In this document: positions 1 through 64,000 of the stretch, piece after piece
How the letters are laid out: every line of letters starts with the position of its first letter
Numbering within the stretch: position 1 is the first letter of the stretch
Virus record (IMG/VR): IMGVR_UViG_3300029996_000158
Reading direction: 5' to 3' (one strand)
DNA from: a virus
DNA length: 64,000 bases
Notes under the pieces: model-generated
Databases searched by the model: none
What the model was told of the DNA's origin: nothing
What the model saw: the letters and a program-made list of their open reading frames with translations, nothing else
Translations under genes and position numbers: made by a program

Positions 1-1
1 A

Positions 2-205
2 CCATTACCTAAAACTGGTTATAAATATAAAAGAAATATATATGATAGATTGAAAGATAAAGAATATTTATCTCCAAACAAATTACTAGACACCACTTTA
101 TCAATATTAAATAGGGAGATGGTGGACTTATCTTCATCAGAAAGAAGAGATTTATTACAATTGATAGTACCAATTATCTATAAGTATAATCAAAGTAAGG
201 ATTAA
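2..205 (+). CDS. partial CDS (3' end; continues upstream of window), unknown function
   Basis: Frame is open from the window edge to TAA at 203-205, 3 nt before the recA-like start. It is absent from the ORF track because there is no in-window start. Confidence 0.4.
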   Translation, partial: PLPKTGYKYKRNIYDRLKDKEYLSPNKLLDTTLSILNREMVDLSSSERRDLLQLIVPIIYKYNQSKD

Positions 206-208
206 ATC

Positions 209-2419
209 ATGGCAACTAAGAAAAAAGTTGGTATAAAAGTTCCAACAAAAAATGAGATATTAAAAAAGTATGGGGGCATGATAATACAGGCTTCTGATAC
301 AAAAGAACCAGGATTATGGTTACCATCAACTTTCCTTAATCTTAATTATACATTAGGTGGGGGTTTTCCTTGGGGGAAAGTAACTGAGATAGCTGGTGAG
401 GAGTCCTCGGGAAAAACTCTAATAGCATTAAATGCAGCTTATGCTTGTCAACAATTAGGGGGTTCAGTAATATGGGTAGATGCTGAACAATCATGGATGA
501 ATTCTTGGGCAGAATTAAATGGTATAAATCCAAATAAGGTAACTGTAATAAGGGATACTAGAATAGAATATATATCTGATGCTGTAGCAGATGTAGCTAT
601 ATATTTAAGGTCTCAATTAACACATAATGAACCAATATTATTGGTAGTTGATTCAGTTGCTGCAATTGATTGTTCTGATAATATAGATTCCAAAATGGTA
701 GATGGTAAAGCTGAGATGGGTGGAAGAGCAAAGGCTTTATATAAATATTTTAGAATCAGGAGTGAGTTATTTTATAAACTTGGGGTTACCCAAATATATA
801 TAAATCAGTTAAGGACTGCTTTAAATGTTGGTTTTGGTAAAGATAATACCTGTTTACATTATAATACCATGATACCATTTGTTGATGGTACTTCTATGAG
901 AATAGGGGATATTATTAAAAATAAGGTATCTAAAGAAGTTTGGAGTTATAATGAAAGTACTGGAAAATTTGAACCAAAACCAATAGTTGATTGGGTAGTA
1001 AAATCAGAAACTAAAAAATGGATTCAATTTAAAACTGAAGGACCAGAAACTGTTAATGGTTTTAATGGTTTTACTTGTACTTATACCCACCATTGTTTAA
1101 CCAATCATGGTTGGAAAAAAGCAATAGACATTGATATAAATGATAAATTAATATCCAAACAGAGGAGGGTTATAAATGGTACTTTAAAAGATTTTCTTTG
1201 GGGAACTATACCATTTGATTGTTCTCTATATAGTAATCATGGTAATCATACTACTAGACTTACATTTAGTAATGGGAAACAAGAAGATTATCTTATGTTT
1301 AAAACTGAAATGATAAGTAAAGCTTTCCCCATGAAAATGAAAGGTAATAATCCTTATAAATGGATTACTAAAGTTGGTTATACTGAATTACAAGAAATAT
1401 ATGATAAGATAGGTAAAGATAGAGACCCATTAAAATTATGGGATTTATCAAAACCCTTGTCACCAATTACCTTATCCATATGGTACATGGATGATGGTCA
1501 TAAATATAATAATTCTACAGTTGGTATATCCATATCCCCAAGAAGAACAGATATCAATAAGTTATCAAAATATCTATCTGATATATGTGGTTTGGATAAT
1601 AAAATATATGAACATGGTATAAAGTTTACCAATGATGGTTCAAAAAAATTAATGGAACAAATCCAGGAATATGTTATAGAGTCTATGCAATATAAAATGT
1701 TACCCGGATATACTGGTAAATATAAACCTTATTATTTAGAGTTTAAAGAAGAGTATATACCAATAGAAGTTGGTATTATATCCATAAATAAGGAGTTTAA
1801 TATTAAAAATAGAAGGTTTAAAAGAAGCTATAAGAGAAAAAAATATGATATTACTATACCAGATAATCATAATTTTCTAGCTGGTTCAAAAGAACAGGGT
1901 ATAGTAGTACATAATACCACTACTGGTGGTGCTGCATTAAAATTCTATGCTTCAATAAGGGTAGCTTTTTATTCAGGTAAAACCATAACAGTAAAAAATA
2001 AAGGTAAAGAAAGAAAAGCTGGTAAATTAGTAACAATTAGGGTTTTAAAGAATAAGGTTGCTCCCCCAAGACCCACTATTTCCAAAGCCCCAGTATTTTT
2101 CAATCCAAAATTTCATGAAGTTGGTTTTGATAGATGTTTTGGGTTAGAAGATGTTTTTGTAGAAAATGATATAATAGAAAAATCTTCTGGTGGGGTTTAT
2201 AAGTATAAAGGAAAAGTATTATGTAGGGGGGAAGAAAAATTCCAAAAGCTAATAGAGGAAGATGATGAGTTAAGAAGAAAACTTCTTAAGAAAGCTGGAA
2301 TAAATACTATTGGTTCAACCAGAAAACAATTGGAGAATTTAAAAGAGAATTATTACCCAGTGGATGATTCCTTAGAATATGAATCTTATGGCGAAGAAGA
2401 TGAAGAGAGTGAAGAGTAG
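209..2419 (+). CDS. recA: RecA-family recombinase interrupted by an in-frame intein
   Basis: Walker A GEESSGKT, VVDSVAA, INQLR..FGKDNT and (after the insert) TTGGAALKFYASIRV follow the RecA core order. A 355-aa insert separates the last two motifs. Confidence 0.9.
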   Translation: MATKKKVGIKVPTKNEILKKYGGMIIQASDTKEPGLWLPSTFLNLNYTLGGGFPWGKVTEIAGEESSGKTLIALNAAYACQQLGGSVIWVDAEQSWMNSWAELNGINPNKVTVIRDTRIEYISDAVADVAIYLRSQLTHNEPILLVVDSVAAIDCSDNIDSKMVDGKAEMGGRAKALYKYFRIRSELFYKLGVTQIYINQLRTALNVGFGKDNTCLHYNTMIPFVDGTSMRIGDIIKNKVSKEVWSYNESTGKFEPKPIVDWVVKSETKKWIQFKTEGPETVNGFNGFTCTYTHHCLTNHGWKKAIDIDINDKLISKQRRVINGTLKDFLWGTIPFDCSLYSNHGNHTTRLTFSNGKQEDYLMFKTEMISKAFPMKMKGNNPYKWITKVGYTELQEIYDKIGKDRDPLKLWDLSKPLSPITLSIWYMDDGHKYNNSTVGISISPRRTDINKLSKYLSDICGLDNKIYEHGIKFTNDGSKKLMEQIQEYVIESMQYKMLPGYTGKYKPYYLEFKEEYIPIEVGIISINKEFNIKNRRFKRSYKRKKYDITIPDNHNFLAGSKEQGIVVHNTTTGGAALKFYASIRVAFYSGKTITVKNKGKERKAGKLVTIRVLKNKVAPPRPTISKAPVFFNPKFHEVGFDRCFGLEDVFVENDIIEKSSGGVYKYKGKVLCRGEEKFQKLIEEDDELRRKLLKKAGINTIGSTRKQLENLKENYYPVDDSLEYESYGEEDEESEE
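851..1915 (+). mobile_element. intein with LAGLIDADG-type homing endonuclease domain inside recA
   Basis: First residue is Cys (TGT 851-853; CLHYNT). Also present: a TYTHH block-B-like motif, endonuclease motif LSIWYMDDGH, and C-terminal blocks YDITIPDNHNFLAG and GIVVHN followed by +1 Thr (ACC 1916). Excision restores FGKDNT|TTGGAALKF. Confidence 0.85.
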
Positions 2420-3329
2420 AGATAAACTACTTATGATAATAGATGGTTCTAATTTAGCACATAGAGCTTATCAAAAATTTGAAAACTTAAAAGCAAGTAA
2501 TGGTAAAAAAACTGGTTTAATATATGGATTCATGAGATTACTTAATTCATATATTATTAGGTTTAATCCAACTTATGTTCTAGTAACTTTTGATACTTTG
2601 CAAAGTAAATCTTCCAATTTTAGAAATAATCTTCTTGGAGGATATAAAGAGCATAGAAAAAAGAATAATTTATCAATGGATTATGAACAATTTAATTATC
2701 AATTACGTTCAGTGAAGAAGATGCTAAAGTATCTCAATATAACTGTAATATGGGATAATAAAGGTCTTGGTCATGAATCTGATGATTATATTGGTAAATT
2801 TGCTTTGGAATCAAAAGGTAAAGTATTAATAATATCCTCAGATAAGGATTTTTGTCAACTAATTGATGATAGAATAAAAGTATTCAATCCTTTTAGGGAT
2901 ATGAAATTAAACCAGAGAAATTGTAAAGATGTAATGGGGTATTCACCCAATGAATGTGTAGATTATCTATGTTTAGTGGGGGATAAATCAGATGATATCC
3001 CAGGATATAAAGGTATAGGAGAAGTAAAAGCAAGAAAATTTCTTGACCAATTTGGGTCTATAGAAAACTTTTTGGAATCTGATGGGGAATTCCCTGGTAT
3101 AGATAGGGAAGGTTTATCAGAATTGTATAAAAGAAATAAATCATTGATAGATATTAAAGTAGCTTTAAAAGAGTATCCAATTACTACTATACCAATATAT
3201 TATAATAAGAAAAATGAGATACTTCTTAAAAAGCTGATGGGTCAATTTAGTGAATATTCATTAAATTCATTTTTAACCAATGAGTTTCTAAAACCATTTA
3301 AGACTTTAAAACAATGGAAAAATATTTAA
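2379..3329 (+). CDS. 5'-3' exonuclease / flap endonuclease (Pol I N-terminal-like)
   Basis: Motifs LLMIIDGSNLAHRAY, ESDDYIG and LVGDKSDDIPGYKGIGEVKARKFL..FGSIENF (H3TH). Start is uncertain: in-frame ATGs at 2379, 2400 and 2433. Confidence 0.85.
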   Translation: MNLMAKKMKRVKSRDKLLMIIDGSNLAHRAYQKFENLKASNGKKTGLIYGFMRLLNSYIIRFNPTYVLVTFDTLQSKSSNFRNNLLGGYKEHRKKNNLSMDYEQFNYQLRSVKKMLKYLNITVIWDNKGLGHESDDYIGKFALESKGKVLIISSDKDFCQLIDDRIKVFNPFRDMKLNQRNCKDVMGYSPNECVDYLCLVGDKSDDIPGYKGIGEVKARKFLDQFGSIENFLESDGEFPGIDREGLSELYKRNKSLIDIKVALKEYPITTIPIYYNKKNEILLKKLMGQFSEYSLNSFLTNEFLKPFKTLKQWKNI

Positions 3330-3979
3330 GAATACAGATAGCTGGACCTTCTGGGGTAGGGAAAACTACCATAGCAAAAGATATATCTGATATATATGGT
3401 ATTCCTTATGTATCTGGTAGTTATTCTGATTTAATACCATCTACAAAAGATATATTACATTCTGATATGATAAGTATGGACCCAAAAGAAATATATAAAA
3501 ATGATTTTCAACTTTTAAACCTTAGAAAAAGGTTATTTGAAAATAATCCAACTTATGTATCAGATAGGTCTTTTTTGGATTCAGCAACTTATATAATAGA
3601 AAAGGTATCTAGTAAAATTCCAAATTGTGAGATAGAGAATTTTTTGGAAATATGTTTGACTTTGTTAATGAATACTTGTACACATCTTATATTTATACCA
3701 TTTACAAAAAGTTATTTTAAGGAATGGGAAATAGAGGATAATAATAAGAGAATAACCAATAAATATTACCAATATCATATATCATTATTGATGGAAGGTA
3801 TATTGAGTTATTTCAATTATACCAGAAGTTATTTATACAGTCATATGATTGATTCATTAGTTCCAATAAATTGTGGTAAAATAGAATATCTTGGTAAAAG
3901 CCTAAAAATATTAATTTTACAAGATATTGACCATAATATGAGAATGGATAAGGTAATGAAATTTCTAGAGTTAAATTGA
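3314..3979 (+). CDS. P-loop NTPase, nucleotide/nucleoside kinase-like
   Basis: Walker A GPSGVGKTT near the N-terminus; 16-nt overlap with the upstream gene. Confidence 0.5.
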   Translation: MEKYLRIQIAGPSGVGKTTIAKDISDIYGIPYVSGSYSDLIPSTKDILHSDMISMDPKEIYKNDFQLLNLRKRLFENNPTYVSDRSFLDSATYIIEKVSSKIPNCEIENFLEICLTLLMNTCTHLIFIPFTKSYFKEWEIEDNNKRITNKYYQYHISLLMEGILSYFNYTRSYLYSHMIDSLVPINCGKIEYLGKSLKILILQDIDHNMRMDKVMKFLELN

Positions 3980-3980
3980 T

Positions 3981-4937
3981 ATGAAAAAACCAATAGCTAT
4001 AGTATTTTCTGATTTACATATAAATAACTGGTCAAGATTTAATGATGATAAAAAAAGAACCCTGGAACAATTCAGGGTTCTTTCCATTTTAGGTAAAAAA
4101 AGTAGGAAATATAATGTACCCATTTTATTTTGTGGGGATTTTTTCCATAAACCAGAAACTATGGACCAGGAATTAGCAGAGATATGTTATAATGAGATAA
4201 GTAAATTGGATTTGAGGATAAGGGCTATATCCGGTAACCATGATATGAAAAAAGTTAGTAAAATTGGGGAAAAACCATTTAGTTGGTTATATACCTTACC
4301 AACAAATTTTGTTGATATCATGGATTATAAACAAGATATTTTATCATCATATAACCAAGATATAATATTACATGGGGTACCTTATATAGACCATAATATA
4401 GGGTTATGTGAATATCTTAAAAATATAAAACTGGATAAATCCAAAAAGCACATATTAATGCTTCATACTGACTATCCAGGAGCTAAAGATACTGATGATA
4501 GAGAAATAGATTCAGTGGAAAATCTAAATATAAATATACTCAATAGATTTGACCTTATCCTTTGTGGTCATATACATAAACCCCAAAGATTATCAAAAAA
4601 GGTTTATATGGTAGGAGCTCCAAATCAACAAAGGAGAACCGATATGAATTGTAAATTAGGGTACTGGTTAATAATGGAAGATTTTACCATGAAATTTGTG
4701 GAATTATCAGATTTTCCAAAATTCATAGATGTAGAATCAGAAGAGGATATTATAGATGATGGTAATTATTATACATTAATAACCAGAGAAACCATCATAG
4801 AATCCAATAATAAGATTCACAAGGGTTTATCAAAAAAGAAGTTGGTAAGGCTATACCTAAAATATAATAATATTAAGGATAAAGAGAGAAAAGAATGCTT
4901 ATTAAATATAATTAAAAAGGCAGAAGAAGATGATTGA
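3981..4937 (+). CDS. sbcD: Mre11/SbcD-like metallophosphoesterase nuclease (T4 gp47-like)
   Basis: Phosphoesterase motifs in canonical order: SDLH, GDFFH, GNHD, MLHTD, GHIH. Confidence 0.8.
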   Translation: MKKPIAIVFSDLHINNWSRFNDDKKRTLEQFRVLSILGKKSRKYNVPILFCGDFFHKPETMDQELAEICYNEISKLDLRIRAISGNHDMKKVSKIGEKPFSWLYTLPTNFVDIMDYKQDILSSYNQDIILHGVPYIDHNIGLCEYLKNIKLDKSKKHILMLHTDYPGAKDTDDREIDSVENLNINILNRFDLILCGHIHKPQRLSKKVYMVGAPNQQRRTDMNCKLGYWLIMEDFTMKFVELSDFPKFIDVESEEDIIDDGNYYTLITRETIIESNNKIHKGLSKKKLVRLYLKYNNIKDKERKECLLNIIKKAEEDD

Positions 4938-6642
4938 GTTCAAGAAAATAATAATAGAGGGATTTTGTTCCATAGGAACTCTAGAATTATCCTTAAATAA
5001 TAATGGGATAACCATTATAAGGGGGGCAAATGGTTTAGGAAAAACAACTATATTTTCAGCATTGGTATGGGTATTGTATGGTAAAACCCTAAAAGGTATA
5101 TCAGATGTAAATTTATGGAAAAAGTTTAGAACAAAAGATTATAATGGTACAAAGGTAGAAATATATTTTGAAAGTAATAATTCCATACATAAAATCATAA
5201 GATGCCAAAATTATACTGAAGATGTAGATGGTGCAAAGGGTGGTAGTAGACTTATATATCTTATTGATGCTGAACAGGTAAAAGAAAAAGGTAAGTTAAA
5301 ATTACAATCGCTTATAGAGAAAAATCTGGGAATGTCTTATAATCTTTTCATAAATTCAGTAATGTTTGGGCAAGGTATGAAAAGATTAATACAAGAATCT
5401 GGTTCTGATAAAAAACAGTTATTTGAGGAAATATTTGAACTAAATTATATATCAAAGGCAAGAAAGATTGCCCAAGATAAATATAATCAATTGAAGGTAG
5501 AATTAGATGGGTTATTAGAAAAATTAGAGAATAATCAGAGCTACATAGATTCCATACTTTCTGATTTGAATTATACCAAAAAGAAAAGGGATAATTTTAA
5601 AAGTGAATTAGATGATAAAATAAAATCCTATAAGGACAAAATTATCCTATCAACAAAGAGGGTAAATGAATTAGCTCTAAAGACCAATAAAGTTGATATA
5701 AATCAACATAATAAAACCATAGAGAATATAAAAAAGAAAATCTCATTATATCAGGGTAAGGTTAGTGAATTAAAGAAATTACAAAAAGTATCATTACAAG
5801 ATTTGGTAAATGAGGTAATTGAACTCCTGGAAAATAAAGAATATACTGAATCAATTTCCAAATTAAAAACCATAAGGGATTCATTTAATTCAACTGATAA
5901 TTATATTCTTAGAATTTCTAAGTTGCAGAATAAACTAACTAATGAAATAGAATCTAAAAATTCACTAGAAAAAACCATATTAACCCTAAAATATGCAAAA
6001 GAAGAAGTAAAATCATTGGAATCAAGGTTAAAAGAGTTAAAATCACAAAATCCAGATTTTGAATCAGTTATTGATAAACAATCCAAAAAGTTAAAAAATT
6101 ACAAACAATTAATCAGTAAGATAAAATCCCAAATTCAGGGATTAGAAAAACAAGTTAACCTATATAAATGGGCTTACTCAGAACCATTTGGAAATAATGG
6201 TATAAAAGCATTTATATTTGAATCCTCATTATCTGAGTTAAATAATTTGTTAAGTTCATACTCAGAAGTTTTAGGGTTTAATATTAAGTTTATGGTAGAC
6301 CTAAATTCTTCAAGAAAAGATTTTGTAGTAAATATAAATCTTGAAGGAGTAGAAGTATTCTATGAGGAACTATCTGGTGGTCAAAAACAGTTAGTTAATT
6401 TAGCTATGGCATTTGCAATGAACCAAATAATAACTCAATCAAAAGGGGTTAATATTGCTTTTCTTGATGAAGTATTTGAATCATTGAGTTATGATAACAT
6501 AGAAGTAGTTATTGGTCTTATAAAGAAAGTATATAGAGAAAAAACATTATTCTTAATAACCCATCACGAATCATTACCAATCCCAAATTCAAAAGTTTTA
6601 AATGTTAAAAGAGAACATGGTATCTCTGCCTATGAATTTTAA
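4930..6642 (+). CDS. sbcC: Rad50/SbcC-like SMC ATPase (T4 gp46-like)
   Basis: Walker A GANGLGKTT, a long coiled-coil middle, signature LSGGQKQ and Walker B FLDEVF. Overlaps the sbcD-like gene by 8 nt. Confidence 0.8.
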   Translation: MIEFKKIIIEGFCSIGTLELSLNNNGITIIRGANGLGKTTIFSALVWVLYGKTLKGISDVNLWKKFRTKDYNGTKVEIYFESNNSIHKIIRCQNYTEDVDGAKGGSRLIYLIDAEQVKEKGKLKLQSLIEKNLGMSYNLFINSVMFGQGMKRLIQESGSDKKQLFEEIFELNYISKARKIAQDKYNQLKVELDGLLEKLENNQSYIDSILSDLNYTKKKRDNFKSELDDKIKSYKDKIILSTKRVNELALKTNKVDINQHNKTIENIKKKISLYQGKVSELKKLQKVSLQDLVNEVIELLENKEYTESISKLKTIRDSFNSTDNYILRISKLQNKLTNEIESKNSLEKTILTLKYAKEEVKSLESRLKELKSQNPDFESVIDKQSKKLKNYKQLISKIKSQIQGLEKQVNLYKWAYSEPFGNNGIKAFIFESSLSELNNLLSSYSEVLGFNIKFMVDLNSSRKDFVVNINLEGVEVFYEELSGGQKQLVNLAMAFAMNQIITQSKGVNIAFLDEVFESLSYDNIEVVIGLIKKVYREKTLFLITHHESLPIPNSKVLNVKREHGISAYEF

Positions 6643-6672
6643 TTATTACTATTGGGTAATAAAATATTAATT

Positions 6673-7206
6673 ATGGCTAGAATAAATTCAAAAAATAAAG
6701 GCAGTAGATTTGAAAGAACCATTTGCAAATGGTTCCAGGATTGGACAGGATATGAATTCAATAGGGTACCAGCATCTGGGGGATTAAGATGGAAAAAAAC
6801 AGATAATATTACAAGTGATATTACTTGTACTGACCCAAAACATTCAAAGAGATTCAAATTATCAGTAGAATGTAAATCATATAATGATTTAAAATTTGAA
6901 CATATACTTTTAGGTAATAAGGGTTGTAAAATATTATCATTCTGGGAACAGGCTTCAAATGATGCAATTAGGGGAAATAAAATCCCAGTACTTATTATGA
7001 AGTATAATAATATGCCAAAAGGGGAAGCTTTTTTTGTTACTAATGATTTTTTATCTGGTATGATAATGAATCAAAGTTCCAAATTAACCAAACCAAGAAT
7101 GAGAATAGAGGTAAACAATGAATTACATCTAAACATATTTATGTTATCAGATATTATAAACATAAGCTATAAAACTTTATATAAAACCATTAAAAAATCA
7201 ATATAA
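6673..7206 (+). CDS. PD-(D/E)xK nuclease, Hjc-like Holliday junction resolvase candidate
   Basis: Pattern KGSRFER..RVPASGG..SDI..VECKS resembles archaeal Hjc-type resolvases. ATG 6673 is preferred over the TTG at 6652 used by the ORF track. Confidence 0.5.
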   Translation: MARINSKNKGSRFERTICKWFQDWTGYEFNRVPASGGLRWKKTDNITSDITCTDPKHSKRFKLSVECKSYNDLKFEHILLGNKGCKILSFWEQASNDAIRGNKIPVLIMKYNNMPKGEAFFVTNDFLSGMIMNQSSKLTKPRMRIEVNNELHLNIFMLSDIINISYKTLYKTIKKSI

Positions 7207-7919
7207 TGAAAACTAATACCCAATACGTTTATTGTATATGTAGGATAGATAAAAAACATTGGACAACTATCAATAGTGACCTTAAATGTGGAGGGTATAA
7301 GAATATAAAAGCTTATATACCCACTATAAGGATATTGAAGAAATCCAAGAATAATAAGAACTTTTATATAGAAGTACCATTATTATTTAATTATGGATTC
7401 ATAAGAATGTCATCAGTAAAAGCTTTTGACAGACAATATCTTAGAAAATTAAAAAAGGATATACCCGGGATACTTGGTTGGTTAAAATCCCTAGAAACTA
7501 TGCACCCAAAGAAAAAAAGGGCAAGAATAGATAATGCAGAAGACTTTGATGATTTTTCAAAAGTAGCAATTATAACCAAGGAAGAAGTAAAATACTACAA
7601 AAAGGTTTCAAAACAAAACAAGGTATATACTTCAGAGGATATAGTAAATTTGAAATTGGGTAGTTATGTAGTATTAAAAGGTTATCCTTTTGAAGGTATA
7701 GGTGCTACTATACTAGAAATAAATCTAAATTTAAAATTGGTAAAGGTTGCTTTATACCCGGATTCAGCAAATATAATTGTTCAAATACCAATGGACAATG
7801 TATTTTATTCTATTTATAATGACTTTGATGAGAATAAATTAATGGCTTCAAATGATTTTATACAAGAGAATATAGATAGTGAAAAGGTAGAACAATTTTT
7901 ATTAAATAACCAATATTAA
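7206..7919 (+). CDS. NusG/UpxY-like transcription elongation/antitermination factor candidate
   Basis: NGN-like N-terminus (YVYCI..AYIPT..EVPLLFNYGFIRM) plus a KOW-like segment (LKLGSYVVLKGYPFEGIGATILEI). Confidence 0.5.
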   Translation: MKTNTQYVYCICRIDKKHWTTINSDLKCGGYKNIKAYIPTIRILKKSKNNKNFYIEVPLLFNYGFIRMSSVKAFDRQYLRKLKKDIPGILGWLKSLETMHPKKKRARIDNAEDFDDFSKVAIITKEEVKYYKKVSKQNKVYTSEDIVNLKLGSYVVLKGYPFEGIGATILEINLNLKLVKVALYPDSANIIVQIPMDNVFYSIYNDFDENKLMASNDFIQENIDSEKVEQFLLNNQY

Positions 7920-7924
7920 TTTTT

Positions 7925-8863
7925 ATGGAACCATATATGGAAAAAGCTTGGGATTGTCTTACTGAGCAAGAACAAAATAGTTTATTTCTAAACCTTTCAA
8001 ATGGATTATCAGCTAGAGAAACTGGAGAGATTCTAAAAGTATCACATTATAAGTATTTAGAAATAAAAGCAAGGGCAGAAAAGTTATTCAAGTTATTTTC
8101 CGATTTTTTTAAGGTACATCCAAGTTTGATAAACCCATCTTCTTATATAGACCGAAGATTTGCTGATTATTTATTTGGTTGTATGGTAAAAAGATTACCA
8201 AAAGAAGAAGCCAAAATTCATACTGGTGATTCATCATTTTTACTTACTAAAATTAGTAATACCAAAATAGAGAAATGGATGTCAGTATTAAAACAATCTG
8301 AAGATAAATGGGATAAAGATTTATATGCTTTAATAATGGAATTTGATAGATGGAACAGTTATAGGATATTACCCAGAAAACTTCAAGCACCAACCCCATA
8401 TAAAAGAAGAACCAATAAGAAAGAAAAGGTTTATATAAAATATTTACACAGAATACCTGATTTTAAGGTTAGGGCTATGATAGATAAATATTGGAGCAAT
8501 GGTAAACCAGAAAATAGATATTATATATCTATTATATCAACCTTATTTGATGGTGGATATTCAATAGTACCAATAAAGAAGAATAACAATATATTATCTG
8601 AAATAACCAATATGAAAATCTATATATTCAATAATATCATGGATGCTGATATATTTGGGGTTCTAGTAAAAGAATTTTTTGAAAGAACCCAAGATTCAAA
8701 GTCTGGTTTAAAATTCTGGGAAGAGTACCGTTCCATTATAAAAACAGCTATTAATTATAGGGAGATTAATAATATGGATTTTACTTGTAGTAATTTAGAC
8801 ATGGCTTATAACCTAAAAAGAAAACCCATATCAAAACTACGAGAATCCAGGAAGAACCCATAG
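7925..8863 (+). CDS. DNA-binding protein with N-terminal sigma-70 region-4/LuxR-like HTH
   Basis: LTEQEQNSLFLNLSNGLSARETGEILKVSHYKYLEIKARAEKL resembles a region-4 HTH. The rest is unrecognised. Confidence 0.4.
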   Translation: MEPYMEKAWDCLTEQEQNSLFLNLSNGLSARETGEILKVSHYKYLEIKARAEKLFKLFSDFFKVHPSLINPSSYIDRRFADYLFGCMVKRLPKEEAKIHTGDSSFLLTKISNTKIEKWMSVLKQSEDKWDKDLYALIMEFDRWNSYRILPRKLQAPTPYKRRTNKKEKVYIKYLHRIPDFKVRAMIDKYWSNGKPENRYYISIISTLFDGGYSIVPIKKNNNILSEITNMKIYIFNNIMDADIFGVLVKEFFERTQDSKSGLKFWEEYRSIIKTAINYREINNMDFTCSNLDMAYNLKRKPISKLRESRKNP

Positions 8864-8880
8864 AATTTTTATATTATAAA

Positions 8881-8914
8881 TTTGCATATTATTATTATAT
8901 GTATTATATTTGCA
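8881..8914 (+). promoter_or_regulatory. Bacteroidota-type promoter (-33 TTTGCAT / -7 TAtaTTTGcat)
   Basis: TTTGCAT at 8881 and 8908 (27 nt apart), 44 nt upstream of the ATG at 8958. Confidence 0.6.
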
Positions 8915-8957
8915 TATCAAAATTAAAAAATAAAAACTAATTAAAAAACATTAAACC

Positions 8958-9266
8958 ATGAACAAAAGAGAAGAAAATCCATTAACCCTTTTAGGAGATT
9001 ATATCTCATCAATAGGGGAAGAATTGCAAAGAATAATAGGTACAAATAATTTCTCTATTGGGGAATACCATTACATAGATGATGATAATGGGGAAATAAC
9101 CCATTTCATAAGTATATACTCAAAGAGGAAAATTACAGAAAGTGAACAATTTTCTATAGTATCATCTTTGGAAGATAATGATATTACAGTATCAATTGAT
9201 ACTGATTTTGAATATGCTATGGAGAATATTGATACATATATTTATTATATAAGGATATACGCTTAA
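8958..9266 (+). CDS. hypothetical protein
   Basis: ORF directly downstream of a host-type promoter. Confidence 0.6.
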   Translation: MNKREENPLTLLGDYISSIGEELQRIIGTNNFSIGEYHYIDDDNGEITHFISIYSKRKITESEQFSIVSSLEDNDITVSIDTDFEYAMENIDTYIYYIRIYA

Positions 9267-9270
9267 TACT

Positions 9271-9855
9271 ATGGCAAAGAGGAAAAAAGAACACCATATT
9301 GCTGGTGGTAAAGACAAATTAAAATTAATATCCTCAGCTGGGGGATTTAGTAATATGACTTATAGAGATTGCAAAAGGAGAGCAGTTGCATTAGGTATGC
9401 CATTCCCAGATGCTTGTTCAGCAGATTGGGGAAGATTGCAATCATATATAATGAAGACCGAAAATAAACCAGATTTATCATTGATTGATAAATATGATGA
9501 TTGGGTAGATTCTATGCTAGAACAAGCTGGATATGCAAAAGATGACCCATTAAGAAGTTATCAATTAAGATTAGGTTTTATTTCTGAAGAGAAAGTAGAA
9601 GAAGGAAAAAGGAAAACCAAAAAGATAAGGGGGTTACCCAAATCTAAAAAACCAAAAAGAGAAAAAGACGAAAGCGGTTTATGGAAGGGTACAAAAAAAT
9701 CATATACTTATGAATTAACCAATAAAGGTTACACTTTGGAAAGAATAACTAGAAGAGTTATGAAGAAGTTTCCAGAGGCAAAACCAAAATCTATACAACA
9801 ATGGTATAGAGCTGCACTTAGGAAAAAAGGTATTGATTATAGGACTTTAAAATGA
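9271..9855 (+). CDS. hypothetical basic protein
   Basis: Co-oriented ORF with K/R-rich stretches (KRKTKKIRGLPKSKKPKREK). Confidence 0.6.
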   Translation: MAKRKKEHHIAGGKDKLKLISSAGGFSNMTYRDCKRRAVALGMPFPDACSADWGRLQSYIMKTENKPDLSLIDKYDDWVDSMLEQAGYAKDDPLRSYQLRLGFISEEKVEEGKRKTKKIRGLPKSKKPKREKDESGLWKGTKKSYTYELTNKGYTLERITRRVMKKFPEAKPKSIQQWYRAALRKKGIDYRTLK

Positions 9856-10586
9856 TATCCCAAAAGAAACTAGAAAAAAGGATTGAGGAATTAAAAATCC
9901 TACAAAAGAAAAATCCATCTAAATTCCACAAAATGTATTCAAAAGCTATGAAATCAGCCATAAAAGATGGTAGGTCATATATATTGGAAACAGTTCCAGT
10001 GGAATTTAGATGGTATGTTTTATATAAAAGAAAAGCAAGACGGGAGGGAAAAAGATTTAAATATAAAATACGAGCTTATGATAAAAGGATTTATGTAAAT
10101 AAATTCTACCCTTATTCATATCATAATCTAGAACCAGTTTTAGTATTGACTGGTTGGTTTAGTAGAAAAAATGCTAAATTACTATATGATACCTGGTATG
10201 GCAAATCATGGAGGGAAACAGTAAAATTTGTAAAGGGTAAAAAAGCAATACAATTGGGATTTAAAATAGGTAGGTCATTATATATAAATGGCAAATATAG
10301 AACCCCAAAATCAAAATTAACGGTTTTAAAAAGCTATAAATATAACAATAATAAAAAATCATATCGTTGGAATATTATTTCAGATTTAGTTGAGAGTAAC
10401 TATTCTGATAAGGAAAAAGAAGACATAATAGTTAAAAGGGTATTAGACAAATATGAAACACATCAATGCGATATCCCAACAAAGGAAATTGGATTTAATC
10501 CAGAGATTACTAAGGATGAGAAACTTAAATTACCGAAGATTCAAAAAATTAAGCAAATCAGAAAAAAAGACCTATATGAAATGTGA
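9852..10586 (+). CDS. hypothetical basic protein
   Basis: ATGA overlap with the upstream gene. Confidence 0.6.
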   Translation: MISQKKLEKRIEELKILQKKNPSKFHKMYSKAMKSAIKDGRSYILETVPVEFRWYVLYKRKARREGKRFKYKIRAYDKRIYVNKFYPYSYHNLEPVLVLTGWFSRKNAKLLYDTWYGKSWRETVKFVKGKKAIQLGFKIGRSLYINGKYRTPKSKLTVLKSYKYNNNKKSYRWNIISDLVESNYSDKEKEDIIVKRVLDKYETHQCDIPTKEIGFNPEITKDEKLKLPKIQKIKQIRKKDLYEM

Positions 10587-10965
10587 ACTTAGTAATAATA
10601 TTAAATTTCTAGCATTGAAATATCATTGTTTAACTAAAAAATCACTGGAAAGGTCTTTTAGATGGGCTAAAAGGAATTTTGATTTATACTTTAAATCCAT
10701 AGATAAATATAAGTATGAAAAAAATGAACTATATGTAGAAAAGGAATTTATATTTCAAGGATTTGTTCCAGAGAATGAGTTTAAAAAAAAGAAGGGTTTT
10801 GAATACATTTCCAGTAATAGACCAATAAATGGAAGAATATATATCTACCCTTTTCATTTATCCCATGACTATAAGCATTTGAAAAAAGGATATCCCAATA
10901 TTTATTCAATATTTGATTCCGGTATTGGGGTTCCTGGATTTACAAAAGTAAACATAATAAAATAA
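10576..10965 (+). CDS. hypothetical protein
   Basis: The ORF track starts this ORF at 10453, overlapping the previous gene by 134 nt. The in-frame ATG at 10576 gives only an 11-nt overlap. Confidence 0.5.
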   Translation: MKCELSNNIKFLALKYHCLTKKSLERSFRWAKRNFDLYFKSIDKYKYEKNELYVEKEFIFQGFVPENEFKKKKGFEYISSNRPINGRIYIYPFHLSHDYKHLKKGYPNIYSIFDSGIGVPGFTKVNIIK

Positions 10966-10971
10966 AAGACT

Positions 10972-11229
10972 ATGGATATCAGAAAAATGGAAAAAAGGGA
11001 TTATTCTTGGGAACCTAGTATATCCTATGGTATTTCAGAAATAACTTATAGAGTTGATAATGATGAACCATTGGAAGAACCCAAGATATATCCCATTACC
11101 CTAAAAAATAGGGAAGACTTTTTAAATATGGTAAAAGAAATCGGGGAATTTAATCAAAATTCCAAAACCATTTCCCAAACAGTAGGTGGAAGATTTTATA
11201 CCATTAAGAATATTATAATACTAAACTAA
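10972..11229 (+). CDS. hypothetical protein
   Basis: Co-oriented ORF in a tight array. Confidence 0.55.
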   Translation: MDIRKMEKRDYSWEPSISYGISEITYRVDNDEPLEEPKIYPITLKNREDFLNMVKEIGEFNQNSKTISQTVGGRFYTIKNIIILN

Positions 11230-11263
11230 TAAAACCAATTATTAACCATTAAAAAAGAAAATT

Positions 11264-11731
<468 letters not shown>

Positions 11732-11761
11732 TAAGACTATCAATTATCGTTCATAATTTAA

Positions 11762-11848
11762 AAACCAAGAGGGTTAATTAGATGATACCTGAGTTTTTCG
11801 AGTTTTTCATATCGTTCTTTATAATTCCTAATTTAACTCTCTTGGTTT
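11762..11848 (+). terminator. long-stem, large-loop hairpin (putative terminator or RNA element)
   Basis: AAACCAAGAGGGTTAA (11762-) pairs with TTAACTCTCTTGGTTT (-11848) around a loop of roughly 50 nt. There is no clear U tract. Confidence 0.4.
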
Positions 11849-11895
11849 AAAAAGAAAAACCAATTTATAAAACAATAATAAAACAAAAGAAAATT

Positions 11896-12270
11896 ATGGC
11901 AACTAAGAAAAAAGTTACAAAAGAAACAAAGGTTGTTGATGAAGCAAAGGCAGCAAAAAGAAAAGCTCGTATGGAAGCTTTAAAAAATCGTCCTGAGGGA
12001 CAAAGACCCAATAGTAAACAAATTGACATTATTAATACTGATAATGGGGCAGTAAAAAATTATGGGTATGCTGTTAAAAACAAAGATGGATATCAAGGAG
12101 TATTGGTAACATCAGTTTTGGAAAATAAAGATGGTCAAGTAATTTCTACTTCAGTAACCTTTATCCCTGGTAAGCTTACAGTAAAATCCAAAAAAGGACA
12201 TGGAGTTATCTGTACAGCAAAATCCAAAAAAGATAAAAATGTTGAAGAATCAGAAGATAATGAGGATTAA
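11896..12270 (+). CDS. hypothetical protein (basic N-terminus)
   Basis: Begins with the same 21 nt (ATGGCAACTAAGAAAAAAGTT) as the recA-like gene and is followed by a strong terminator. Confidence 0.65.
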   Translation: MATKKKVTKETKVVDEAKAAKRKARMEALKNRPEGQRPNSKQIDIINTDNGAVKNYGYAVKNKDGYQGVLVTSVLENKDGQVISTSVTFIPGKLTVKSKKGHGVICTAKSKKDKNVEESEDNED

Positions 12271-12327
12271 AAATCCATATAACCTCTCTTTTTGTTCATA
12301 TTAGTTAAGTTTTAGTTCTAAGCTGTG

Positions 12328-12370
12328 GTCCCATTTAGGTTTAACTTATTTTCCTAAATGGGACTTTTTA
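12328..12370 (+). terminator. rho-independent terminator
   Basis: GTCCCATTTAGG / CCTAAATGGGAC 12-bp stem followed by TTTTTA. Confidence 0.8.
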
Positions 12371-12382
12371 TTTATCAGGATT

Positions 12383-12628
12383 ATGGATAATAAATTAGAT
12401 GACCAAGAAATTTTATACTTTGCAATCTGTAATCAAATAGGATTATATAATTCTTTTCTAGAAGATAATAAAAATAACCTCTCAAAGGAAGATATTGAAT
12501 TTTCAGAATATATAATTGCAAGGTCAATGGAGATAAGGGATAATATGGAAAAGGGTTTATTAAACAAATTTGATTTAGATGAAGATAAACCAATAAGTAG
12601 ACCAAAATGGACAGAAGAAAGTATGTAA
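12383..12628 (+). CDS. hypothetical protein
   Basis: Co-oriented ORF after a terminator. Confidence 0.5.
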   Translation: MDNKLDDQEILYFAICNQIGLYNSFLEDNKNNLSKEDIEFSEYIIARSMEIRDNMEKGLLNKFDLDEDKPISRPKWTEESM

Positions 12629-12978
12629 TGTCAGTAAGGAATTTAATTCTTAGCATAATTGACCAATCAAAAGAATTAGAATCATTGGAATTGGAGTTAT
12701 CTAAAACTAATAATCTTGGTAAAAGAAATTCTTTGATAAAATCAAAGGTATTTAAATTAAAGAAATTAAAGCATACTATGAATACCATTGATAAGGTTAT
12801 TAATGGGAATATTATAACAATCCAGTATTCAATTGATGAACAAGTATTCCAAAGGAAGTTTGTAAATATATCAAAAAGAGATGTAATATTATTGTTGAGA
12901 TTAACCAATTCAAACCATAGAGTTAAAATCCTAGAAATCCAGGAGGAATTTACCGAAGAAAGTTTAATAAAACTATAA
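12628..12978 (+). CDS. hypothetical protein
   Basis: TAATG stop/start overlap at 12626-12630. The ORF track's alternative start is 12607. Confidence 0.5.
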   Translation: MSVRNLILSIIDQSKELESLELELSKTNNLGKRNSLIKSKVFKLKKLKHTMNTIDKVINGNIITIQYSIDEQVFQRKFVNISKRDVILLLRLTNSNHRVKILEIQEEFTEESLIKL

Positions 12979-13002
12979 GATATAAATTTAGAATCGAATC
13001 CT

Positions 13003-13662
13003 ATGGAATTTAAGACCTTAAAAATATCACCAAAAAAAGCAGTTTTAGAATCTGTTAGGGCTCAAACTAAATTATTTAGATATGTAAGGGATAATAATTT
13101 GGAATCAGCAAAGGCAAATTTAAATCACCCTATACATGGTCCTATTATTAAAGATTATCTAAGAATCATACAATATGGTAATAATAAACTAAATGAGTTA
13201 AAACAAGAAATTATGAAAGCAAAAAAAGAAAAGAAAGCTAAGGAAAAATTAGCAAATGAAGTTAAGGTTAAAAAGAGTGATAAAAAACTTAAGAAACCAG
13301 TAGTAAAGGTTGAATCATCTAAAAATAGGGTATTCACAACCTATGATTATCCCACCATTGATGGAAAAGAACTTTCTTCTGATTTGAAAAAACGGTATAG
13401 AGCAAAAATCAGAAGTTTAATGAAATCCCAAATGACTAAAGAAGAAGCAACTAAGAGAGCAACTTCTTTTATCAAAGAAGAAAGTGTAAAACCCAGAAAT
13501 ACAAAGCAGGAACCCGACAAGGAACCAAAAAGCAAGGTTGGAAAATCAGAGAAAAAAGAAAAGGTTTCTAAGAAAAAAGATTTACAACCAAAGGATTCTT
13601 CAAAATCCAAGAAATCCAATGATAAGCCTAAAAAGAAAAAGGCAAAAAAAGAAGAGGATTAA
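13003..13662 (+). CDS. lysine-rich low-complexity protein
   Basis: Long K-rich tracts (KKEKKAKEKL.., ..KSKKSNDKPKKKKAKKEED). Confidence 0.6.
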   Translation: MEFKTLKISPKKAVLESVRAQTKLFRYVRDNNLESAKANLNHPIHGPIIKDYLRIIQYGNNKLNELKQEIMKAKKEKKAKEKLANEVKVKKSDKKLKKPVVKVESSKNRVFTTYDYPTIDGKELSSDLKKRYRAKIRSLMKSQMTKEEATKRATSFIKEESVKPRNTKQEPDKEPKSKVGKSEKKEKVSKKKDLQPKDSSKSKKSNDKPKKKKAKKEED

Positions 13663-13690
13663 AAGGATTTTGTAGGACCAAATAATAGAA

Positions 13691-13731
13691 AGGTATAGTG
13701 GATAATCCTGCAATTCACTATACCTTTTTTC
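13691..13731 (+). terminator. rho-independent terminator
   Basis: AGGTATAGTG / CACTATACCT stem followed by TTTTTT. Confidence 0.8.
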
Positions 13732-13753
13732 ATTGACTAACCCAGAATTTTTA

Positions 13754-13788
13754 TTTGCATAATTAAATATTAAATTTTATATTTGCAT
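13754..13788 (+). promoter_or_regulatory. Bacteroidota-type promoter (-33 TTTGCAT / -7 TAtaTTTGcat)
   Basis: TTTGCAT at 13754 and 13782 (28 nt apart). Confidence 0.65.
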
Positions 13789-13815
13789 ATTAAAATAAAA
13801 AAGGAAACAACTACT

Positions 13816-14265
13816 ATGGCAAAAATAAGAATAACTCCTGCTTTAACCTCAGAAAAAGTATTACTTATGGTTTTAGACATAAACATAGAATCCATTGAGG
13901 GAATACTATTTGACAAGACAAGAGAAAAATGGGAACTTCTATACTATAATTATGGTATCAGTGAGAAGATATTTAGGGAACAAGCTGCAGAGATAGCAAA
14001 TACTTATAGATTTATGAAAAATCACATATTAACCTATAATGATATTCCAACCATGATGTTAAAGACTTTAAAGGTTACTTGGTATAATACCTTAAAAAGT
14101 ACCTTATTCATGTTGGAACCTCAATTATTAGAAGAAGAACCATTTGCTTTATATGCAATAAATAAGCTTTGGGATATATTTCTAGAGATTGATTATATTA
14201 GAGAAGATAATTTTATTTACCCATTAGATTTAAAGAACTATGTTAAAAAATTTGGACTTAATTGA
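13816..14265 (+). CDS. hypothetical protein
   Basis: ATG 13816 (MAKIRIT..). The track start at 13783 is a TTG lying inside the -7 box, so it is unlikely. Confidence 0.6.
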   Translation: MAKIRITPALTSEKVLLMVLDINIESIEGILFDKTREKWELLYYNYGISEKIFREQAAEIANTYRFMKNHILTYNDIPTMMLKTLKVTWYNTLKSTLFMLEPQLLEEEPFALYAINKLWDIFLEIDYIREDNFIYPLDLKNYVKKFGLN

Positions 14266-14503
14266 TTTTGAGGTTAAAAACAGTTCTAATTTAACCCATA
14301 TTTCCTGGAAAAGAGATATTGGACCCACAACAAAGGGAACCTTAAAAGTTTCGTTTCACAATGGTCTAAAATATGAATACTATGGTGTACCAAAATCATT
14401 AGTAGACCAACTATATGAAATCGAAAAAACTAATGGTTCAGTTGGCTCTGCATTTCATAATCTTATTGTTAGTAACAAATCAATAAAATATCACAAATTA
14501 TGA
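14240..14503 (+). CDS. KTSC-domain-like small protein
   Basis: GTLKVSFHNGLKYEYYGVPKSLVDQLYE..GSVGSAFHNLI matches the KTSC pattern. Confidence 0.55.
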   Translation: MLKNLDLIDFEVKNSSNLTHISWKRDIGPTTKGTLKVSFHNGLKYEYYGVPKSLVDQLYEIEKTNGSVGSAFHNLIVSNKSIKYHKL

Positions 14504-14937
14504 TTAAAGAGGATTTTAATCCAGATTTTAATGATGATGACTTATTAGTGGATATAACTTTTAAGGTAGTGAAATTTATATTCAAAACAATTGCAATATT
14601 GGGAGTTTTCATTGTATTTGGTAGAATATCTCAAAGTAGTCAAAATAATGAAGAATATACACCCATTACATTTACTAATGTTGACCCCAATATTCCAGCA
14701 AGTGAAATTAAGTCAAGAGATTATACTAATAGAACAGTAACTTATAGAGAATATGGAACTCCACCCCCAAGTGTATTATATGATAAATCAGATTATAGTA
14801 ATAAAGGATTTGTTATAAAAGCAAATAATGGGGTGGAAATAAATACTGGATTAACCAAAGATGATATTATACAACAAGTAATGGACGATGCTGATATACA
14901 TGATTTGATAGAATACTATGGTGATGAACTAAGGTAA
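14500..14937 (+). CDS. membrane-anchored hypothetical protein
   Basis: ATGA overlap with the upstream gene; one hydrophobic segment, FKTIAILGVFIVFG. Confidence 0.55.
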   Translation: MIKEDFNPDFNDDDLLVDITFKVVKFIFKTIAILGVFIVFGRISQSSQNNEEYTPITFTNVDPNIPASEIKSRDYTNRTVTYREYGTPPPSVLYDKSDYSNKGFVIKANNGVEINTGLTKDDIIQQVMDDADIHDLIEYYGDELR

Positions 14938-14963
14938 TCTCTACTTTATCATAATCCTAGAAT

Positions 14964-15042
14964 TTATTATATAAAATATTTGCATAATAAAATAAAGCAT
15001 TATATATTTGCATTAAATAATAATTAAATAAAAAGGATATGG
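14964..15042 (+). promoter_or_regulatory. 79-nt promoter-leader cassette, copy 1
   Basis: Identical to 20006-20084 and 78/79 identical to 18429-18507. Holds TTTGCAT at 14979 and 15007 and runs into the ATG at 15039. Confidence 0.7.
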
Positions 15043-15266
15043 CAAAGAAACCCAAATCAAAAATTAACCTATCGGATTATACTTATGAATTTAAGGAAAT
15101 CCTGAAAGCACACAGAAATTGTTGCCCATACCATCATTACCAAAAACAAGGAGATAATGGGTTAAACTATACCATAAAATGTGGTGCTAATCATGAAGTT
15201 TGCAATGACAATTGCTGGTATATTCAGAACTTCAAAGAAGAACTGAAAACATTTATCCCAGAGTAA
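15039..15266 (+). CDS. small Cys/His-rich protein (possible metal binding)
   Basis: HRNCCPYHHY..KCGANHEVCNDNCWY; sits downstream of cassette copy 1. Confidence 0.6.
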   Translation: MAKKPKSKINLSDYTYEFKEILKAHRNCCPYHHYQKQGDNGLNYTIKCGANHEVCNDNCWYIQNFKEELKTFIPE

Positions 15267-15314
15267 ACCCCAAGAATTTTAATTAAAAAATTTTTCTATA
15301 TTAAAAAATTGAAT

Positions 15315-15322
15315 TATATTTG
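15315..15322 (+). promoter_or_regulatory. -7 box TAtaTTTG (weak -33)
   Basis: TATATTTG lies 52 nt upstream of the ATG at 15374; only TTTTTC is found at the -33 position. Confidence 0.4.
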
Positions 15323-15373
15323 TATCGAAAAAATTAATTATCTATTATTTATAAACAACTAAAACTTAAAGTC

Positions 15374-15820
15374 ATGGAAAAGAACGAAAAGAAAATCCCA
15401 ACAACTGCTGAATTCATTAATGAAGTTCAGAATGCATTAAACGGTGAAAAAACACAAGAGGTAAAGAAAACCAAATCCAAAAAAGAACCCAAAGAAGTAA
15501 AGGCTCAAAAGAAAGAAGACAAAACTTCTAAAAAGAAAACCAAAAAGAACGAAAAGATACTAAAAGAAGTAAAGGCTCAAAATGAGGTAAACTTGGTGGA
15601 AGAGGTAATATCCAAAAGGGAAGTAAAATATAAATACCCGGAGGATTGCATTGATACCTTATCAAGAAAGAAATATAGACAACAGGTAAGGAATAAACTT
15701 CACCAATTGGAATTGGAAATGTACAGAATTCAGGATAAGCAATCCAAGGAATTCAAGAGAAAATCTAAGGAATATGAATCCTATAAAAAAGAAGTTCTAA
15801 AAGAAGGTGCAGCTGCATAA
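15374..15820 (+). CDS. lysine-rich low-complexity protein
   Basis: K-rich N-terminal half with an internal duplicated AAAGAAGTAAAGGCTCAAAA (KEVKAQ twice). Confidence 0.6.
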   Translation: MEKNEKKIPTTAEFINEVQNALNGEKTQEVKKTKSKKEPKEVKAQKKEDKTSKKKTKKNEKILKEVKAQNEVNLVEEVISKREVKYKYPEDCIDTLSRKKYRQQVRNKLHQLELEMYRIQDKQSKEFKRKSKEYESYKKEVLKEGAAA

Positions 15821-15830
15821 AGAATAAATA

Positions 15831-15916
15831 GAGTGGGTGGATGAAATAGTTATTATTTGTTTAATGTTTAAGCAACACTATTACTTTTGACTTTCACTTT
15901 CTTCATTCACCCACTC
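15831..15916 (+). terminator. long-stem, large-loop hairpin (putative terminator or RNA element)
   Basis: GAGTGGGTGGATGAA (15831-15845) pairs with TTCATTCACCCACTC (15902-15916) with one G-U pair. The loop is about 56 nt. Confidence 0.45.
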
Positions 15917-15954
15917 ATTATATAATTAATATACCTTAATAAAAATCCAGGGTT

Positions 15955-16224
15955 ATGTATGAGCTACCAGAAAAGGTTATTAAAAAATCTAATGAGGAAC
16001 TTATAGATATACATAAAAAATGTATAACTAATTATCTTATCCAAAGGCAAATAAAAATCACTAGAAGGAGACAATTATTCATTATTTATGACCATTATAT
16101 AAGTCATAAGAATATAAGAATGTTCTTTTATAGACCAATAAAGTTATTTGTATATGCTTTGGTAACAAATAGGTTGGAAGAAATAAGTAATTACATATAT
16201 AAGACAAAAAAAAATGTTCACTGA
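15955..16224 (+). CDS. hypothetical protein
   Basis: Co-oriented ORF. Confidence 0.5.
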   Translation: MYELPEKVIKKSNEELIDIHKKCITNYLIQRQIKITRRRQLFIIYDHYISHKNIRMFFYRPIKLFVYALVTNRLEEISNYIYKTKKNVH

Positions 16225-16591
16225 TTTAGTATCAACTTTTACTCTGGATAAAACCAGGATTATATACCCAAATTTTGCAACTAATAATCTTGATATTAGG
16301 AAAATCATGGTAAAGGATTTATTCAAACCCTGGGATACTAAGGGTAATAATACATATCCAGATTTTTATATAAGAGGGTATTACTATAATGAGGACCATC
16401 ATAGTAGGAATATATTTAGAATTGATGATACTGGTACCCATTATTTATATATCACTGGAGTCCCAAAAGGAACCCCAAAAAATAGTAATGCCCTAAATGT
16501 ATTCAAATTACTAAATGCACAATATATGACTTATTTTGAGGATTCAGAAATAGGATATTTAATTCAAATAACACAGATATGGAAAAAATGA
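16214..16591 (+). CDS. hypothetical protein
   Basis: 11-nt overlap with the upstream ORF. Confidence 0.55.
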   Translation: MFTDLVSTFTLDKTRIIYPNFATNNLDIRKIMVKDLFKPWDTKGNNTYPDFYIRGYYYNEDHHSRNIFRIDDTGTHYLYITGVPKGTPKNSNALNVFKLLNAQYMTYFEDSEIGYLIQITQIWKK

Positions 16592-16818
16592 GTTTACTTA
16601 AATTGATATGTGCTCAAATAATGGCAAATTATAATAATGGCATATATCCCCATAATTTATATGAACGTAGAGGACCAAAATTTAATCCCAATTATACAGT
16701 TAAGGATAAAGATTCAATGAGGCAAGAAAGGGAATTTAATATAAATGGGGTTAAGGTAATGGCATATTCCAGGAAAGATGCAATACAACGTTTAAAACAT
16801 AAAAATAAAAGAAAATGA
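16579..16818 (+). CDS. hypothetical protein
   Basis: 13-nt overlap with the upstream ORF. Confidence 0.5.
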   Translation: MEKMSLLKLICAQIMANYNNGIYPHNLYERRGPKFNPNYTVKDKDSMRQEREFNINGVKVMAYSRKDAIQRLKHKNKRK

Positions 16819-17207
16819 AAACTAAGGATTATGTAAGGTTATTCAAATTGGATAAACCATTTTATGAATTTAGTAGAGAAAAGTTCCTAAACAAACTAGG
16901 GGAAGAGTTTAGTCAAAGAATTGAAGAAACTAGATTGGATAGGCAAAAAAGGAATCTAGAATTTACATTCTCTATTTTTAATAAAATTGTAAAGGAAATA
17001 GAAATAAAATTCTGGTCAATATCCAATAAAAAACATGGGTTGCCTTTTTCGGAAAAATTATTCTCTTCATTTTTTGCTGGGTGGATAATCCCAATCCGAA
17101 AAAAATATTTCCCAAAGGAGGACCAAGAATTAACCATAAAATGGGAAAAGAGAAAATTGGAAGAATCCAAGGAACCCCAAAAAAAAACCAAATACCAATA
17201 CTCCTAA
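16815..17207 (+). CDS. hypothetical protein
   Basis: ATGA overlap with the upstream ORF. Confidence 0.55.
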   Translation: MKTKDYVRLFKLDKPFYEFSREKFLNKLGEEFSQRIEETRLDRQKRNLEFTFSIFNKIVKEIEIKFWSISNKKHGLPFSEKLFSSFFAGWIIPIRKKYFPKEDQELTIKWEKRKLEESKEPQKKTKYQYS

Positions 17208-17480
17208 AAAACCTAAAAATAATAAATCCTCTTCTCACAAGACTAGTAATTAGGTTCTAGGAATTTTATAATTTTGGAGTAAATAAAAACAATTACCTAA
17301 TAACCAATAGGTTAGGCCTTAAAATCCTAAAACAAAAATTAATTGTAGATACTAAACATATAGGTCTGAATATCATAGTTATTGGTAATGTAATCATTGA
17401 TAAAATTGGGATTATTGGTATTAGGATTACCCAACAAAAAATCCCAATAAATTGCCAAAAGAAATAATCAGAAATTTAAT

Positions 17481-17516
17481 AGTGGGTACCTTAATTAGTT
17501 TACCCACTATTTTTCT
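17481..17516 (+). terminator. rho-independent terminator
   Basis: AGTGGGTA / TACCCACT stem followed by ATTTTTCT. Confidence 0.7.
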
Positions 17517-17562
17517 GTGTATTTTAACCATATTGAATAATAAGTAAAAATCCTATATAATC

Positions 17563-18420
17563 ATGGCAAAAAAAGATTTAAATCAAAATCATCAAAGAGT
17601 ACCAAGACCAATGGGTATAACCCAGCTAATGAATGAGTACCATAAAACTAATGATAAAAAATTATTAGATATGGTTCAAACTTTTATGATACAACAATGG
17701 ATTATAAATAATGGTAGAGTATGCGGGAATAGTTTTTCTATATTAGAATTAAGTAAATTTCTATTATGTGAACCTGAAAGGATAAGGAAGAGAATGGTAG
17801 AAATGCTAGTGGAAACCAATTTATGGGATAAAGAAAAACAAGATAGATTAATGGATTCACTAGTAGGGCAAAATCTTGTATGGTTATTAGAAGATAGGAT
17901 GGAAGTAGAGGGTCAATTAAACTTATTGAAAAAATCCCAGGGGGATAAATACACTCCATTTGTTACCTCAGAGCTCAATAAAACTCTTGGGTTAAAATTA
18001 AGTACTTCAACAAATTTACAATCTTTCATTAAGGCTTTGTCTGGTGGAAATAGTTATGTAAACATATTCAATAATAATCAGGTAAACCAAACTCAAAATA
18101 ATACAATAACATATGATGATGCTCTTAAGATAGTTCAGGAAGAAAGTACCAAATTCCTAAATAGTGACAAAGAGTTGAAATATATAGAAGCTAATTATGA
18201 TATTGATAGTTTACCAGAAGTAGTTGCAACTAAACAACTTGGGATAGATACCTCAAAGGAGGGTCTCACTATAAGTAATTCAGAAATTAATCAAACCATA
18301 GATACTTATTATAAAGAACTGGATAAAGATGAAACCCCACATGATGTTAGAAGGGAAATAGAATTGCAAATAGATAAAGAAGCTATAGACCCAGAGATGG
18401 ACATATACCCAAATAACTAA
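17563..18420 (+). CDS. hypothetical protein
   Basis: 285-aa ORF beginning MAKKDL. Confidence 0.65.
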   Translation: MAKKDLNQNHQRVPRPMGITQLMNEYHKTNDKKLLDMVQTFMIQQWIINNGRVCGNSFSILELSKFLLCEPERIRKRMVEMLVETNLWDKEKQDRLMDSLVGQNLVWLLEDRMEVEGQLNLLKKSQGDKYTPFVTSELNKTLGLKLSTSTNLQSFIKALSGGNSYVNIFNNNQVNQTQNNTITYDDALKIVQEESTKFLNSDKELKYIEANYDIDSLPEVVATKQLGIDTSKEGLTISNSEINQTIDTYYKELDKDETPHDVRREIELQIDKEAIDPEMDIYPNN

Positions 18421-18428
18421 CCCCTATT

Positions 18429-18507
18429 TTATTATATTAAATATTTGCATAATAAAATAAAGCATTATATATTTGCATTAAATAATAATTAAATAAAAAG
18501 GATATGG
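18429..18507 (+). promoter_or_regulatory. 79-nt promoter-leader cassette, copy 2
   Basis: TTTGCAT at 18444 and 18472. Differs from copies 1 and 3 at one base. Shares extra upstream CCCCTATT with copy 3. Confidence 0.7.
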
Positions 18508-19064
18508 AACTAAACCTAAAAGAATCATATAATTTACTCAAAACTCTAATCAAAGAACATTGGGTAATATATGATTTTCCTGGTGGACTGGAATTAATAA
18601 CTTCGGTTCATCTTAAAGCTAATGAACTTAGTTTTATAACCAAATCAAAACTTATAGTATACCCAGGAAAAAGAATATACATATTAAATTCTAAGAATAC
18701 CCCATTAAGACTTTTCAATAATGTATCATCAAAATTCCTTGATTTTAACATAGTTACTATAGATGTTAGTGATATTACAAAATATAAATATTTTGGTATT
18801 ATAAAACTAATTGAACCAATGGATATAGGTTCAGATATAAATAAACTACCAGAGACCATATTTATAGAGGAGGGGATTATTGACGATACATATCTTAAAT
18901 ATACTTTGATGGTAGATGTAGTTGAAGAAAACATTGGGGAAAAAGAATACAAGAAATATTACATAGTTAAATACATAGACCATAACTTTAATCTACATTT
19001 TAAAAAATATAAACCAGAGGACCTAATAAGATTAACATTTATATCACCATTAAAACTTAAATAA
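18504..19064 (+). CDS. hypothetical protein
   Basis: Downstream of cassette copy 2. Confidence 0.65.
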   Translation: MELNLKESYNLLKTLIKEHWVIYDFPGGLELITSVHLKANELSFITKSKLIVYPGKRIYILNSKNTPLRLFNNVSSKFLDFNIVTIDVSDITKYKYFGIIKLIEPMDIGSDINKLPETIFIEEGIIDDTYLKYTLMVDVVEENIGEKEYKKYYIVKYIDHNFNLHFKKYKPEDLIRLTFISPLKLK

Positions 19065-19065
19065 T

Positions 19066-19668
19066 ATGTACGAAACTCAAAAACTGATTAGTAGAAAAAG
19101 AGGTAGATATCTTATCGATGATGAGAAATTATTCAATTGTATAAATAATCTATCAAAAGAATATCATATAGATAACTATAAACTTCACAAAAGGGTGTAC
19201 GAAACTTATAAACATAATAGTTCACTATATGATATTATGCCTGAATTATTATTTAATAAAACTCTATTGTTAGCTTTACATATAGCTAATAAACAATATA
19301 TAAAACCAGTAAGGTTATGCAAAATAATTATCATTGACCTATATTATATATCTAGGAATGGGTTTATAGATTATCCAGAATTAGAAAAACCCATCTTGGA
19401 GTCAATAAAAAAATGTATAAATATGGGTTATCTTCATAATTCATTAACCCCATTACTAAATGGTGATGTATTTCTTAGAAACCTTTATACAATGATATAT
19501 TCACAAAATATGTCAAAAAATGACTTAATACAAAATTGGTCAAACATAATATATGATTGCTTATACTTATTCTCAAAAGATGAACAATCATTCAATATGG
19601 TTAGAAATACAATTATCAGGGACCTGGAAAAGTTTAGAGAAGAAAAGAGATTATGCAATCAAAAATAA
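19066..19668 (+). CDS. hypothetical protein
   Basis: Starts 2 nt after the upstream stop. Confidence 0.6.
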   Translation: MYETQKLISRKRGRYLIDDEKLFNCINNLSKEYHIDNYKLHKRVYETYKHNSSLYDIMPELLFNKTLLLALHIANKQYIKPVRLCKIIIIDLYYISRNGFIDYPELEKPILESIKKCINMGYLHNSLTPLLNGDVFLRNLYTMIYSQNMSKNDLIQNWSNIIYDCLYLFSKDEQSFNMVRNTIIRDLEKFREEKRLCNQK

Positions 19669-19868
19669 TACCATTTGATGTAATACAACAAATCCTGGAA
19701 TTAAATTATGACATATCAACAATGCGTAAAGATAATGTTCCGCTTAGTCAAATATCCTCATATTTAAGACAAAAAGAGAAAGAGATTAAAGTAAATTACC
19801 AATTAGATGATATAGACTTAGCTTTGATAAGATTCAACATGTTCAGAAATTTTAACCTGGATTCATAA
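19653..19868 (+). CDS. hypothetical protein
   Basis: 16-nt overlap with the upstream ORF and followed by a strong terminator. Confidence 0.5.
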   Translation: MQSKIIPFDVIQQILELNYDISTMRKDNVPLSQISSYLRQKEKEIKVNYQLDDIDLALIRFNMFRNFNLDS

Positions 19869-19887
19869 TATTAGTTAGTTAAACTTT

Positions 19888-19918
19888 GGTAGGGAATATT
19901 CCCTACCATTTTTTTTTG
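19888..19918 (+). terminator. rho-independent terminator
   Basis: GGTAGGGAA / TTCCCTACC stem followed by a run of nine T. Confidence 0.85.
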
Positions 19919-20005
19919 TTCCATTCTAGAAACTTATATATCTTAATCTTAGGAAAAGAAAAGCAAACAAAACCCAAATTCTGGAACCAAGAATAAACCC
20001 CTATT

Positions 20006-20084
20006 TTATTATATAAAATATTTGCATAATAAAATAAAGCATTATATATTTGCATTAAATAATAATTAAATAAAAAGGATATGG
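20006..20084 (+). promoter_or_regulatory. 79-nt promoter-leader cassette, copy 3
   Basis: Identical to copy 1; TTTGCAT at 20021 and 20049; runs into the ATG at 20081. Confidence 0.7.
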
Positions 20085-20479
20085 AAACAACAGAACAAAA
20101 AATTAACTTGCAACTAAACATTGATGATTACAAATTCTTTGAAACCACTCAATCATTTGATGATGACCAAACCTATTCAAATTTGATACAGGGGTTTATG
20201 GATGACCTTGATTATAAATTGAAAAACATGAATGATTCAGAAGATGAACCAGTAGATGAAGAACTTTATGATAAGATTATTCCAAACAAAAAACTAAAAT
20301 TACAAATATCAATTAATATTGATGTTCCAGAAAAAGAAGCTAATAGTATCATATCTGATATACGATTTATCTATGATAGAAATTCTTTGGTAAAAGACAT
20401 ATATGATATGCTAAATGAATCATCTCTAAATATCCAGGACATAAATAAAGTAATAGATATTGTCAGGTCAAAATTCTAA
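20081..20479 (+). CDS. acidic hypothetical protein
   Basis: Downstream of cassette copy 3; D/E-rich. Confidence 0.65.
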   Translation: METTEQKINLQLNIDDYKFFETTQSFDDDQTYSNLIQGFMDDLDYKLKNMNDSEDEPVDEELYDKIIPNKKLKLQISINIDVPEKEANSIISDIRFIYDRNSLVKDIYDMLNESSLNIQDINKVIDIVRSKF

Positions 20480-20498
20480 CCAATAAATTCTAACTAAT

Positions 20499-20762
20499 AT
20501 GCAATTTAGTAGCTTTATAACCAATAAAATCATTAAAAAACTTATTGAATGGGACCCAGAATTATGGTGGGTAGATATATTACATAATTCTAACTTTAAC
20601 TTTTTCAAGGATTTACAAAATCTGTTAAACTCATATAAAAACCATATAGATATTATATTCTATCGTAATGATGAACAAATATATTTCATTGAACATGGAA
20701 CAGAAAATCCTTGTCATACTTTTAGGGTAGATGATGTAACCTTTTATATAATAATTAAATAA
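20499..20762 (+). CDS. hypothetical protein
   Basis: Co-oriented ORF. Confidence 0.5.
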   Translation: MQFSSFITNKIIKKLIEWDPELWWVDILHNSNFNFFKDLQNLLNSYKNHIDIIFYRNDEQIYFIEHGTENPCHTFRVDDVTFYIIIK

Positions 20763-20769
20763 CACTAAT

Positions 20770-21132
20770 ATGATAAAGAGATTAGTTAACAAAGTAGACC
20801 CAAGTGAATTTTTATCGGATTACACATATAATGCACTTATATACCTATGTGATTCAGGAAAAGAATTTGCTAATTGTTTGAATAATATCCAAGAACATAA
20901 TTTTAAAAAGGAAGCTATAGATTCCCAAATACACAATATGTTCAAACAGGTTCATTTAGAAAACCAAATACATAATTCAGACTTTGGTGCTTTTAAAATA
21001 AATGGGGAAATATACCCATCTATAAAATTCAAACTAAAAGAAGATTTAATACATGACTGGTTCTTAATTGGTACTCCAAATGCTATAATATTATTAGCAA
21101 ATAATCCATTATATGAAACTGAACAAAACTAA
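20770..21132 (+). CDS. hypothetical protein
   Basis: Co-oriented ORF. Confidence 0.55.
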   Translation: MIKRLVNKVDPSEFLSDYTYNALIYLCDSGKEFANCLNNIQEHNFKKEAIDSQIHNMFKQVHLENQIHNSDFGAFKINGEIYPSIKFKLKEDLIHDWFLIGTPNAIILLANNPLYETEQN

Positions 21133-21137
21133 ATATC

Positions 21138-21476
21138 ATGAAACTATCCACAAAAATCCAAAAACTCTTTGATGATACATTCAAAGGGAAAGATTATTAT
21201 AAATTCCTCAATCTGTTATCCACTTATGATAACAGATTCCATACCATAGTAATAAAGGTAGATATGGAATCTATGGAACTAATACAAAAGCTAAGATTAA
21301 TATCATTTCTCATATTATCATCTATATTTAAATATAAGACTGATACCTTTGAACGCATTGGAGAAATAGAAACTGAATTCTTAGTAATAAGGTCCTATCA
21401 AGATAGAAAATACCAAATGAATACAATCTTATTCAAAGACTCTGGAATTATCCAAATAAGCATACTGGAAATATGA
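21138..21476 (+). CDS. hypothetical protein
   Basis: Co-oriented ORF. Confidence 0.55.
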   Translation: MKLSTKIQKLFDDTFKGKDYYKFLNLLSTYDNRFHTIVIKVDMESMELIQKLRLISFLILSSIFKYKTDTFERIGEIETEFLVIRSYQDRKYQMNTILFKDSGIIQISILEI

Positions 21477-21727
21477 AACTGTTAGCTCATCTCATATATC
21501 TATTAAATGAACAAGGGGTAGGTAATACATTTTACCTATCCCCAATCATTAAAAAAATCCTAGATAACCACTATGAACAAGAAAGAAAAGCTAAGTTATC
21601 AACAATGAAGGTATACATTAGGAAGTTTACAAATAATGGTTATCTTAAAAAAGAACCAGGACATTATATCCTATTAAAACCAATCCCAACAGATTTAACT
21701 ACCACAATTATAAGAACTTGGAAATGA
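21473..21727 (+). CDS. hypothetical protein (possible winged-helix)
   Basis: ATGA overlap; the KVYIRKFTNNGYLKKEPGHYILLKP segment resembles a wing, but the evidence is weak. Confidence 0.45.
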   Translation: MKLLAHLIYLLNEQGVGNTFYLSPIIKKILDNHYEQERKAKLSTMKVYIRKFTNNGYLKKEPGHYILLKPIPTDLTTTIIRTWK

Positions 21728-22086
21728 ACTCAGACCTAAAAATTACTTTATCAAGGGTAATAGAAAAACCATTACAAATCAATGGTATAGATACTGAAAC
21801 CCAATACATTCATGAACTATTCAAACGTTTGGTATTCTATGAATTACTAAACAAACTAAACCTAAAAGACCTATACTATTATAGGGACAATGTCAAATAC
21901 TGCCCAGGTAAGGTAGAGATAAACTTCGTACTAAACAAGGAAGAACTAGACCTATTAATAAACCAAATATCCAGTATGGATAATGTACAACAAACCTATA
22001 TAAAATTTCAAAAAGAACTAAGCAATCTAAGCAAGGAAGAACAAAAAGAATTATTAGAGTTAATAATCAGAAGAAATAATATCTAA
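21718..22086 (+). CDS. hypothetical protein
   Basis: 10-nt overlap with the upstream ORF; first gene with the C-rich, G-poor composition. Confidence 0.55.
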   Translation: MEMNSDLKITLSRVIEKPLQINGIDTETQYIHELFKRLVFYELLNKLNLKDLYYYRDNVKYCPGKVEINFVLNKEELDLLINQISSMDNVQQTYIKFQKELSNLSKEEQKELLELIIRRNNI

Positions 22087-22117
22087 GTCTCTAGAACTCA
22101 AAATAAAAAAGCAAATT

Positions 22118-22654
22118 ATGGAAGATTTAAACCTATTATCAGAAAATATAATAAACCAAATCCTAAGTAAAATAACCCAGATAAATTGGAATGAAGACCA
22201 GGTAGATACAACCCTAAACCAAATATCCCAGATAGAAAAAGAACTAAATCTAGACCATGACCTAATCCTACTACCAAACTTCCCATATATAAAGGGTTAC
22301 CTAGACGATTACAAATTCCTGATAATTCTAGAGAATAAAAGATATATCCTCCTCCAAGATATACCAAACCAATTATATGACTATCTAGAACAAATAGAAT
22401 TAATACCAATCCAAGGATATAAAACCACCTACCAAGACCTAGAATACAAATACAAATACCACATCAAGTTCCGAACCCAAATAAACCAAATAAAGAACCA
22501 AGTATCCGATAAAACCGAATCCCTGATAGAGAACCTAATAATAACCAACAACCTAGAAAATATAAACATAGACCTAGTGATTAAATCCGATAAAGAACCT
22601 AATAATATCCCCGAACAAAAACCAACAAAAGAACTTAATCCCAAGACTAAGTAA
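22118..22654 (+). CDS. hypothetical protein
   Basis: 178-aa ORF with a markedly G-poor coding strand. Confidence 0.55.
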   Translation: MEDLNLLSENIINQILSKITQINWNEDQVDTTLNQISQIEKELNLDHDLILLPNFPYIKGYLDDYKFLIILENKRYILLQDIPNQLYDYLEQIELIPIQGYKTTYQDLEYKYKYHIKFRTQINQIKNQVSDKTESLIENLIITNNLENINIDLVIKSDKEPNNIPEQKPTKELNPKTK

Positions 22655-22761
22655 ATAGGATTAAATACTATCAGGTACCCAGAACAAAATAAAGAACCAA
22701 ATCCCAAGACCTAAGAATAAGAACCAACCCCAAACAAAAAATTAATAAAAATAAATAATAT

Positions 22762-22830
22762 AAAGGAACCTAATATAAATACCTCTATATAATAAACTTA
22801 TAAATATAAGGTATCTAAGGTTCCTTTTTT
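22762..22830 (+). terminator. long hairpin terminator closing the early gene array
   Basis: AAAGGAACC (22762-22770) pairs with GGTTCCTTT (22819-22827), with inner ATACCT/AGGTAT pairing, followed by a T run. Confidence 0.6.
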
Positions 22831-23049
22831 GTTTCAGGATTATTAAATCCCAGTATAAAAATAGACCTTCCCAAAAAATTGAAAAAACCTATTTCTAAGC
22901 TCAAAACTAATATCAAAATAGCTCACTTTTGAGCCCAAAGCCGGGATGTTTTTCGGTAGCTCTAGGAAGTTCCAAGGAGTACTGTTCCCACCTACCCAAA
23001 GGCTACCTTGTGGCCCTTATTTTAGGGCCCAAAAGGCTGCCCAGAGGTA

Positions 23050-23101
23050 CCTAAAAAGCCCTAAAACCCCTACCTAAAATTGCCTAAAAGGCAACCTAAA
23101 A
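23050..23101 (+). repeat. five CCTAAAA iteron-like repeats at 10-13 nt spacing
   Basis: CCTAAAA at 23050, 23060, 23073, 23083 and 23095. Confidence 0.85.
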
Positions 23102-23226
23102 TCCAAATCTAGGTACCTAAGAATCCTTATCTAGGACCTTCAAGGATTAAAGCCCAAATGACGACATACCTCTATATATCATACAAAACATATACTATTC
23201 AAAATCCCAAGAAATAAATTGCCTAA

Positions 23227-23244
23227 ATCCGAATCCGAATCCGA
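23227..23244 (+). repeat. (ATCCGA)x3 tandem repeat
   Basis: ATCCGAATCCGAATCCGA. Inverted TTCGGAT-like copies occur at about 23451 and 23541. Confidence 0.85.
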
Positions 23245-23303
23245 ACCTTAACCCAATACTCCCTCTAATATAATATATATATTATATAATAAAGTACTTA
23301 GGA

Positions 23304-23317
23304 TTCAAGGCCTTGAA
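23304..23317. repeat. perfect 14-bp palindrome TTCAAGGCCTTGAA
   Basis: Read directly from the sequence; it is the symmetry centre of the surrounding motif field. Confidence 0.95.
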
Positions 23318-23846
23318 ATTATTTAGGATTCTGAAAGAATACTGATATACTATAGTATTGAGTACTATCATGCTTTAAATTAAAATCCTAATCCTACTAG
23401 GCCTTAAATTTACTTTATATTATTATATAATATATATATATAATATAAGGGTTCGGATTTATTAATTTAGGCAATTCTGGGTACCCAGAATTATTAGGTT
23501 TAGGTACCTATATTTAGGGATTTTGGGTTCTGGTTTATAATCGGATTTTGTTTTCAGGTACCTAGAATAGGTAATTTATTTTAGGATTTAGGGCCCAAAA
23601 GTATCTGGGATTTTTAAAATTTCCCATCAACAATGTGCAAAAGATTTAAGGCCCTTTGGGTTATTTTCAATAAACATCTTAGTAAGTTATTAGTATAAAG
23701 TTAAGAGTTAATATTAAAACTAATAAATAAGTTCTAGAAGGTATATTAAAATTAATGATAAGTAGACCATATAGTGGAGATATGAGATATCAAGTATATT
23801 TTAGAGGATTAAAAATTAAGGCTTAATTCAAGGCCCCGAATTTTTA

Positions 23847-23881
23847 TTTGCATATTATTATATTATATATTATATTTGCAT
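23847..23881 (+). promoter_or_regulatory. Bacteroidota-type promoter (-33 TTTGCAT / -7 TAtaTTTGcat)
   Basis: TTTGCAT at 23847 and 23875 (28 nt apart), upstream of the ATG at 23932. Confidence 0.65.
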
Positions 23882-23931
23882 TGCAATTAAATGCAATAAT
23901 ATTATTTAACAACACTTAAACATTAAACACA

Positions 23932-24297
23932 ATGATTACAATCAAAAGTCATTTTTCATTCTCAGGAATCAATATTCCTAGTACAGTTACTTGTTCAATT
24001 ACCTCTTATTTTAAGGGGGACACCTTTATCCAGGACATTGATTTCCCAACCACATTAATCACAGAGCCTCTGGGACAAAATTACATTAAAACAATAATAA
24101 AAAACAATCTAGAGACTCTAGAAAACTACCTAACCCAGTTAAGACAATATCCTAATGACTCAGAAATTGCCTCGGAAACAATAGAACTATTCAATGCAAT
24201 AAAACAAATAAATAAACACTTATTGCCCAATAACCAAATATTTGACCTAGACTCATATAACCCAACAATACAAAACCTTTTAAATAACTTAAAATAA
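23932..24297 (+). CDS. hypothetical protein
   Basis: ORF with its own promoter; C-rich, G-poor coding strand. Confidence 0.55.
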   Translation: MITIKSHFSFSGINIPSTVTCSITSYFKGDTFIQDIDFPTTLITEPLGQNYIKTIIKNNLETLENYLTQLRQYPNDSEIASETIELFNAIKQINKHLLPNNQIFDLDSYNPTIQNLLNNLK

Positions 24298-24305
24298 TAA
24301 CCACT

Positions 24306-24728
24306 ATGGATGCTCTAGAACTTAACAATCAAATTGCACAATTAATCACAGATTTCATCGCTTATATCCCCACAATAGGGGAATTCGACCCAAGCAATGA
24401 AAGACCTAACAAGGATTTCATTCCAATCCTAGAACTTGCAAACCTAAATTACACATTGCACCCAAATGATCACTCCTCACAATTAAATATAACGCTTAGA
24501 AATACAATGGATTCTAAGGAAGAGGAATTCAATGAATATCTACAAAATAGAATCGGTGAATATGTTCAAGGTTTCATTGAAAAGTTAACACAATTAACAG
24601 GATTACATCAAATCCCAGTTAATAATACCCAATTAAAAATATATCAACACCCAAGAATGGGGGATACCTTAACATATCATGAATCAGATTTCAATTATTA
24701 TATTACTTATTCACAATATTTAGACTAA
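24306..24728 (+). CDS. hypothetical protein
   Basis: Follows the previous ORF by 8 nt and is followed by a terminator. Confidence 0.55.
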   Translation: MDALELNNQIAQLITDFIAYIPTIGEFDPSNERPNKDFIPILELANLNYTLHPNDHSSQLNITLRNTMDSKEEEFNEYLQNRIGEYVQGFIEKLTQLTGLHQIPVNNTQLKIYQHPRMGDTLTYHESDFNYYITYSQYLD

Positions 24729-24761
24729 GTTTCCATAATAATAACATAATCCTGAATGACT

Positions 24762-24791
24762 GGGAGACCTAAAAAGTCTCCCTTTCTTTTT
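24762..24791 (+). terminator. rho-independent terminator
   Basis: GGGAGAC / GTCTCCC stem followed by TTTCTTTTT. Confidence 0.8.
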
Positions 24792-24984
24792 GTGAATCAG
24801 AAAATTCCTACCAACAAAGGCCCAAACCGAAAAGAGCCTTTACCTTATGACAATTATTGTAATCCTGATTTTAAGAATCACCCAATAAATTACTTCCTAC
24901 GCCCTATAACACATCCTGACCCAATATTCAGGAACTCAATCCTACACTTACCCACTGGGAGCAAAATTATTATATAATATATGA

Positions 24985-25013
24985 TTGGAATAAAAATATA
25001 ATTATTATATTTG
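24985..25013 (+). promoter_or_regulatory. Bacteroidota-type promoter (-33 TTG / -7 TAtaTTTG)
   Basis: TTG at 24985-24987, an 18-nt spacer, then TATATTTG at 25006-25013, 33 nt before the ATG at 25046. Confidence 0.55.
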
Positions 25014-25045
25014 CATTGTATTATTAACAACTAAAATTTATTTTT

Positions 25046-25603
25046 ATGGAAACAAAAAATTATTTAGAGAGAGTAAACGAATTAAATGCAATTGCAACTA
25101 ATTTATTTATGGGACCCACAAAACCCAATTACAAACTTGCCATAATTACGACCATAGACTATGCAGGAGCCTATGGACTTGCATTACCTGGCAGCCTAAA
25201 CCTTATTAATAACGAATACTTCGAAATAACGGGTAATCCAGAACTCGAGGGTTACTTTGCCCAAGTAACCTCCTTACCCTTTACCACTCAGGAAAACCTA
25301 AAACGACAAATCGCTTTAATAATAAATTACAACATAATTTACCTAAATAACTGGTTAAACTCCAATCCTGACGATGGGGACTATTTCGACTATATACCTA
25401 GCTTAATCGACCAAATGCTCCAACTAATAAACTTAGGCTTTAAAACCTTGGACACTTTTAAAACGGAATACAACCATATTTACGAAAAACTCCAAACACA
25501 AATTAATAAATATAACGAAATGGACCCCGAAAACGGTGCAAACCATATTAACCTAAATACCTTCACCTTAACCGAAGGTTACATGATACATATGCACCTA
25601 TAA
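25046..25603 (+). CDS. hypothetical protein
   Basis: Stand-alone promoter-ORF-terminator unit. Its start region TTTATGGAAACAAAAAATT is shared with the 26317 ORF. Confidence 0.6.
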   Translation: METKNYLERVNELNAIATNLFMGPTKPNYKLAIITTIDYAGAYGLALPGSLNLINNEYFEITGNPELEGYFAQVTSLPFTTQENLKRQIALIINYNIIYLNNWLNSNPDDGDYFDYIPSLIDQMLQLINLGFKTLDTFKTEYNHIYEKLQTQINKYNEMDPENGANHINLNTFTLTEGYMIHMHL

Positions 25604-25620
25604 AAAACCTAAACCCAATT

Positions 25621-25653
25621 AGGAGCCCTCAACAATGGGCTCCTTTTATTTTC
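25621..25653 (+). terminator. rho-independent terminator
   Basis: AGGAGCCC / GGGCTCCT stem followed by TTTATTTTC. A second 9-bp hairpin (CTTAAAGGG / CCCTTTAAG) follows at 25656-25683. Confidence 0.85.
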
Positions 25654-25706
25654 GCCTTAAAGGGACCACCTACGCCCTTTAAGCAAAATTAGCAAATTTT
25701 ATCAAT

Positions 25707-25751
25707 CGCTTGAATCCTTATATCGCTTGAAAATAACCACATACGCTTGAA
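25707..25751 (+). repeat. three direct CGCTTGAA repeats
   Basis: CGCTTGAA at 25707, 25724 and 25744 (spacing 17 and 20 nt). Confidence 0.85.
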
Positions 25752-26135
25752 AACCTTTTACTATCTAATCTTTCCTTATCTATCAAAGAAACAAGGCAAT
25801 ATATAAACCCTATTCTAGAGCCTCAAAGAATTTAAACATATTTACTCTAATGGCCATAATTCTATTATTTCTAAGAAATATTACTTCCTACCTGATTTAC
25901 TACATACCCAATCCTAAATATATAACCCAATATAAATACCAACAAATCGATTTCCTAAAACTATACATACCTAATCAGATAATTAATATATTGCTAACAA
26001 CGCATGTGCACCTTTCAGGCATACCAACAATGGTTCCCATCAACAAGGGCCTAATCTTACTAACGCCTTCAGACCCCCGTGGCAAATTTGTAAAAAATTG
26101 TAAAAAGAAATAAAAATAAAAATTATTTATTTTCA

Positions 26136-26188
26136 TTCTAAATAATTTTTTATTTAGAAAATTTCTAAATAATTTTTTTCTAAATAAT
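26136..26188 (+). repeat. three direct TTCTAAATAAT repeats, the first embedded in a 20-bp palindrome
   Basis: TTCTAAATAAT at 26136, 26163 and 26178. CTAAATAATTTTTTATTTAG at 26138-26157 is a perfect inverted repeat. Confidence 0.85.
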
Positions 26189-26205
26189 AATTTTTATTTT
26201 TTAAC

Positions 26206-26236
26206 TTGCACAATAAAAATAAAAGCCCTATATTTG
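26206..26236 (+). promoter_or_regulatory. Bacteroidota-type promoter (-33 TTG / -7 TAtaTTTG)
   Basis: TTG at 26206-26208, a 20-nt spacer, then TATATTTG at 26229-26236. Confidence 0.5.
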
Positions 26237-26316
26237 TAACGTAATCGAAAGGGAGATATTTCCTAATTCATTACACATTATTATATTATTGTTTAACTTT
26301 CTAATTTTTTTTATTT

Positions 26317-26676
26317 ATGGAAACAAAAAATTTTATCGACGAATTATTAACAAGTGACGTATTTGTTAAAAATTCAAATGGAAAAAAATCCTCAATTTAT
26401 AAGAGGGAATTATTTGCGGGATTGTTGGACGACGACAAAAAAAAATTACGTAGAAAGTTACGTAAAACTTTACAAAACAAATTTTTAGCCACATTTTTAA
26501 CAATTCGTAAAAATGAAACTGAATTGAAAAAATTGTCAAAAATTTGGGTTGAATACGCAAACAAAGTATATAATAATATAGATATTGTTTGCGAATCAAA
26601 TACAGATATTGAAACGCAAAAACTAATTAAGCAATTTTTGGAATCAATGAAAAATTGTGCTGCAAAAACAAAATAA
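26317..26676 (+). CDS. hypothetical basic protein
   Basis: ORF downstream of the promoter and repeat field; contains KKKLRRKLRKTLQNK. Confidence 0.55.
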   Translation: METKNFIDELLTSDVFVKNSNGKKSSIYKRELFAGLLDDDKKKLRRKLRKTLQNKFLATFLTIRKNETELKKLSKIWVEYANKVYNNIDIVCESNTDIETQKLIKQFLESMKNCAAKTK

Positions 26677-26686
26677 ATTTCTAATT

Positions 26687-26712
26687 GAGTAGGGGGATAA
26701 ACTCCCCTACTC
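26687..26712 (+). terminator. hairpin without U tract (possible terminator)
   Basis: GAGTAGGGG / CCCCTACTC stem with an 8-nt loop, followed by A-rich sequence. Confidence 0.4.
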
Positions 26713-26731
26713 CAAAAATCAAAAAAAAATA

Positions 26732-27049
26732 ATGAAAAGGGAAAATAAACGTTATATTAACTTTGTCAGAAAGGAAATACAAAACGAATTAGATATTTTT
26801 CAAAGTTTTTTTTCAACTCCAATTTTTGAAAAAAAAGTTGTGTATAAAGACGGGGATAAGATTTATATTTGCTTTCGTGATAATGAAAAGTTTTTAGAAA
26901 AATTTAATCAAAATTTTTACAAAGACTTAAAAAGAAAAATTCTTATCTCGATTCGTTCTAAACTAATTCGTGATAAAAAATTTAAGTTAAAACGATTGGT
27001 CAATTTTGAAAAACAAAATATTACTGCAATCATTTATGAAACTCTTTAA
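26732..27049 (+). CDS. hypothetical basic protein
   Basis: ORF followed by a terminator. Confidence 0.55.
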   Translation: MKRENKRYINFVRKEIQNELDIFQSFFSTPIFEKKVVYKDGDKIYICFRDNEKFLEKFNQNFYKDLKRKILISIRSKLIRDKKFKLKRLVNFEKQNITAIIYETL

Positions 27050-27116
27050 TGATTTATAATAAGGAAAGGTTATTTATCGAAATGGAATAATATTTTTTAG
27101 TTAATTAAGTTAATAA

Positions 27117-27145
27117 GGGGGACAAAATTTGTCCCCTATTTTTTT
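27117..27145 (+). terminator. rho-independent terminator
   Basis: GGGGAC / GTCCCC stem followed by TATTTTTTT. Confidence 0.8.
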
Positions 27146-27439
27146 ACATTATTTTGTTAAATATTGGACACCCTACCCCCCTCTAAATGCCACTACCCAA
27201 ACAGCCTATAGTAATGGGCCCACTGGGGGATTGAACTACTGAACAACTAAGGTAACGAACAACTAAAAGAACTTTAAGAACAAGGAGAATAAGGAACCCC
27301 AAAAAAATCTGAACACCCCCTATCCCATTTCATAAACCAAAACCCAAATTATCCCTCAAGCCCAATTTCAAAAAAAAATCCAATCCCATATATAGTAATG
27401 GGTTCCCAAAAATCCTTATAAATCCAAACCTTATTTCAA

Positions 27440-27492
27440 TTAAAAAGGGCTACCTCTAAGAAAATATAAATATATCTTCAAAGAGATAACCC
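27440..27492 (-). terminator. rho-independent terminator of the reverse-strand cassette
   Basis: On the minus strand GGGTTATCTCT pairs with AGAGGTAGCCC (the two mismatches become G-U pairs only on this strand), followed by TTTTTAA. Confidence 0.65.
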
Positions 27493-27511
27493 TAAAATAA
27501 AAACTAAAACT

Positions 27512-27748
27512 CTAGAAAAGAATATAAAGAATAAATCCTATGCCATATAAAATAACCATAACTGAATTCCATAAATCCTTATTGAATACTTTATTCAAAT
27601 GGTCAAATACAATTGAGATTAGGTTTAATATTAAAACCAGGGAAAGGATTACTACCAATATAATGGATTTCTCATCACCAGCAAAATATTGCATTAGGAA
27701 AAACCCAAAAGAAAATCCAAAGAATAGATTTATAATATCTCTTGTCAT
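27512..27748 (-). CDS. small multi-pass membrane protein
   Basis: 78 aa with three hydrophobic segments; ATGA overlap with the upstream gene. Confidence 0.6.
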   Translation of the reverse strand: MTRDIINLFFGFSFGFFLMQYFAGDEKSIILVVILSLVLILNLISIVFDHLNKVFNKDLWNSVMVILYGIGFILYILF

Positions 27749-28044
27749 CCTACTACCTTTATATCAAATAAACCTTCAATTTCCTCTATGGTAATTCCAA
27801 GGGATTCCAATTCCAATCTAAGGATATCAAATTCCTCATCTGTAGTTTCAGATATACTGGTTTCCGATAAATGCCTGAATGTAATATAATTATTAAAGGA
27901 TAGGATATTCCTATTATTATCTACACTTAATAGGACCTTGAAATTAATTGCCATATCAGATGATATAGAATTTATAATTCCAATAAATTTACTAAATTTA
28001 GCTGTACCTTTGATGGTAACTAAGGTTCCTTTTTCTAATTCCAT
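27745..28044 (-). CDS. hypothetical protein
   Basis: 99 aa with an acidic C-terminal half; member of the reverse-strand operon. Confidence 0.6.
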   Translation of the reverse strand: MELEKGTLVTIKGTAKFSKFIGIINSISSDMAINFKVLLSVDNNRNILSFNNYITFRHLSETSISETTDEEFDILRLELESLGITIEEIEGLFDIKVVG

Positions 28045-28047
28045 AAT

Positions 28048-28245
28048 TTATAAACTTTTTTTAAAAAATCCACTATCAATTAATTCAACTATAATAATTA
28101 CTATCAATGATGCTGGACTAAGGACTACAAGGAATAAACCCCATAATAAATCCCTAATAGTACATTTATCATTCCATTTTAATTTAATTAGAATAGCTGA
28201 AACTATTATTACACTAAGTATGCAGTATATTATAACCAAGGTCAT
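28048..28245 (-). CDS. small membrane protein
   Basis: 65 aa with two hydrophobic segments. Confidence 0.55.
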   Translation of the reverse strand: MTLVIIYCILSVIIVSAILIKLKWNDKCTIRDLLWGLFLVVLSPASLIVIIIVELIDSGFFKKSL

Positions 28246-28248
28246 TGC

Positions 28249-29019
28249 TTATTCCTCCCATTCTATCTTTTGTATTCTAATAACATTAGCTGTGGTTTCT
28301 CTTGCAATTTTCTCGGCAGTTTCTTTATCATATATAGCTTCTTTATGAATAATTATCCATCCCTCTTTCTCCTGGGGGAGCATCATTAAGTCATGGTTAT
28401 GACATTTTCCTGATTCATATAACCCATCTTTGGTATAGCTGTATACAGACTCGCTATAAGTGCCTTCATTTACCAAGGCCACAATAGAAAAGTCTTGCCC
28501 GTCATAAAGATACTTTCTGTCAAAGCAAATAATCCTTGCCTTTCTTCCATCTCTCGTGCAGACTGGTTTGCCTGCTTTGGCTGCTTCAAGGTTAAATTCT
28601 TTTAAGTTTAATTTCTTTTCTTTCATATCTTCTTTGTTTTGTTTAATCTCTACAAATATCTCATCTTTTAGGCATGAATATGCAGGTTGATGGTTTATAT
28701 AGTAACTCAATTTGCAGTTTCTTGAAAAATTATCATAAAAAGCACAATTATTACAAAGAGAATCAGGGACCTTTATTTTCTGATATGATTTATTCTCTAC
28801 CATAATTGGATTCCCAACCTTTTCAAGTTTCCTAAAAACTACGGATTTATAATCTTTCCTATAAGGTGGTAAACAATTTCCTATTATATTAAGTACATTA
28901 TTACAACAAATATTATTATGAGTATTGAAATGGCATATAATACACCCATACCCAGTATTCTCAATACATTGGTACCAATTATCCTGATAATTAAATATTT
29001 CACCTATTTTTCGTTCCAT
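28249..29019 (-). CDS. Cys-rich protein with unrecognised C-terminal domain
   Basis: The N-terminal half carries about 13 Cys in clusters (CIICHF..ICCNN..GNC; CNNCAF..NC). C-terminal part reads AKAGKPVCTRDGRKARIICFD... Confidence 0.65.
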   Translation of the reverse strand: MERKIGEIFNYQDNWYQCIENTGYGCIICHFNTHNNICCNNVLNIIGNCLPPYRKDYKSVVFRKLEKVGNPIMVENKSYQKIKVPDSLCNNCAFYDNFSRNCKLSYYINHQPAYSCLKDEIFVEIKQNKEDMKEKKLNLKEFNLEAAKAGKPVCTRDGRKARIICFDRKYLYDGQDFSIVALVNEGTYSESVYSYTKDGLYESGKCHNHDLMMLPQEKEGWIIIHKEAIYDKETAEKIARETTANVIRIQKIEWEE

Positions 29020-29339
29020 AATTCCAATTGTTTCCTTTCTCTTTTTTCCTGTAATTCATATACATTTTCATATAAGTCTCTAATCTTCTTAAAGGTAATT
29101 TTAATTTTTCTAGAACCTTCTAGTTTTACACTTACCCTTTCCATATAACCTCTAGTTTCAAAATTACTTCTATATCCCAAAACTGTTGTATGTGAATAAC
29201 CAAGGTCATTTATTAAATCCATAAAATCAAATTTTTCACCTACTGGTATTTGATTAAATCTTTTCCTAAGGATATCAAATTTACTCATAATATTAATTGT
29301 TTTATATTGAATATGTCTACTATATCTCAATTTGGTCAT
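29004..29339 (-). CDS. hypothetical protein, possible winged-helix DNA-binding
   Basis: FMDLINDLGYSHTTVLGYRSNFETRGYMERV resembles an HTH. The true start may be ATG 29288, because 29339 abuts the T run of an upstream terminator. Confidence 0.5.
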   Translation of the reverse strand: MTKLRYSRHIQYKTINIMSKFDILRKRFNQIPVGEKFDFMDLINDLGYSHTTVLGYRSNFETRGYMERVSVKLEGSRKIKITFKKIRDLYENVYELQEKRERKQLELWNEK

Positions 29340-29370
29340 AAAAAAATTCCTCTACTTGGAATAGAGGAAT
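29340..29370 (-). terminator. rho-independent terminator (minus strand)
   Basis: ATTCCTCTA / TAGAGGAAT 9-bp stem followed by T7 when read on the minus strand. Confidence 0.7.
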
Positions 29371-29405
29371 TGAATAGTAAAAGAAGGAAGAACCAAATAC
29401 TTCTT

Positions 29406-29882
29406 TTATCTTAAAATTTCAATATTAATACATTCTAATCCCCAAGATTCTTCCATACTGGGGTCAAAATTACCAGTTGTAGAGATTTGTAAGCCACCAA
29501 ACATAAATTTTTTACCAGTAGAACTTTGGGAAGTAGAAGTAAGGTATACAGTAGTAAAATTTCTTTGTAAATCATTAGCATTACTGGGGTCAAAATCAAT
29601 ACCGTGTAAATCAACATATTTATTGTCACTTACCATAATATTACAATATCTTTCTGAAGTAACAATATTCTGAATAACAGAACATGCAAATAGACGTATC
29701 AATGGTGTATTATCACTTCTAGTAACATATATATCAAATGCAATATCACTTGGAGTTAGAGATTTGGCTGACCCACTATTGAATACATTGGTCAAATAAA
29801 ATCCCATTTCTGGGGTAAGGCTATCAAGTTTTACTTCAAACCCATCTAACTCTTCTTTGGGTATAATTGGAATTATTAACAT
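29406..29882 (-). CDS. hypothetical protein
   Basis: 158-aa ORF forming its own unit between two minus-strand terminators. Confidence 0.65.
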   Translation of the reverse strand: MLIIPIIPKEELDGFEVKLDSLTPEMGFYLTNVFNSGSAKSLTPSDIAFDIYVTRSDNTPLIRLFACSVIQNIVTSERYCNIMVSDNKYVDLHGIDFDPSNANDLQRNFTTVYLTSTSQSSTGKKFMFGGLQISTTGNFDPSMEESWGLECINIEILR

Positions 29883-29936
29883 ATTATTTTCTTTTTTTTT
29901 GGGTTATTATTTGGTTCTTCATATCAGAATAGTATA

Positions 29937-29978
29937 TAAAAAAAAATACCACCCAGATTTTCGCAAACCCAGATGGTA
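29937..29978 (-). terminator. rho-independent terminator (minus strand)
   Basis: On the minus strand TACCATCTGGGTTT-GCGA-AAATCTGGGTGGTA gives a 14-bp stem (including G-U pairs) with a GNRA tetraloop, followed by a run of at least nine T. Confidence 0.75.
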
Positions 29979-30022
29979 GGAACAGTGAAACAATAGACAT
30001 TCAGGAATGAGTAATACTATGG

Positions 30023-30226
30023 TTATTTTTTAAAAAGTGTTATTACTGTATATAATAGTAAACTAAGAATTAATATTGGGGATATCATAAATACAGTAGT
30101 CATTATAAAAAAGTGTCTTAAGTTATTCTTTACACCTTTTACACCTGATTTTCTAACAGTATAATCTATTGCTACTGTTAATATTAACCCAATAAAGTAT
30201 ATCAGAATTAGAATCTTTATTCCCAT
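30023..30226 (-). CDS. small membrane protein
   Basis: 67 aa with two hydrophobic segments. Confidence 0.55.
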   Translation of the reverse strand: MGIKILILIYFIGLILTVAIDYTVRKSGVKGVKNNLRHFFIMTTVFMISPILILSLLLYTVITLFKK

Positions 30227-30227
30227 A

Positions 30228-30437
30228 TTATACTGTTGCTAGAAATATTAAAAATAATGCCCCAATAACCAAAGCCATAATTACACAAGGTAAGAAAAAA
30301 GTTCTGAAATTTGAGAATTCTTCGTCCATTCCTTTAAATACAAGCCAAAAATTCCCAAAATTCCTAGTACTTTCACTTATTGCTTTGGCATATCGTATTC
30401 TAATTATATACCTTATCATTCCACCTAAACCATTCAT
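30228..30437 (-). CDS. small membrane protein (C-terminal anchor)
   Basis: 69 aa with a C-terminal hydrophobic segment, FLPCVIMALVIGALFLIFLATV. Confidence 0.55.
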   Translation of the reverse strand: MNGLGGMIRYIIRIRYAKAISESTRNFGNFWLVFKGMDEEFSNFRTFFLPCVIMALVIGALFLIFLATV

Positions 30438-30754
30438 AGATATTTTTCCTCCACCTTTTTAAGTTTATTGTATAATTTAATTACTGATTCATTTGGTAAT
30501 TTCCCCAATCCTTCATTAATTTTACTTAAGATTCTTGGTATTCTTTCCATAGATAACAAATAATTGTATTTATCTTCATCAAAAAGTTCAACCTTAAACT
30601 TAGAAGTAACAATACTGATAATATTAAGGTTATTATCTATGGTCATACCATTACTAAGTTTGTATTTATTACCTTTCAATACTGATTCTACTAAAGCTTT
30701 TTCATAATGAGCTTGTCCAGTTACTAATAAAGCATCTTTTTCTTTAAGTTTCAT
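30434..30754 (-). CDS. hypothetical protein
   Basis: First gene of the reverse-strand cassette; ATGA overlap with the next gene. Confidence 0.6.
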   Translation of the reverse strand: MKLKEKDALLVTGQAHYEKALVESVLKGNKYKLSNGMTIDNNLNIISIVTSKFKVELFDEDKYNYLLSMERIPRILSKINEGLGKLPNESVIKLYNKLKKVEEKYL

Positions 30755-30801
30755 AATTTTGCATTATATAATTAAATTCAATAAGAAGTAGTATTTCGCA
30801 A

Positions 30802-30809
30802 TACCTTTG
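30802..30809 (+). promoter_or_regulatory. -7 box TAccTTTG upstream of the methyltransferase gene
   Basis: TACCTTTG lies 37 nt upstream of the ATG at 30846; no clear -33 element. Confidence 0.4.
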
Positions 30810-30845
30810 TTGTATAATATATAACCTCTAAAACTTATAAAAATC

Positions 30846-31856
30846 ATGGGTAAATTAAGAGTACTTGGAGTATGTGGAGCTCAAGGAGCTTTATTATTCC
30901 CATTTAAAAAGTATTTAATTGGTAATATTGAACCAAGAGCAGTATTTCATACAAAAAATGAAGAACAATGGAAATTAAATTTTGGTGAAATACCTTTCAA
31001 AAGAGACCCTGAATCATTTAAAGGCCAAGTAGATATTATAATTGGTTCCCCTTCTTGTGGTCATTCTAGTGTTTTTAGTTATTCAAGGAAGAAAACCCTT
31101 GGTAAACCAAAAGAAGATAAAACTTTGAATCTATTTTTAACCTCTTTGAGCATGTTTAAACCCAAAATATTCTTAATGGAAAACCTTCCAAAACTTTTTG
31201 ATTTAATTCCAAGAGAAGAATGGGAAGCAAAATTGCAAAATTATCACTTAATTGTTCATTGCCATTCAGTATTTGACTTTGGTAATTCACAAAAATCACG
31301 AAAAAGACTGATTTTAATTGGTATAATGAAGGATTCTGACATAAAAATATCCAATTTTGAGGATATTTTTCCAGTATCAACCCCAATTTTAGTATCAGAA
31401 ATTGAAAAATTAGTGAGAAAGGACTTAAATTTCAGAGAAAATGATGATAAAAAGCTAGCTATGTATCATCATTCTGATAAATCCAAGAAAACTTTAACAG
31501 TAAAAGAAGTAAAAAACTTATGGTTAGGTGAATTTAAGAAGGAATATAAATGGCCAATGAAAAATACCAAAATGAAAACATTACCAGGAGTGTATAGGAA
31601 TAGAAAAAACAGTTATCCATTAACTGTAAGACCATCAAATAGGCAATTTAATCCCAATGGTGATATTATGGGGTTAGAGGAATATCGGATTATTATGGGA
31701 TTCCCAAAAAGGTTCAAGGTATATATGGATATGAATAATTTAAATTATTGGCTCAATAAAGGAAGAAATACATTAACAAAAGGCTCAGTTTATGAGGTTG
31801 GAATATGGTTTAAAAAATGCCTAAAAAAACAATTCAGGAATATGGAAACCCCCTAA
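30846..31856 (+). CDS. DNA (cytosine-5) methyltransferase-like, divergent motifs
   Basis: Motif I-like LGVCGAQGA, motif IV-like GSPSCGHS (in place of GGPPCQ), motif VI FLMENLP, motif VIII QKSRKRLILIG, and C-terminal EYRIIMGFP. Confidence 0.7.
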   Translation: MGKLRVLGVCGAQGALLFPFKKYLIGNIEPRAVFHTKNEEQWKLNFGEIPFKRDPESFKGQVDIIIGSPSCGHSSVFSYSRKKTLGKPKEDKTLNLFLTSLSMFKPKIFLMENLPKLFDLIPREEWEAKLQNYHLIVHCHSVFDFGNSQKSRKRLILIGIMKDSDIKISNFEDIFPVSTPILVSEIEKLVRKDLNFRENDDKKLAMYHHSDKSKKTLTVKEVKNLWLGEFKKEYKWPMKNTKMKTLPGVYRNRKNSYPLTVRPSNRQFNPNGDIMGLEEYRIIMGFPKRFKVYMDMNNLNYWLNKGRNTLTKGSVYEVGIWFKKCLKKQFRNMETP

Positions 31857-31889
31857 CGCGTACGTATGCGCTTATCTTTAATTAATATA

Positions 31890-31926
31890 AATATATAGAT
31901 AGATATTATATATCTATCTATATATT
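31890..31926. repeat. AT-only palindrome with 17-bp arms
   Basis: AATATATAGATAGATAT-TAT-ATATCTATCTATATATT. It is flanked by direct TACGTATGCGC (31861) and TACGTATGCACGC (31926) repeats. Confidence 0.9.
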
Positions 31927-31950
31927 ACGTATGCACGCTATTATAAGGTT

Positions 31951-31962
31951 ACGTGTACACGT
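31951..31962. repeat. perfect 12-bp palindrome ACGTGTACACGT
   Basis: Read directly from the sequence; part of an unusual local cluster of CG-containing motifs. Confidence 0.95.
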
Positions 31963-32085
31963 GTGCGTAATATATTTATACCCTCTAAAAGGGTAAATAA
32001 ATATATTTTACTCTTTTTAGAGGAGGGAATAAATCAAAAAGAATAAGGGGAACTATTGGTAATAAATCCGAAAAATTTTTATGTT

Positions 32086-32751
32086 ATGAAAATCCTATGG
32101 TCAATTCTTAAAATCCTAATCCCAATTGTTTTATGTTTGTTGATTGGTTATTACTTTGGTTCATTGAAACATAAATCTGGTTCACAACCAATAAACCAAA
32201 AACCAGATACGGTTTATATTGATAAGCCTTTTGTTCCAGAGGAACCATTTGATGAACCAAAAGAACCTGAAGTTATTTATGTTCATACTTTGGACACAAT
32301 AGAAATTCTAAATATCATTTACCATAATGATACAATAAAACTATTATACCCTGATTCAAGTTTTATTTCAGTATCATCTCAGTTTCTTTCTCAATTCCCA
32401 AATTCAAGTAAGCTAATCCAATTTCTTCTAACTGATACTGATTTAAAACTTGTATTATTAAACACAGATGGAAAGCTCTTTGAAAAGGTTTGTTCAATTG
32501 ATACTGATAATTACTCATACAATTATCTTGGGGATAATATGACTCAAAAAAGAAAATCATTCATCAAAAGATTTTCACCATTAACTGAACTTCAATGGAG
32601 ACCATTCAACAATTTATGGGATTTGAATTTAGGTTTAAAATACAATACCAGTAAATTTAATTATGAACTTGGGTTAAATCTATTTTATTACCCAAGGATT
32701 AAAACAAATCCTGGAACAGATTTATACTTCAAATTAAGTTATCAATTCTAA
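32086..32751 (+). CDS. secreted or membrane protein with beta-barrel-like C-terminus
   Basis: ATG 32086 gives MKILWSILKILIPIVLCLLIGYYFG (signal or anchor). The C-terminus DLYFKLSYQF has alternating hydrophobic residues ending in Phe. The track start at 32056 is a TTG. Confidence 0.55.
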   Translation: MKILWSILKILIPIVLCLLIGYYFGSLKHKSGSQPINQKPDTVYIDKPFVPEEPFDEPKEPEVIYVHTLDTIEILNIIYHNDTIKLLYPDSSFISVSSQFLSQFPNSSKLIQFLLTDTDLKLVLLNTDGKLFEKVCSIDTDNYSYNYLGDNMTQKRKSFIKRFSPLTELQWRPFNNLWDLNLGLKYNTSKFNYELGLNLFYYPRIKTNPGTDLYFKLSYQF

Positions 32752-32753
32752 TC

Positions 32754-34256
32754 ATGGCAAAATTAAAAGAAGATAAAAGCTTAAACCAGGAGCAGATAAG
32801 GATTTTATCTAGAGTAGCAAAAGATGTATTTTTATTCTCTACCTTTGTTTGGGTAGTTAACCCAGTACTAGGTATGGTAAAATTTCTTTTATACCCATAC
32901 CAAAAATCAGTTCTCTATCAATTCCTGAAACATAGGTTTAACATAATCCTAAAATTTAGGCAAGCTGGAATTACAGAATTGATTGCTATGTATTGTTTAT
33001 GGTTAGCTATGTATCACCCAAACAAAAAGATAAACATCATATCAATCAAGGATACCATAGCAAAAAAGGTTCTTAAGAAAATTAAGTTCATGTATAAGAA
33101 TCTACCTTGGTATCTTCAAACCCCAATCATAAATGGTAGGGTAGGGGAATTTGGTAGTACAACTACCATGGAATTCTCAAATGGTTCAATTATAGAATCA
33201 ATCCCTACTTCAGAACAAGCTGGTCGTTCAGAATCTCTATCTTTACTTGTTATAGATGAAGCTGCTGCAGTAAGATGGGCTAACCAAATTTGGGCAGCAG
33301 CTTTCCCTACTCTTTCTACTGGTGGTTCAGCAATCATTAATTCTACTCCATTAGGAGTTGGTGGATTTTATCATTCAAGTTGGGTAGATGCTATATCTGG
33401 TGGTAATCCAATGAATCCAATCAGATTATATTGGCAAATGCACCCAGATAGAGATGATAAATGGTACCAAGAAATGGCATCTGCACTTGGTCCAAGAAGA
33501 ACTGCCCAAGAAATAGATGGTGACTTCTTATCCTCTGGTAATACAGTATTTGATATGGCTGATATCAAGGGTATTGAAGAAATGCTATCTGAATATCCTC
33601 CAATATTAACAAAAATGGGGGGTCAATATAGGGAATTCAATGAGGTAGACCCAGATAAGGAATATTTCATTGGTGCAGACTGTTCAACTGGTAGAGCAAC
33701 TGACTATTCCTCTTTCACCTGTATGGATAAATCAGGGGAAGAACAAGTAATTTATAAAGGAAGATTACCTCTAGATAGATATGCTAAGTTACTTGGTGAT
33801 ACTGGAATGAAATTTAATAATGCACTTCTAGCACCCGAAACAAATGATATAGGGGCAGCTGTTACTGCAATGCTTCAAGCTGAAGGATATCCAAATCTTT
33901 ATTACTATACCAAAATCCTTAAAAAGAAAGGTAAGAGTAGACCAGAGGAAGAAAAAATCCCTGGTTGGTTAACAACAACCAAAAATAGAACAGTTATAAT
34001 AGAAGGTTTGGAAGAAGATGTAAGAAAAGAAAATGTAATCATCAAGGACCCATTCTTTATCCAAGAATCATATACCTTCATATATGATGCAAATGGTAGA
34101 CCAGTTGCAAGAGGTAAACATAGGTCATCAGCATCTTCAGCTTCAGATATAGATATGGATGACCAAACCTATTCAGATGATGATATATTTGGTAAAGCCA
34201 TAACTAATCATATAAGGAAGTCAAATCAATACAATGGATACGTATTACCCCAATAA
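32754..34256 (+). CDS. terL: terminase large subunit
   Basis: ATPase motifs (ILKFRQAGITEL, Walker B LLVIDEAA), a nuclease-like C-terminal half, and position immediately upstream of the portal gene. Confidence 0.8.
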   Translation: MAKLKEDKSLNQEQIRILSRVAKDVFLFSTFVWVVNPVLGMVKFLLYPYQKSVLYQFLKHRFNIILKFRQAGITELIAMYCLWLAMYHPNKKINIISIKDTIAKKVLKKIKFMYKNLPWYLQTPIINGRVGEFGSTTTMEFSNGSIIESIPTSEQAGRSESLSLLVIDEAAAVRWANQIWAAAFPTLSTGGSAIINSTPLGVGGFYHSSWVDAISGGNPMNPIRLYWQMHPDRDDKWYQEMASALGPRRTAQEIDGDFLSSGNTVFDMADIKGIEEMLSEYPPILTKMGGQYREFNEVDPDKEYFIGADCSTGRATDYSSFTCMDKSGEEQVIYKGRLPLDRYAKLLGDTGMKFNNALLAPETNDIGAAVTAMLQAEGYPNLYYYTKILKKKGKSRPEEEKIPGWLTTTKNRTVIIEGLEEDVRKENVIIKDPFFIQESYTFIYDANGRPVARGKHRSSASSASDIDMDDQTYSDDDIFGKAITNHIRKSNQYNGYVLPQ

Positions 34257-34265
34257 TAAAAATCT

Positions 34266-35735
34266 ATGAATTTATTTGCATGGTTTAGGAAAAAACCAGT
34301 ACCACAACAATTGGTAAACCAAGATAAGAAGAAAGATGATTCATCAATACCACCTGGTAGAGTATCAGTCCCCAATGAACCATCATTCAATAATCTAATA
34401 AGTGTAATGGGAGTTAAGGACTTGGTATTACCAAGTTTTAGGACTGAAATAATTCCACTTATAAGAGATTTATATAAAGTTAATCCAGATGTTAGTATAG
34501 CTTTACAAGATATGTTTAAGTTATCTAATACTGGTCATACCATATCATTTCCAAATAATACTCCAGAGGAATCAGAGAAAATGAGTTCACATTTGAAAAA
34601 AGCAAGTAAAAGGTGGACTAATTATACTGCTGGTATTGATGGTTTGGTAAATAAATTTATGGTACAATGTTTAATAGGTGGTGCAATATCCATTGAAGCT
34701 GTACCAAATAATAACCTAGATGGTATATCAACTATAGTATTTGTAAACCCAGAATCAATTATCTTTAGAAGATTGGGTAATGGAGTATACCACCCATATC
34801 AAAAAAATCCATACTCTCCACAAAACGAAAAACCTGATTACATAAAACTTAATACTGAAACTTATTTATATGTTGGTATGTATAATGATACTGATGAACC
34901 ATATGGAATACCACCATTTATGGCTGCATTAGATTCATTAAAAGGTCAACATGAAATGAGGGTCAATTTTAAGAATATCATGGAAGTAATGGGTATGGTT
35001 GGCTTCTTGGAAGCTAAAATGCAAAAACCCCAAAGATTACCATCAGAAAGTATAGAAAAATACCAAGACCGATTAGTTGGATTATTAAAACAACTAAAAG
35101 TGAATTTGATGAATGGTATGAAAGATGGTATAGTAACTGGGTTTATTGATGACCATGAATTCAAATTAAATTCAACTACCCAAAACCTACAAAATTTAGA
35201 TAAACCCTGGACCATGAATCAGCAATCTGTTGCAAATGGTTTAGGGGTTAGTGGTAATTTAATAGGAGTAACTTCAAATACTACTGAAGGTGGTGCTGGT
35301 ATTTTATTATCAAAGATTATCTCCCAGTTAAAGAATTTACAAACCCTTACTTCTTTTGTATTAGAATTTATTTACTCTCTAGAATTACGTCTAGCTGGTC
35401 TTCCAAATAAAGGAATTAAAGTTACATTTGGAACTACCACAATATCTGATGAAGTAAAAGTTCAACAAGGGCTAGAATATAAAATTAGAAATTTAACCTC
35501 TCTTTATAATCAAGGAATAATTGGGCAAGAAAAATTTGCTTGGGAAATGGGTTATGATAAACCCGACCAAAAAGAACCAAGAATTAAACCAGAAGAATCC
35601 AATCAAGTATCATCACCAGGTGATAATGCAAAGAAACAAAAAAGGGAGGCAGATAAAGATACCTCGGATAGAAAAACAAGGGATAAAAATAATCCAAATC
35701 CTAAAAGGGCTGACCAAGATACAAGAAAACGATAA
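34266..35735 (+). CDS. portal protein
   Basis: 489 aa, immediately after terL, with a charged C-terminal tail. Assigned by position and size. Confidence 0.65.
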   Translation: MNLFAWFRKKPVPQQLVNQDKKKDDSSIPPGRVSVPNEPSFNNLISVMGVKDLVLPSFRTEIIPLIRDLYKVNPDVSIALQDMFKLSNTGHTISFPNNTPEESEKMSSHLKKASKRWTNYTAGIDGLVNKFMVQCLIGGAISIEAVPNNNLDGISTIVFVNPESIIFRRLGNGVYHPYQKNPYSPQNEKPDYIKLNTETYLYVGMYNDTDEPYGIPPFMAALDSLKGQHEMRVNFKNIMEVMGMVGFLEAKMQKPQRLPSESIEKYQDRLVGLLKQLKVNLMNGMKDGIVTGFIDDHEFKLNSTTQNLQNLDKPWTMNQQSVANGLGVSGNLIGVTSNTTEGGAGILLSKIISQLKNLQTLTSFVLEFIYSLELRLAGLPNKGIKVTFGTTTISDEVKVQQGLEYKIRNLTSLYNQGIIGQEKFAWEMGYDKPDQKEPRIKPEESNQVSSPGDNAKKQKREADKDTSDRKTRDKNNPNPKRADQDTRKR

Positions 35736-35747
35736 ATAATAAATATT

Positions 35748-37202
35748 ATGCCAAATTATGTTGATACCATGGTACTTGGAAATGGACATAGTATATTAAT
35801 GTCCCATGTACCTAACCATCATGAAGAAATTTCTAATAGGTTTTTTAGTGAAGCTAAACCTAATAAAGATTCAATAGACCAATTTGGTCTATTCGGTTCA
35901 GGGGCTAATTATAATACTTTTTATCAAGATGTAGACCCAGAAGATTTATATCCCAGTGATGAAGAGTTTATAGAACCAATGTTTAGGTTACTTTCAGCTT
36001 GTATAGTTTCTAAGAACTATATGCCAACTGAATTTCCAAAAAGTGTTCTTAAAGCTTCAATGAATCTTTTAGTTGGTCAAACAGTAAATTGTGACCATGA
36101 AACTGATATAGCAAATGCTATTGGCTCTGTTAAATCAGTTTCATGGCAAGAATCATATACAGTTGATGGAGTAACTATTCCTGCTGGTATAAATGGGGTA
36201 TTAAAAATAGATGGTAAATCTAATCCAAGAATTGCAAGAGGTATAAATATGGACCCACCGTCTATACATTCAAATTCAGTAACAGTTCAATTTGAATGGA
36301 AACCTTCTCATAGTTTTGAAAAAGAGTGGGAATTTTATGATAAATTAGGTACCATAGCTGAAGATGGTACAATGGTAAGAAGAATTGCCACAAGAATTAT
36401 ATCATATAAGGAAACTTCATTAGTATCCCATGGAGCTGACCCATTTGCTCAACTAATAAAAGATAATAAAATAAATAACCCAGCTTATGCTGGTTCTGTT
36501 TATTATTCATTTTCAGAAGCCCCTATAAAGAAAGAAGACCTTCCAAAGAAACTCTCTTTCTTTGAATTCAAAGGGGCCCATGAAGTTGATATAATGTACA
36601 ATACCAGTAAATTTATTAATGAAAATAATAATACTAACCCAAAAGATAAACCTATAATGAATGAATTAGAAAAATTTCTAGAATCATTATTTGGTGATGG
36701 TATGTTAACTCTACAAGAGGGGGCAACCATTAGTCAAGAAATGGTTCTCTCTCAGATTAGAACAATTGTATCTGAGAATTCTAGTTTATCTGAAGCTAAA
36801 ACAAATGCTGAGGATAATATTGATAAATTAAATGGTGAAATAAATACCTTAAAAGAAACCATTGAATCAAATAAATTGATGGTTACTATTGGTACTAATT
36901 ATTTAACTGAGGTAAGAAATAATGCAATTTCCTCCTATAAAAAGCTTGTTGGTGAAGATAAAGTAGATGAAAATATTATCTCTTTATTGGAATCCAATAC
37001 TACAAGTATTGAGACTCTTATATCACTTACCAAAACCTATGATTTACAATTAGAAGAAAAATTCCCCATTGTTTGTAAAGAATGTGGTTCTAAAAATGTA
37101 AGCAGAGCTTCTTCAGTAACAAAAGATGATGAATCAGAAGTTAAAAATTCTGAGGATTTAAGCTCTACAATTAAAAATCTTGCTGATTCCAAATTAAAAT
37201 AA
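35748..37202 (+). CDS. prohead protease and/or scaffolding protein candidate
   Basis: Lies between the portal and capsid genes. C-terminal coiled-coil-like region and a CKECGSKN motif. No confident catalytic motif was seen. Confidence 0.4.
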   Translation: MPNYVDTMVLGNGHSILMSHVPNHHEEISNRFFSEAKPNKDSIDQFGLFGSGANYNTFYQDVDPEDLYPSDEEFIEPMFRLLSACIVSKNYMPTEFPKSVLKASMNLLVGQTVNCDHETDIANAIGSVKSVSWQESYTVDGVTIPAGINGVLKIDGKSNPRIARGINMDPPSIHSNSVTVQFEWKPSHSFEKEWEFYDKLGTIAEDGTMVRRIATRIISYKETSLVSHGADPFAQLIKDNKINNPAYAGSVYYSFSEAPIKKEDLPKKLSFFEFKGAHEVDIMYNTSKFINENNNTNPKDKPIMNELEKFLESLFGDGMLTLQEGATISQEMVLSQIRTIVSENSSLSEAKTNAEDNIDKLNGEINTLKETIESNKLMVTIGTNYLTEVRNNAISSYKKLVGEDKVDENIISLLESNTTSIETLISLTKTYDLQLEEKFPIVCKECGSKNVSRASSVTKDDESEVKNSEDLSSTIKNLADSKLK

Positions 37203-37214
37203 TATAAGAAGACT

Positions 37215-37694
37215 ATGATGCCTTATGTAAATCCCGAAGCAATGACTGCTGTTGGGAGTAAAACTAAACAAACAGTAATTTATAAAAGTGAGTCTCATAA
37301 ATTGCATCAAGCATTCCCAGTGAAGAAGGGGGAGACTATACTTCAAGGTCAACCAGTACAATTGAATACTGATGGTACCATACAAGCTTATTTTGGTACT
37401 GGTATTTATTTGGGTATTGCTGTTACAGATACCCAATATCCTGCTTATCCTGTTGGGGAAAAAATTCCTGAGGTAACGGTAATGGTAGAAGCCTTTGCTA
37501 TTGTATATGGAGTAGCTGGTGAAGTAATGGCTACATGTGGTGCTGTACTTCCCAATAAACTTGATGAAGATAGCATATATGTAACTTATATGTTGGATGA
37601 TGAAACTTCTTCAACAACAAAAGCTAATCCTAAATTTGTTAACTTGAATACTGCAGCTGCTGTTGATGATTTAATTGCAGTAATGGTTCGATAA
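37215..37694 (+). CDS. head decoration / DUF2190-like protein candidate
   Basis: Small ORF directly upstream of the major capsid gene; the segment GETILQGQPVQLNTDGTIQAY resembles that family. Confidence 0.4.
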   Translation: MMPYVNPEAMTAVGSKTKQTVIYKSESHKLHQAFPVKKGETILQGQPVQLNTDGTIQAYFGTGIYLGIAVTDTQYPAYPVGEKIPEVTVMVEAFAIVYGVAGEVMATCGAVLPNKLDEDSIYVTYMLDDETSSTTKANPKFVNLNTAAAVDDLIAVMVR

Positions 37695-37711
37695 AAAACA
37701 TTAAAAACAAT

Positions 37712-38827
37712 ATGGAAGATATAACTAAAATGAAAGCACAAGACTTCACCAAAGAGTTGAGGTCAATTGTACAACTTTTGGATGCTACTCGTGCTGGTCA
37801 CCAAAATCAAAGACCTGTTGATATTTCACTAAGTGAATTAGTAACAAATCGTTATGGACTATCAATTCAGGATTATTATGATAAGATTGGCATTAATCCT
37901 AAAAAGGATACTATGCAGAATATCTTTACAATGCCTGACCAAGATATCCGTTGGATTGTTCCTGAAATTATCCGTGAAGCTATTTATTTAGGTATTAAGG
38001 AAGCACCCTTCTACCCTAATATCATTTCTTCTGACCAAGCTATCAATGGTTTACAAGCAATCATGCCTATGATTAATCCTTCAGATGCTGCACCTGCAAG
38101 AGTTAATGAGGCTGAAACAATTCCTCTTGGGGATGTAAGCTTTGGTCAAAAAACAGTAAGACTTTTCAAAATTGGTAAAGGTTTCAAAATTACTGAAGAG
38201 GTTAAGAATTATGTATCTCTTGATGTAATGGGGATTTTTATCCGTGACTTTGGTATTCAATTGGGTTATGCCCTTGATACTTTGGCTATGGATGTACTAA
38301 TCAATGGTAATCAAGCTGATGGTTCTGAATCTGCACCAGTAATTGGAGTAAATACTACTGCAGAAGGTATTACTTATAAAGACCTCCTTAGAACTTGGGT
38401 TCGTGGTTCTCGTCTTGGTCGTACATTCCGTACTTTGATTGGGGATGAATCAGTAGCAATTGATATTCTTGACCTTCCTGAATTCAAAATCAAAATGTAT
38501 GGTCAACCTCAATCCACAATGAATTTGAAAACTCCTGTTCCCAGCAGTTCTGATTTCTATATTCACCCGGGAGTACCCGAAAACAATGTATTGTTAGTAG
38601 ACCCCCGTTCTGCATTGATTAAACTTACAGCTCGTCAATTGATGATTGAATCTGAAAAGATTGTATCTAATCAAACTGAAGCTGTATATGCTACTATCAC
38701 TACTGGTTTCTCCAAGATGTACAGAGATGCTTCAATATTGATTGATTCTACTAAGGAATTTAGTACAAATGGATTCCCTGAATGGATGAATATTGACCCC
38801 TATATTACTGTAAACATTGAACAGTAA
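37712..38827 (+). CDS. major capsid protein (HK97-fold candidate)
   Basis: 371 aa in the capsid position. C-terminal pattern LLVDPRSALIKL..EAVYATITTGF. Followed by a hairpin. Confidence 0.65.
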   Translation: MEDITKMKAQDFTKELRSIVQLLDATRAGHQNQRPVDISLSELVTNRYGLSIQDYYDKIGINPKKDTMQNIFTMPDQDIRWIVPEIIREAIYLGIKEAPFYPNIISSDQAINGLQAIMPMINPSDAAPARVNEAETIPLGDVSFGQKTVRLFKIGKGFKITEEVKNYVSLDVMGIFIRDFGIQLGYALDTLAMDVLINGNQADGSESAPVIGVNTTAEGITYKDLLRTWVRGSRLGRTFRTLIGDESVAIDILDLPEFKIKMYGQPQSTMNLKTPVPSSSDFYIHPGVPENNVLLVDPRSALIKLTARQLMIESEKIVSNQTEAVYATITTGFSKMYRDASILIDSTKEFSTNGFPEWMNIDPYITVNIEQ

Positions 38828-38856
38828 TCCCTCTTTCATAAATATATAAACAAAAG

Positions 38857-38893
38857 ATACCTGGTATTCCATAAATAAATGGGTACCAGGTAT
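38857..38893 (+). terminator. hairpin after the capsid gene (terminator or attenuator)
   Basis: ATACCTGGTA / TACCAGGTAT 10-bp stem with a weak U tract. Confidence 0.55.
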
Positions 38894-38923
38894 TACAATT
38901 TAATTCTTTAAATCAAATCAATT

Positions 38924-39328
38924 ATGAGTACAAAAGTAAAAGTGGGTACAAAAGCTTATATATTTCACGACCCCTCAACTGGTATTACAGTTAAAAAAGG
39001 TGAAATAAAAGAGTTAACAGTTGCCCAATATAATTCCAAAAGAATCCGTTCTGCTATCAATGGTGGTCATTTGGTAATTACAAATGAAAATATTGAAAAA
39101 GAGATTCAGAAAGATGTAAAGGTTGATAATAAAAAAGCCATTGAAAAATTTAAAGAAATGGTAGAATCTGGTATGACCAGTGAAAAAATTGCAAAGGCTT
39201 TTAATTTAGATACCTTAAAAACAATGGCAGCTTCTTTCGATATTGAAGTAACAGATGAAGATACTAAACTATCCATTGTTGAGGCTTTATTGGAAGAAGA
39301 AGAGGAAGAAGAATCCCAAGAAGATTAA
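38924..39328 (+). CDS. hypothetical virion-module protein
   Basis: ORF with an acidic C-terminus (LLEEEEEEESQED). Confidence 0.55.
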   Translation: MSTKVKVGTKAYIFHDPSTGITVKKGEIKELTVAQYNSKRIRSAINGGHLVITNENIEKEIQKDVKVDNKKAIEKFKEMVESGMTSEKIAKAFNLDTLKTMAASFDIEVTDEDTKLSIVEALLEEEEEEESQED

Positions 39329-39340
39329 AAAAATTAAACT

Positions 39341-40219
39341 ATGGTAGTTGATTTTATATTCAACACTGTAGGGTTAAAATCAAATTTTATAAACCTATCA
39401 TATGAAGTCCCAGATGAGTATACCTACTCCTGGGACTTTGGTGATGGGGGAACCTCAACTGAATTGAACCCTACACATGAATATCAGAAAATGGGTTTTT
39501 ATAGGGTTTCAATGTCAATTGTTGATTCCAATAATAGACCAGTAGAAAAGGTAACAAAAACTGTTTTGATATCTGATAAAGTAAAAACCCATTTATCAAA
39601 CAGTATATATGTGTTGATTAATACTTATATACCTTATTCAATATTTGGAAAGGTACCATCAAGTGTTAAACAACAATTTATTGAGAAATGGCAATTATAT
39701 ATTCAGCCACTAGTAAATCATGAAATTCCAGTAGAAGATTTTAATAATGAACTTTATTATGAAGCTCTAGAAAATCAATTAATAATGGAATTGGCTGCTT
39801 ATGATTATATGATATTAAACATTCAAAATGTAATCAATGCTACTTCTCAAACCATTATAAAAGATAATTCACAAGGTTCAGAATGTGGGGGGGAATATTC
39901 TTCCCAAAGTTCTGGTTCCTCATCAGATACATCCTCTGCATCTGGAGGTTCAATAAAAAAGATTGTAACTGGACCAACAGAAGTAGAATATTTTAATGAT
40001 ACAGAATCTGAAAAAGATTTTATATCAAACATAACCAAAGCAACCCAACCAGGGGGTTTCATAGATATACTGAAACAAAATTTATGTATGCTAGCAGGAA
40101 GGTTAGATATATATCTACCAATCTGTGAAAACCAAACTATGGTTGTAGTACCAAGAGTGGTAAATAGAAGGAGACCAAGATTATTAGATGGTCCAGACCC
40201 ATTAGAAGTATTGAGGTAA
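39341..40219 (+). CDS. PKD-domain protein
   Basis: YSWDFGDGGTSTELNPTHEYQKMGFYRVSMSIVD matches the PKD consensus. Confidence 0.65.
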   Translation: MVVDFIFNTVGLKSNFINLSYEVPDEYTYSWDFGDGGTSTELNPTHEYQKMGFYRVSMSIVDSNNRPVEKVTKTVLISDKVKTHLSNSIYVLINTYIPYSIFGKVPSSVKQQFIEKWQLYIQPLVNHEIPVEDFNNELYYEALENQLIMELAAYDYMILNIQNVINATSQTIIKDNSQGSECGGEYSSQSSGSSSDTSSASGGSIKKIVTGPTEVEYFNDTESEKDFISNITKATQPGGFIDILKQNLCMLAGRLDIYLPICENQTMVVVPRVVNRRRPRLLDGPDPLEVLR

Positions 40220-40220
40220 T

Positions 40221-40784
40221 ATGCCAAAAATTAGCAGAATGTCCCAAAAAGATTGGGATAAATATAAATCCATAATAAATAACTTCATAGATGTAGATGC
40301 TGGTAAACAACCATTTCTATGGTTAAGAAAAATAAACCAACCATTAGCTTTTGGTGAAGATGTTGGAGTTAAATATGTACCTTATCAATTAGAAGGGTTA
40401 TTCCAATATAATTTTATTAAAACCTGGGCATCATCTGGAAGAAATTCCATTTCTGGTGAACTAGATAATGGTAATTTGGTTTTATATATTTCTGCTAATC
40501 TTCTAAGGGAAAACAGTTTGTTGAATAAATATGGGTATTGGGATTTTAATTGGTCCGAAGATAGGTTTATATTAAATGGAAAGGTATATAAACCATCTGG
40601 AGATACCCAAGTTGCACAAGCTTCAGATGAAGCCCTTTTATTCTTTATCATATTAGATAGAGAAGACCCACAAGAGAATGAAGATATTTTACAATCTTAT
40701 GTATCAGATACTACCATAATAAGTTCTGGAAAACAATCCATAATAAGAAATACAAATGGTAGAAAAGTTTATGAAATAATTTGA
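40221..40784 (+). CDS. hypothetical virion-module protein
   Basis: Starts 2 nt after the upstream stop. Confidence 0.55.
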   Translation: MPKISRMSQKDWDKYKSIINNFIDVDAGKQPFLWLRKINQPLAFGEDVGVKYVPYQLEGLFQYNFIKTWASSGRNSISGELDNGNLVLYISANLLRENSLLNKYGYWDFNWSEDRFILNGKVYKPSGDTQVAQASDEALLFFIILDREDPQENEDILQSYVSDTTIISSGKQSIIRNTNGRKVYEII

Positions 40785-40785
40785 T

Positions 40786-41148
40786 ATGGAAAATCAAGTA
40801 GTACAACAACCATTTTGGGCAGATTTTAAAATTAAAGTAGGTTTATATGCAAAACAAGAAGAAAATGGGGAGACCAAAAAAGTATTGATTGACCCAAAAG
40901 ATATACAGTTTAAATTTACTTATAAAGATGCAAAGGATAACCAGTTGGTTGCTAGTTATGATGGTACTACAAGAGTAAATCATAAGATTGAAGATAATCA
41001 TATTATAGTGATTGTAAATTCAAATACCTTTCAATGTGGGATATTAAGGGTAACTAGAGCATTCAATACCCCAGATTCTGATTTTAATGATGGGATTTGG
41101 GATTATGGAGATAAAACTGAATATACCAATATAGAAATTGTATCATGA
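40786..41148 (+). CDS. hypothetical virion-module protein
   Basis: Tightly packed ORF. Confidence 0.55.
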   Translation: MENQVVQQPFWADFKIKVGLYAKQEENGETKKVLIDPKDIQFKFTYKDAKDNQLVASYDGTTRVNHKIEDNHIIVIVNSNTFQCGILRVTRAFNTPDSDFNDGIWDYGDKTEYTNIEIVS

Positions 41149-42551
41149 ATGTTATTATAGAAGAAGAGGTATTAGTTCCAGATGTACCAATAATAGAGGA
41201 GCAAGTACTTTATCCTTCAAACCCAATTTCTGTAGAAGAAGAGGTATTAGTTCCAGCTATTGTTCAAGAAGTACAAAGACAATATAAATTAGACCCATTA
41301 TGGGATAGTCTTGAAGAAACTCCAAAAAACCATATACAGATGATTGTATATAAGGGGAGAGATGAAGATTATGATGTGTCTTTTTGGTTTTATGACCAAA
41401 ATATACGTGTAGATTGGGGTGATGGTATTATTGAAGATTTTGTAAATAGTAAGGCTGGACTTGATAGAGTAAATCATAAATTTGTTGATGGAAGTGGTAA
41501 GTTAGATAGTAATGGTGAAAGATTTTGGTTTGTAGATATTACTATCATTAAAGATAATATTGCTTACAATACTTTTAACTTATCAAACTATAACAATAAT
41601 CGAGATTATAGTAAATCCATTATAAAAGCAGTATCAATAAATAGAGAAGGGTTGTATACCAATTTGATAATTTCTGATATTTCCCAACAATATCCTCCCT
41701 ATGTAGAATATGTAAGAGTTCATGGTAACTATATAATTTTCAGGAATGATAATTTGAGTTCCAAATTTATAAAAGAGATAAGATTTGATAGTAAGGATAT
41801 AAGGTTTGAAAAATTACTTGGGAGTACCTTTCCAAATAATTATCCAGGTTATCCAATAAATATATTTAATCATAAGCTAATAGGCTCATATGGTAATGCT
41901 GTATTTGCTAATGCATATTCCCCTATATTATTAAATAAATCTTATGACTTGCGTAAATTTACTTTTTTCTCTCTATCAAGTTTGTTTGAAGGTAATACAA
42001 TTGTAGAAGAAATATATTTACCAGAAATTTGTAGTGAGAATTGGAAGTCACTTGGTTATATGTTAAAAGGTTGTATAAGACTTAGAAAATTAGTTTTCCC
42101 AAAAGACCATACATTATTCTCCTATATAAATGATTTAACAGCTTCTTTTGGGTTATTATATAATTTAGAAGAAATAGAAAATTTCCCAAATGAGAGTATT
42201 GGGAAATTTTCTGATAAAGCCATAATATGTACTGGATTTAATTTTTTTAAATATAGTATGGGTTTTGGTAATGATAAGATAAAATTGAGGTGTTTTATTG
42301 CCAATGATTCATATATAAATTCATTACAATTCAGCAATGAATCACCATTTGATTATGGGAGTACTCATATAAATTTATTAAGAGCCAAATTTGAAAAAGA
42401 TAGCTTATTATCATTATTTAATAGGTTACCAGATTTTACAAATTCAAATAGTAGAACTATTAACATAGTAGATAATCCGGGGACATCTGAACTTATGGAA
42501 GAAGATATAAAGATAGCTACGGATAAAAATTGGGTTGTAATTACCAAATGA
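41145..42551 (+). CDS. leucine-rich-repeat (BspA-like) protein candidate
   Basis: ATGA overlap. The C-terminal half has repeats such as LFEGNTIVEEIYLPE and LKGCIRLRKLVFP. N-terminal VDWGDG motif. Confidence 0.5.
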   Translation: MNVIIEEEVLVPDVPIIEEQVLYPSNPISVEEEVLVPAIVQEVQRQYKLDPLWDSLEETPKNHIQMIVYKGRDEDYDVSFWFYDQNIRVDWGDGIIEDFVNSKAGLDRVNHKFVDGSGKLDSNGERFWFVDITIIKDNIAYNTFNLSNYNNNRDYSKSIIKAVSINREGLYTNLIISDISQQYPPYVEYVRVHGNYIIFRNDNLSSKFIKEIRFDSKDIRFEKLLGSTFPNNYPGYPINIFNHKLIGSYGNAVFANAYSPILLNKSYDLRKFTFFSLSSLFEGNTIVEEIYLPEICSENWKSLGYMLKGCIRLRKLVFPKDHTLFSYINDLTASFGLLYNLEEIENFPNESIGKFSDKAIICTGFNFFKYSMGFGNDKIKLRCFIANDSYINSLQFSNESPFDYGSTHINLLRAKFEKDSLLSLFNRLPDFTNSNSRTINIVDNPGTSELMEEDIKIATDKNWVVITK

Positions 42552-42552
42552 T

Positions 42553-42747
42553 ATGAAACATTTAGTATCAAAAGAAGGATTCCTATTTGTGAACAAGGAT
42601 TTTACAAATGGAGTAATAATAGCAAGGGAATTATTTATACCAGATGATTATAATCTGGATTTATATATGGAATTACCAGAACAAGAAGCATTAGAATTAC
42701 AAGAAAAATATAATATAGAAAATGGGAACTATTATAATAACAGGTAA
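42553..42747 (+). CDS. hypothetical protein
   Basis: Small ORF 2 nt after the upstream stop. Confidence 0.45.
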   Translation: MKHLVSKEGFLFVNKDFTNGVIIARELFIPDDYNLDLYMELPEQEALELQEKYNIENGNYYNNR

Positions 42748-43591
42748 TAAAGGAAATGGAGGGGGACTCCCACCCCAACAAAAAATCGACGTGGTGGCGG
42801 AGGGGATTAAATTCTCTTATTCTACATTCGAGGAAGTACCCGAAGTATTCGATTTCTCGAATGTGACGGATTTGTCATTCATTTTTGACAACTGCAAATC
42901 TCTAATTTCTTTACCTTCAAACTTAAATTGGGGGAAAATGACTAATGTTGTGGCGGCTTTTCGTGGCACAACAAGTCTAAATGATGAAGTAAATATAGAG
43001 CCGTTAGATGTGCCGTCATTAGAAGGAATTTTTCAGAGAAGTAATATAAGTAAGATCTTAAATTTATCCGTTCAAAGTGCATATACCGCATTTAACGCCT
43101 TTGAAAGTTCAAAACTAACGGAAATAGGCAATATCGATTTACCGGATATCGTCACCGCAACATACGCTTTTTCAAATATTCCTATCGTTCATTTCCCGAA
43201 GATAAATATTCCGAAAATTGCTAATTGTAGCTTTATATTCTATAATAACCAATCCATGCAATCTCTTGAATACTGGGATTTTTCGAACGTAACAGAAGCA
43301 ACAAACATGTTCAAGGGCTGCTCGGCTTTATCGTCGATAGGCGATATCATCTTCTTACATACAGCTCTATCACTGGCAGATTCACCGAATATCGATGAAG
43401 AGACTTTGAATCGATTCGGAGGATTTGCCAATGCTGCCGGAGAAAGCGGTGTAGCTCCATTAAAAACTTTGGGACTACCGGCAGCTACGTTGACATTTAA
43501 CACGGCTGTACAAACTTATTTGGAAACAGAAGGTATCATAGCGAAACTGACAGATGAGAATTGGACGGTTAATTTCGCCGATTCGATGTAA
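42722..43591 (+). CDS. BspA/DUF285-type leucine-rich-repeat surface protein
   Basis: Repeated FSNVTDLSFIFDNCKSL and WDFSNVTEATNMFKGCSAL units. The coding sequence is CpG- and GC-enriched relative to its neighbours. Confidence 0.65.
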   Translation: MGTIIITGNKGNGGGLPPQQKIDVVAEGIKFSYSTFEEVPEVFDFSNVTDLSFIFDNCKSLISLPSNLNWGKMTNVVAAFRGTTSLNDEVNIEPLDVPSLEGIFQRSNISKILNLSVQSAYTAFNAFESSKLTEIGNIDLPDIVTATYAFSNIPIVHFPKINIPKIANCSFIFYNNQSMQSLEYWDFSNVTEATNMFKGCSALSSIGDIIFLHTALSLADSPNIDEETLNRFGGFANAAGESGVAPLKTLGLPAATLTFNTAVQTYLETEGIIAKLTDENWTVNFADSM

Positions 43592-43890
43592 ACGGGAAAA
43601 TGAACAAAAGAACACAATCGAACAAAACCACATAAAAAACAAATACCCATGAATATAGAAGAAAAAACCTATCAAAAGATTACTCCTGCAACGGAAGGTA
43701 ATTACCTGACTACCTACCAAGAAGGCGATGATATAAAGACTTACGAGGGAGTAAAAGCGATGTACACGCCAGCAGACTTCGACGCTTCGTCCGTAAGGGA
43801 GATTACACCGGAGCAACATCTAAGCTACCAAAAAGCCAAAGAACAGGCTTTGCAAGAGGAAACAGAACAGGGAAATAATGCTTAATAATA
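42750..43890 (+). other. CpG/GC-enriched compositional island
   Basis: Hand count gives 6 CpG in 43141-43200, against 0 in typical 60-nt lines elsewhere. The island spans the DUF285-like ORF and the 43649 ORF. Confidence 0.7.
43649..43885 (+). CDS. hypothetical protein
   Basis: 78-aa ORF inside the CpG-rich island. Confidence 0.5.
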   Translation: MNIEEKTYQKITPATEGNYLTTYQEGDDIKTYEGVKAMYTPADFDASSVREITPEQHLSYQKAKEQALQEETEQGNNA

Positions 43891-43989
43891 TGGTTTTATC
43901 AAAATGATAAATATGTTAGAAAGAAGAGTAATATTTAGCAGTAGTGAACCTGATACCACTAGTAACCAATTAACCAGTACGATAATTCA

Positions 43990-44250
43990 ATGAAAAATCA
44001 AGGTAGAAAAAGTATAACACTAAGTCTTCAAGTTAGTGTAATTGGTAATATACCAAGTGGTAATTTTAAACTTGGTTCACCAAAGGAGGTATTTCTTATA
44101 AAGAATTTAACTGATGATACCTTAACATTAACAGTTAAACCTGCTGGTAATGAAGAGTTTATAGAAACTAAAGTATACCCTGGTTGGAATCCAGAAATTA
44201 TATCTGAAATTCAGGGTGCCCAAGAAAATCAACTTCAATATGGGTATTAA
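43990..44250 (+). CDS. hypothetical protein
   Basis: 86-aa ORF. A 29-codon ORF (43904-43993) overlaps its start by ATGA. Confidence 0.5.
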   Translation: MKNQGRKSITLSLQVSVIGNIPSGNFKLGSPKEVFLIKNLTDDTLTLTVKPAGNEEFIETKVYPGWNPEIISEIQGAQENQLQYGY

Positions 44251-44390
44251 ATAAAAAAAATGTCCCAACTTATTATTGGGGTAGGAGGAAGTCAGAAACA
44301 AAATGCTAATTTACCAACAAATGCGATTATATCTGATATGGTAAAGGCAATAGTAGTAACTGAATCTTAAGAAGTTTATTAGTAAATCAA

Positions 44391-44420
44391 TCCAGGTGGG
44401 ATTCCCACCTGGATTTTATC
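44391..44420 (+). terminator. rho-independent terminator
   Basis: TCCAGGTGGG / CCCACCTGGA 10-bp stem followed by TTTTATC. Confidence 0.85.
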
Positions 44421-44433
44421 AATTTAATAAGTT

Positions 44434-44748
44434 ATGCCAGAAAGTAAAGCAAACATAATTGCTGAAATACCATGGAATGATGGTTCAGGTGATAAACTTT
44501 ATGTTAGTTATGATAATAATGAAAAATCTCAAGTTATAAGCATAACATCTGATTATAATACTGGTTCAGACCCAAGAGATTTAATTGTAACTATACAAAC
44601 TAATACACCAAATGTGGAACCAACTAGTCAAGTAAAATTTTCTCTTCTAGTTACTCAAACAATAGATAATACAAGAGTAGTAGCCACATTTGATAACAAA
44701 AAATCCTTATATTCAAATACTTCTTCCCAATATGTAAAACAATCCTAA
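44434..44748 (+). CDS. small beta-rich protein, paralog A
   Basis: Shares IPW(N/G)DG.., ..(V/I)TSD(Y/K)NT.. and VATFD(N/S) with the next ORF. Confidence 0.6.
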   Translation: MPESKANIIAEIPWNDGSGDKLYVSYDNNEKSQVISITSDYNTGSDPRDLIVTIQTNTPNVEPTSQVKFSLLVTQTIDNTRVVATFDNKKSLYSNTSSQYVKQS

Positions 44749-44752
44749 TATT

Positions 44753-45040
44753 ATGGAGTATAAAATATCAATACCATGGGGAGATGGTACTAATCAATAT
44801 TTTTATCTTGATTTTTCTAAAATACAGGAAAATGACCAAGTCTTGGTTACATCAGATAAAAATACCATGGGTATTCAAAGAGTAAAAGTTATTGGGTTCA
44901 AAGGAATATCAGAAAAAGTTGATAATAATCAACCAATAGCTTATTTACAAGTATTACAACAAACAGATAATAGTATAGTAGCCACATTTGACAGTAATGT
45001 GAGCATATATGATGATAATAAAGCTTCATTTAAATATTAA
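44753..45040 (+). CDS. small beta-rich protein, paralog B
   Basis: Tandem paralog of 44434-44748. Confidence 0.6.
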   Translation: MEYKISIPWGDGTNQYFYLDFSKIQENDQVLVTSDKNTMGIQRVKVIGFKGISEKVDNNQPIAYLQVLQQTDNSIVATFDSNVSIYDDNKASFKY

Positions 45041-45060
45041 CCATAAAAAAATAAAATATT

Positions 45061-45765
45061 ATGCCAGAATTTAAAGACATATCAACATTTAATTCAGTAG
45101 TACCAGTTGGTACTGAAAAAATACAGGTATCAGCAGCTAATTGTGTAACCTTAATGGAAATTGCTAATCTTGGGAGTAAAACAGAGTGGTATAGCAATTT
45201 AGATAAAAGAATTACCCAAAATAGAGAAGATATGTTGGCTAATTATGAATTAGCCAATCAGGCTAATAATAAAGCAGTTGAAGCTATGGGTGATGCAGAA
45301 AGTGCATTAAATGGAGTATCAGCTGTTAGGTCACAAATAGTTTCAATATCTAATGGATACAAAGCTTTATCAAGTTATAATAATATCACCAGTACTATTA
45401 CTACGGTTACACTAGTTGGTAATAATGTTAATTTCATAAATAATACGTCAATTAAAACCATAATACTAAGCATTGACCAATGGGGAGCGAACCTTGGTTC
45501 GCTCCAAGACTCAGTAATATATATTCCTAGACGTAATGGAGTAGGGGGAATAGTTGAATGGAGTACTCCTAATAAGGTTAGTGGTATATATGGTAATCTT
45601 ACTGAAGTAGAGATGATGGTTTCAAGTTTAAATAACTGTTGGGTAAGATACCAAATAAATGTAGTAAAGAGTAAAAATGGGTCTGGTATGACTGGGTATG
45701 AATTGGTAATTATTGGTGATGTATTATTACCCAATCCCAATAAAGAAGTAATCGAACAAATGTAA
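45061..45765 (+). CDS. hypothetical virion protein (fibre/receptor-binding candidate)
   Basis: N-terminal coiled-coil-like region (NREDMLANYELANQANNKAVEAMGDAESALNG); assigned by position. Confidence 0.4.
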   Translation: MPEFKDISTFNSVVPVGTEKIQVSAANCVTLMEIANLGSKTEWYSNLDKRITQNREDMLANYELANQANNKAVEAMGDAESALNGVSAVRSQIVSISNGYKALSSYNNITSTITTVTLVGNNVNFINNTSIKTIILSIDQWGANLGSLQDSVIYIPRRNGVGGIVEWSTPNKVSGIYGNLTEVEMMVSSLNNCWVRYQINVVKSKNGSGMTGYELVIIGDVLLPNPNKEVIEQM

Positions 45766-45777
45766 TACATATCCATT

Positions 45778-45957
45778 ATGAAAAAATTAATTAAATCACC
45801 ATACTTTTGGCTAATCATTTATTTGATAGCCATGTTTATAGTAATTGCATTTCTTTGGAAATATCTTCCAATATGGGAATCATTATTGCTTATATTATGG
45901 TCTACATGTTCTCTAGTAGCTGGTTATTTAGTTGCTAGGTTTCTTTATAAACATTAA
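45778..45957 (+). CDS. 59-aa two-segment membrane protein (below ORF-track cutoff)
   Basis: Hand translation gives MKKLIKSPYFWLIIYLIAMFIVIAFLWKYLPIWESLLLILWSTCSLVAGYLVARFLYKH, filling the 45766-45972 gap. Confidence 0.5.
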   Translation: MKKLIKSPYFWLIIYLIAMFIVIAFLWKYLPIWESLLLILWSTCSLVAGYLVARFLYKH

Positions 45958-45972
45958 AAATAAAACTCTTCT

Positions 45973-46566
45973 ATGGTTAAAAGAATTCCCCATTTATCAA
46001 TACCATCAATTGGAAGGTTACCAATTGAAATAAAATTGTATGGTGATTGGAATAAAGCCATAGAATTGGTTGATAATCTTGGTCCCAGTATTCAAAAAGG
46101 ATATGATATAGCAGTAAATAAATTTTCAAGAGATTTATTGAAGATTGTATTGTTTTCTATAGCTACTGGAACTCCTCCAAAAGGTACAGGTATAAATTGG
46201 GAACCTCATAGTCCTGCTACTATTAGAAGATATGGGGAACACCCAATTTATTACCTTACTGGTACCTATTATAGGGCAATAGGATTATTTAAATATAAAG
46301 ATAAAACACTTGTTGGATTACCAAAATCAAAAGGAAGGTCATCATCTGGTGGTATAACTCTTGGTGAATTAGCAAAAATTCTTGAATATGGAACAGGGGG
46401 TAGAGGTGGTGGTAAATCATCAAATACCATACCCCCAAGACCTTTATGGAATCCATCAATAAAAGCAGTTGGTGGAAAAGAAAGGTTAAGGTCAATGATT
46501 ATAAAAAATATAAGAAAACAATTATATGGTTTTGGTATAAGAGCCAACCAAGTTAGATGGAGGTAA
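45973..46566 (+). CDS. HK97 gp10-like head-tail / tail-completion protein candidate
   Basis: LEYGTGGRGGGKSSNTIPPRPLWNPS resembles the IPARPF motif of gp10-family proteins. Confidence 0.45.
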   Translation: MVKRIPHLSIPSIGRLPIEIKLYGDWNKAIELVDNLGPSIQKGYDIAVNKFSRDLLKIVLFSIATGTPPKGTGINWEPHSPATIRRYGEHPIYYLTGTYYRAIGLFKYKDKTLVGLPKSKGRSSSGGITLGELAKILEYGTGGRGGGKSSNTIPPRPLWNPSIKAVGGKERLRSMIIKNIRKQLYGFGIRANQVRWR

Positions 46567-46570
46567 TAAT

Positions 46571-47230
46571 ATGATAAACTCACAGGAAATCATAGAAAGG
46601 TCAATATATCAAGCCTTGCTTAATGCTTCTATAAAACTTGGATATTCACTAGACCCAAATAATTATTTACCCATAAGTATTGAAAACCAAAAAAGGTTTA
46701 AAGAAGACATGGATAAATTAAATAAATATATTTGGGTATTTGGTACTGGGAATAATCAATCCAAGGATAAGAAACTTACCCCAAGGATAGTAGTTAATGC
46801 AAGGGGTTTTTACCCTGGTGGAATTGGTTTACCCAAGTTACTTATACAAAAAGAGGAAGGAATAGGATTTACAGCAACGGAAGAACCATACGAAACCATA
46901 GACCAATTTATAGATATACATCTAATAGCTAATAACCAAGAAGACCTAAGATTATTACATCAGGTAATGTTTTATAGTATTCCACAAAGGGGTTATTTAA
47001 AACCTTATAATGTAGATGAATTTTTATTTTCTGGTAATATATTTTTGGAATTGGTAAACTTCTTTGATATCCCTAATTTAGATTTTGGGTTATTAGAAAA
47101 AGTTTACCAATTCATTATTCAGGATTGTGTAATAAATGAAACTACTGAAAAAGCAGACCTTGTACCAATCACGGATATAACACTTTTATTAGATAATTAT
47201 GGATATAACCTAATAGAAGTTTCAAAATAG
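46571..47230 (+). CDS. hypothetical tail protein (terminator/adaptor position)
   Basis: Immediately upstream of the sheath gene. Confidence 0.45.
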   Translation: MINSQEIIERSIYQALLNASIKLGYSLDPNNYLPISIENQKRFKEDMDKLNKYIWVFGTGNNQSKDKKLTPRIVVNARGFYPGGIGLPKLLIQKEEGIGFTATEEPYETIDQFIDIHLIANNQEDLRLLHQVMFYSIPQRGYLKPYNVDEFLFSGNIFLELVNFFDIPNLDFGLLEKVYQFIIQDCVINETTEKADLVPITDITLLLDNYGYNLIEVSK

Positions 47231-47259
47231 ATAATCATTAATCCCAAAATATAAAAAGT

Positions 47260-49143
47260 ATGCCTAATACACCTAGAGTTGAATTCAACTTTCAAAACAA
47301 CAATGTACAGCAATCTGTACCATTATTAGGGGTATCCCATGTAATGGCTCGTACTACTAAGGGTCCTTTCAATCAACCAGATGAGGTTTTTTCAACCTAT
47401 CCTCAATTCCAAAGAGTGTATGGGGAAGAAATAGTTCCTGATGGTTCTATTTCAAATATTATGAAAGCCTTTGAAATAGGTTCAAAGATTAGGGTATCAA
47501 GAGTAGCTGGTGCAGAAACTACTGTAGCAAAAGGACAAGCTAAAACCTATACCATTAGTTCCACCACTGGAGAAGGTACAACTGGTTCACAAACCAAAAT
47601 TACAATCAAATTGGAAGACCCTAATAGTGATGATACAATATCAATGATATTGAATATCAATACTAAAGAAGCTGGTAGTCCAATTATTGATGATACTGGT
47701 TATGGTTTGAATAGAAATTTTTATGGTAGATTTTATGCCCAAGAGGGACCCACCACAAAAATTTATTTCCAACAATTTAAAGCCTATACAACCATTGATA
47801 ATGACCCAGATGGTGAACATGATTATAAGATACAGATAGCTACAGAAGATATCCTATCTACTAATCAATTCTTCTCTGGTTCAAAAGCTGGTTCTTCAAG
47901 TGTATTTGTAGAATCCCAAGTTTTACAGGATTTTATTAATAATACCCCCAATATAGAATTGGCTTTAGCTTCAGATGAATCAACAGCATCATTTGATGAT
48001 GAATTTAATAATAAGCTAAAAGCCCAGGGTATAAATGGGGTAGTTTCCATTCTTGCTAGTTATTCTAATTGGCAAGGTTCAGTATTATTTGATAATGTTG
48101 CAATAAGTACTACTTCGTCACCTCTAGTAATTATAAATGAGGGTGATAATGGAGGTAAATCAAGTGCAGCTACTTGGGTTGAAGCTTACCAAGCTTTGAA
48201 AAGTTATTCCGATGGATATCAGTTAATAGCTTCCCATATACACCAAAATGATATGGTTAAAGCTAAAGAATCTGGTTCTGGAGTAGACCCAGACCCCAAT
48301 GGTTGGAAAACTGCCTATGTAGAAATTGCCAAAGATGTAGTTGCAAATTTCGAAACTGTATTATATGTGGAAGTTCCCAAATATGATTCAGATGGTAATG
48401 TACAATCTCCTGATGGTATCCTAAATCAATTAGAAACTTTGGTACCTCAAATTGGGTATGCTAAGAATATTGCATACTATGCTGGTGGTATTAAGTATTA
48501 TGATGCAAATGGGGCCTTACAAAACTGTGACCTTCTTGGTTCAGTAATTGGGTTAGGAGATGTTTCTGCTTCCCAATATGGTCCTTGGTATTCATTCTCT
48601 GGTATGAACCGAGGAGTAATTGCTTCTGCATTAGGTCCAGTAACTGAGAATTTAGGGGGCCCAAGCAAAATAGAAGAACTTCAAAAATTAGCAGAATGGT
48701 ATTGCAATCTTTTTGTAATAAAAGATACTAGAACCCAAGGAAAAAGAACCATGCTTTGGCATGGATTCACTTCTAATCCTAAATCAGATTCAGAAAAATT
48801 CCTTTCAATTGTAAGGTTGAACCTTTATCTCAAAAAGAATTTAAGACCTATTCTTGAAAGTTATTTGGAAGAACCAAATACCTGGTCTACTTGGCAAAGT
48901 ATTTATTATGAAGCCAAAAAAATCCTTGATGATTTAATTGGTACTGCCATCACTGAATATACCTGGATGGGTGACCAAGATGCTCAATCCTATGATGATT
49001 TGGTAGTAAATAATGAAGCTGATGTAAGACAAGGAAAATATCATATTGTATTGAAATACAAAGAGATTGTTCCTTTGCAAGAAGTAACTATGGATATTGT
49101 AATTGATTCTGTATCTAAGGATGTAAATATATCAGCAGAGTAA
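47260..49143 (+). CDS. contractile tail sheath protein
   Basis: 627 aa. N-terminal LLGVSHVMARTTKGPFNQPDEVFSTYPQFQRVYGEE is typical of sheaths. Followed by a gp19-like tube gene. Confidence 0.8.
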   Translation: MPNTPRVEFNFQNNNVQQSVPLLGVSHVMARTTKGPFNQPDEVFSTYPQFQRVYGEEIVPDGSISNIMKAFEIGSKIRVSRVAGAETTVAKGQAKTYTISSTTGEGTTGSQTKITIKLEDPNSDDTISMILNINTKEAGSPIIDDTGYGLNRNFYGRFYAQEGPTTKIYFQQFKAYTTIDNDPDGEHDYKIQIATEDILSTNQFFSGSKAGSSSVFVESQVLQDFINNTPNIELALASDESTASFDDEFNNKLKAQGINGVVSILASYSNWQGSVLFDNVAISTTSSPLVIINEGDNGGKSSAATWVEAYQALKSYSDGYQLIASHIHQNDMVKAKESGSGVDPDPNGWKTAYVEIAKDVVANFETVLYVEVPKYDSDGNVQSPDGILNQLETLVPQIGYAKNIAYYAGGIKYYDANGALQNCDLLGSVIGLGDVSASQYGPWYSFSGMNRGVIASALGPVTENLGGPSKIEELQKLAEWYCNLFVIKDTRTQGKRTMLWHGFTSNPKSDSEKFLSIVRLNLYLKKNLRPILESYLEEPNTWSTWQSIYYEAKKILDDLIGTAITEYTWMGDQDAQSYDDLVVNNEADVRQGKYHIVLKYKEIVPLQEVTMDIVIDSVSKDVNISAE

Positions 49144-49164
49144 AATTATTAAAGATATAAGATT

Positions 49165-49629
49165 ATGCCAGCTCAAGTAAAAAATCCAAGAAAAAAATTC
49201 TTATGGTCCATAGAATTTCCCTCACATCCCATAAATGCTTATCTTTTTCAAAGTGTAACCTTACCTGAGATTACAATAGAAGAAGTAGAACATGGGGATG
49301 TAAACCGTTCAGTTAAAACTGGTGGTAGAATTTCTGTTGGTACCATGACTGCCCAAAAACTTGAAACTACTTCTGGTTCTGATACCTGGTTCTGGGATTG
49401 GTTATTCTCAGTTCAGGATATGATTAATGGTGGTGGTTTAACCCCAAGTCAATATTGGCAAACCGTAATCGTAAAAGAATTAGCAGAAGATGGAGTATCA
49501 GTCCTAAATAAATGGGTATTAACTGAAGTATGGCCCACTAGAGTAAATGGGCAAGAATTAGACCGTATGAGTTCTGATAATTCAATTGAAGAAATAGAGT
49601 TCTCAGTAGGTACTTGTGATAAACTATAA
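49165..49629 (+). CDS. tail tube protein (T4 gp19-like)
   Basis: 154 aa beginning KKFLWSIEFP.. and positioned right after the sheath gene. Confidence 0.7.
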   Translation: MPAQVKNPRKKFLWSIEFPSHPINAYLFQSVTLPEITIEEVEHGDVNRSVKTGGRISVGTMTAQKLETTSGSDTWFWDWLFSVQDMINGGGLTPSQYWQTVIVKELAEDGVSVLNKWVLTEVWPTRVNGQELDRMSSDNSIEEIEFSVGTCDKL

Positions 49630-49642
49630 TTGCTTTGATGAA

Positions 49643-49685
49643 AAGGGAGAGCTCATATATTATTGGGTTCTCCCTTTGTTTTTTA
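49643..49685 (+). terminator. rho-independent terminator/attenuator
   Basis: AAGGGAGA / TCTCCCTT stem followed by TGTTTTTT. Confidence 0.75.
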
Positions 49686-49708
49686 TAACCATTTAAACTC
49701 AACACAAC

Positions 49709-50485
49709 ATGGAAAAAGAAGAATTAACAGGTTACACAGTAACATTTACAGCACCTTCTGGATATGAATATACCATTAGGGAGCAAAATGGAGCAGATGA
49801 TGATATTCTATCAAACCCATCAGAAGCTTCAACATTAATAAATATTTCAAGGTTTATAGCTGGTATAGTAACTGATACCAATTCTACACCAAATAGAAAA
49901 TTAACTGTAGAACAAGCCCATGTAATGCCTTCATTGGATAGATATGCAATCCTAATAAAATCAAGGATTTTATCTAATGGAGAAGACCTAGAATTTGAAT
50001 ATGATTGGGGCCCTGATGGTGGAGGAAAAAGTACTTATTGCCAACCTTTGGAAGAATATCTATTCAATTATTCAGAAGAAATTACTGATGATATTTTGGC
50101 TAGTAAACCTTATGCTATAAAACCTTATCCTTTAAAAAATAAAACTAAAGATATAGCTTTCACATTATCATCTGGTAAAGAGGTTAAATTTGACCTATTA
50201 ACTGGAGCTAGTGAATCTTATTTAGTTAATTTACCATTAGAACAAAGAACCCAAAATAAAGCTCTAGTAGCAAGGAATTTATGCCTATTAGTAGAAGGGA
50301 AATGGGAAAAAGTAACCTCCTTTCATTTATTCTCAATGAAGGATATGAGGGAGATAAGAACTAATGTAAAAGCTATAGACCCAGAATTTTCTGGACTTTG
50401 TACTCTAATGAATCCCCATAATGGTATGTCAACTGATATTAATATCATGGCTATCAAGGATTTTTTCTATCCGGGGGAGATTTAG
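49709..50485 (+). CDS. tail assembly chaperone candidate
   Basis: Lies between the tube and tape-measure genes. A slippery heptamer sits near its 3' end. Confidence 0.45.
   Translation: MEKEELTGYTVTFTAPSGYEYTIREQNGADDDILSNPSEASTLINISRFIAGIVTDTNSTPNRKLTVEQAHVMPSLDRYAILIKSRILSNGEDLEFEYDWGPDGGGKSTYCQPLEEYLFNYSEEITDDILASKPYAIKPYPLKNKTKDIAFTLSSGKEVKFDLLTGASESYLVNLPLEQRTQNKALVARNLCLLVEGKWEKVTSFHLFSMKDMREIRTNVKAIDPEFSGLCTLMNPHNGMSTDINIMAIKDFFYPGEI
50461..50467 (+). other. candidate -1 frameshift site T_TTT_TTC
   Basis: The heptamer is in the X_XXY_YYZ register of the 49709 ORF. The -1 frame is open from 50443 to TAA at 50617-50619. Confidence 0.3.
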
Positions 50486-50552
50486 AGAGAGATTTTTTCT
50501 ATCTACACCAAGCAAAAATAAGAATCAGTTTCACTGAATTATTATATCTACC

Positions 50553-50593
50553 AATCAGACGTCGATTAAAGTTATTAAAATTGGCGTCTGATT
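50553..50593 (+). other. hairpin between the chaperone and tape-measure genes
   Basis: AATCAGACG / CGTCTGATT 9-bp stem with a 23-nt loop, followed by ATTTTGATT. Confidence 0.45.
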
Positions 50594-50630
50594 ATTTTGA
50601 TTCTCTAAATAAAAAATAACCCCCAATAAT

Positions 50631-52694
50631 ATGGCTTATACTACCAGTGGAAGTTTAAGAGGTAATTCCTTGGAAATAGGTATTGCTTTAGTACTCCAAG
50701 ATAGATTTTCCAATCAAGCTAAAGATGCCTCTGCTGCAATTAAAAGACTTCATAATGAAGCTAAGATGGCAGTAACAGCAAATCTTCAAACCGCAGAAGG
50801 TATTCTTGGTGGAATATATGATGGATTTGTAGGAGTTGCTTCTGGGATTAAAAATACAGTTTTACAAGGTGCTGAATTTATTGATACCATGACCACTGTA
50901 TCAGCTATTACTAATTCTACCAAAGAAGAATTGGAAATGTTGTCAGAAACTGCCCAATCCTTAGGTTTGGAAACCATGTTTGGTTCCCGAGATATTGCTT
51001 CTGGTATGAAATATTTGGCAATGGCTGGTAATACAGTTGAACAGGTTAATGATATGATTAAAGGTGCAGCCTATGTAGCAAATGCCACTGGTATGGAACT
51101 TGGTGGTAAAGGAGGAGCTGCAGACTTAATCACCAATGTTATGAAGACCTTTAAAATCGAGGGTACAGGTGCTTCAGAATTAATTGGTGACCAATTAACC
51201 AAAGCAACTCTTTCTGCAAATATATCAATGACAGACTTGGCAGAATCAATTAAATATTCTGCAGCTGATATGGTTATTTTGAAGAAAGAACTTCCAGAGG
51301 TAGCTGCAATGATTGGTACTCTTGGTAATGCTGGTATACAAGGTTCAATGGCTGGTACTTCATTGGGTAATATGGCAAGATACCTTATAAAAGCCTTTAA
51401 CCCAAAAACTGATGCTTATTCATTCCTACAAAAAATGGGATTATCCCAACAAGATTTTGTAGATGCCAAAGGAGACCTTATAGACTTTGGTGATATAATG
51501 GAGAAGATAAGCAAAGGAGTAGAAAGGTTACCATCAACTGATAGGAGCAAAGCTATTGGTGCTATATTTGGTATTCGTGGTCAAAGAGCAGCAAATGCTA
51601 TTATGAATGACCTGGAAGGGTATAGGAATCTATTAGACCAAATCCAGAATAATTCAGCAGGATTTGCAAAATCTATTGTTGATAAGAGAATGAATACTCT
51701 GGCTGGTTCTATAGATAAGGTATCATCTGCATGGGAGAACTTAAAAGTAACATTTGTAGAACAAATTGCTCCCACTTTAATGCCAATATTAAACACTGTA
51801 TCTTCAATCATAGAAGCAGTAAGGGAATTTGTATCAACCCCATTTGGTTCAGTAGCTTCTCAGATATTTTTAATATCTACATTTGTGGGATTAGTTGGGA
51901 CAAAGGTACTTCAATTAATTACCAAATGGAGGTTATTAAGAACTGATACCCAGATTGGATTTCTCAATATGTTTAGATTAATCAGGGGTGGTTGGAAAGG
52001 AGCCACCCTTGATTTACAAAACTATATGAGATTACAAGGGTTATTAAATGCCCAGACTACTTATGGGTTACCATATTATGCTTCCATGGCTAAACATCTG
52101 GGTACTCCAGTTGGTGGTGTAGTATATGACCAAAGAGCTAAAAGATGGAGGTCCTCTGACCAATCAATCACTGGGTTAGGAAAAGGTACTTTCATGTCAG
52201 AAAAAAATGCTACTAAGTACACCGAAAAATATGGTACTGGTAAACAAATTGCTGCTGGGTTTTTTGGTAATACTGCTGGTGCTACCGTAAATGCTACTAA
52301 ATCCACTTGGGGCAAACTATTAAGCCTTGGTTCAAAATTATTTAGTGGCTTAAGTTTGCTTAGTTTGGGGGCTATGGTATTATTCCCATTGATTCAGATG
52401 CTTATTAATGCCATAAAGGGTAATTCTGAAGAAGTAAAAAAGAATACTTATTCAGTAAATACCTTAGCTGGTAGATATGCTACAGAACAAGAAAGATTAG
52501 CAGCTGGTAAAAGTTTGGATTTAGCTGGTGAAGTAAGGTTATTGAATGAAACCCTAAAAAAATTAGAAAATAGAAAACCAGTTGATTCAACCATTACTAT
52601 TAGGTTAGAGGATATTAATGGTAAAGAGATTGCTAAAAAAGTTATTGATTTGAACAATGATTCAAATCAAACCGATGGTATAAAAGCTGGGTAA
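50631..52694 (+). CDS. tail tape measure protein (TP901-type core)
   Basis: TMTTVSAITNSTKEELEMLSETAQSLGLETMFGSRDIASGMKYLAMAGN.. matches the tape-measure core. Hydrophobic central segments are also present. Confidence 0.85.
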   Translation: MAYTTSGSLRGNSLEIGIALVLQDRFSNQAKDASAAIKRLHNEAKMAVTANLQTAEGILGGIYDGFVGVASGIKNTVLQGAEFIDTMTTVSAITNSTKEELEMLSETAQSLGLETMFGSRDIASGMKYLAMAGNTVEQVNDMIKGAAYVANATGMELGGKGGAADLITNVMKTFKIEGTGASELIGDQLTKATLSANISMTDLAESIKYSAADMVILKKELPEVAAMIGTLGNAGIQGSMAGTSLGNMARYLIKAFNPKTDAYSFLQKMGLSQQDFVDAKGDLIDFGDIMEKISKGVERLPSTDRSKAIGAIFGIRGQRAANAIMNDLEGYRNLLDQIQNNSAGFAKSIVDKRMNTLAGSIDKVSSAWENLKVTFVEQIAPTLMPILNTVSSIIEAVREFVSTPFGSVASQIFLISTFVGLVGTKVLQLITKWRLLRTDTQIGFLNMFRLIRGGWKGATLDLQNYMRLQGLLNAQTTYGLPYYASMAKHLGTPVGGVVYDQRAKRWRSSDQSITGLGKGTFMSEKNATKYTEKYGTGKQIAAGFFGNTAGATVNATKSTWGKLLSLGSKLFSGLSLLSLGAMVLFPLIQMLINAIKGNSEEVKKNTYSVNTLAGRYATEQERLAAGKSLDLAGEVRLLNETLKKLENRKPVDSTITIRLEDINGKEIAKKVIDLNNDSNQTDGIKAG

Positions 52695-52705
52695 ATTTAT
52701 TAATT

Positions 52706-53782
52706 ATGGCTAGTTTAGTACACAATATAGTAGATTCTGCAAAAAATAAATTATCTGCTAAGGTAAATAATGCTATTGCTGGTATTACAAATAATGGTTT
52801 AGGTCCTCTGGATAACAAAGCTCTTAGAGCTACATTATTTATTAATAGGGCAAACCCTAAGCTCCCAAAGATAAATTTTCTAGAATATGAGTTTGGTGGG
52901 GTAGTAAGGGATATAAAAGAAACCTTTGGTATAAATCAACAAACTGCTAGACCTACTTCTTCAAGTAGTAAAGATGGTGAAACCAGGTTTAGAAGGGCAA
53001 CAACTCCAAATAAAAACCCATTAGTAAATACTCAATTAAAAACCAAGAATAGTAAATCAAATCCAGAAATTTTATCATTACCCTTAAATCAAGGTACCAG
53101 AGAACTTTATAGAAAATCCATAATCCCAAAAAATAATATTATTATTATAAATGATAATGTAAGCCCCCCAGTATCTATTGTTATTCAAAATAGACCAAAT
53201 GAGGTAACAATAGATACTCAAACAAATTGGGTATCAGTAAAATCCATGGGTAGAAATAATCCATTTATGATTTATACTGGTGGTGAAGATACAATTTCAT
53301 TTGATATATCCTGGTATTCTAGTGACCCAAATAATAGAGAAGATATTTTAACCAAATGTAGGTTATTAGAATCATGGTCTAAAGCAAATGGGTATAGGCA
53401 ATCACCACCTATTCTTAGAATTTCTTGGGGTTCATCTGGTATATTTGATAATGATTTATTTATCCTTTATTCTGCGAGCTACAAATTAAATAATTTTCAA
53501 GATAGGTATAGTGGTAATATACTAAATACTGAAAGTAGTTTTTCAAGGGATATAAACAAATCAATAGATTTGGGATTATTACCAAGTATAGCAACCCAAT
53601 CATTAGTATTTAAAAAGGTAACCAGTAAAAACCTTACTCATGCTGATATATGTTCACCAGAAAAATTACAAAAAGTAAAATCAGATGAGATAATGGGAAT
53701 TCCAGTACCTATTTCTAACAATATATCAACATTTGACAGTATACCCAAAACCACTATACCCACAGAATTAAAACCATTTTAA
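52706..53782 (+). CDS. baseplate-proximal protein (tube-initiator / Mu gpN-position candidate)
   Basis: Lies after the tape-measure gene. The NWVSVKSMGRNNPFMIYTGGEDTISFDISWY pattern resembles tube-like folds. Confidence 0.35.
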   Translation: MASLVHNIVDSAKNKLSAKVNNAIAGITNNGLGPLDNKALRATLFINRANPKLPKINFLEYEFGGVVRDIKETFGINQQTARPTSSSSKDGETRFRRATTPNKNPLVNTQLKTKNSKSNPEILSLPLNQGTRELYRKSIIPKNNIIIINDNVSPPVSIVIQNRPNEVTIDTQTNWVSVKSMGRNNPFMIYTGGEDTISFDISWYSSDPNNREDILTKCRLLESWSKANGYRQSPPILRISWGSSGIFDNDLFILYSASYKLNNFQDRYSGNILNTESSFSRDINKSIDLGLLPSIATQSLVFKKVTSKNLTHADICSPEKLQKVKSDEIMGIPVPISNNISTFDSIPKTTIPTELKPF

Positions 53783-53784
53783 TC

Positions 53785-54042
53785 ATGGCAGATTATAATC
53801 CTTATTCCAATTCAATAGCTATACTGTTTGATAATGGGGATGTTGTATTGGAGAGACAAATACAAAAGAAAGTAAGTAATACCTTAATACATACTGTAAA
53901 AGAAGGGGAAACTATACAAAGCATAGCTTTTCAGTATTATGGGGATTCTGGGTATTGGGTTCATATATGTGATGTAAATAATATATTTAACCCATTTGTT
54001 GAGTTAGAAGAAGGTATGGAAATTTATATACCATCAATTTAA
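53785..54042 (+). CDS. LysM-like tail protein X
   Basis: HTVKEGETIQSIAFQYYGDSGYWVHICDVNNI..EGMEIYIP is a LysM-type motif. Confidence 0.6.
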   Translation: MADYNPYSNSIAILFDNGDVVLERQIQKKVSNTLIHTVKEGETIQSIAFQYYGDSGYWVHICDVNNIFNPFVELEEGMEIYIPSI

Positions 54043-54047
54043 ATATT

Positions 54048-56405
54048 ATGGAAGATAGTGACAACATTTTACTTAATGGTACTGGTACTCCTTATGTAGC
54101 TATATTTGATAGTAAAAAGAATCCCATTATAGACTCAGTTAGTGGTTTACCCATTGGTGAACTAGTTTCATCATTTACTTATGTATATGATGAAGAAAGA
54201 GAAGATAATGGTAATATTCATATTATATGCAATAACCCAAATTTAGTAGCTCTACCAGCACTTGGGTATCAAATGAGTTTAAATCTACAATGGGGTTGGG
54301 TATTATCAGAATCATCAATTTTTTGTGGACCATTAAGGAAGGTTATTATAGTGGGGGTAAAGGTTGAGTTTACTAGTAATGGGGTAGAAATAGATTTAGA
54401 TATAGCTGACTCTTCCATTTTGTTAAAGAATACTCCCTCTAATTATTATAAAAATAATACCAAAGGGAAACTATTTTCAGAATATTTGAAATGTTTATTA
54501 TCTGGAGTACCACTTCCCTACGTATCTATAACTGATTATAGCTCTTCACAAATTGTTGAATATAAGAAGTTCTTTGCAGTTGTAAGTAAGGATAGAATAA
54601 CTGATTATGAATCTATATCAAAAGAAAATACAGTTGGTAATAGGTATATACTTGGTAATGGTAAAATGAGTAATATTAATGGAGTTCCTACATACCAATT
54701 CTTACCAAAAAATGAGTCAGTTAACCATAATGACCTTATTCCTATTGTGATTGTTGAATATGATAAAAATTCTAATGAGTCATATGATGAGTGGTATAAA
54801 AAGATGGATGATTTAGTTAAAAAATACCCAAGTGAATATGGGTATATAAATATTCAACAACCATATAATTATGCTAATATAATAAAGGGTACAAGTAAAA
54901 ATGTATGGTCCCAATTTTTAAATCTGGCAAACAATATACCAAATGGGCCATATTATATGGATGGTAGAGATGGTAAATTAGAAATTCATAATAGAAAGTA
55001 TAATAGGCCAATTTCTAAAATATACACCTATTATGGTGGTAATGGGGAGTTATTACATTTTTCAGTAGAATCCAAATTTATAAAAAAATCAGTATCAATA
55101 TCAAAGGGTTCTGAAATTTCCCCAGAAGATAAAAGTATAAAATCCAAATCCGAACAATTGGTGAATGTTGAAGAAAAAGTGTTATTTGTAAAAAATTCTT
55201 TTTTAAATACCACGTATGGTTTTATGCCCACAACAGGTGGTGGTACTAATATGTATTTTAATGATTCCAGAGAATTTAGTTATAATGAAAAATTATTACC
55301 TGATAAAAACCGTACATTTTCACAAAAAGTAAATAACCCAAATTCTGACCCAGAAGAAGAAAGGTATATGAAATTCTATGAAAATTTCCCAAAATATGAT
55401 AGTGTATCTGATGGGATAGATTCAAGATATAATGTATCTTTTACTAAAGAGGAACTTAAATCTTATAGAACCATATTAGAAAATAATTTTAATACTCTAT
55501 TAGAGCACAAAGAAGGTCTTAATTCAAATTCTTCAGAAAAATCTATATCTGAGGTATTACATGGAATAGTAGATAAATTGCCTCCGTTCCAAGTTAAAAG
55601 ACAATTTTTAGTAAAGTCATATAAAGATAGGCCATTAACGGATTATATGGGAAAAGCTAATTATCCAGTACAAGAATATCATGGGGGTTTTAATTTCGGA
55701 GGTATAGAAGATGAGAATGATGAACCCTATGGGTTAGTATTAAAAGAAATGAATATACCCCAAAATTCAAGTGGTAAATATGAATATTATGACCTTTATG
55801 AATTAACTTTTCAGGTAGATGGGTTTAAACTTATAAACCAAGGAGCATTGGATTCTGGAGTTGCTATGGGCAACGATTTAGAGAATAGCATTACAAATCA
55901 AATAACTGCTTCTGCTACTGTATTAGGAGACCCAACTATTGAATCTTCAATGAATTTCTTAATACAAAATGTATCTGATTTATATTCTGGTACTTGGTAT
56001 GCAAAAAAGATAACCCACAATATCAATTCTGGTAGTGGGTATACTTGTGATATAGAATTTGTACAGCAAAGTAAGGTTACTGAGAAAATAACAATAACCT
56101 CTGAAGTATCTACTACTTCAATGGTTAAACAAGTATTAGGTAATTTAGAAGAATACCGTAAAAATTTTACTACTGATAATCTATATAATGTAAGTTTAAG
56201 AGATGTTGCTGAAGTAAAATTAAAAGAAGAAAGGGAAAAATTCCCATTTGGTACCTTAGAAGCTGAGATAAAAGATGGAAAGGTAACTATTAGTAGGACT
56301 ATGACTGATGGTATTAAAGAATATGATTATCCCACCATTGATGGGGAAGATGATTGGAAAAGATTAAATGGTACAATGTTAACCCCAATGTCAGGAGTTT
56401 ATTAA
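54048..56405 (+). CDS. baseplate hub protein (P2 gpD / Mu gpP-like)
   Basis: 785 aa. C-terminal GTWYAKKITHNINSGSGYTCDIEF is typical of late-control-D family proteins. Position is consistent. Confidence 0.6.
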   Translation: MEDSDNILLNGTGTPYVAIFDSKKNPIIDSVSGLPIGELVSSFTYVYDEEREDNGNIHIICNNPNLVALPALGYQMSLNLQWGWVLSESSIFCGPLRKVIIVGVKVEFTSNGVEIDLDIADSSILLKNTPSNYYKNNTKGKLFSEYLKCLLSGVPLPYVSITDYSSSQIVEYKKFFAVVSKDRITDYESISKENTVGNRYILGNGKMSNINGVPTYQFLPKNESVNHNDLIPIVIVEYDKNSNESYDEWYKKMDDLVKKYPSEYGYINIQQPYNYANIIKGTSKNVWSQFLNLANNIPNGPYYMDGRDGKLEIHNRKYNRPISKIYTYYGGNGELLHFSVESKFIKKSVSISKGSEISPEDKSIKSKSEQLVNVEEKVLFVKNSFLNTTYGFMPTTGGGTNMYFNDSREFSYNEKLLPDKNRTFSQKVNNPNSDPEEERYMKFYENFPKYDSVSDGIDSRYNVSFTKEELKSYRTILENNFNTLLEHKEGLNSNSSEKSISEVLHGIVDKLPPFQVKRQFLVKSYKDRPLTDYMGKANYPVQEYHGGFNFGGIEDENDEPYGLVLKEMNIPQNSSGKYEYYDLYELTFQVDGFKLINQGALDSGVAMGNDLENSITNQITASATVLGDPTIESSMNFLIQNVSDLYSGTWYAKKITHNINSGSGYTCDIEFVQQSKVTEKITITSEVSTTSMVKQVLGNLEEYRKNFTTDNLYNVSLRDVAEVKLKEEREKFPFGTLEAEIKDGKVTISRTMTDGIKEYDYPTIDGEDDWKRLNGTMLTPMSGVY

Positions 56406-56407
56406 TT

Positions 56408-57046
56408 ATGGCAAGTATAGCTGAAATAATACAGAGATATGGAGTAGAGTACATTGGAAGATTCTATTCAACTTACCGTGGAGTAGTAATTGATAATGTA
56501 GATGATACTCATATGAATAAGCTAAGCCTATATATACCATCTATTCAAGGTGGTATGAATGTAGTAGCTTTACCCAAATTATCTGGTCTTGGTGGGGTAA
56601 ATTATGGGTTTAAATTAATAACCCCACATATTGGAGAAGTTGTATATGTTGAATTTGAAGGGGGTGACCCATTAAAACCTTTATGGTCCCCACATGGTTG
56701 GGCAAATGGGGAAACCCCAGAAGATTTAAAGGATAATAATTCAATAGGATTAGTTACCCCAGGAGGCAATAAAATATATATAAAAGATATTGATGGGGAA
56801 CTTTATATACAAACCAATTCCAAAGTAAACATCTCTATATTGGGTGGCCCAAGTTTAAAGATGACCCAAAAAGGTTTTACCTTTAACTTTGGTGATGATT
56901 TTAGTTTAAAGAAAACTCTTGTTCAAATATTAGATGCTATACTTCAATTAACAGTAACTACTGGAGTTGGTCCTTCTGGTACCCCAATAAATGCTCAAAC
57001 TTTTATTGATATTAAAAATTCACTTGATAATTATTTGGAGGAGTAA
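56408..57046 (+). CDS. baseplate spike / assembly protein V-like
   Basis: YRGVVIDNVDD..GEVVYVEFEGGDPLKPLW is an OB-fold gpV motif. ATG 56408 is preferred over 56354. Confidence 0.7.
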   Translation: MASIAEIIQRYGVEYIGRFYSTYRGVVIDNVDDTHMNKLSLYIPSIQGGMNVVALPKLSGLGGVNYGFKLITPHIGEVVYVEFEGGDPLKPLWSPHGWANGETPEDLKDNNSIGLVTPGGNKIYIKDIDGELYIQTNSKVNISILGGPSLKMTQKGFTFNFGDDFSLKKTLVQILDAILQLTVTTGVGPSGTPINAQTFIDIKNSLDNYLEE

Positions 57047-57052
57047 AAAGAT

Positions 57053-57271
57053 ATGTTAGTAAAACAAACAATAAAGACAGAAATAAAATCTGCATTCACT
57101 GAAGTAATGGACCAATCAGATGATGATAGAGAAGGAGCATTGGATAAAGTATCTGATAAATTAGCAGATGCTATTATTAATGCTATTAAAAGTGCAACCA
57201 TTACATATACTACTGGTCTAGTAACTACAATGGGTCCAGTAACTGGTACATTTGGTAATACAATATCTTAA
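57053..57271 (+). CDS. small baseplate-module protein
   Basis: 72-aa ORF between the V-like and W-like genes. Confidence 0.5.
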   Translation: MLVKQTIKTEIKSAFTEVMDQSDDDREGALDKVSDKLADAIINAIKSATITYTTGLVTTMGPVTGTFGNTIS

Positions 57272-57283
57272 TAATTTAGTATT

Positions 57284-57754
57284 ATGAATCTAGAACAACT
57301 CAACTATATAGGAACTGGTCCATATTTTCCCATAAAATTAACTACAGTATTAGATGAGAATGGGAACCCAGAACAAGTTGTACAACCAGATGGTACAATA
57401 GTAAATAAAATCTCTTGGAGAAATCTAGAAGGAGGTATTAATCTTATAAAACAAAACCTTACTTCTCTTTTCACATATCAATTAGGTCAAAGGATAAGGC
57501 AAGAATATTTTGGGTCTAGAGTATGGGAGTGTATTGAAGAACAAAATACTCAAGCCTTATCCTTTATGATAAAAACCTTTGTGAAAAACTCCATAATTTC
57601 TTGGGAACCAAGGATAACAGCTTTGGATGTTCAATCAGAAAGGGTATATGATAAAATCCATATACAAATTAGGTTTGCAATTCAAAATCAAACTGCAGTA
57701 AGTGAATTAAATTTTGAATATAATCCATCAAATAATACCATCAATGTCAACTAG
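57284..57754 (+). CDS. baseplate wedge protein (gpW / T4 gp25-like)
   Basis: Size and the ISWEPRI motif; gene order V-W-J. Confidence 0.7.
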   Translation: MNLEQLNYIGTGPYFPIKLTTVLDENGNPEQVVQPDGTIVNKISWRNLEGGINLIKQNLTSLFTYQLGQRIRQEYFGSRVWECIEEQNTQALSFMIKTFVKNSIISWEPRITALDVQSERVYDKIHIQIRFAIQNQTAVSELNFEYNPSNNTINVN

Positions 57755-59504
57755 TAACAATTGGTTAAATCCTTATCAAAGGTCTTTTAATGATATTAAA
57801 GCTAAATTAATATCCGAATTAAGATTACAAATCCCAGAAATAACCGATTATAGTGAAGGGAATATATTTGTAATCATTATATCCATTTTTGCAGCTATTG
57901 CAGAAGTAATTCATTATTATATTGATAATATGGCAAGAGAAGCATTTCTTCCAACTGCTAGAAGATATTCTTCTTTATATAAACATGCCAAATTAGTTGA
58001 TTATCATATTAAATCTGCAATTCCTGCTACAGTAGATGTTATTTTATATAAAAATGACAATACTCCAATTGGTCAGGATATAACAATCCCCTTAAATACA
58101 GAATTTACATCTTCAGATGGTAAAACCTGGATATCTACAAAAACTGTTATTTGGTATAAAGATTCATATTATGTAACTATACCATTAATACAACAAAAAT
58201 TAGTAGGGGAACCTGATAGAATTCAATTAGGAAATATCCTATCACCAGATTCCATAATATATATAACTGATATACCCTCAGACCAAAAATATACTGAGGG
58301 TTCAATGAACTTATATATTAATGATGAACCCTGGATTTTGGTAAATACCTTTGCCTATTCTTCTTCAAGAGATAAGGTATTTAAGGTAGAGGTAGATGAA
58401 CAACTTAGACCATACATAAAATTTGGAGATGGTCAATTTGGTATGAAGCCAGAATATAATGCAACTGTCCAAGCTTCATATTCATTAACTTATGGTTCAG
58501 CTGGTAATATAGCTACCAATAATTTTACTACTGTACCACAAAATATTCAAATCATAGATAGTAAGATTATAATTAACAATGTAATCCCAGCTACTGGTGG
58601 TTCTGATTATGAAACCTTTAATATGTTAAAAAACCATATCCCATTATCAATAAAAACTCTTGGGGTAGCAATTACCAAAGAAGATTTTGAGGCTATTGCT
58701 AAAATGGTAGGAGGAGTAGATAAAGCTTATGCAAATTATGTTTGTGGAAGATATGTAGAAATTTATATAACCCCAGATGGTGGAGGGGAAGCTTCTAGTG
58801 CATTATTAGATTCTGTTGAAAAAACAATATCCAAAAGTAAAGTAATTACTACTAGCATAGAAGTATTATCTACCCATAAATCCCAGGTATTTTTGGATAT
58901 GACCATAACTGGAAAAAAATCATTTAAATCCAATGATATCTCAAATCAAGTAAAGAAAGCTTTAACAACAGCTTATGATTATAACAATTCTGATATAAAT
59001 AAACCAGTAAGGTTATCAGATATATATGCTTTAGTTGATAATCAGAGTATGGTAGATTATTTAACTATAAATAGGTTATATCAATTACCATATCCTGAAC
59101 CCCAAAAAGCAACCAATCTACCATTGAATATAACCTACTTTGTTCAAAATGTTAATCCTAAAAGTGATTCAGGTACCCAATATATTGTACAAGTAAACAC
59201 ATTCTTTGGAAATAAGCATTATGATGTTGTAATATTATATTATTTTGAAGATGACTCTGGAAATAATAGAGTATTAGCAGCTGGTAATTATGGTGAATTA
59301 TTAAGTGTGAATGATATAATAGGTACCAATGAGCTTTTATTCCAAATCACCATTAATAAACCATCAGAGGAATTAGATTATGAGCAGGGTAGTAGATATA
59401 CCTTAAATATACTACCTATGAATCAGGATTTATATCCATTATCATATCAGATTCCAATTATAGAAAATCAAAATATAACCCTATCAATAAATGAAGTCGT
59501 TTAA
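57744..59504 (+). CDS. baseplate J-like protein
   Basis: About 590 aa following the W-like gene. ATG 57744 gives an 11-nt overlap; the track start is 57714. Confidence 0.65.
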   Translation: MSTSNNWLNPYQRSFNDIKAKLISELRLQIPEITDYSEGNIFVIIISIFAAIAEVIHYYIDNMAREAFLPTARRYSSLYKHAKLVDYHIKSAIPATVDVILYKNDNTPIGQDITIPLNTEFTSSDGKTWISTKTVIWYKDSYYVTIPLIQQKLVGEPDRIQLGNILSPDSIIYITDIPSDQKYTEGSMNLYINDEPWILVNTFAYSSSRDKVFKVEVDEQLRPYIKFGDGQFGMKPEYNATVQASYSLTYGSAGNIATNNFTTVPQNIQIIDSKIIINNVIPATGGSDYETFNMLKNHIPLSIKTLGVAITKEDFEAIAKMVGGVDKAYANYVCGRYVEIYITPDGGGEASSALLDSVEKTISKSKVITTSIEVLSTHKSQVFLDMTITGKKSFKSNDISNQVKKALTTAYDYNNSDINKPVRLSDIYALVDNQSMVDYLTINRLYQLPYPEPQKATNLPLNITYFVQNVNPKSDSGTQYIVQVNTFFGNKHYDVVILYYFEDDSGNNRVLAAGNYGELLSVNDIIGTNELLFQITINKPSEELDYEQGSRYTLNILPMNQDLYPLSYQIPIIENQNITLSINEVV

Positions 59505-60303
59505 AAGTTTTAAGCAATGGGTATTTCCTAATCTATTCCCAGCTTATTATAAGGATTACGATACTTATAAAGACAAAGATGGGAAAGGTATTTTGGAAAG
59601 ATTCATAGAGGTATGTTCAAATTATCTTGATACTGATATTACACCAGATATAGATAATTTCATGGATATACTAGATGTGGATGTTACCCCTGATATATTT
59701 CTGAATTATTTTTGGGAATATTTTGATTATATACCCTATGCTTATGGGGTATTAGTAAAAGGTACACCTTTTACTAAAGAAAATGTAGCTAGTTGGTTAA
59801 ATACTCCTCAGGGATTTCCAAAAGCAGATACTAGAAGCATTTTAAAATATGCAATATCTTTATATAAAATAAGATGTACCCAAGATTTTTATACAGTACT
59901 TGGTAGATTTTATGGAGTAAGATTCGAATTAGAAGAAATTCTATTCGAGGACGGATATAGTCCCAAACCCAATGACTCTGGTGTTAACTATAGACTTATA
60001 GGCGCTGTATTCGAGGACGTAATAAGTACTTATAGTGGAGATAATGGGTATTATGGTGATTGGAAAGGATTATATCCATATGGGGATTGTACATCATGTA
60101 CTACTATAAAAGCTCATATCTATGTTCCAAAAGGTATGTATGATGCTATTCAAGATAATATTGATAGTGTAAAAAATGCTTTTGTCAATTTACTCAATAA
60201 GTATATACCCATAAATGTAAAACCATTTACTTTAGATACCATAGAATTAATTTCAGAAATACCAACAATTATACCAATAGAAATAGAATCCCAACAAAAT
60301 TGA
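59491..60303 (+). CDS. baseplate/tail protein in the P2 gpI position
   Basis: 14-nt overlap with the J-like gene; assigned by position only. Confidence 0.4.
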   Translation: MKSFKSFKQWVFPNLFPAYYKDYDTYKDKDGKGILERFIEVCSNYLDTDITPDIDNFMDILDVDVTPDIFLNYFWEYFDYIPYAYGVLVKGTPFTKENVASWLNTPQGFPKADTRSILKYAISLYKIRCTQDFYTVLGRFYGVRFELEEILFEDGYSPKPNDSGVNYRLIGAVFEDVISTYSGDNGYYGDWKGLYPYGDCTSCTTIKAHIYVPKGMYDAIQDNIDSVKNAFVNLLNKYIPINVKPFTLDTIELISEIPTIIPIEIESQQN

Positions 60304-60310
60304 CCCAATC

Positions 60311-60943
60311 ATGTTATCAATCCTACTTCAAACTGAAAACCTTAACAATTTAACTGAATCAGTTAATAAAGTTACTGATTCCTCTATTAGAATTGCCCAA
60401 GCTGCAAATGACTTTGGTGCATTAAGAGTAGCTTTTGGTGTATTTATGATTTTTATAATCATAATTGTAATATTGTTTATATGGCAAATATTTGTATTAT
60501 CTGGCAAATTGAATACCATATATGGAGCAGCTATTAAAACCACTGAATACTTTGAAACCTCTGCAGAAGGAGATATTGGACCTTCACAAGCCCAAGTAAT
60601 AGTAAGAAGAAATTTTAATAGCTTAAGTCAAGCAATTAAATATTACATTCTTAGAATAAGGCTAGAAAACCATATAGACGATAAAAATAAAATAAAAGTA
60701 AAAATAGATATGTTAGTTAGAAATGAATTTTCAGAACTAACCACATATCTATCAAACTTTAAGTGTAATAAAAAGGTTTTAAGTTTTATAGTAGAAGATG
60801 ATGATATTCAAATGGTTGAAGATTTTATTTTTGAACAGGTATATATACCAAAAAATGATTTTACCATATCCAATATGGACCAATCAACCTCTATATTTAT
60901 AAATGGTCTAAAGCTTTCATATATTAAGAAAATACCACAATGA
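60311..60943 (+). CDS. single-pass membrane protein (holin or lysis-accessory candidate)
   Basis: Hydrophobic segment AFGVFMIFIIIIVILFIWQIFVL; ATGA overlap with the amidase gene. Confidence 0.4.
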   Translation: MLSILLQTENLNNLTESVNKVTDSSIRIAQAANDFGALRVAFGVFMIFIIIIVILFIWQIFVLSGKLNTIYGAAIKTTEYFETSAEGDIGPSQAQVIVRRNFNSLSQAIKYYILRIRLENHIDDKNKIKVKIDMLVRNEFSELTTYLSNFKCNKKVLSFIVEDDDIQMVEDFIFEQVYIPKNDFTISNMDQSTSIFINGLKLSYIKKIPQ

Positions 60944-61536
60944 GAAAATTGATAGTTATATTAGACCCAGCACATGGGTCAGATGTAAAAGGTAAACGTT
61001 CACCAGATGGTACCCATTTAGAATATATATGGAGTAGAGAAATATGCAAAAAACTAAAAGATAGGCTTATCCTAAATGATTTTAGGGTTAAATATACAAA
61101 TGAAACAGAAAATGAAATAGGCTTATCAAAGAGAAAAGAAATTGCAAATAATATAAAATCAAGTCCTGGTGAATATAAATTTCTAGTAAGTTTGCATAAT
61201 AATGCTGCTGGGGATGGTACCCAATGGTTAAATGCAAAAGGGTTTGAAATTTATACTTCAAAGGGGCAAACCATTTCTGATAAATTTGCAACCATTATTT
61301 TTAATAATTTAAAAAAGGATTTTCCCGGTATAAATGCAAGAGCAGATTATATTGATGGTGACCCAGATAAGGAAAGTAATTTCACAGTATTAATGGGAAA
61401 CTATTATGCTGTTCTAATAGAATGGTTATTCCAGGATAATAAAGAAGAAGTAATACTTCTAAAAGATAAAACCATTAATTCCAGGTTAGTGGATTCTTTG
61501 GTAAATTCACTGATAGAAATAGATGAACAATTATAA
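60940..61536 (+). CDS. N-acetylmuramoyl-L-alanine amidase (endolysin)
   Basis: VILDPAHGSDVKGKRSPDG and SLHNNAAG are Amidase_3-type motifs. Confidence 0.75.
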   Translation: MRKLIVILDPAHGSDVKGKRSPDGTHLEYIWSREICKKLKDRLILNDFRVKYTNETENEIGLSKRKEIANNIKSSPGEYKFLVSLHNNAAGDGTQWLNAKGFEIYTSKGQTISDKFATIIFNNLKKDFPGINARADYIDGDPDKESNFTVLMGNYYAVLIEWLFQDNKEEVILLKDKTINSRLVDSLVNSLIEIDEQL

Positions 61537-61570
61537 CTCATTCTTTTGTTACCATAGTTGAGTTGATGGT

Positions 61571-61605
61571 GAGGGTAATTTGGGTGACCAAGTTGCCCTC
61601 TTTTA
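61571..61605 (+). terminator. strong hairpin terminator between convergent genes
   Basis: GAGGGTAATTTGG-GTGA-CCAAGTTGCCCTC forms a 13-bp stem with a tetraloop, followed by TTTTA. Confidence 0.8.
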
Positions 61606-62277
61606 GCGTTTAGAAAAATGTTCCTTTGCTTCTTTAATTGTATTCTTAATATGGGTTCTCATATTGCTTATATAATCAGCTGCTCTTTGTGTTTTTGGTA
61701 ATTCAAAGTATTCAATTAAATTCAAGGTTGATAATTTACCATGAGCTTCTTTCATTTTTTCTTTGAGAAACATTGGAGGGTCCAATTCTGTAACAAATAT
61801 CAGATATTCATCAGGGGTTAATTTTTCTCTCATATATTCATGGAGCATATTAGAGAAATTATTTTCTTCTGGTTCATTTTCAATAATATCCTTTTCTTGG
61901 TTATCATCTTTATCTTCTTTACTATTATCAAATAATTCCTCAAATGAAGTTAATTCTTGATTAAATTCTGCTTGTCTAGTATAAGCATTCCTAAGTAATT
62001 TGTTCTTAAAAATTTGTAAAGAAGTTATTAATGTAGCTTTTAATCTATCTTCGGTATATTTATCCTGATATTTATTATATACATATAAGAATTTATCCCA
62101 AAAATAACTTTGAATTATATCTTGACTAACATTGAATCTTCTAGAATCAATATTTTTAGATAGCTTTTTAATTAGTGGTTTACAGATTTTATACATTCTT
62201 TCAAATTCTTCCCTGTTATAATGGGTAAATTCTTTTATCCTATGAATTTCTGAACCATTAGTACCTTGTTTACTCAT
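61603..62277 (-). CDS. sigma-70-family (ECF-like) RNA polymerase sigma factor candidate
   Basis: Region-2-like FERMYKICKPLIKKL..SQDIIQSYFWDKF and a C-terminal HTH-like segment. A host-type -7 box lies upstream. Confidence 0.5.
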   Translation of the reverse strand: MSKQGTNGSEIHRIKEFTHYNREEFERMYKICKPLIKKLSKNIDSRRFNVSQDIIQSYFWDKFLYVYNKYQDKYTEDRLKATLITSLQIFKNKLLRNAYTRQAEFNQELTSFEELFDNSKEDKDDNQEKDIIENEPEENNFSNMLHEYMREKLTPDEYLIFVTELDPPMFLKEKMKEAHGKLSTLNLIEYFELPKTQRAADYISNMRTHIKNTIKEAKEHFSKR

Positions 62278-62302
62278 AACTTAATAGATTAATTATTTAA
62301 CA

Positions 62303-62313
62303 ATGCAAATATA
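62303..62313 (-). promoter_or_regulatory. -7 box TAtaTTTGcat on the minus strand upstream of the sigma-like gene
   Basis: The reverse complement of 62303-62313 reads TATATTTGCAT, about 26 nt upstream of the start at 62277. Confidence 0.5.
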
Positions 62314-62443
62314 TATAATAATTTTATCACTTGTATGAAAATATATCAACTTTTTCACCCTATGTGTTGATTTTTATAAAATTGAAATATAAATGAATCT
62401 AGAAAAGACTACTCATAGATACAACTTTCATATATGTAAAGAC

Positions 62444-63922
62444 ATGGCAACTAAATTTAAAAAGAAAATTAATCAGAGTGATAAATTCACTTTTACCATT
62501 GACTTCCAACTAGAAGTTTTAAGGTTCCTAATACAAAATAAGGAATCAGTTTTAATTATTCAAAAAATAAAACCAGGTTACTTTACTCTAATAGAACATT
62601 CAATAATAATGGAATCATTATTGAAGTTTCATAGAAAATATGGAAAGTTACCAAGTGAAACCTTGTTAAAAGAAACCTGTAACTCATTATTAAGTGGTAA
62701 GGACTTTGTTGATTTAGTTACTAAGGAAGATATCCCAAATATTAATAGGATAATAAATAACCTATATTCAATACCATTAAGGGATTCAGATGTTATAAAG
62801 GAGAACATATTTAAGTTCATAGCTTATATAGAAATGAAAACCCTAAATGAATCCATGGATTTCACTAATTTTAATCTATATGAGGATTACCAAAATAAGG
62901 TATCAAAAATAATCAGGAATTCAAAACCTCAGAAAAAAGATGAACCATTATATATGGTTGGTGGAACAGTGAAAAGACAATTAATGAGAAGAGTTGACCC
63001 AGATATAATCCCCACTCCATACTGGCAATTAAATAACCTATCAAATGGTGGAGGATATTCTAAGGGTAGTATATTTGTAATATTAGATAAACCAAAAGCC
63101 AAGAAAACATTTGCATTAATAAATATATCAAGAGGATATCTTACCATGAAAAAGAATGTATTATATATTGATACTGAAAATGGTAAGAATCAAATCATGG
63201 AGAGAATGGTCCAATCAACTCTTAATAAAACCAAAAAAGAAATTGTATCTGGTGAACAAGATAAACTTGAACAGAGACATATGAGAAAATATAAAAGGTT
63301 AGGGGTTGAATTTATAGTAGAAAGGGTTCCTGCTCTAGTATCAGATGCAAATGTTATTAAAGGTATAATAAAGAAAATAGAAGCAGATACTGGAATAAAG
63401 ATTCACATATTAATGATTGATTATGCAGCTAAATTAGCTTCTATATCAAAAGATAAAGATGATACTGAACGTATAAATAATGTTTATATAGATTTGGATA
63501 ATCTGGCTTCAGAATTGGAATTAGAAGCAATTTGGACTGCACAACATGTAAAAAGGGAAGCATCAAAAAGAAAAGGTACTAGATATGAGGATAATGATAT
63601 TGCAAGTGCCATATCAATAATAAGAAATGCCCAATGTATTATTGGTTTAAATTCCACTGATGATGAAGAAGAACATGGGATTCAAAGAATGGAGATTGTA
63701 GTACAAAGAGATGGTAAATCCCATGGTAGATGTTTATTTAATTTTGATAGTGATAGGCAAAGATGGAAAGAGTTTTCAAGGGAAGCTAGGGAGAAATATG
63801 ATAAAACTCTTGGTAAAACTGTAGATGAAATGATTAAAAAAGAATCAACCAATGGGGTAGTAAAAAAATCAAATCCAATAGCAGACCCAGAAAAAGCAAA
63901 TCATAAAGGAGGAGATATTTAA
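62444..63922 (+). CDS. DnaB-like replicative helicase
   Basis: DnaB N-domain-like FQLEVLRFLIQNKESVL. RecA-fold motifs ILDKPKAKKTFAL (atypical Walker A), LMIDYA and IWTAQHVKRE. ATG 62444 (MATKFKKK) is preferred over 62393. Confidence 0.6.
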   Translation: MATKFKKKINQSDKFTFTIDFQLEVLRFLIQNKESVLIIQKIKPGYFTLIEHSIIMESLLKFHRKYGKLPSETLLKETCNSLLSGKDFVDLVTKEDIPNINRIINNLYSIPLRDSDVIKENIFKFIAYIEMKTLNESMDFTNFNLYEDYQNKVSKIIRNSKPQKKDEPLYMVGGTVKRQLMRRVDPDIIPTPYWQLNNLSNGGGYSKGSIFVILDKPKAKKTFALINISRGYLTMKKNVLYIDTENGKNQIMERMVQSTLNKTKKEIVSGEQDKLEQRHMRKYKRLGVEFIVERVPALVSDANVIKGIIKKIEADTGIKIHILMIDYAAKLASISKDKDDTERINNVYIDLDNLASELELEAIWTAQHVKREASKRKGTRYEDNDIASAISIIRNAQCIIGLNSTDDEEEHGIQRMEIVVQRDGKSHGRCLFNFDSDRQRWKEFSREAREKYDKTLGKTVDEMIKKESTNGVVKKSNPIADPEKANHKGGDI

Positions 63923-64000
63923 TGTCAAATTTAACTAACGAGTTCAAAGGTAAACTCAAAAAATATTTTCATGTAAAATTAGGGGCATTTACTTATAGAC
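63922..64000 (+). CDS. partial CDS (5' end, runs off window), unknown function
   Basis: TAATG overlap with the helicase stop. Open frame MSNLTNEFKGKLKKYFHVKLGAFTYR runs to the window edge. Confidence 0.4.
   Translation, partial: MSNLTNEFKGKLKKYFHVKLGAFTYR

Follow-up and report, generated by a model that had tools for sequence, protein, structure and literature searches.

The window analysed here is a 64-kb stretch of viral DNA. The ORF scan found zero ORFs of at least 60 aa, in any of the six frames, between positions 22708 and 23931 (1,224 bp), which bears out the absence of ORFs claimed for this interval by the original prediction. This is the biggest ORF-free gap of the window, the runner-up being 462 bp long. 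TAA stops are present in six out of six frames of the gap, hence stop-codon recoding would not rescue any ORF and was ruled out. A 43-aa ORF at 22946-23077 was also discarded: it is not conserved, and an 11-nt indel shifts its frame in relatives. The tRNA/tmRNA search of the region returned nothing, and the region itself has no match, near or distant, in GenBank phage DNA. The gap sits between co-directional early operons, with a terminator at 22762-22830 and a promoter at 23846-23881, and the following parts were recognised at the locus (basis of each call in brackets):

22601-22734, plus strand: A/C-rich low-complexity 63-nt repeat (repeat families D1, D2, D4)
22762-22830, plus strand: intrinsic terminator ending the upstream early operon (inverted repeat I19, fold, U6)
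22920-22935, minus strand: small hairpin with T-run, terminator-like (terminator scan)
22938-22995, no strand: Block A, non-repetitive core also present in the most frequent clade (alignments)
23020-23135, no strand: left mini-array with GGGCCC, two GGTACC, five CCTAAAA and a TTGCC-TAAAA-GGCAA dyad (motif positions)
23226-23245, no strand: (AATCCG)3.3 microsatellite (tandem repeat finder, alignment)
23263-23297, no strand: left AT-only block with a 20-bp perfect AT palindrome at 23268-23287 (I1, I5, I13)
23304-23317, no strand: perfect 14-bp palindrome TTCAAGGCCTTGAA (palindrome list, alignment)
23329-23611, no strand: dispensable segment, corresponding to the entire right arm (BLAST and alignment of L113-L119 versus the window, L121 and L122)
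23399-23449, plus strand: AGGCCT and right AT-only block (inverted repeat I1, similarity to a promoter cassette of MT121964)
23452-23600, no strand: right arm array, on the G-rich strand two TCGGATT and three GGTACC (motif positions)
23613-23845, plus strand: Block D, conserved non-repetitive untranslated stretch before the promoter (alignments)
23846-23881, plus strand: early promoter cassette ATTTGCAT-N20-ATTTGCAT, predicted to drive the gene at 23932 (repeated cassette)

At the left edge, the 63-nt A/C-rich repeat extends across the end of the upstream gene, a 178-aa orphan with its stop codon at 22654, and is an indel hotspot: the identity with close relatives falls to 58-65%, with gaps, at 22618-22817. 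The terminator hairpin that had been proposed at 22762-22830 was recovered (-18.8 kcal/mol, z = -2.4, followed by U6), and an equivalent hairpin is present in relatives; at 22920-22935, sequence comparison showed a different hairpin in relatives. Block A follows the pattern GCCGGG..TTTTT.GGT..TCTAGG..[8-9 nt variable island]..GTACTGTT.CCC, while Block D has 80-100% identity to relatives and a fold that is not significant (z = -0.3). In the distant clade, nhmmer found no match to Block A or Block D. As a side observation, the distant clade has a similar TACTGTGTACCC core, which we report as a lead only. The left mini-array is nearly invariant across the sub-clade and is the sole phased part of the window's region; the AATCCG microsatellite has two copies in relatives versus three in the window. 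The left AT-only block is similar to an inverted early-promoter spacer lacking the TTTG anchors and does not match the promoter consensus. Similarly, the segment 23399-23449 resembles the AGGCC-prefixed early promoter cassette of relatives, lacks TTTG/TAnnTTTG and is negative in the promoter scan. The right arm includes a 20-bp palindrome, AATTCTGGGTACCCAGAATT, at 23473-23492, and its array is homologous to the right end of the typical 450-bp array described below, the relatives aligning from 23450 on. The promoter cassette of 23846 recurs at 8880, 13753, 14978, 18443 and 20020, and it fits the Bacteroidota -33 TTTG / -7 TAnnTTTG promoter pattern.

Flandersviridae, known mainly from metagenomes, count among the commonest human-gut phages. 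The phage studied here is Flandersviridae-like, of gut Bacteroidales: the window is collinear with MT121964, with DnaB at 62393, and the supplement of PMC8008677 lists the relative OJML01000036.1 (locus L068) and its cluster-mates as Flandersviridae. Members of the family have genomes of ~76-85 kb, with a contractile-tail structural block, a DnaB/DnaG/PolA module and a ~20 kb locus of ORFs without assigned function (PMC8008677). The TerL protein matches Terminase_6N (T4-type), the nearest being those of cyanomyoviruses, Flavobacterium myoviruses and Ackermannviridae. The phage also encodes T4-like recombination genes (UvsX, SbcCD, exonuclease). The host/prophage search in genomes returned one 4.5-kb MAG contig only.

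The following motifs of the original prediction were re-found at their positions. CCTAAAA occurs five times (starts at 23050, 23060, 23073, 23083 and 23095), ATCCGA three times at 23227-23244, with TCGGAT at 23453 and 23541, GGTACC six times (22674, 23046, 23112, 23480, 23503 and 23557) and GGGCCC at 23025 and 23591; TTTAGGGCCCAAAAG, at 23021 and 23587, is a direct repeat. The region is enriched in AGGTACC (8 observed versus 0.1 expected) and CCTAAA (13 versus 0.65), and ATCCGA/TCGGAT and perfect palindromes are also strongly over-represented: 3 of the 13 perfect palindromes of at least 14 bp of the window fall within the 1.2-kb gap, the longest being 20 bp. GGTACC is over-represented genome-wide (26 observed versus 7.4 expected), therefore restriction-site avoidance or a decoy is an unlikely explanation for this motif.

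Then, we evaluated the symmetry and the phasing of the window's copy. The mirrored arrangement of GGGCCC (+/-283) and GGTACC (-196/+195) about the 14-bp palindrome (centre 23310.5) was confirmed, as was the description of the two AT-only blocks as an offset inverted pair, centred at 23356. The "large imperfect palindrome" of the original prediction was not confirmed: base-by-base complementarity about 23310.5 reached z = 2.5 only, and other centres, including 23356, scored equally or better. The claim of helically phased iterons stood for 116 bp (23020-23135), where the power of 10.9 at 10.85 bp was matched by 1/300 block shuffles, and failed for the rest: the right arm is non-periodic (126/300 shuffles match the observed power), and the periodicity test with block shuffles found no helical periodicity over the whole region of the window.

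In more than 60 relatives, belonging to three clades, an ORF-free region of 0.7-1.3 kb is found at the syntenic place. An intact gene at this place would have suggested a decayed pseudogene in the window, and none of these loci has one; the clades that keep the gap share only 40-60% protein identity. The strict palindrome T[AT][AG]GGTACC[CT][AT]A, counted over 33 loci of ~12 kb each, is confined to the same position, as 75 out of 75 copies fall in the interval from 1 to 4 kb upstream of the marker gene, and zero elsewhere. Outside the phage family, the 16-bp box has single chance matches only in IMG/VR. The commonest clade presents a ~450-bp one-directional array in a strict 10.8-bp helical register, with spectral power of 36-41 at 10.75-10.85 bp versus 11-12 in block shuffles (0/300 match). 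In these typical arrays, GGTACC, GGCAA, GGGCC and GGCCC lie in one helical phase (R ~0.9) and the A/T tracts in the opposite phase, and six 16-bp palindromes, TTTTAGGTACCTAAAA, are spaced by multiples of ~10.75 bp, including 43 bp. The two natural array indels that were measured correspond to 7.13 turns (77 nt) and 19.07 turns (206 nt). This register, together with the turn-preserving indels, points to a function at the DNA level (curvature or binding on one face) rather than to RNA. The periodicity could also be, in part, a by-product of array growth. The AT-only blocks are found in the window and in the distant clade and are missing from the commonest clade, and the region is unalignable between sub-clades although its flanks are ~90% identical.

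The structure of the window is found in full, at 92-93% identity, in two independent contigs (L121 and L122) and is thus not an assembly artefact. The right arm (~23329-23611, 283 nt) is cleanly deleted in seven close relatives from different samples (L113-L119); the deletion joins two GGATT microhomologies and removes one AT block. The palindrome TTCAAGGCCTTGAA is unchanged in nine out of nine sub-clade relatives and missing from other clades. The window's copy is a rearranged derivative of the typical array, and its mirror symmetry is a disposable strain-level feature. The origin anatomy initially read in this locus (dyad about TTCAAGGCCTTGAA, large palindrome, paired AT blocks, overall phasing) is not conserved; in particular, the commonest clade lacks the AT blocks seen as a pair of unwinding elements, and the seven relatives have lost one of them. 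The loss of the long phased array in the window's sub-clade indicates that its role is not strictly essential.

Overall, these findings support the view that the region is an untranslated cis-acting DNA element, built of motifs and kept in position. The symmetry is disposable but the region is real and maintained at its place, so that it is probably a protein-binding DNA platform and perhaps an origin. That it acts as a binding or curvature platform at the DNA level is, in our judgement, somewhat better than an even bet, while its being specifically a replication origin is a tentative proposal, with the odds clearly against it. To the best explanation as a whole, i.e. a cis-acting DNA platform with a probable origin role, rearranged in the window, we assign a probability of roughly 0.4. 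Protein binding and origin function are here what we infer, next to the non-coding status, position, motif enrichment, helical register, indel phase and right-arm dispensability observed above.

The platform could work as follows. Its vocabulary consists of short palindromes centred on GGTACC, GGGCCC and GGCC and of CCTAAA/TTTAGG and ATCCGA/TCGGAT half-sites placed among A/T tracts. In the typical form, words repeated every ~10.8 bp over ~450 bp bring all the G/C words onto one face of the helix, and the curved DNA might nucleate a multi-copy, one-face nucleoprotein complex with a putative dimeric box-binding protein. In the window, the derivative retains 116 bp of phased array on its left side. 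Its middle is specific to the lineage and combines palindromes with two AT-rich cassettes that resemble promoters and are inverted; the right arm is decayed and dispensable. For such a platform, present once in the genome of a lytic T4-like phage, the likeliest role would be that of an origin, as the site of initiator assembly, and melting could take place in the adjoining AT-rich DNA, either in the AT blocks or in the AT-rich promoter 250 bp downstream. The recombination-dependent replication expected from UvsX, SbcCD and the exonuclease would mean that an origin is in part dispensable and can evolve rapidly.

Other observations bear on the origin role. No recognisable gene for an initiator, helicase loader or other DNA-binding protein adjoins the region: the neighbour genes are orphans by Pfam, PHROGs and PDB sequence search, and the AlphaFold models of the 178-aa and 84-aa neighbours (pLDDT of 54 and 44) are too poor for a fold search. 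No DnaA boxes were found in the window. GC skew, which has its extremes at ~19 and ~31 kb and no switch at the region, was rejected as origin support, as the extremes track gene orientation and composition. At 25604-26316, 2 kb downstream, there is another conserved non-coding region, with three direct repeats of CGCTTGAA (0.19 expected) and a ~100-bp AT tract; it looks at least as origin-like as 22708-23931 and competes for the role.

The placement of the region exactly between a terminator and an early promoter would also suit a transcription-architectural element, i.e. a curved, protein-bound spacer that insulates the upstream operon or regulates the promoter at 23846, possibly as an operator/UP-like array to which a host nucleoid protein or an early/late switch protein of the phage would bind, to be likened to the phased TF1 sites of SPO1 and the p6 arrays of phi29. 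Coherently, AGGCC-prefixed promoter cassettes and their decayed copies occur within the region, the motif patch of MT121964 has promoters on both sides, and the phased A-tracts indicate curved DNA. We still consider this unlikely, as no such array accompanies the promoter cassette at its five other positions in the window, the GGTACC-centred palindromes are limited to one locus, the array and the promoter downstream of it are separated by 250-800 bp, a long distance for an operator, and no regulator gene was found among the neighbours. The rapid turnover of the region, unalignable between sub-clades with ~90% identical flanks, could instead reflect a tolerated, fast-evolving, satellite-like spacer without a specific function, which arose as slippage acted and as remnants of promoters and terminators were duplicated or inverted, and whose periodicity comes from the unit that was amplified; the change in microsatellite copy number, the 283-nt microhomology deletion, the loss of the long array in the window's lineage and the breaking of assemblies at its repeats go in this direction. 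Such a spacer appears improbable given that a 0.7-1.3 kb gap persists in compact genomes across clades at 40-60% protein identity, that the locus-specific palindromic box is conserved across clades, and that phase coherence extends beyond local spacings (0/300 shuffles) and is kept by indels. A non-coding RNA locus, coding one or more small RNAs (e.g., leftward from the 23313-23263 cassette to the 22935-22915 hairpin), would account for the minus-strand terminator-like hairpin, replaced by a different one in relatives, for the conserved non-repetitive Blocks A and D and for a complex element of ~200 nt that is conserved at the syntenic place in the distant clade. The structured RNA listed among the early alternatives nevertheless lost ground and is now very improbable: Rfam gave no match at gathering thresholds and chance-level ones below them, the fold z-scores are -0.3 and -1.7, the 10.8-nt register and turn-preserving indels are meaningful for duplex DNA and not for RNA, and no promoter consensus lies inside the region, which, with a terminator upstream, is probably untranscribed.

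A centromere-like partition site for episomal carriage, with phased palindromic boxes bound by a ParB/ParR-like protein, is suggested by the 16-bp palindromic boxes, phased in the typical clade and weakly so in the window, and by the comparable architecture of F sopC, which has 12 repeats of 43 bp, each with a 16-bp inverted repeat (PMC3177203). Persistence as P1-like episomes was put forward as a speculation for this family by Benler et al., who likewise found no partition genes (PMC8008677); with no ParA/ParM/TubZ or ParB/ParR-like gene in the ORFs scanned and the array decayed in the window's lineage, we give this reading a slim chance. Similarly low is the probability of a pac site or of a T7-like concatemer-junction region at physical genome ends. 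The gene-free end arrays of T7 do resemble the CCTAAAA/GGTACCTAAAA array of the window, and many contigs, as well as GenBank MT121964, end in or near the region. These ends vary in position and fall within tandem repeats or ~75-nt repeated promoter cassettes, thus they are assembly breaks and were rejected as physical termini; indeed, the repeat-rich element explains why the assemblies of these phages break there. Moreover, a terminal repeat is absent from MT121964, 9 kb separate the region from terS/terL, and the terminase is T4-type; phages with such terminases typically package by headful without fixed ends. Flandersviridae also assemble as closed circles with even coverage (PMC8008677). 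A DNA-entry control region analogous to the injection-stop (iss) of phage T5, a large untranslated stretch rich in repeats, inverted repeats and palindromes (bioRxiv 10.1101/866236), matches the region in gross anatomy and in its location among early genes. It has a minimal probability, since the T5 iss lies in the long (left) terminal repeat with eight ordered DnaA boxes, whereas the window has zero DnaA boxes and no evidence of a terminal repeat, and under headful packaging no fixed sequence enters first. Finally, the palindromes could mark a protelomerase target for telomere resolution, and the A/C-rich vocabulary shared by the left arm and the 3' end of the upstream gene could derive from a decayed pseudogene. 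Both are scarcely credible: no protelomerase is present among the ORFs scanned, the longest perfect palindrome is 20 bp and the global dyad is weak (z = 2.5), the intact gene is found in 0 of more than 60 relatives from three clades, and the 43-aa ORF is frame-shifted in relatives. The packaging/terminus and telomere-resolution alternatives of the original prediction are thus disfavoured by the T4-type terminase, the circular assembly and the absence of a protelomerase from the ORFs scanned.

The cis-acting DNA platform remains our preferred reading. The result is a single-copy, position-kept cis element in a ~20-kb dark region, with a defined box and helical register, and it offers a handle for locating the origin or another genome-organising site, for finding the orphan protein that binds the TTAGGTACCTAA-type box, and for developing replicons or engineering tools in these phages. 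It is improbable, though conceivable, that the typical array is a new kind of organiser of the phage chromosome, namely a nucleoprotein scaffold that forms a solenoid or filament and is bound by an orphan early protein; the idea builds on the ~40-turn array, the one-face G/C boxes, the phase-keeping indels and the locus-confined TTAGGTACCTAA-like box. If true, the organiser might, in Bacteroides, serve episomal carriage or keep the replicating genome in position; it would be distinct from the known ParABS and ParMRC systems, and the window would represent a lineage that is remodelling or losing it. As a wider lesson, symmetry that catches the eye in a single strain can prove to be disposable and specific to its lineage, the product of rearranging an ancestral array that was more regular.

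Among known origins, ori-lambda has four 19-bp dyad-symmetric sites for the O protein, bent DNA and an adjoining AT-rich stretch. The platform is similar in its multiple short dyad sites, A-tract curvature, adjoining AT-rich DNA and single copy per genome. The two differ in that ori-lambda lies inside the initiator gene O, whereas no recognisable initiator is near the region studied here; moreover, the typical array (~40 turns) is ~10 times longer, the AT blocks are not conserved across clades, and origin function is, for this region, a prediction. In T4, oriF and oriG consist of a promoter and a downstream unwinding element and oriE contains iterons; these origins are non-essential, poorly conserved, and non-coding or promoter-linked, and the phage then switches to recombination-dependent replication. 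The window phage has a T4-like recombination and packaging toolkit. Its region differs from the T4 origins, to which it is not similar in sequence; nothing points to an R-loop-forming transcript, and the promoter is 250 bp beyond the array.

The examination of the T7 sequence showed that its ends carry ~20 CCTAAAG/CCTAAGG units, including GGTACCTAAAG, in gene-free DNA from the last gene to the early promoters. These SRL/SRR arrays share with the window a gene-free setting and heptamers with a CCTAAA core (GGTACCTAAAG in T7, GGTACCTAAAAAG in the window); the 6-mer common to the two may be a coincidence. In T7 the units are 13-16 bp apart, in a single orientation, at fixed genome ends and flanking a 160-bp terminal repeat, whereas the window phage has a T4-type terminase, a circular assembly and no terminal repeat seen (MT121964). 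With regard to plasmid centromeres, R1 parC is made of 11-bp iterons. Unlike the plasmids carrying sopC or parC, the window phage is not known to have a carrier state, the ORFs scanned included neither a partition ATPase nor a gene for a centromere-binding protein, and the units of the array are not regular tandem copies. With sopC, the typical array has in common the repeated 16-bp palindromic boxes in register, the 43-bp spacing being equal to 4 x 10.75 bp, an arrangement that suits cooperative binding on one face of the helix.

The stretch from 22708 to 23931 comprises 1,224 bp without an ORF of at least 60 aa, as originally predicted, and is the largest gap of this kind in the window (the next is 462 bp). 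TAA stops occur in six of the six frames, so no ORF is rescued by alternative genetic codes. The motifs named in the original prediction were all recovered where it had placed them, and the counts within the region were 8 for AGGTACC (0.1 expected), 13 for CCTAAA (0.65 expected) and 5 for ATCCGA (0.11 expected). GGTACC is also over-represented across the whole window, beyond this region (26 observed vs 7.4 expected from dinucleotide shuffles), and a smaller intergenic patch at 17208-17562 has the same vocabulary (CCTAAAA three times, AGGCCTTAAAATCCTAAAA, TAGGATT and GGGTACCT) and no array. The window has 13 perfect palindromes of at least 14 bp, and three of them fall in the region:

23268-23287, perfect palindrome
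23304-23317, perfect palindrome
23473-23492, perfect palindrome

The hairpin at 22762-22830 (−18.8 kcal/mol, z = −2.4), followed by U6, is plausibly an intrinsic terminator. The right edge is a copy (23846-23881) of the cassette ATTTGCAT-N20-ATTTGCAT, present in six copies, each upstream of early genes:

8880, promoter cassette
13753, promoter cassette
14978, promoter cassette
18443, promoter cassette
20020, promoter cassette
23846, promoter cassette

These cassettes match the Bacteroidota promoter pattern (−33 TTTG / −7 TAnnTTTG), and no promoter consensus was found from the terminator to 23846. Those at 14978, 18443 and 20020 form near-identical repeats of ~75 nt that take in the ribosome-binding region, and contigs of metagenome relatives often break within them. 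The plus-strand early genes at 21000-26000 have a strongly negative GC skew (to −0.45) and a positive AT skew, opposite to the remaining plus-strand genes, and their mRNAs are therefore A+C-rich and G-poor. At its 3′ end (22400-22734), the 178-aa gene preceding the region is A/C-rich and of low complexity, with a 63-nt repeat that extends past the stop codon.

The window comes from a contractile-tailed phage of ~29% G+C, encoding UvsX (with a LAGLIDADG insert), SbcC, large terminase, portal, major head protein, sheath and tape measure, as well as a 5′-3′ exonuclease, an SbcD-like phosphoesterase, a PDDEXK nuclease, a C5-methylase, a T4-type terminase N-domain and, at the window's right end, a DnaB-like helicase. 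In the UvsX-like recombinase ORF (209-2419, 736 aa), the LAGLIDADG homing-endonuclease domain is inserted at residues ~344-497 and looks like an intein; the alignment with the MT121964 homologue covers 242 residues only. GenBank MT121964 (75.5 kb, human faeces) is collinear with the window, and the genome plan of the Flandersviridae is exactly the window's, down to a ~20-kb locus that follows the replication module and whose ORFs have no known function (PMC8008677). This family, in which the supplement of Benler et al. 2021 lists the more distant metagenome relative OJML01000036.1, has closed circular assemblies of even coverage and Bacteroides/Parabacteroides hosts (PMC8008677).

Relatives fell into three groups. 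In the window's own sub-clade, retrieved via the 178-aa upstream protein, two independent contigs (L121 and L122) retain the full region and carry the whole structure end to end at 92-93% identity, which shows that it is no assembly artefact. In L113-L119, seven contigs of different sample origin, ~23329-23611 is missing; this clean deletion, bounded by two GGATT microhomologies, takes out the whole right arm together with the second AGGCCT and the right AT block. The ATCCGA repeat has 2 or 3 copies in this sub-clade, and the A/C-rich repeat ending the upstream gene is a hotspot of indels. The commonest clade (L001-L009 and L034-L054) has flanks 88-92% identical to the window's; no BLAST alignment of 22565-23450/23550 to it was obtained, and the same place is occupied by a ~450-bp array of the same words (TTTTAGGTACCTAAAA, GGGCCCAAAAGGCAATTTTT, TAGGATTT and TCGGATTT). 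The MT121964/Flandersviridae clade (L057-L112), with proteins only ~40-60% identical, has 0.7-1.1 kb of ORF-free DNA at the syntenic position, with the related boxes TTAAGGTACCTTAA, TTTAGGGTACCCTAAA and AAGGCC and AT-only blocks; similarity of this DNA to the window's blocks A (22938-22995) and D (23613-23845) was undetectable.

A ~200-nt complex, non-repetitive, non-coding core is conserved in the distant clade (L069 3790-4040 and homologues in L057-L112), with the invariant GTTACTATACGTAkTAGCTA and TACTGTGTACCC within it and a variable hairpin in front of it. In block A a variable island is followed by a similar sequence, TACTGTTTACCCC in the commonest clade and TACTGTTCCCA in the window (22982-22992); the likeness may reflect a common recognition core or be due to chance. 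In two distant relatives (L088 1-110 and L075 1-40) simple tandem repeats, (AACCAACT)n and (CTTATATTGG)n, lie in the same early non-coding zone and terminate the contigs.

The original prediction had argued from symmetry and phasing, and this anatomical argument was right only in part. The large imperfect palindrome is unsupported at base level: complementarity about 23310.5 reached z = 2.5, and other centres, such as that of the AT-block pair at 23356, equal or exceed it. What mirror symmetry there is lies in how motif classes are oriented and roughly where they sit (GGGCCC at ±283, GGTACC at −196/+195); in L121 and L122 the pairs depart from it by 1-4 nt. Helical phasing reaches significance in the left mini-array 23020-23135 only (power 10.9 at 10.85 bp; 1/300 block shuffles), not in the right arm or the whole region. 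Aligned with the commonest clade's array, the left mini-array and block A match its left edge, and the right arm (23450-23612), which has lost the register, matches its right end. The 14-bp palindrome lies in the middle (about 23136-23450), which is unique to the sub-clade, as do two inverted AT-rich units that resemble the AGGCC-prefixed promoter cassette without its TTTG anchors. It follows from this alignment and the sub-clade-specific middle that the mirror symmetry is a rearrangement specific to this lineage, half of it dispensable in nature.

The array of the commonest clade has a 10.75-10.85-bp periodicity with a power of 36-41, against 11-12 when the order of ~12-bp blocks was permuted; none of the 300 shuffles reached the observed value, and thus the register is held over ~40 turns, more than local spacing explains. 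GGTACC, GGCAA, GGGCC and GGCCC share a single helical phase (R about 0.9), with A/T tracts in the opposite phase, and the length differences seen in natural variants (n = 2) amount to 77 nt, or 7.13 turns, and 206 nt, or 19.07 turns. Strict GGTACC-centred palindromes (75 copies at 33 loci of two clades) all lie in the syntenic non-coding region, and none was found in the remaining ~9 kb per locus. The register and the turn-preserving indels are properties of duplex DNA; they suggest intrinsic curvature, a dimeric protein binding cooperatively along one face, or both, and speak against an RNA as the product. Consistently, no Rfam family matched the region and its predicted RNA folds are unremarkable.

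Two other sites deserve mention. A second conserved non-coding stretch at 25604-26316, with one doubtful 87-aa ORF only and ORF-free also in relatives, contains a terminator at ~25630-25650, three CGCTTGAA direct repeats (25707, 25724 and 25744; the sole copies in the window, 0.19 expected) and, 3′ of these, an AT-only tract of ~100 bp (~26100-26200), followed by a TAtATTTG promoter and a conserved gene for a basic 119-aa protein; this stretch competes with the region as a candidate origin. The other site, 31200-31600, lies within the gene of the C5-methylase (30846-31856) and has a strong 10.5-bp A-tract periodicity (power about 19). This coding tract lies just upstream of a putative small-terminase ORF at 32056, with (AT)21 at 31885-31925; in the distant clade the same signal recurs downstream of the marker gene, at a distance of 3-4 kb, and it could be bent DNA for packaging.

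The region is probably a DNA-level binding or curvature platform (probability about 0.6). Its single copy per genome, positional conservation in compact genomes, locus-specific palindromic box, curvature and nearby AT-rich DNA are best explained if it is a nucleoprotein assembly site, and for a lytic T4-like phage an origin would be the likeliest site of this kind. The recombination genes would permit recombination-dependent replication, which could explain an origin that drifts, shrinks and loses parts. However, a replication origin is only a tentative reading: a recognisable initiator nearby, DnaA boxes and a skew switch at the site are absent, the flanking proteins are orphans, the commonest clade lacks the AT blocks, and 25604-26316 is at least as origin-like. 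A promoter-architectural or insulator element, which would fit the position, is rather unlikely, as five other identical promoters have no such arrays. Neutral satellite DNA is less likely still; the turnover fits, but the conserved box, long-range register and long-term retention do not. A telomere-resolution site or a pseudogene is close to excluded. No relative in the three clades has a gene at the syntenic site, and the comparison with related phages that could have refuted the original prediction by revealing a pseudogene therefore does not refute it.

Other rival readings draw on known systems. The repeats resemble the CCTAAAG arrays at the T7 concatemer junction (T7 sequence compared directly), and contigs end here, but a terminus or pac site is improbable, since these ends lie at varied positions within repeats, MT121964 lacks a terminal repeat, the terminase is T4-type and the family assembles as circles of even coverage (PMC8008677). 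The array's geometry is similar to that of sopC, but no partition genes were found among the ORFs scanned, and a centromere-like site is slightly more improbable again. Least expected among these is a counterpart of T5 iss, whose gross anatomy matches but whose DnaA boxes and terminal repeats are lacking here. The finding is real and is more interesting in its family context than in a single window. It belongs with those cis regions of lytic phages that are untranslated and rich in repeats and palindromes, and its unusual feature is the family-typical 40-turn phased array.

What the first reader, a model, noticed from the sequence alone, without database searches (positions are those of the whole stretch)
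27440..30754. Reverse-strand nine-gene cassette rich in tiny membrane proteins: candidate exclusion, anti-defence or host-modulation island
Apart from the sigma-like gene at 61603-62277 (-), this is the only reverse-oriented coding in the window. It sits between the early region and the virion module. Minus-strand intrinsic terminators that I could fold by hand split it into three units: 30754-30023 (3 genes, terminator 29937-29978 with a GNRA loop and T run), 29882-29406 (1 gene, terminator 29340-29370), and 29339-27512 (5 genes, terminator 27440-27492). Five of the nine products are 65-78 aa proteins that are mostly hydrophobic helices. One is a 256-aa protein with clustered Cys motifs. One is a possible winged-helix protein. 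I recognised none as a virion, replication or classical lysis protein, and the amidase lies 30 kb away. Opposite orientation plus membrane peptides plus a putative regulator is typical of superinfection-exclusion, abortive-infection or anti-defence loci, but no component matches a family I can name.
Basis: partly seen in the sequence, partly recalled or inferred. Interest (0 to 1): 0.65.

Follow-up and report, generated by a model that had tools for sequence, protein, structure and literature searches.

The report
Variable leftward accessory operon, gut phage
The nine backward-facing genes are real: three conserved head genes followed by a recombining set of accessory genes in a gut Bacteroidota phage, so this is an ordinary kind of phage "plastic region" whose parts have no known function, and its most interesting part is a protein with a swappable hypervariable patch.

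Summary
There are nine tightly packed minus-strand ORFs and three strong intrinsic terminators at the stated places. One correction: four, not five, of the products are small membrane proteins.

Comparison with about 80 related gut-phage contigs shows that the leftward operon is a constant feature of the family.
- The head is conserved in about 70 of the 82 related loci; a homologue of g1 heads the operon in the other 11. It consists of g1 (an SH3-like barrel plus a helical hairpin), g2 (a tail-anchored 1-TM protein) and g3 (a 2-TM protein).
- The region upstream of the methyltransferase varies from 2.0 to 5.6 kb. g4-g9 occur only in the window's own subclade.
- That distal block has several-fold lower synonymous divergence than the backbone, which points to recent exchange.
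- g6 belongs to a very large gut-phage family. It carries a roughly 45-residue segment that exists as at least 9 discrete alleles between near-invariant flanks. This is not a DGR.
- g6 followed by g7 recurs in unrelated phage contexts.

No product matches any lysis, virion, replication or known defence family. The amidase has its own membrane partner 30 kb away.

Verdict: an accessory, recombining region. A role in phage-host conflict or at the cell envelope is plausible but unproven.

The parts
30755..30845 (.). Divergent intergenic region between g1 and the cytosine methyltransferase. A degenerate -7-like box (TTATATAATGCAAAATT, 30755-30771 on the minus strand) lies directly before the g1 ATG. 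A GGTATTGCGAA element (30795-30805 on the minus strand) stays with the methyltransferase.
   Evidence: An equivalent box (TATAATATGCAAAT / TATATTGCAT) sits before g1 homologues in relatives, and distant relatives have the canonical TATATTTGCAT. GGTMTTGC lies at a fixed 31-47 nt from the MTase ATG, even when an HNH gene is inserted between g1 and the MTase.
30434..30754 (-). g1: a 106-aa soluble protein and first gene of the operon. SH3/Tudor-like five-strand barrel (residues 8-57) plus a helical hairpin (residues 60-105). Homologues are present in 81 of the 82 related loci compared.
   Evidence: hhalign 97.5% between the two subfamilies; pLDDT 86.6; dN/dS 0.05-0.09.
30228..30437 (-). g2: a 69-aa protein with a cytoplasmic N-terminal part of about 42 aa and a C-terminal transmembrane anchor. 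It is the most diverged gene within the subclade (54% aa identity).
30023..30226 (-). g3: a 67-aa two-TM hairpin protein with a basic (+5) connecting loop. Conserved across the family.
   Evidence: (hhalign 96.1%).
29937..29978 (-). T1: intrinsic terminator with a 14-bp stem, a GCGA tetraloop and a U9 run. Present only in the window's subclade, where the stem is kept through sequence changes.
   Evidence: (z -4.5).
29406..29882 (-). g4: a 158-aa acidic soluble ORFan that sits alone between two terminators (moron-like). It is specific to the subclade.
   Evidence: dN/dS 0.4-0.7, dS about 0.1.
29345..29371 (-). T2: intrinsic terminator with a 12-bp stem. Its U run abuts the first ATG of g5.
   Evidence: z -4.3.
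29004..29339 (-). g5: a 111-aa basic protein (probably 94 aa from the ATG at 29288). Possible HTH or winged-helix protein. It is 98-100% conserved in the subclade and overlaps g6 by 16 nt.
   Evidence: sigma region-4-like, E 0.013; a g5-g6 fusion variant, P0179.
28249..29019 (-). g6: a 256-aa modular protein. Cys-rich N-terminal half (13 Cys), a central beta-rich domain (residues about 140-215) and a conserved C-terminal tail. It belongs to a very large gut-phage family (precomputed Pfam label PF26890).
   Evidence: 5179 homologues; 2681 representative clusters.
28390..28524 (-). Hypervariable segment of g6 (residues 166-210). At least 9 discrete alleles with indels lie between flanks that are 93-98% identical.
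   Evidence: No template repeat or reverse transcriptase was found.
28048..28245 (-). g7: a 65-aa two-TM protein. Homologues lie directly after g6 homologues in 7 loci of a different phage context.
27745..28044 (-). g8: a 99-aa acidic soluble ORFan, specific to the subclade.
   Evidence: (not a paralogue of g1).
27512..27748 (-). g9: a 78-aa membrane protein with two to three hydrophobic helices, specific to the subclade. dN/dS 0.05-0.27.
27442..27493 (-). T3: a long interrupted hairpin (12 + 8 bp) plus a U run, which ends the operon.
   Evidence: -25.7 kcal/mol, z -6.1.

Best explanation
This is the leftward accessory operon of a Flanders-like gut myovirus that most likely infects Bacteroidota.

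Shown.
- The operon starts back to back with the methyltransferase/packaging operon.
- It opens with a conserved three-gene head: g1, a cytoplasmic SH3-like barrel plus helical hairpin; g2, a tail-anchored 1-TM protein; and g3, a 2-TM hairpin protein.
- It continues into exchangeable cargo. In this lineage the cargo is g4 (a single gene between two terminators) and g5-g9 (a putative small DNA-binding protein, the modular g6, the membrane protein g7, the acidic g8 and the membrane protein g9).
- The cargo differs between relatives. It has a different evolutionary age from the backbone, and part of it (g6, and g6 followed by g7) is shared with unrelated gut phages.
- g6 carries an internal segment of about 45 residues that is replaced wholesale between otherwise identical alleles.

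Inferred.
- Transcription starts at a weak, degenerate Bacteroidota-type -7 box just upstream of g1. The three terminators step it down, so the head is made in larger amounts than g4, and g4 in larger amounts than g5-g9.
- The head proteins form a complex at the inner membrane that the whole phage family needs.
- The cargo acts in phage-host or phage-phage conflict. The small membrane proteins would alter the envelope (superinfection-exclusion type). g6 would use its swappable beta-hairpin surface to bind a partner that varies between host strains, as a counter-defence or host-takeover function.

The cassette is not a lysis, virion or replication module.
For: Architecture and conservation.
- 80 related loci were fetched through the adjacent methyltransferase.
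- The distance from the conserved upstream gene to the MTase varies from 1973 to 5564 bp.
- The gene-cluster maps show head families in about 70 loci and dozens of alternative distal genes, including HNH endonucleases and ORFans.
- Subfamilies are linked by hhalign: g1 97.5%, g3 96.1%, g2 89.8%.
- g1 dN/dS is 0.05-0.09.

Mosaic history.
- Within a subclade that is 95-97% identical in MTase and TerL, amino-acid identity is 98-100% for g5 but 54% for g2 and 64-88% for g6.
- dS is 0.26-0.30 for the backbone, 0.02-0.1 for g4, g5 and g7-g9, and 0.5-0.9 for g1 and g2.

g6.
- 5179 homologues and 2681 clusters at 50% identity.
- Residues 166-210 are 32% identical against 93-98% in the flanks, and fall into 9 allele classes with indels.
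- This segment lies in the only confidently modelled domain, pLDDT 81-90.
- g6 homologues sit among YopX-like, DUF4406-like and methylase genes in other phages, my reading of the neighbour sequences rather than a family search. A g7 homologue directly follows g6 in 7 such loci.

Not lysis, defence or core.
- No Pfam, PHROG, PADLOC or NCBIfam match.
- The amidase has its own 1-TM partner at 60311-61536.

Transcription.
- The terminators fold strongly. T1 keeps its stem through sequence changes in relatives.
- A -7-like box is conserved before g1, and it is canonical in distant relatives.

Host.
- TAnnTTTG-type promoters and leaders without Shine-Dalgarno sequences.
- The architecture matches the 'Flandersviridae' description (PMC8008677).
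Against:
- No canonical promoter exists in the cassette. The best PWM score is -8.9 bits, against 26-50 bits for the nine real sites. The start point and timing of transcription are therefore guesses.
- The strong conservation of the head fits an essential core function as well as it fits a conflict function.
- Small membrane ORFans are common in phage genomes and are not specific to exclusion.
- Low dS in g5 and g7-g9 could partly reflect constraint on the nucleotide sequence rather than recent transfer.
- The g6 model is poor outside residues 140-215, and structure searches gave no informative match.
Confidence: 0.55

Rival explanations
1. The conserved head (g1-g3) is part of the lysis machinery. 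g3 would be a small holin or pinholin, g2 an antiholin or membrane regulator, and g1 a cytoplasmic timer. On this reading the cassette is core, not accessory.
For: - The two small membrane proteins are conserved across the family and lie next to each other.
- In distant relatives (L072-L082) a muramidase (PF11860, E 5e-63) and a 2-TM protein lie between the leftward operon and the MTase. Lysis genes can therefore occupy this neighbourhood.
Against: - In the window the Amidase_3 endolysin is 30 kb away and is translationally coupled to its own 210-aa single-TM protein, which resembles a T4 holin T in layout.
- There is no PHROG or Pfam holin or spanin match.
- The basic loop of g3 predicts an N-out/C-out topology and the C-terminal tail is only a few residues long, unlike class II holins (simple hydropathy only).
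- The muramidase in distant relatives is on the opposite strand, in the MTase operon.
Confidence: 0.13
2. The cassette is mainly regulatory. g1 (SH3/Tudor-like fold) and g5 (HTH-like) would be DNA- or RNA-binding regulators that control the divergent methyltransferase/late promoter and the operon itself. The membrane proteins would be passengers.
For: - g1 is always the first gene next to a conserved divergent promoter region.
- Its fold class (KOW, Tudor, PWWP) often binds nucleic acids.
- g5 has a weak match to sigma region 4 and is 98-100% conserved.
Against: - The structure matches are all non-significant in the PDB (best E 0.03). In BFVD the matches are to uncharacterised proteins only.
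- The conserved GGTMTTGC element travels with the MTase, not with g1, when an HNH gene separates them.
- This reading gives no reason for g2 and g3 to be co-conserved with g1.
Confidence: 0.15
3. The distal genes are selectively near-neutral selfish or hitch-hiking ORFans, spread by recombination and homing endonucleases, with no phenotype of their own.
For: - HNH homing endonucleases occur in this region in relatives.
- Several cargo genes in relatives share the N-terminal peptide 'MLxFHSQNV', which suggests recombination joints.
- g4 and g7 have relaxed dN/dS of 0.4-1.1.
Against: - g5, g9 and g6 outside its variable segment are under clear purifying selection.
- The g6 family is maintained in thousands of phage lineages.
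- The ORFs stay intact in all relatives.
Confidence: 0.12
4. The hypervariable patch of g6 is the target of a diversity-generating retroelement, as in some gut Bacteroides phages.
For: The hypervariability is confined to one segment of an otherwise invariant protein. DGR targets in non-structural genes of gut phages are on record (PMC8008677).
Against: - There is no template repeat anywhere in the 64-kb window, and no reverse-transcriptase ORF by a YxDD-motif scan; the only YxDD hit is in the UvsX-like gene, which carries a LAGLIDADG insert.
- The alleles differ by indels and at most positions, not only at adenine-templated sites.
- None of the ten large ORFs scanned in the part of relative MT121964.1 that the window lacks is a reverse transcriptase.
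Confidence: 0.03

Closest known systems
Hyperplastic regions of T4-like phages and the 'plastic periphery' of phage genomes (my own knowledge: Comeau et al. 2007)
   Same: A fixed genomic position bounded by conserved genes. It holds many small ORFans, often membrane proteins, that differ between close relatives and are exchanged by recombination.
   Different: Here the region is a single antisense operon with a conserved three-gene head. The phage is a 77-kb Flanders-like Bacteroidota myovirus, not a T4-like phage.
Morons of lambdoid phages (my own knowledge: Juhala et al. 2000, Hendrix)
   Same: g4 is a single gene bracketed by intrinsic terminators and is present only in one sublineage.
   Different: No promoter of its own could be recognised. 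The composition is not atypical (GC 0.31 against about 0.29). The phage shows no sign of lysogeny, so prophage-state expression is unlikely.
T4 Imm and Sp superinfection-exclusion proteins (my own knowledge)
   Same: Small inner-membrane proteins encoded outside the lysis module. g3 and g7 are two-TM proteins of 65-67 aa, in the Imm size range as I recall it.
   Different: No sequence or profile similarity to any named family. No phenotype is known.
DGR-diversified target proteins of gut Bacteroides phages ('Quimbyviridae', PMC8008677)
   Same: A non-structural phage protein with one sharply delimited hypervariable patch.
   Different: No RT or template repeat was found, and the alleles differ by indels. 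The variation is segmental allele replacement, not mutagenic retrohoming.
'Flandersviridae' candidate family (PMC8008677)
   Same: The gene order matches: structural block, then DnaB/PolA replication module (with LicD in a relative), then about 20 kb of unknown ORFs. The tail is contractile, no lysogeny genes were seen among the genes scanned, and the host signals point to Bacteroidota.
   Different: Membership was not tested by TerL or PolA phylogeny. The close relatives here are about 77 kb against the 85-kb median reported. The section of the paper read here (section 18) does not describe this leftward operon.

Membership tests
Holin / endolysin / spanin lysis cassette | Membrane proteins encoded next to, and co-oriented with, the endolysin | tested here: not met
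   Amidase_3 lies at 60940-61536 (+), overlapping the end of a 210-aa 1-TM protein. The cassette is 30 kb away on the other strand.
Holin / endolysin / spanin lysis cassette | Profile similarity to a known holin or spanin family | tested here: not met
   No Pfam, PHROG or NCBIfam match at E <= 0.1-1.
Holin / endolysin / spanin lysis cassette | Holin-type topology with a charged cytoplasmic C-terminal tail; spanin lipobox or type II signal anchor | tested here: inconclusive
   Hydropathy and positive-inside analysis only. g3 has a +5 loop and a tail of a few residues, and no lipobox was seen in any product. No dedicated topology predictor was available.
Known anti-phage defence systems (PADLOC-DB v2) | HMM match to a component of a described system | tested here: not met
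   0 families for all nine proteins at E <= 0.1.
Moron | Own terminator downstream of the gene | tested here: met
   T2 lies after g4 and T1 before it.
Moron | Own promoter | tested here: inconclusive
   There is no canonical Bacteroidota-type promoter. The best PWM score on the cassette sense strand is -8.9 bits, against 26-50 for real sites. Weak or phage-specific promoters cannot be excluded.
Moron | Present in some close relatives and absent in others | tested here: met
   g4-g9 were found only in the subclade with 95-96% MTase identity, in 8 of 80 loci.
DGR target gene | Template repeat and reverse transcriptase in the same genome | tested here: not met
   No second copy of 28300-28620 in the window and no RT-like ORF. 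No RT among the large ORFs of the relative's extra region. About 13 kb of this genome was not seen.
DGR target gene | Variation restricted to adenine-templated positions, without indels | tested here: not met
   Nine allele classes of different lengths that differ at most positions.
T4 Imm/Sp-type superinfection exclusion | Small inner-membrane protein(s) encoded outside the lysis module | tested here: met
   g2, g3, g7 and g9.
T4 Imm/Sp-type superinfection exclusion | Homology to Imm or Sp, or a demonstrated block of DNA entry | tested here: not met
   No PHROG or Pfam similarity to any named family. The phenotype cannot be tested with these tools.
acr-aca type anti-defence operon | HTH regulator gene adjacent to small variable inhibitor genes, with homology to known Acr or Aca families | not tested
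   g5 has only a weak HTH-like signal. No Acr/Aca profile library was available.
Hyperplastic / accessory region of a phage genome | Conserved flanks with variable gene content between relatives | tested here: met
   the interval is 1973-5564 bp and holds more than 100 gene clusters across 82 loci.
Hyperplastic / accessory region of a phage genome | Evidence of recombination (mosaic divergence) | tested here: met
   dS ranges from 0 to 0.9 across adjacent genes, against 0.26-0.30 in the backbone. g6 shows segmental alleles.
'Flandersviridae' | Collinear architecture and Bacteroidota host | tested here: met
   compared with the description in PMC8008677.
'Flandersviridae' | Monophyly in TerL and PolA trees | not tested
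   No reference sequences of the proposed family were at hand.

The most novel reading that the evidence does not exclude
g6, possibly working with the membrane protein g7, would be a new kind of phage recognition protein. Its specificity would be changed not by a DGR but by wholesale swapping of a beta-hairpin segment of about 45 residues between conserved recombination anchors (KAGKPVCTRDGRKARI... and ...DLMMLPxKKEGW). The segments would be drawn from a pool of thousands of homologues in gut phages. It would act as a counter-defence or exclusion specificity factor matched to host-strain variation. The conserved g1-g3 head would be a previously unrecognised membrane complex common to Flanders-like phages.
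Probability: 0.2. Interest if true: 0.65.

Novelty: new member of a known kind. Interest (0 to 1): 0.4.

Why it matters
Flanders-like phages are among the most common viruses of the human gut, and most of their genes have no assigned function. This work splits one of their unknown regions into two parts: a three-gene head conserved across the family and an exchangeable cargo. It also singles out two concrete targets for experiment.
- The g1-g3 head. Is it essential, and what does it do at the membrane?
- The g6 family. It comprises thousands of gut-phage homologues and has a swappable hypervariable segment.

If g6 alleles track host strains or defence repertoires, the family would be a useful marker of phage-Bacteroides arms races. 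It would also be an example of protein hypervariation without a DGR. If not, the region is simply another plastic region of ORFans.

Tried and rejected
- g8 as a paralogue of g1 (similar N-terminal KGxLVT motif): rejected, hhalign probability 1.5%.
- GGTATTGCGAA as a g1 operator or 5'-UTR hairpin: rejected. The motif is unique in the window. It keeps a fixed distance to the MTase ATG and stays with the MTase when an HNH gene is inserted.
- DGR origin of the g6 variable patch: rejected.
- Structure-based function for g1: the model is good, but the PDB gave no hit at E <= 0.001 and BFVD gave only uncharacterised phage proteins.
- Structure of g6: only close homologues could be used for the alignment. 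Mean pLDDT was 50, and the Foldseek output is not meaningful.
- PDB sequence searches for g1 (as a profile), g4, g5 and g6: nothing significant.
- Rfam scan of 21-33 kb: nothing credible.
- Folding of the 27140-27440 spacer on either strand: no better than shuffles.
- Host from genome bins: the TerL scan hit only MAG contigs labelled Clostridia or Bacillota. I judged these to be binning artefacts, given the Bacteroidota-type promoters and the lack of Shine-Dalgarno sequences.
- Literature searches for PF26890 and for the nearest GenBank record name: no papers.
- g5 and g8 against the genes that neighbour g6 in other phages (112-, 125- and 98-aa proteins): no relationship.

Full report
WHAT IS THERE

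The window is a phage genome segment with 29% GC, coded almost entirely on the plus strand. Between a block of unknown plus-strand genes (to 27049) and a cytosine methyltransferase (30846-31856, followed by TerL, portal, protease and major head protein) lie nine minus-strand ORFs at exactly the reported coordinates. Their junctions run from a 16-nt overlap to a 3-nt gap. The exceptions are two intergenic gaps of 140 and 66 nt, which hold the reported hairpins.

All three hairpins fold far better than shuffled controls and are followed by U runs: -16.6, -12.7 and -25.7 kcal/mol, with z scores of -4.5, -4.3 and -6.1. The consensus scan found 7 terminator-like sites in 5.5 kb against 2.2 +/- 1.4 expected.

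Hydropathy shows four small membrane proteins, not five: g2 has one C-terminal TM, g3 and g7 have two each, and g9 has two to three. g6 has 13 Cys. Strand-composition skews agree with minus-strand coding for the soluble genes. They also argue that another long minus-strand ORF at 12381-12908 is spurious.

NO KNOWN FAMILY

None of the nine products reaches significance in Pfam, PHROGs, PADLOC or NCBIfam or in PDB sequence searches. The only hints are weak:
- g5 against a sigma-factor region-4 PHROG, E 0.013.
- g7 against a 'membrane protein / moron' PHROG, E 0.008.
- g6 against an unknown-function PHROG, E 5e-5.

The classical lysis pair is elsewhere. Amidase_3 lies at 60940-61536 and overlaps the stop of a 210-aa single-TM protein at 60311-60943.

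HOST AND PHAGE TYPE

Six exact copies of the bipartite motif ATTTGCAT-N16-TAnnTTTGCAT occur only on the plus strand between 8.8 and 24 kb, where 0 are expected by chance. Three more one-box or degenerate copies exist, one of them in front of the minus-strand gene at 61603-62277. This is the -33/-7 promoter type of Bacteroidota (TTTG / TAnnTTTG; established knowledge).

Only 11 of 91 genes have a Shine-Dalgarno-like 4-mer, and the leaders are A-rich, which is also typical of Bacteroidota. MAG labels pointing to Clostridia are therefore probably binning artefacts.

The gene order matches the published description of the candidate family 'Flandersviridae' of Bacteroides/Parabacteroides phages, which lack recognisable lysogeny genes (PMC8008677). 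That order is: structural block with sheath and baseplate, then DnaB; in the nearest GenBank relative MT121964.1, helicase, thymidylate synthase, LicD and PolA with an intein; then UvsX, SbcCD and about 20 kb of unknown ORFs. I did not test membership by phylogeny.

COMPARATIVE ANATOMY

Using the adjacent methyltransferase as an anchor, I fetched 80 related IMG/VR loci with 51-96% MTase identity. Every one has a leftward gene array at this position. The distance from the conserved upstream gene (the homologue of 26317-26676) to the MTase varies from 1973 to 5564 bp.

Clustering of 717 ORFs from this interval gave 124 clusters. The maps show a constant head and a variable tail.
- A g1-type soluble protein is present in 70 loci. 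A diverged subfamily occupies a further 11 loci (hhalign probability 97.5%).
- It is followed by a 1-TM protein of about 67 aa (three clusters linked at 89.8% and 44.7% probability).
- Next comes a 2-TM protein of 65-86 aa (clusters linked at 96.1% and 43.8%).
- After that the content differs from lineage to lineage: many ORFan families and HNH_3 homing endonucleases.

g4-g9 are found only in the eight loci closest to the window. The terminator after g3 also exists only in this subclade, where its stem is preserved through sequence changes. In the other relatives the g3-type gene overlaps the next gene by 4-26 nt. The 'three transcription units' are therefore a recent feature of this lineage, and g4, bracketed by two terminators, looks like a moron-type insertion.

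MOSAIC HISTORY

Against the eight close relatives (TerL 97% and MTase 95-96% amino-acid identity), identities are as follows:
- g5: 98-100%
- g8: 96-100%
- g9: 97-99%
- g7: 90-97%
- g1: 92-93%
- g4: 89-92%
- g3: 84%
- g6: 64-88%
- g2: 54%

Synonymous divergence is 0.26-0.30 for TerL and MTase. It is only 0-0.1 for g4, g5 and g7-g9, and 0.5 and 0.9 for g1 and g2. Adjacent genes thus have different ages. The distal block has been shared recently among these phages, and the g1/g2 alleles are older than the backbone split.

dN/dS is below 1 for most genes (g1 0.05-0.09, g9 0.05-0.27, g2 and g3 about 0.35, g4 0.4-0.7). The small ORFs therefore encode real proteins.

g1

An AlphaFold2 model built on 54 diverse homologues is confident: pLDDT 86.6, with a five-strand SH3/Tudor-like barrel followed by a helical hairpin.

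Foldseek against the PDB found nothing at E <= 0.001. The best, non-significant matches are KOW-type ribosomal proteins, PWWP, Agenet and KapB. Against BFVD the fold recurs in uncharacterised proteins of unrelated phages of Escherichia, Pseudomonas, Arthrobacter and Nodularia (7 hits at E <= 0.001). It is thus a recurrent phage fold with no assigned function.

g6

This is not an ORFan. It has 5179 homologues in the 90%-clustered database, all with the precomputed Pfam label PF26890, which is absent from the Pfam copy I could search. Exhaustive HMMER found 2681 clusters at 50% identity, many of them full-length at 40-55% identity. A few relatives carry extra RyR, dGTP-diphosphohydrolase-N, DUF551 or TYW3 domains.

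Among 120 close homologues, residues 1-165 and 211-256 are 89-98% identical to the window on average, but residues 166-210 are only 32% identical. That segment falls into 9 discrete classes of different length. It lies inside the only confidently modelled part of the protein, a small beta domain at residues 140-215 with pLDDT 81-90.

No template repeat or reverse transcriptase is present, and the alleles differ by indels. This is segmental allele replacement, not DGR mutagenesis. The near-universal flanking motifs (KAGKPVCTRDGRKARI and DLMMLPxKKEGW) are obvious candidates for recombination anchors; this is inference.

A scan of IMG/VR with a family alignment returned 80 loci, 75 of which lack every other cassette gene. 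There the g6 homologue is co-oriented with neighbours that look, from their sequences, like YopX-like, DUF4406-like, DUF4065-like and methylase genes; I did not run these through a family search. In seven such loci a g7 homologue (52-83% identity) starts 3-6 nt after g6. g6, sometimes with g7, is therefore a mobile accessory module of gut phages.

TRANSCRIPTION

A position weight matrix built from the nine canonical promoters scores them at 26-50 bits. The next best site in the window scores 9.4, and the best on the cassette's sense strand scores -8.9. The cassette does not belong to that strong promoter class.

Directly upstream of the g1 ATG is a degenerate -7-like box, TATATAATGCAAAA. Its counterparts in relatives are TATAATATGCAAAT or TATATTGCAT, and the most distant relatives have the canonical TATATTTGCAT. 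I infer a weak host-type promoter, or one that needs an activator, with the terminators acting as attenuators. The timing is unresolved. Public read data could not be used.

INTERPRETATION

Shown:
- The region is a leftward operon fixed across the phage family, with a conserved head and recombining, lineage-specific cargo.
- None of it is lysis, virion, replication or a catalogued defence system.
- One cargo protein carries a swappable hypervariable segment.

Inferred:
- Graded expression through the terminators.
- A membrane-associated g1-g3 complex.
- A conflict or envelope role (superinfection exclusion, counter-defence or host takeover) for the cargo.

I put about 0.85 on the structural statement and about 0.35-0.4 on the conflict function. 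This is why the combined confidence is 0.55. The rivals are lysis regulation by the head (0.13), a mainly regulatory role for g1 and g5 (0.15), near-neutral selfish cargo (0.12) and a DGR (0.03).

NOVELTY

As a kind of feature this is a phage plastic or accessory region with moron-like additions, which is well known. Its gene families are uncharacterised. The head trio and the g6 allele-swapping pattern do not appear in the one paper on these phages that I consulted (PMC8008677), but no new mechanism is demonstrated. I rate it a new member of a known kind and of moderate interest.

Noticed in passing
window 8876-8917, 13749-13790, 14974-15015, 15286-15327, 18439-18480, 20016-20057, 23842-23883, 24977-25018 (+) and 62301-62342 (-): Nine very strong Bacteroidota-type promoters (ATTTGCAT-N16-TAnnTTTGCAT; three are identical over 42 nt). 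They are confined to the unknown 'early' block and to the minus-strand gene at 61603-62277. None lies in the virion module or in the cassette. The PWM gap is wide: 26-50 bits against a next best of 9.4.
   Followed up: partly
window 22655-23931: A 1.28-kb stretch with no ORF of 45 aa or more. It contains scattered short repeats and palindromes built around GGTACC and TTTAGGGCCCAAAAG, and has negative GC skew. It could be a replication origin or another non-coding element. There was no Rfam hit.
   Followed up: partly
window 32056-32751 (+): A protein of 221-231 aa just upstream of TerL, with an N-terminal TM or signal anchor and a beta-rich C-terminal part ending in ...YFKLSYQF, which resembles an outer-membrane beta-barrel signature. 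It is conserved in 74 of the related loci and has no PHROG hit.
   Followed up: no
window 60311-60943 (+): A 210-aa protein with a single TM near the N-terminus. Its stop overlaps the start of the Amidase_3 gene. It is a likely holin with a layout like T4 holin T, and its only match is an unknown-function PHROG (E 6e-6).
   Followed up: partly
It does have a canonical host-type -7 box upstream (62303-62314).
   Followed up: partly
window 209-2419 (+): A UvsX-like recombinase interrupted by a LAGLIDADG homing-endonuclease domain, which looks like an intein. In relative MT121964.1 the PolA gene likewise carries an intein with HNH and NUMOD domains (L168:18169-21447).
   Followed up: no
L020, L021, L026-L031, L039, L054, L057, L068 (cargo genes upstream of the MTase): Unrelated cargo proteins on both strands begin with the same peptide, MLxFHSQNV(P/L). 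This suggests a conserved recombination joint at gene starts in the variable region of related phages.
   Followed up: no
L014-L016, L026, L028, L030, L057, L060, L063, L065: An HNH_3 homing-endonuclease gene is inserted between the g1 homologue and the methyltransferase. The MTase promoter element (GGTCTTGC...) stays with the MTase.
   Followed up: partly
L072-L082 (distant relatives): A plus-strand N-acetylmuramidase (PF11860, E 5e-63) with an adjacent membrane protein (a 147-aa 2-TM protein in most of these loci) sits between the leftward operon and the methyltransferase. The endolysin type and position therefore differ within the wider family.
   Followed up: partly
window 27050-27511: A 460-nt non-coding spacer between the convergent plus-strand terminator (27117-27137) and T3. 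It is G/T-rich on the minus strand and contains a repeated CCCATTACTATA motif. It is conserved at about 87% in close relatives, which carry an extra insertion of about 200 bp here. Its RNA folding is no better than shuffles.
   Followed up: partly
protein P0179 (metagenomic variant of g5-g6): One variant encodes g5 (from MSKFDIL) and g6 fused into a single 338-aa ORF. This supports the internal start of g5 and a close functional link between g5 and g6.
   Followed up: no
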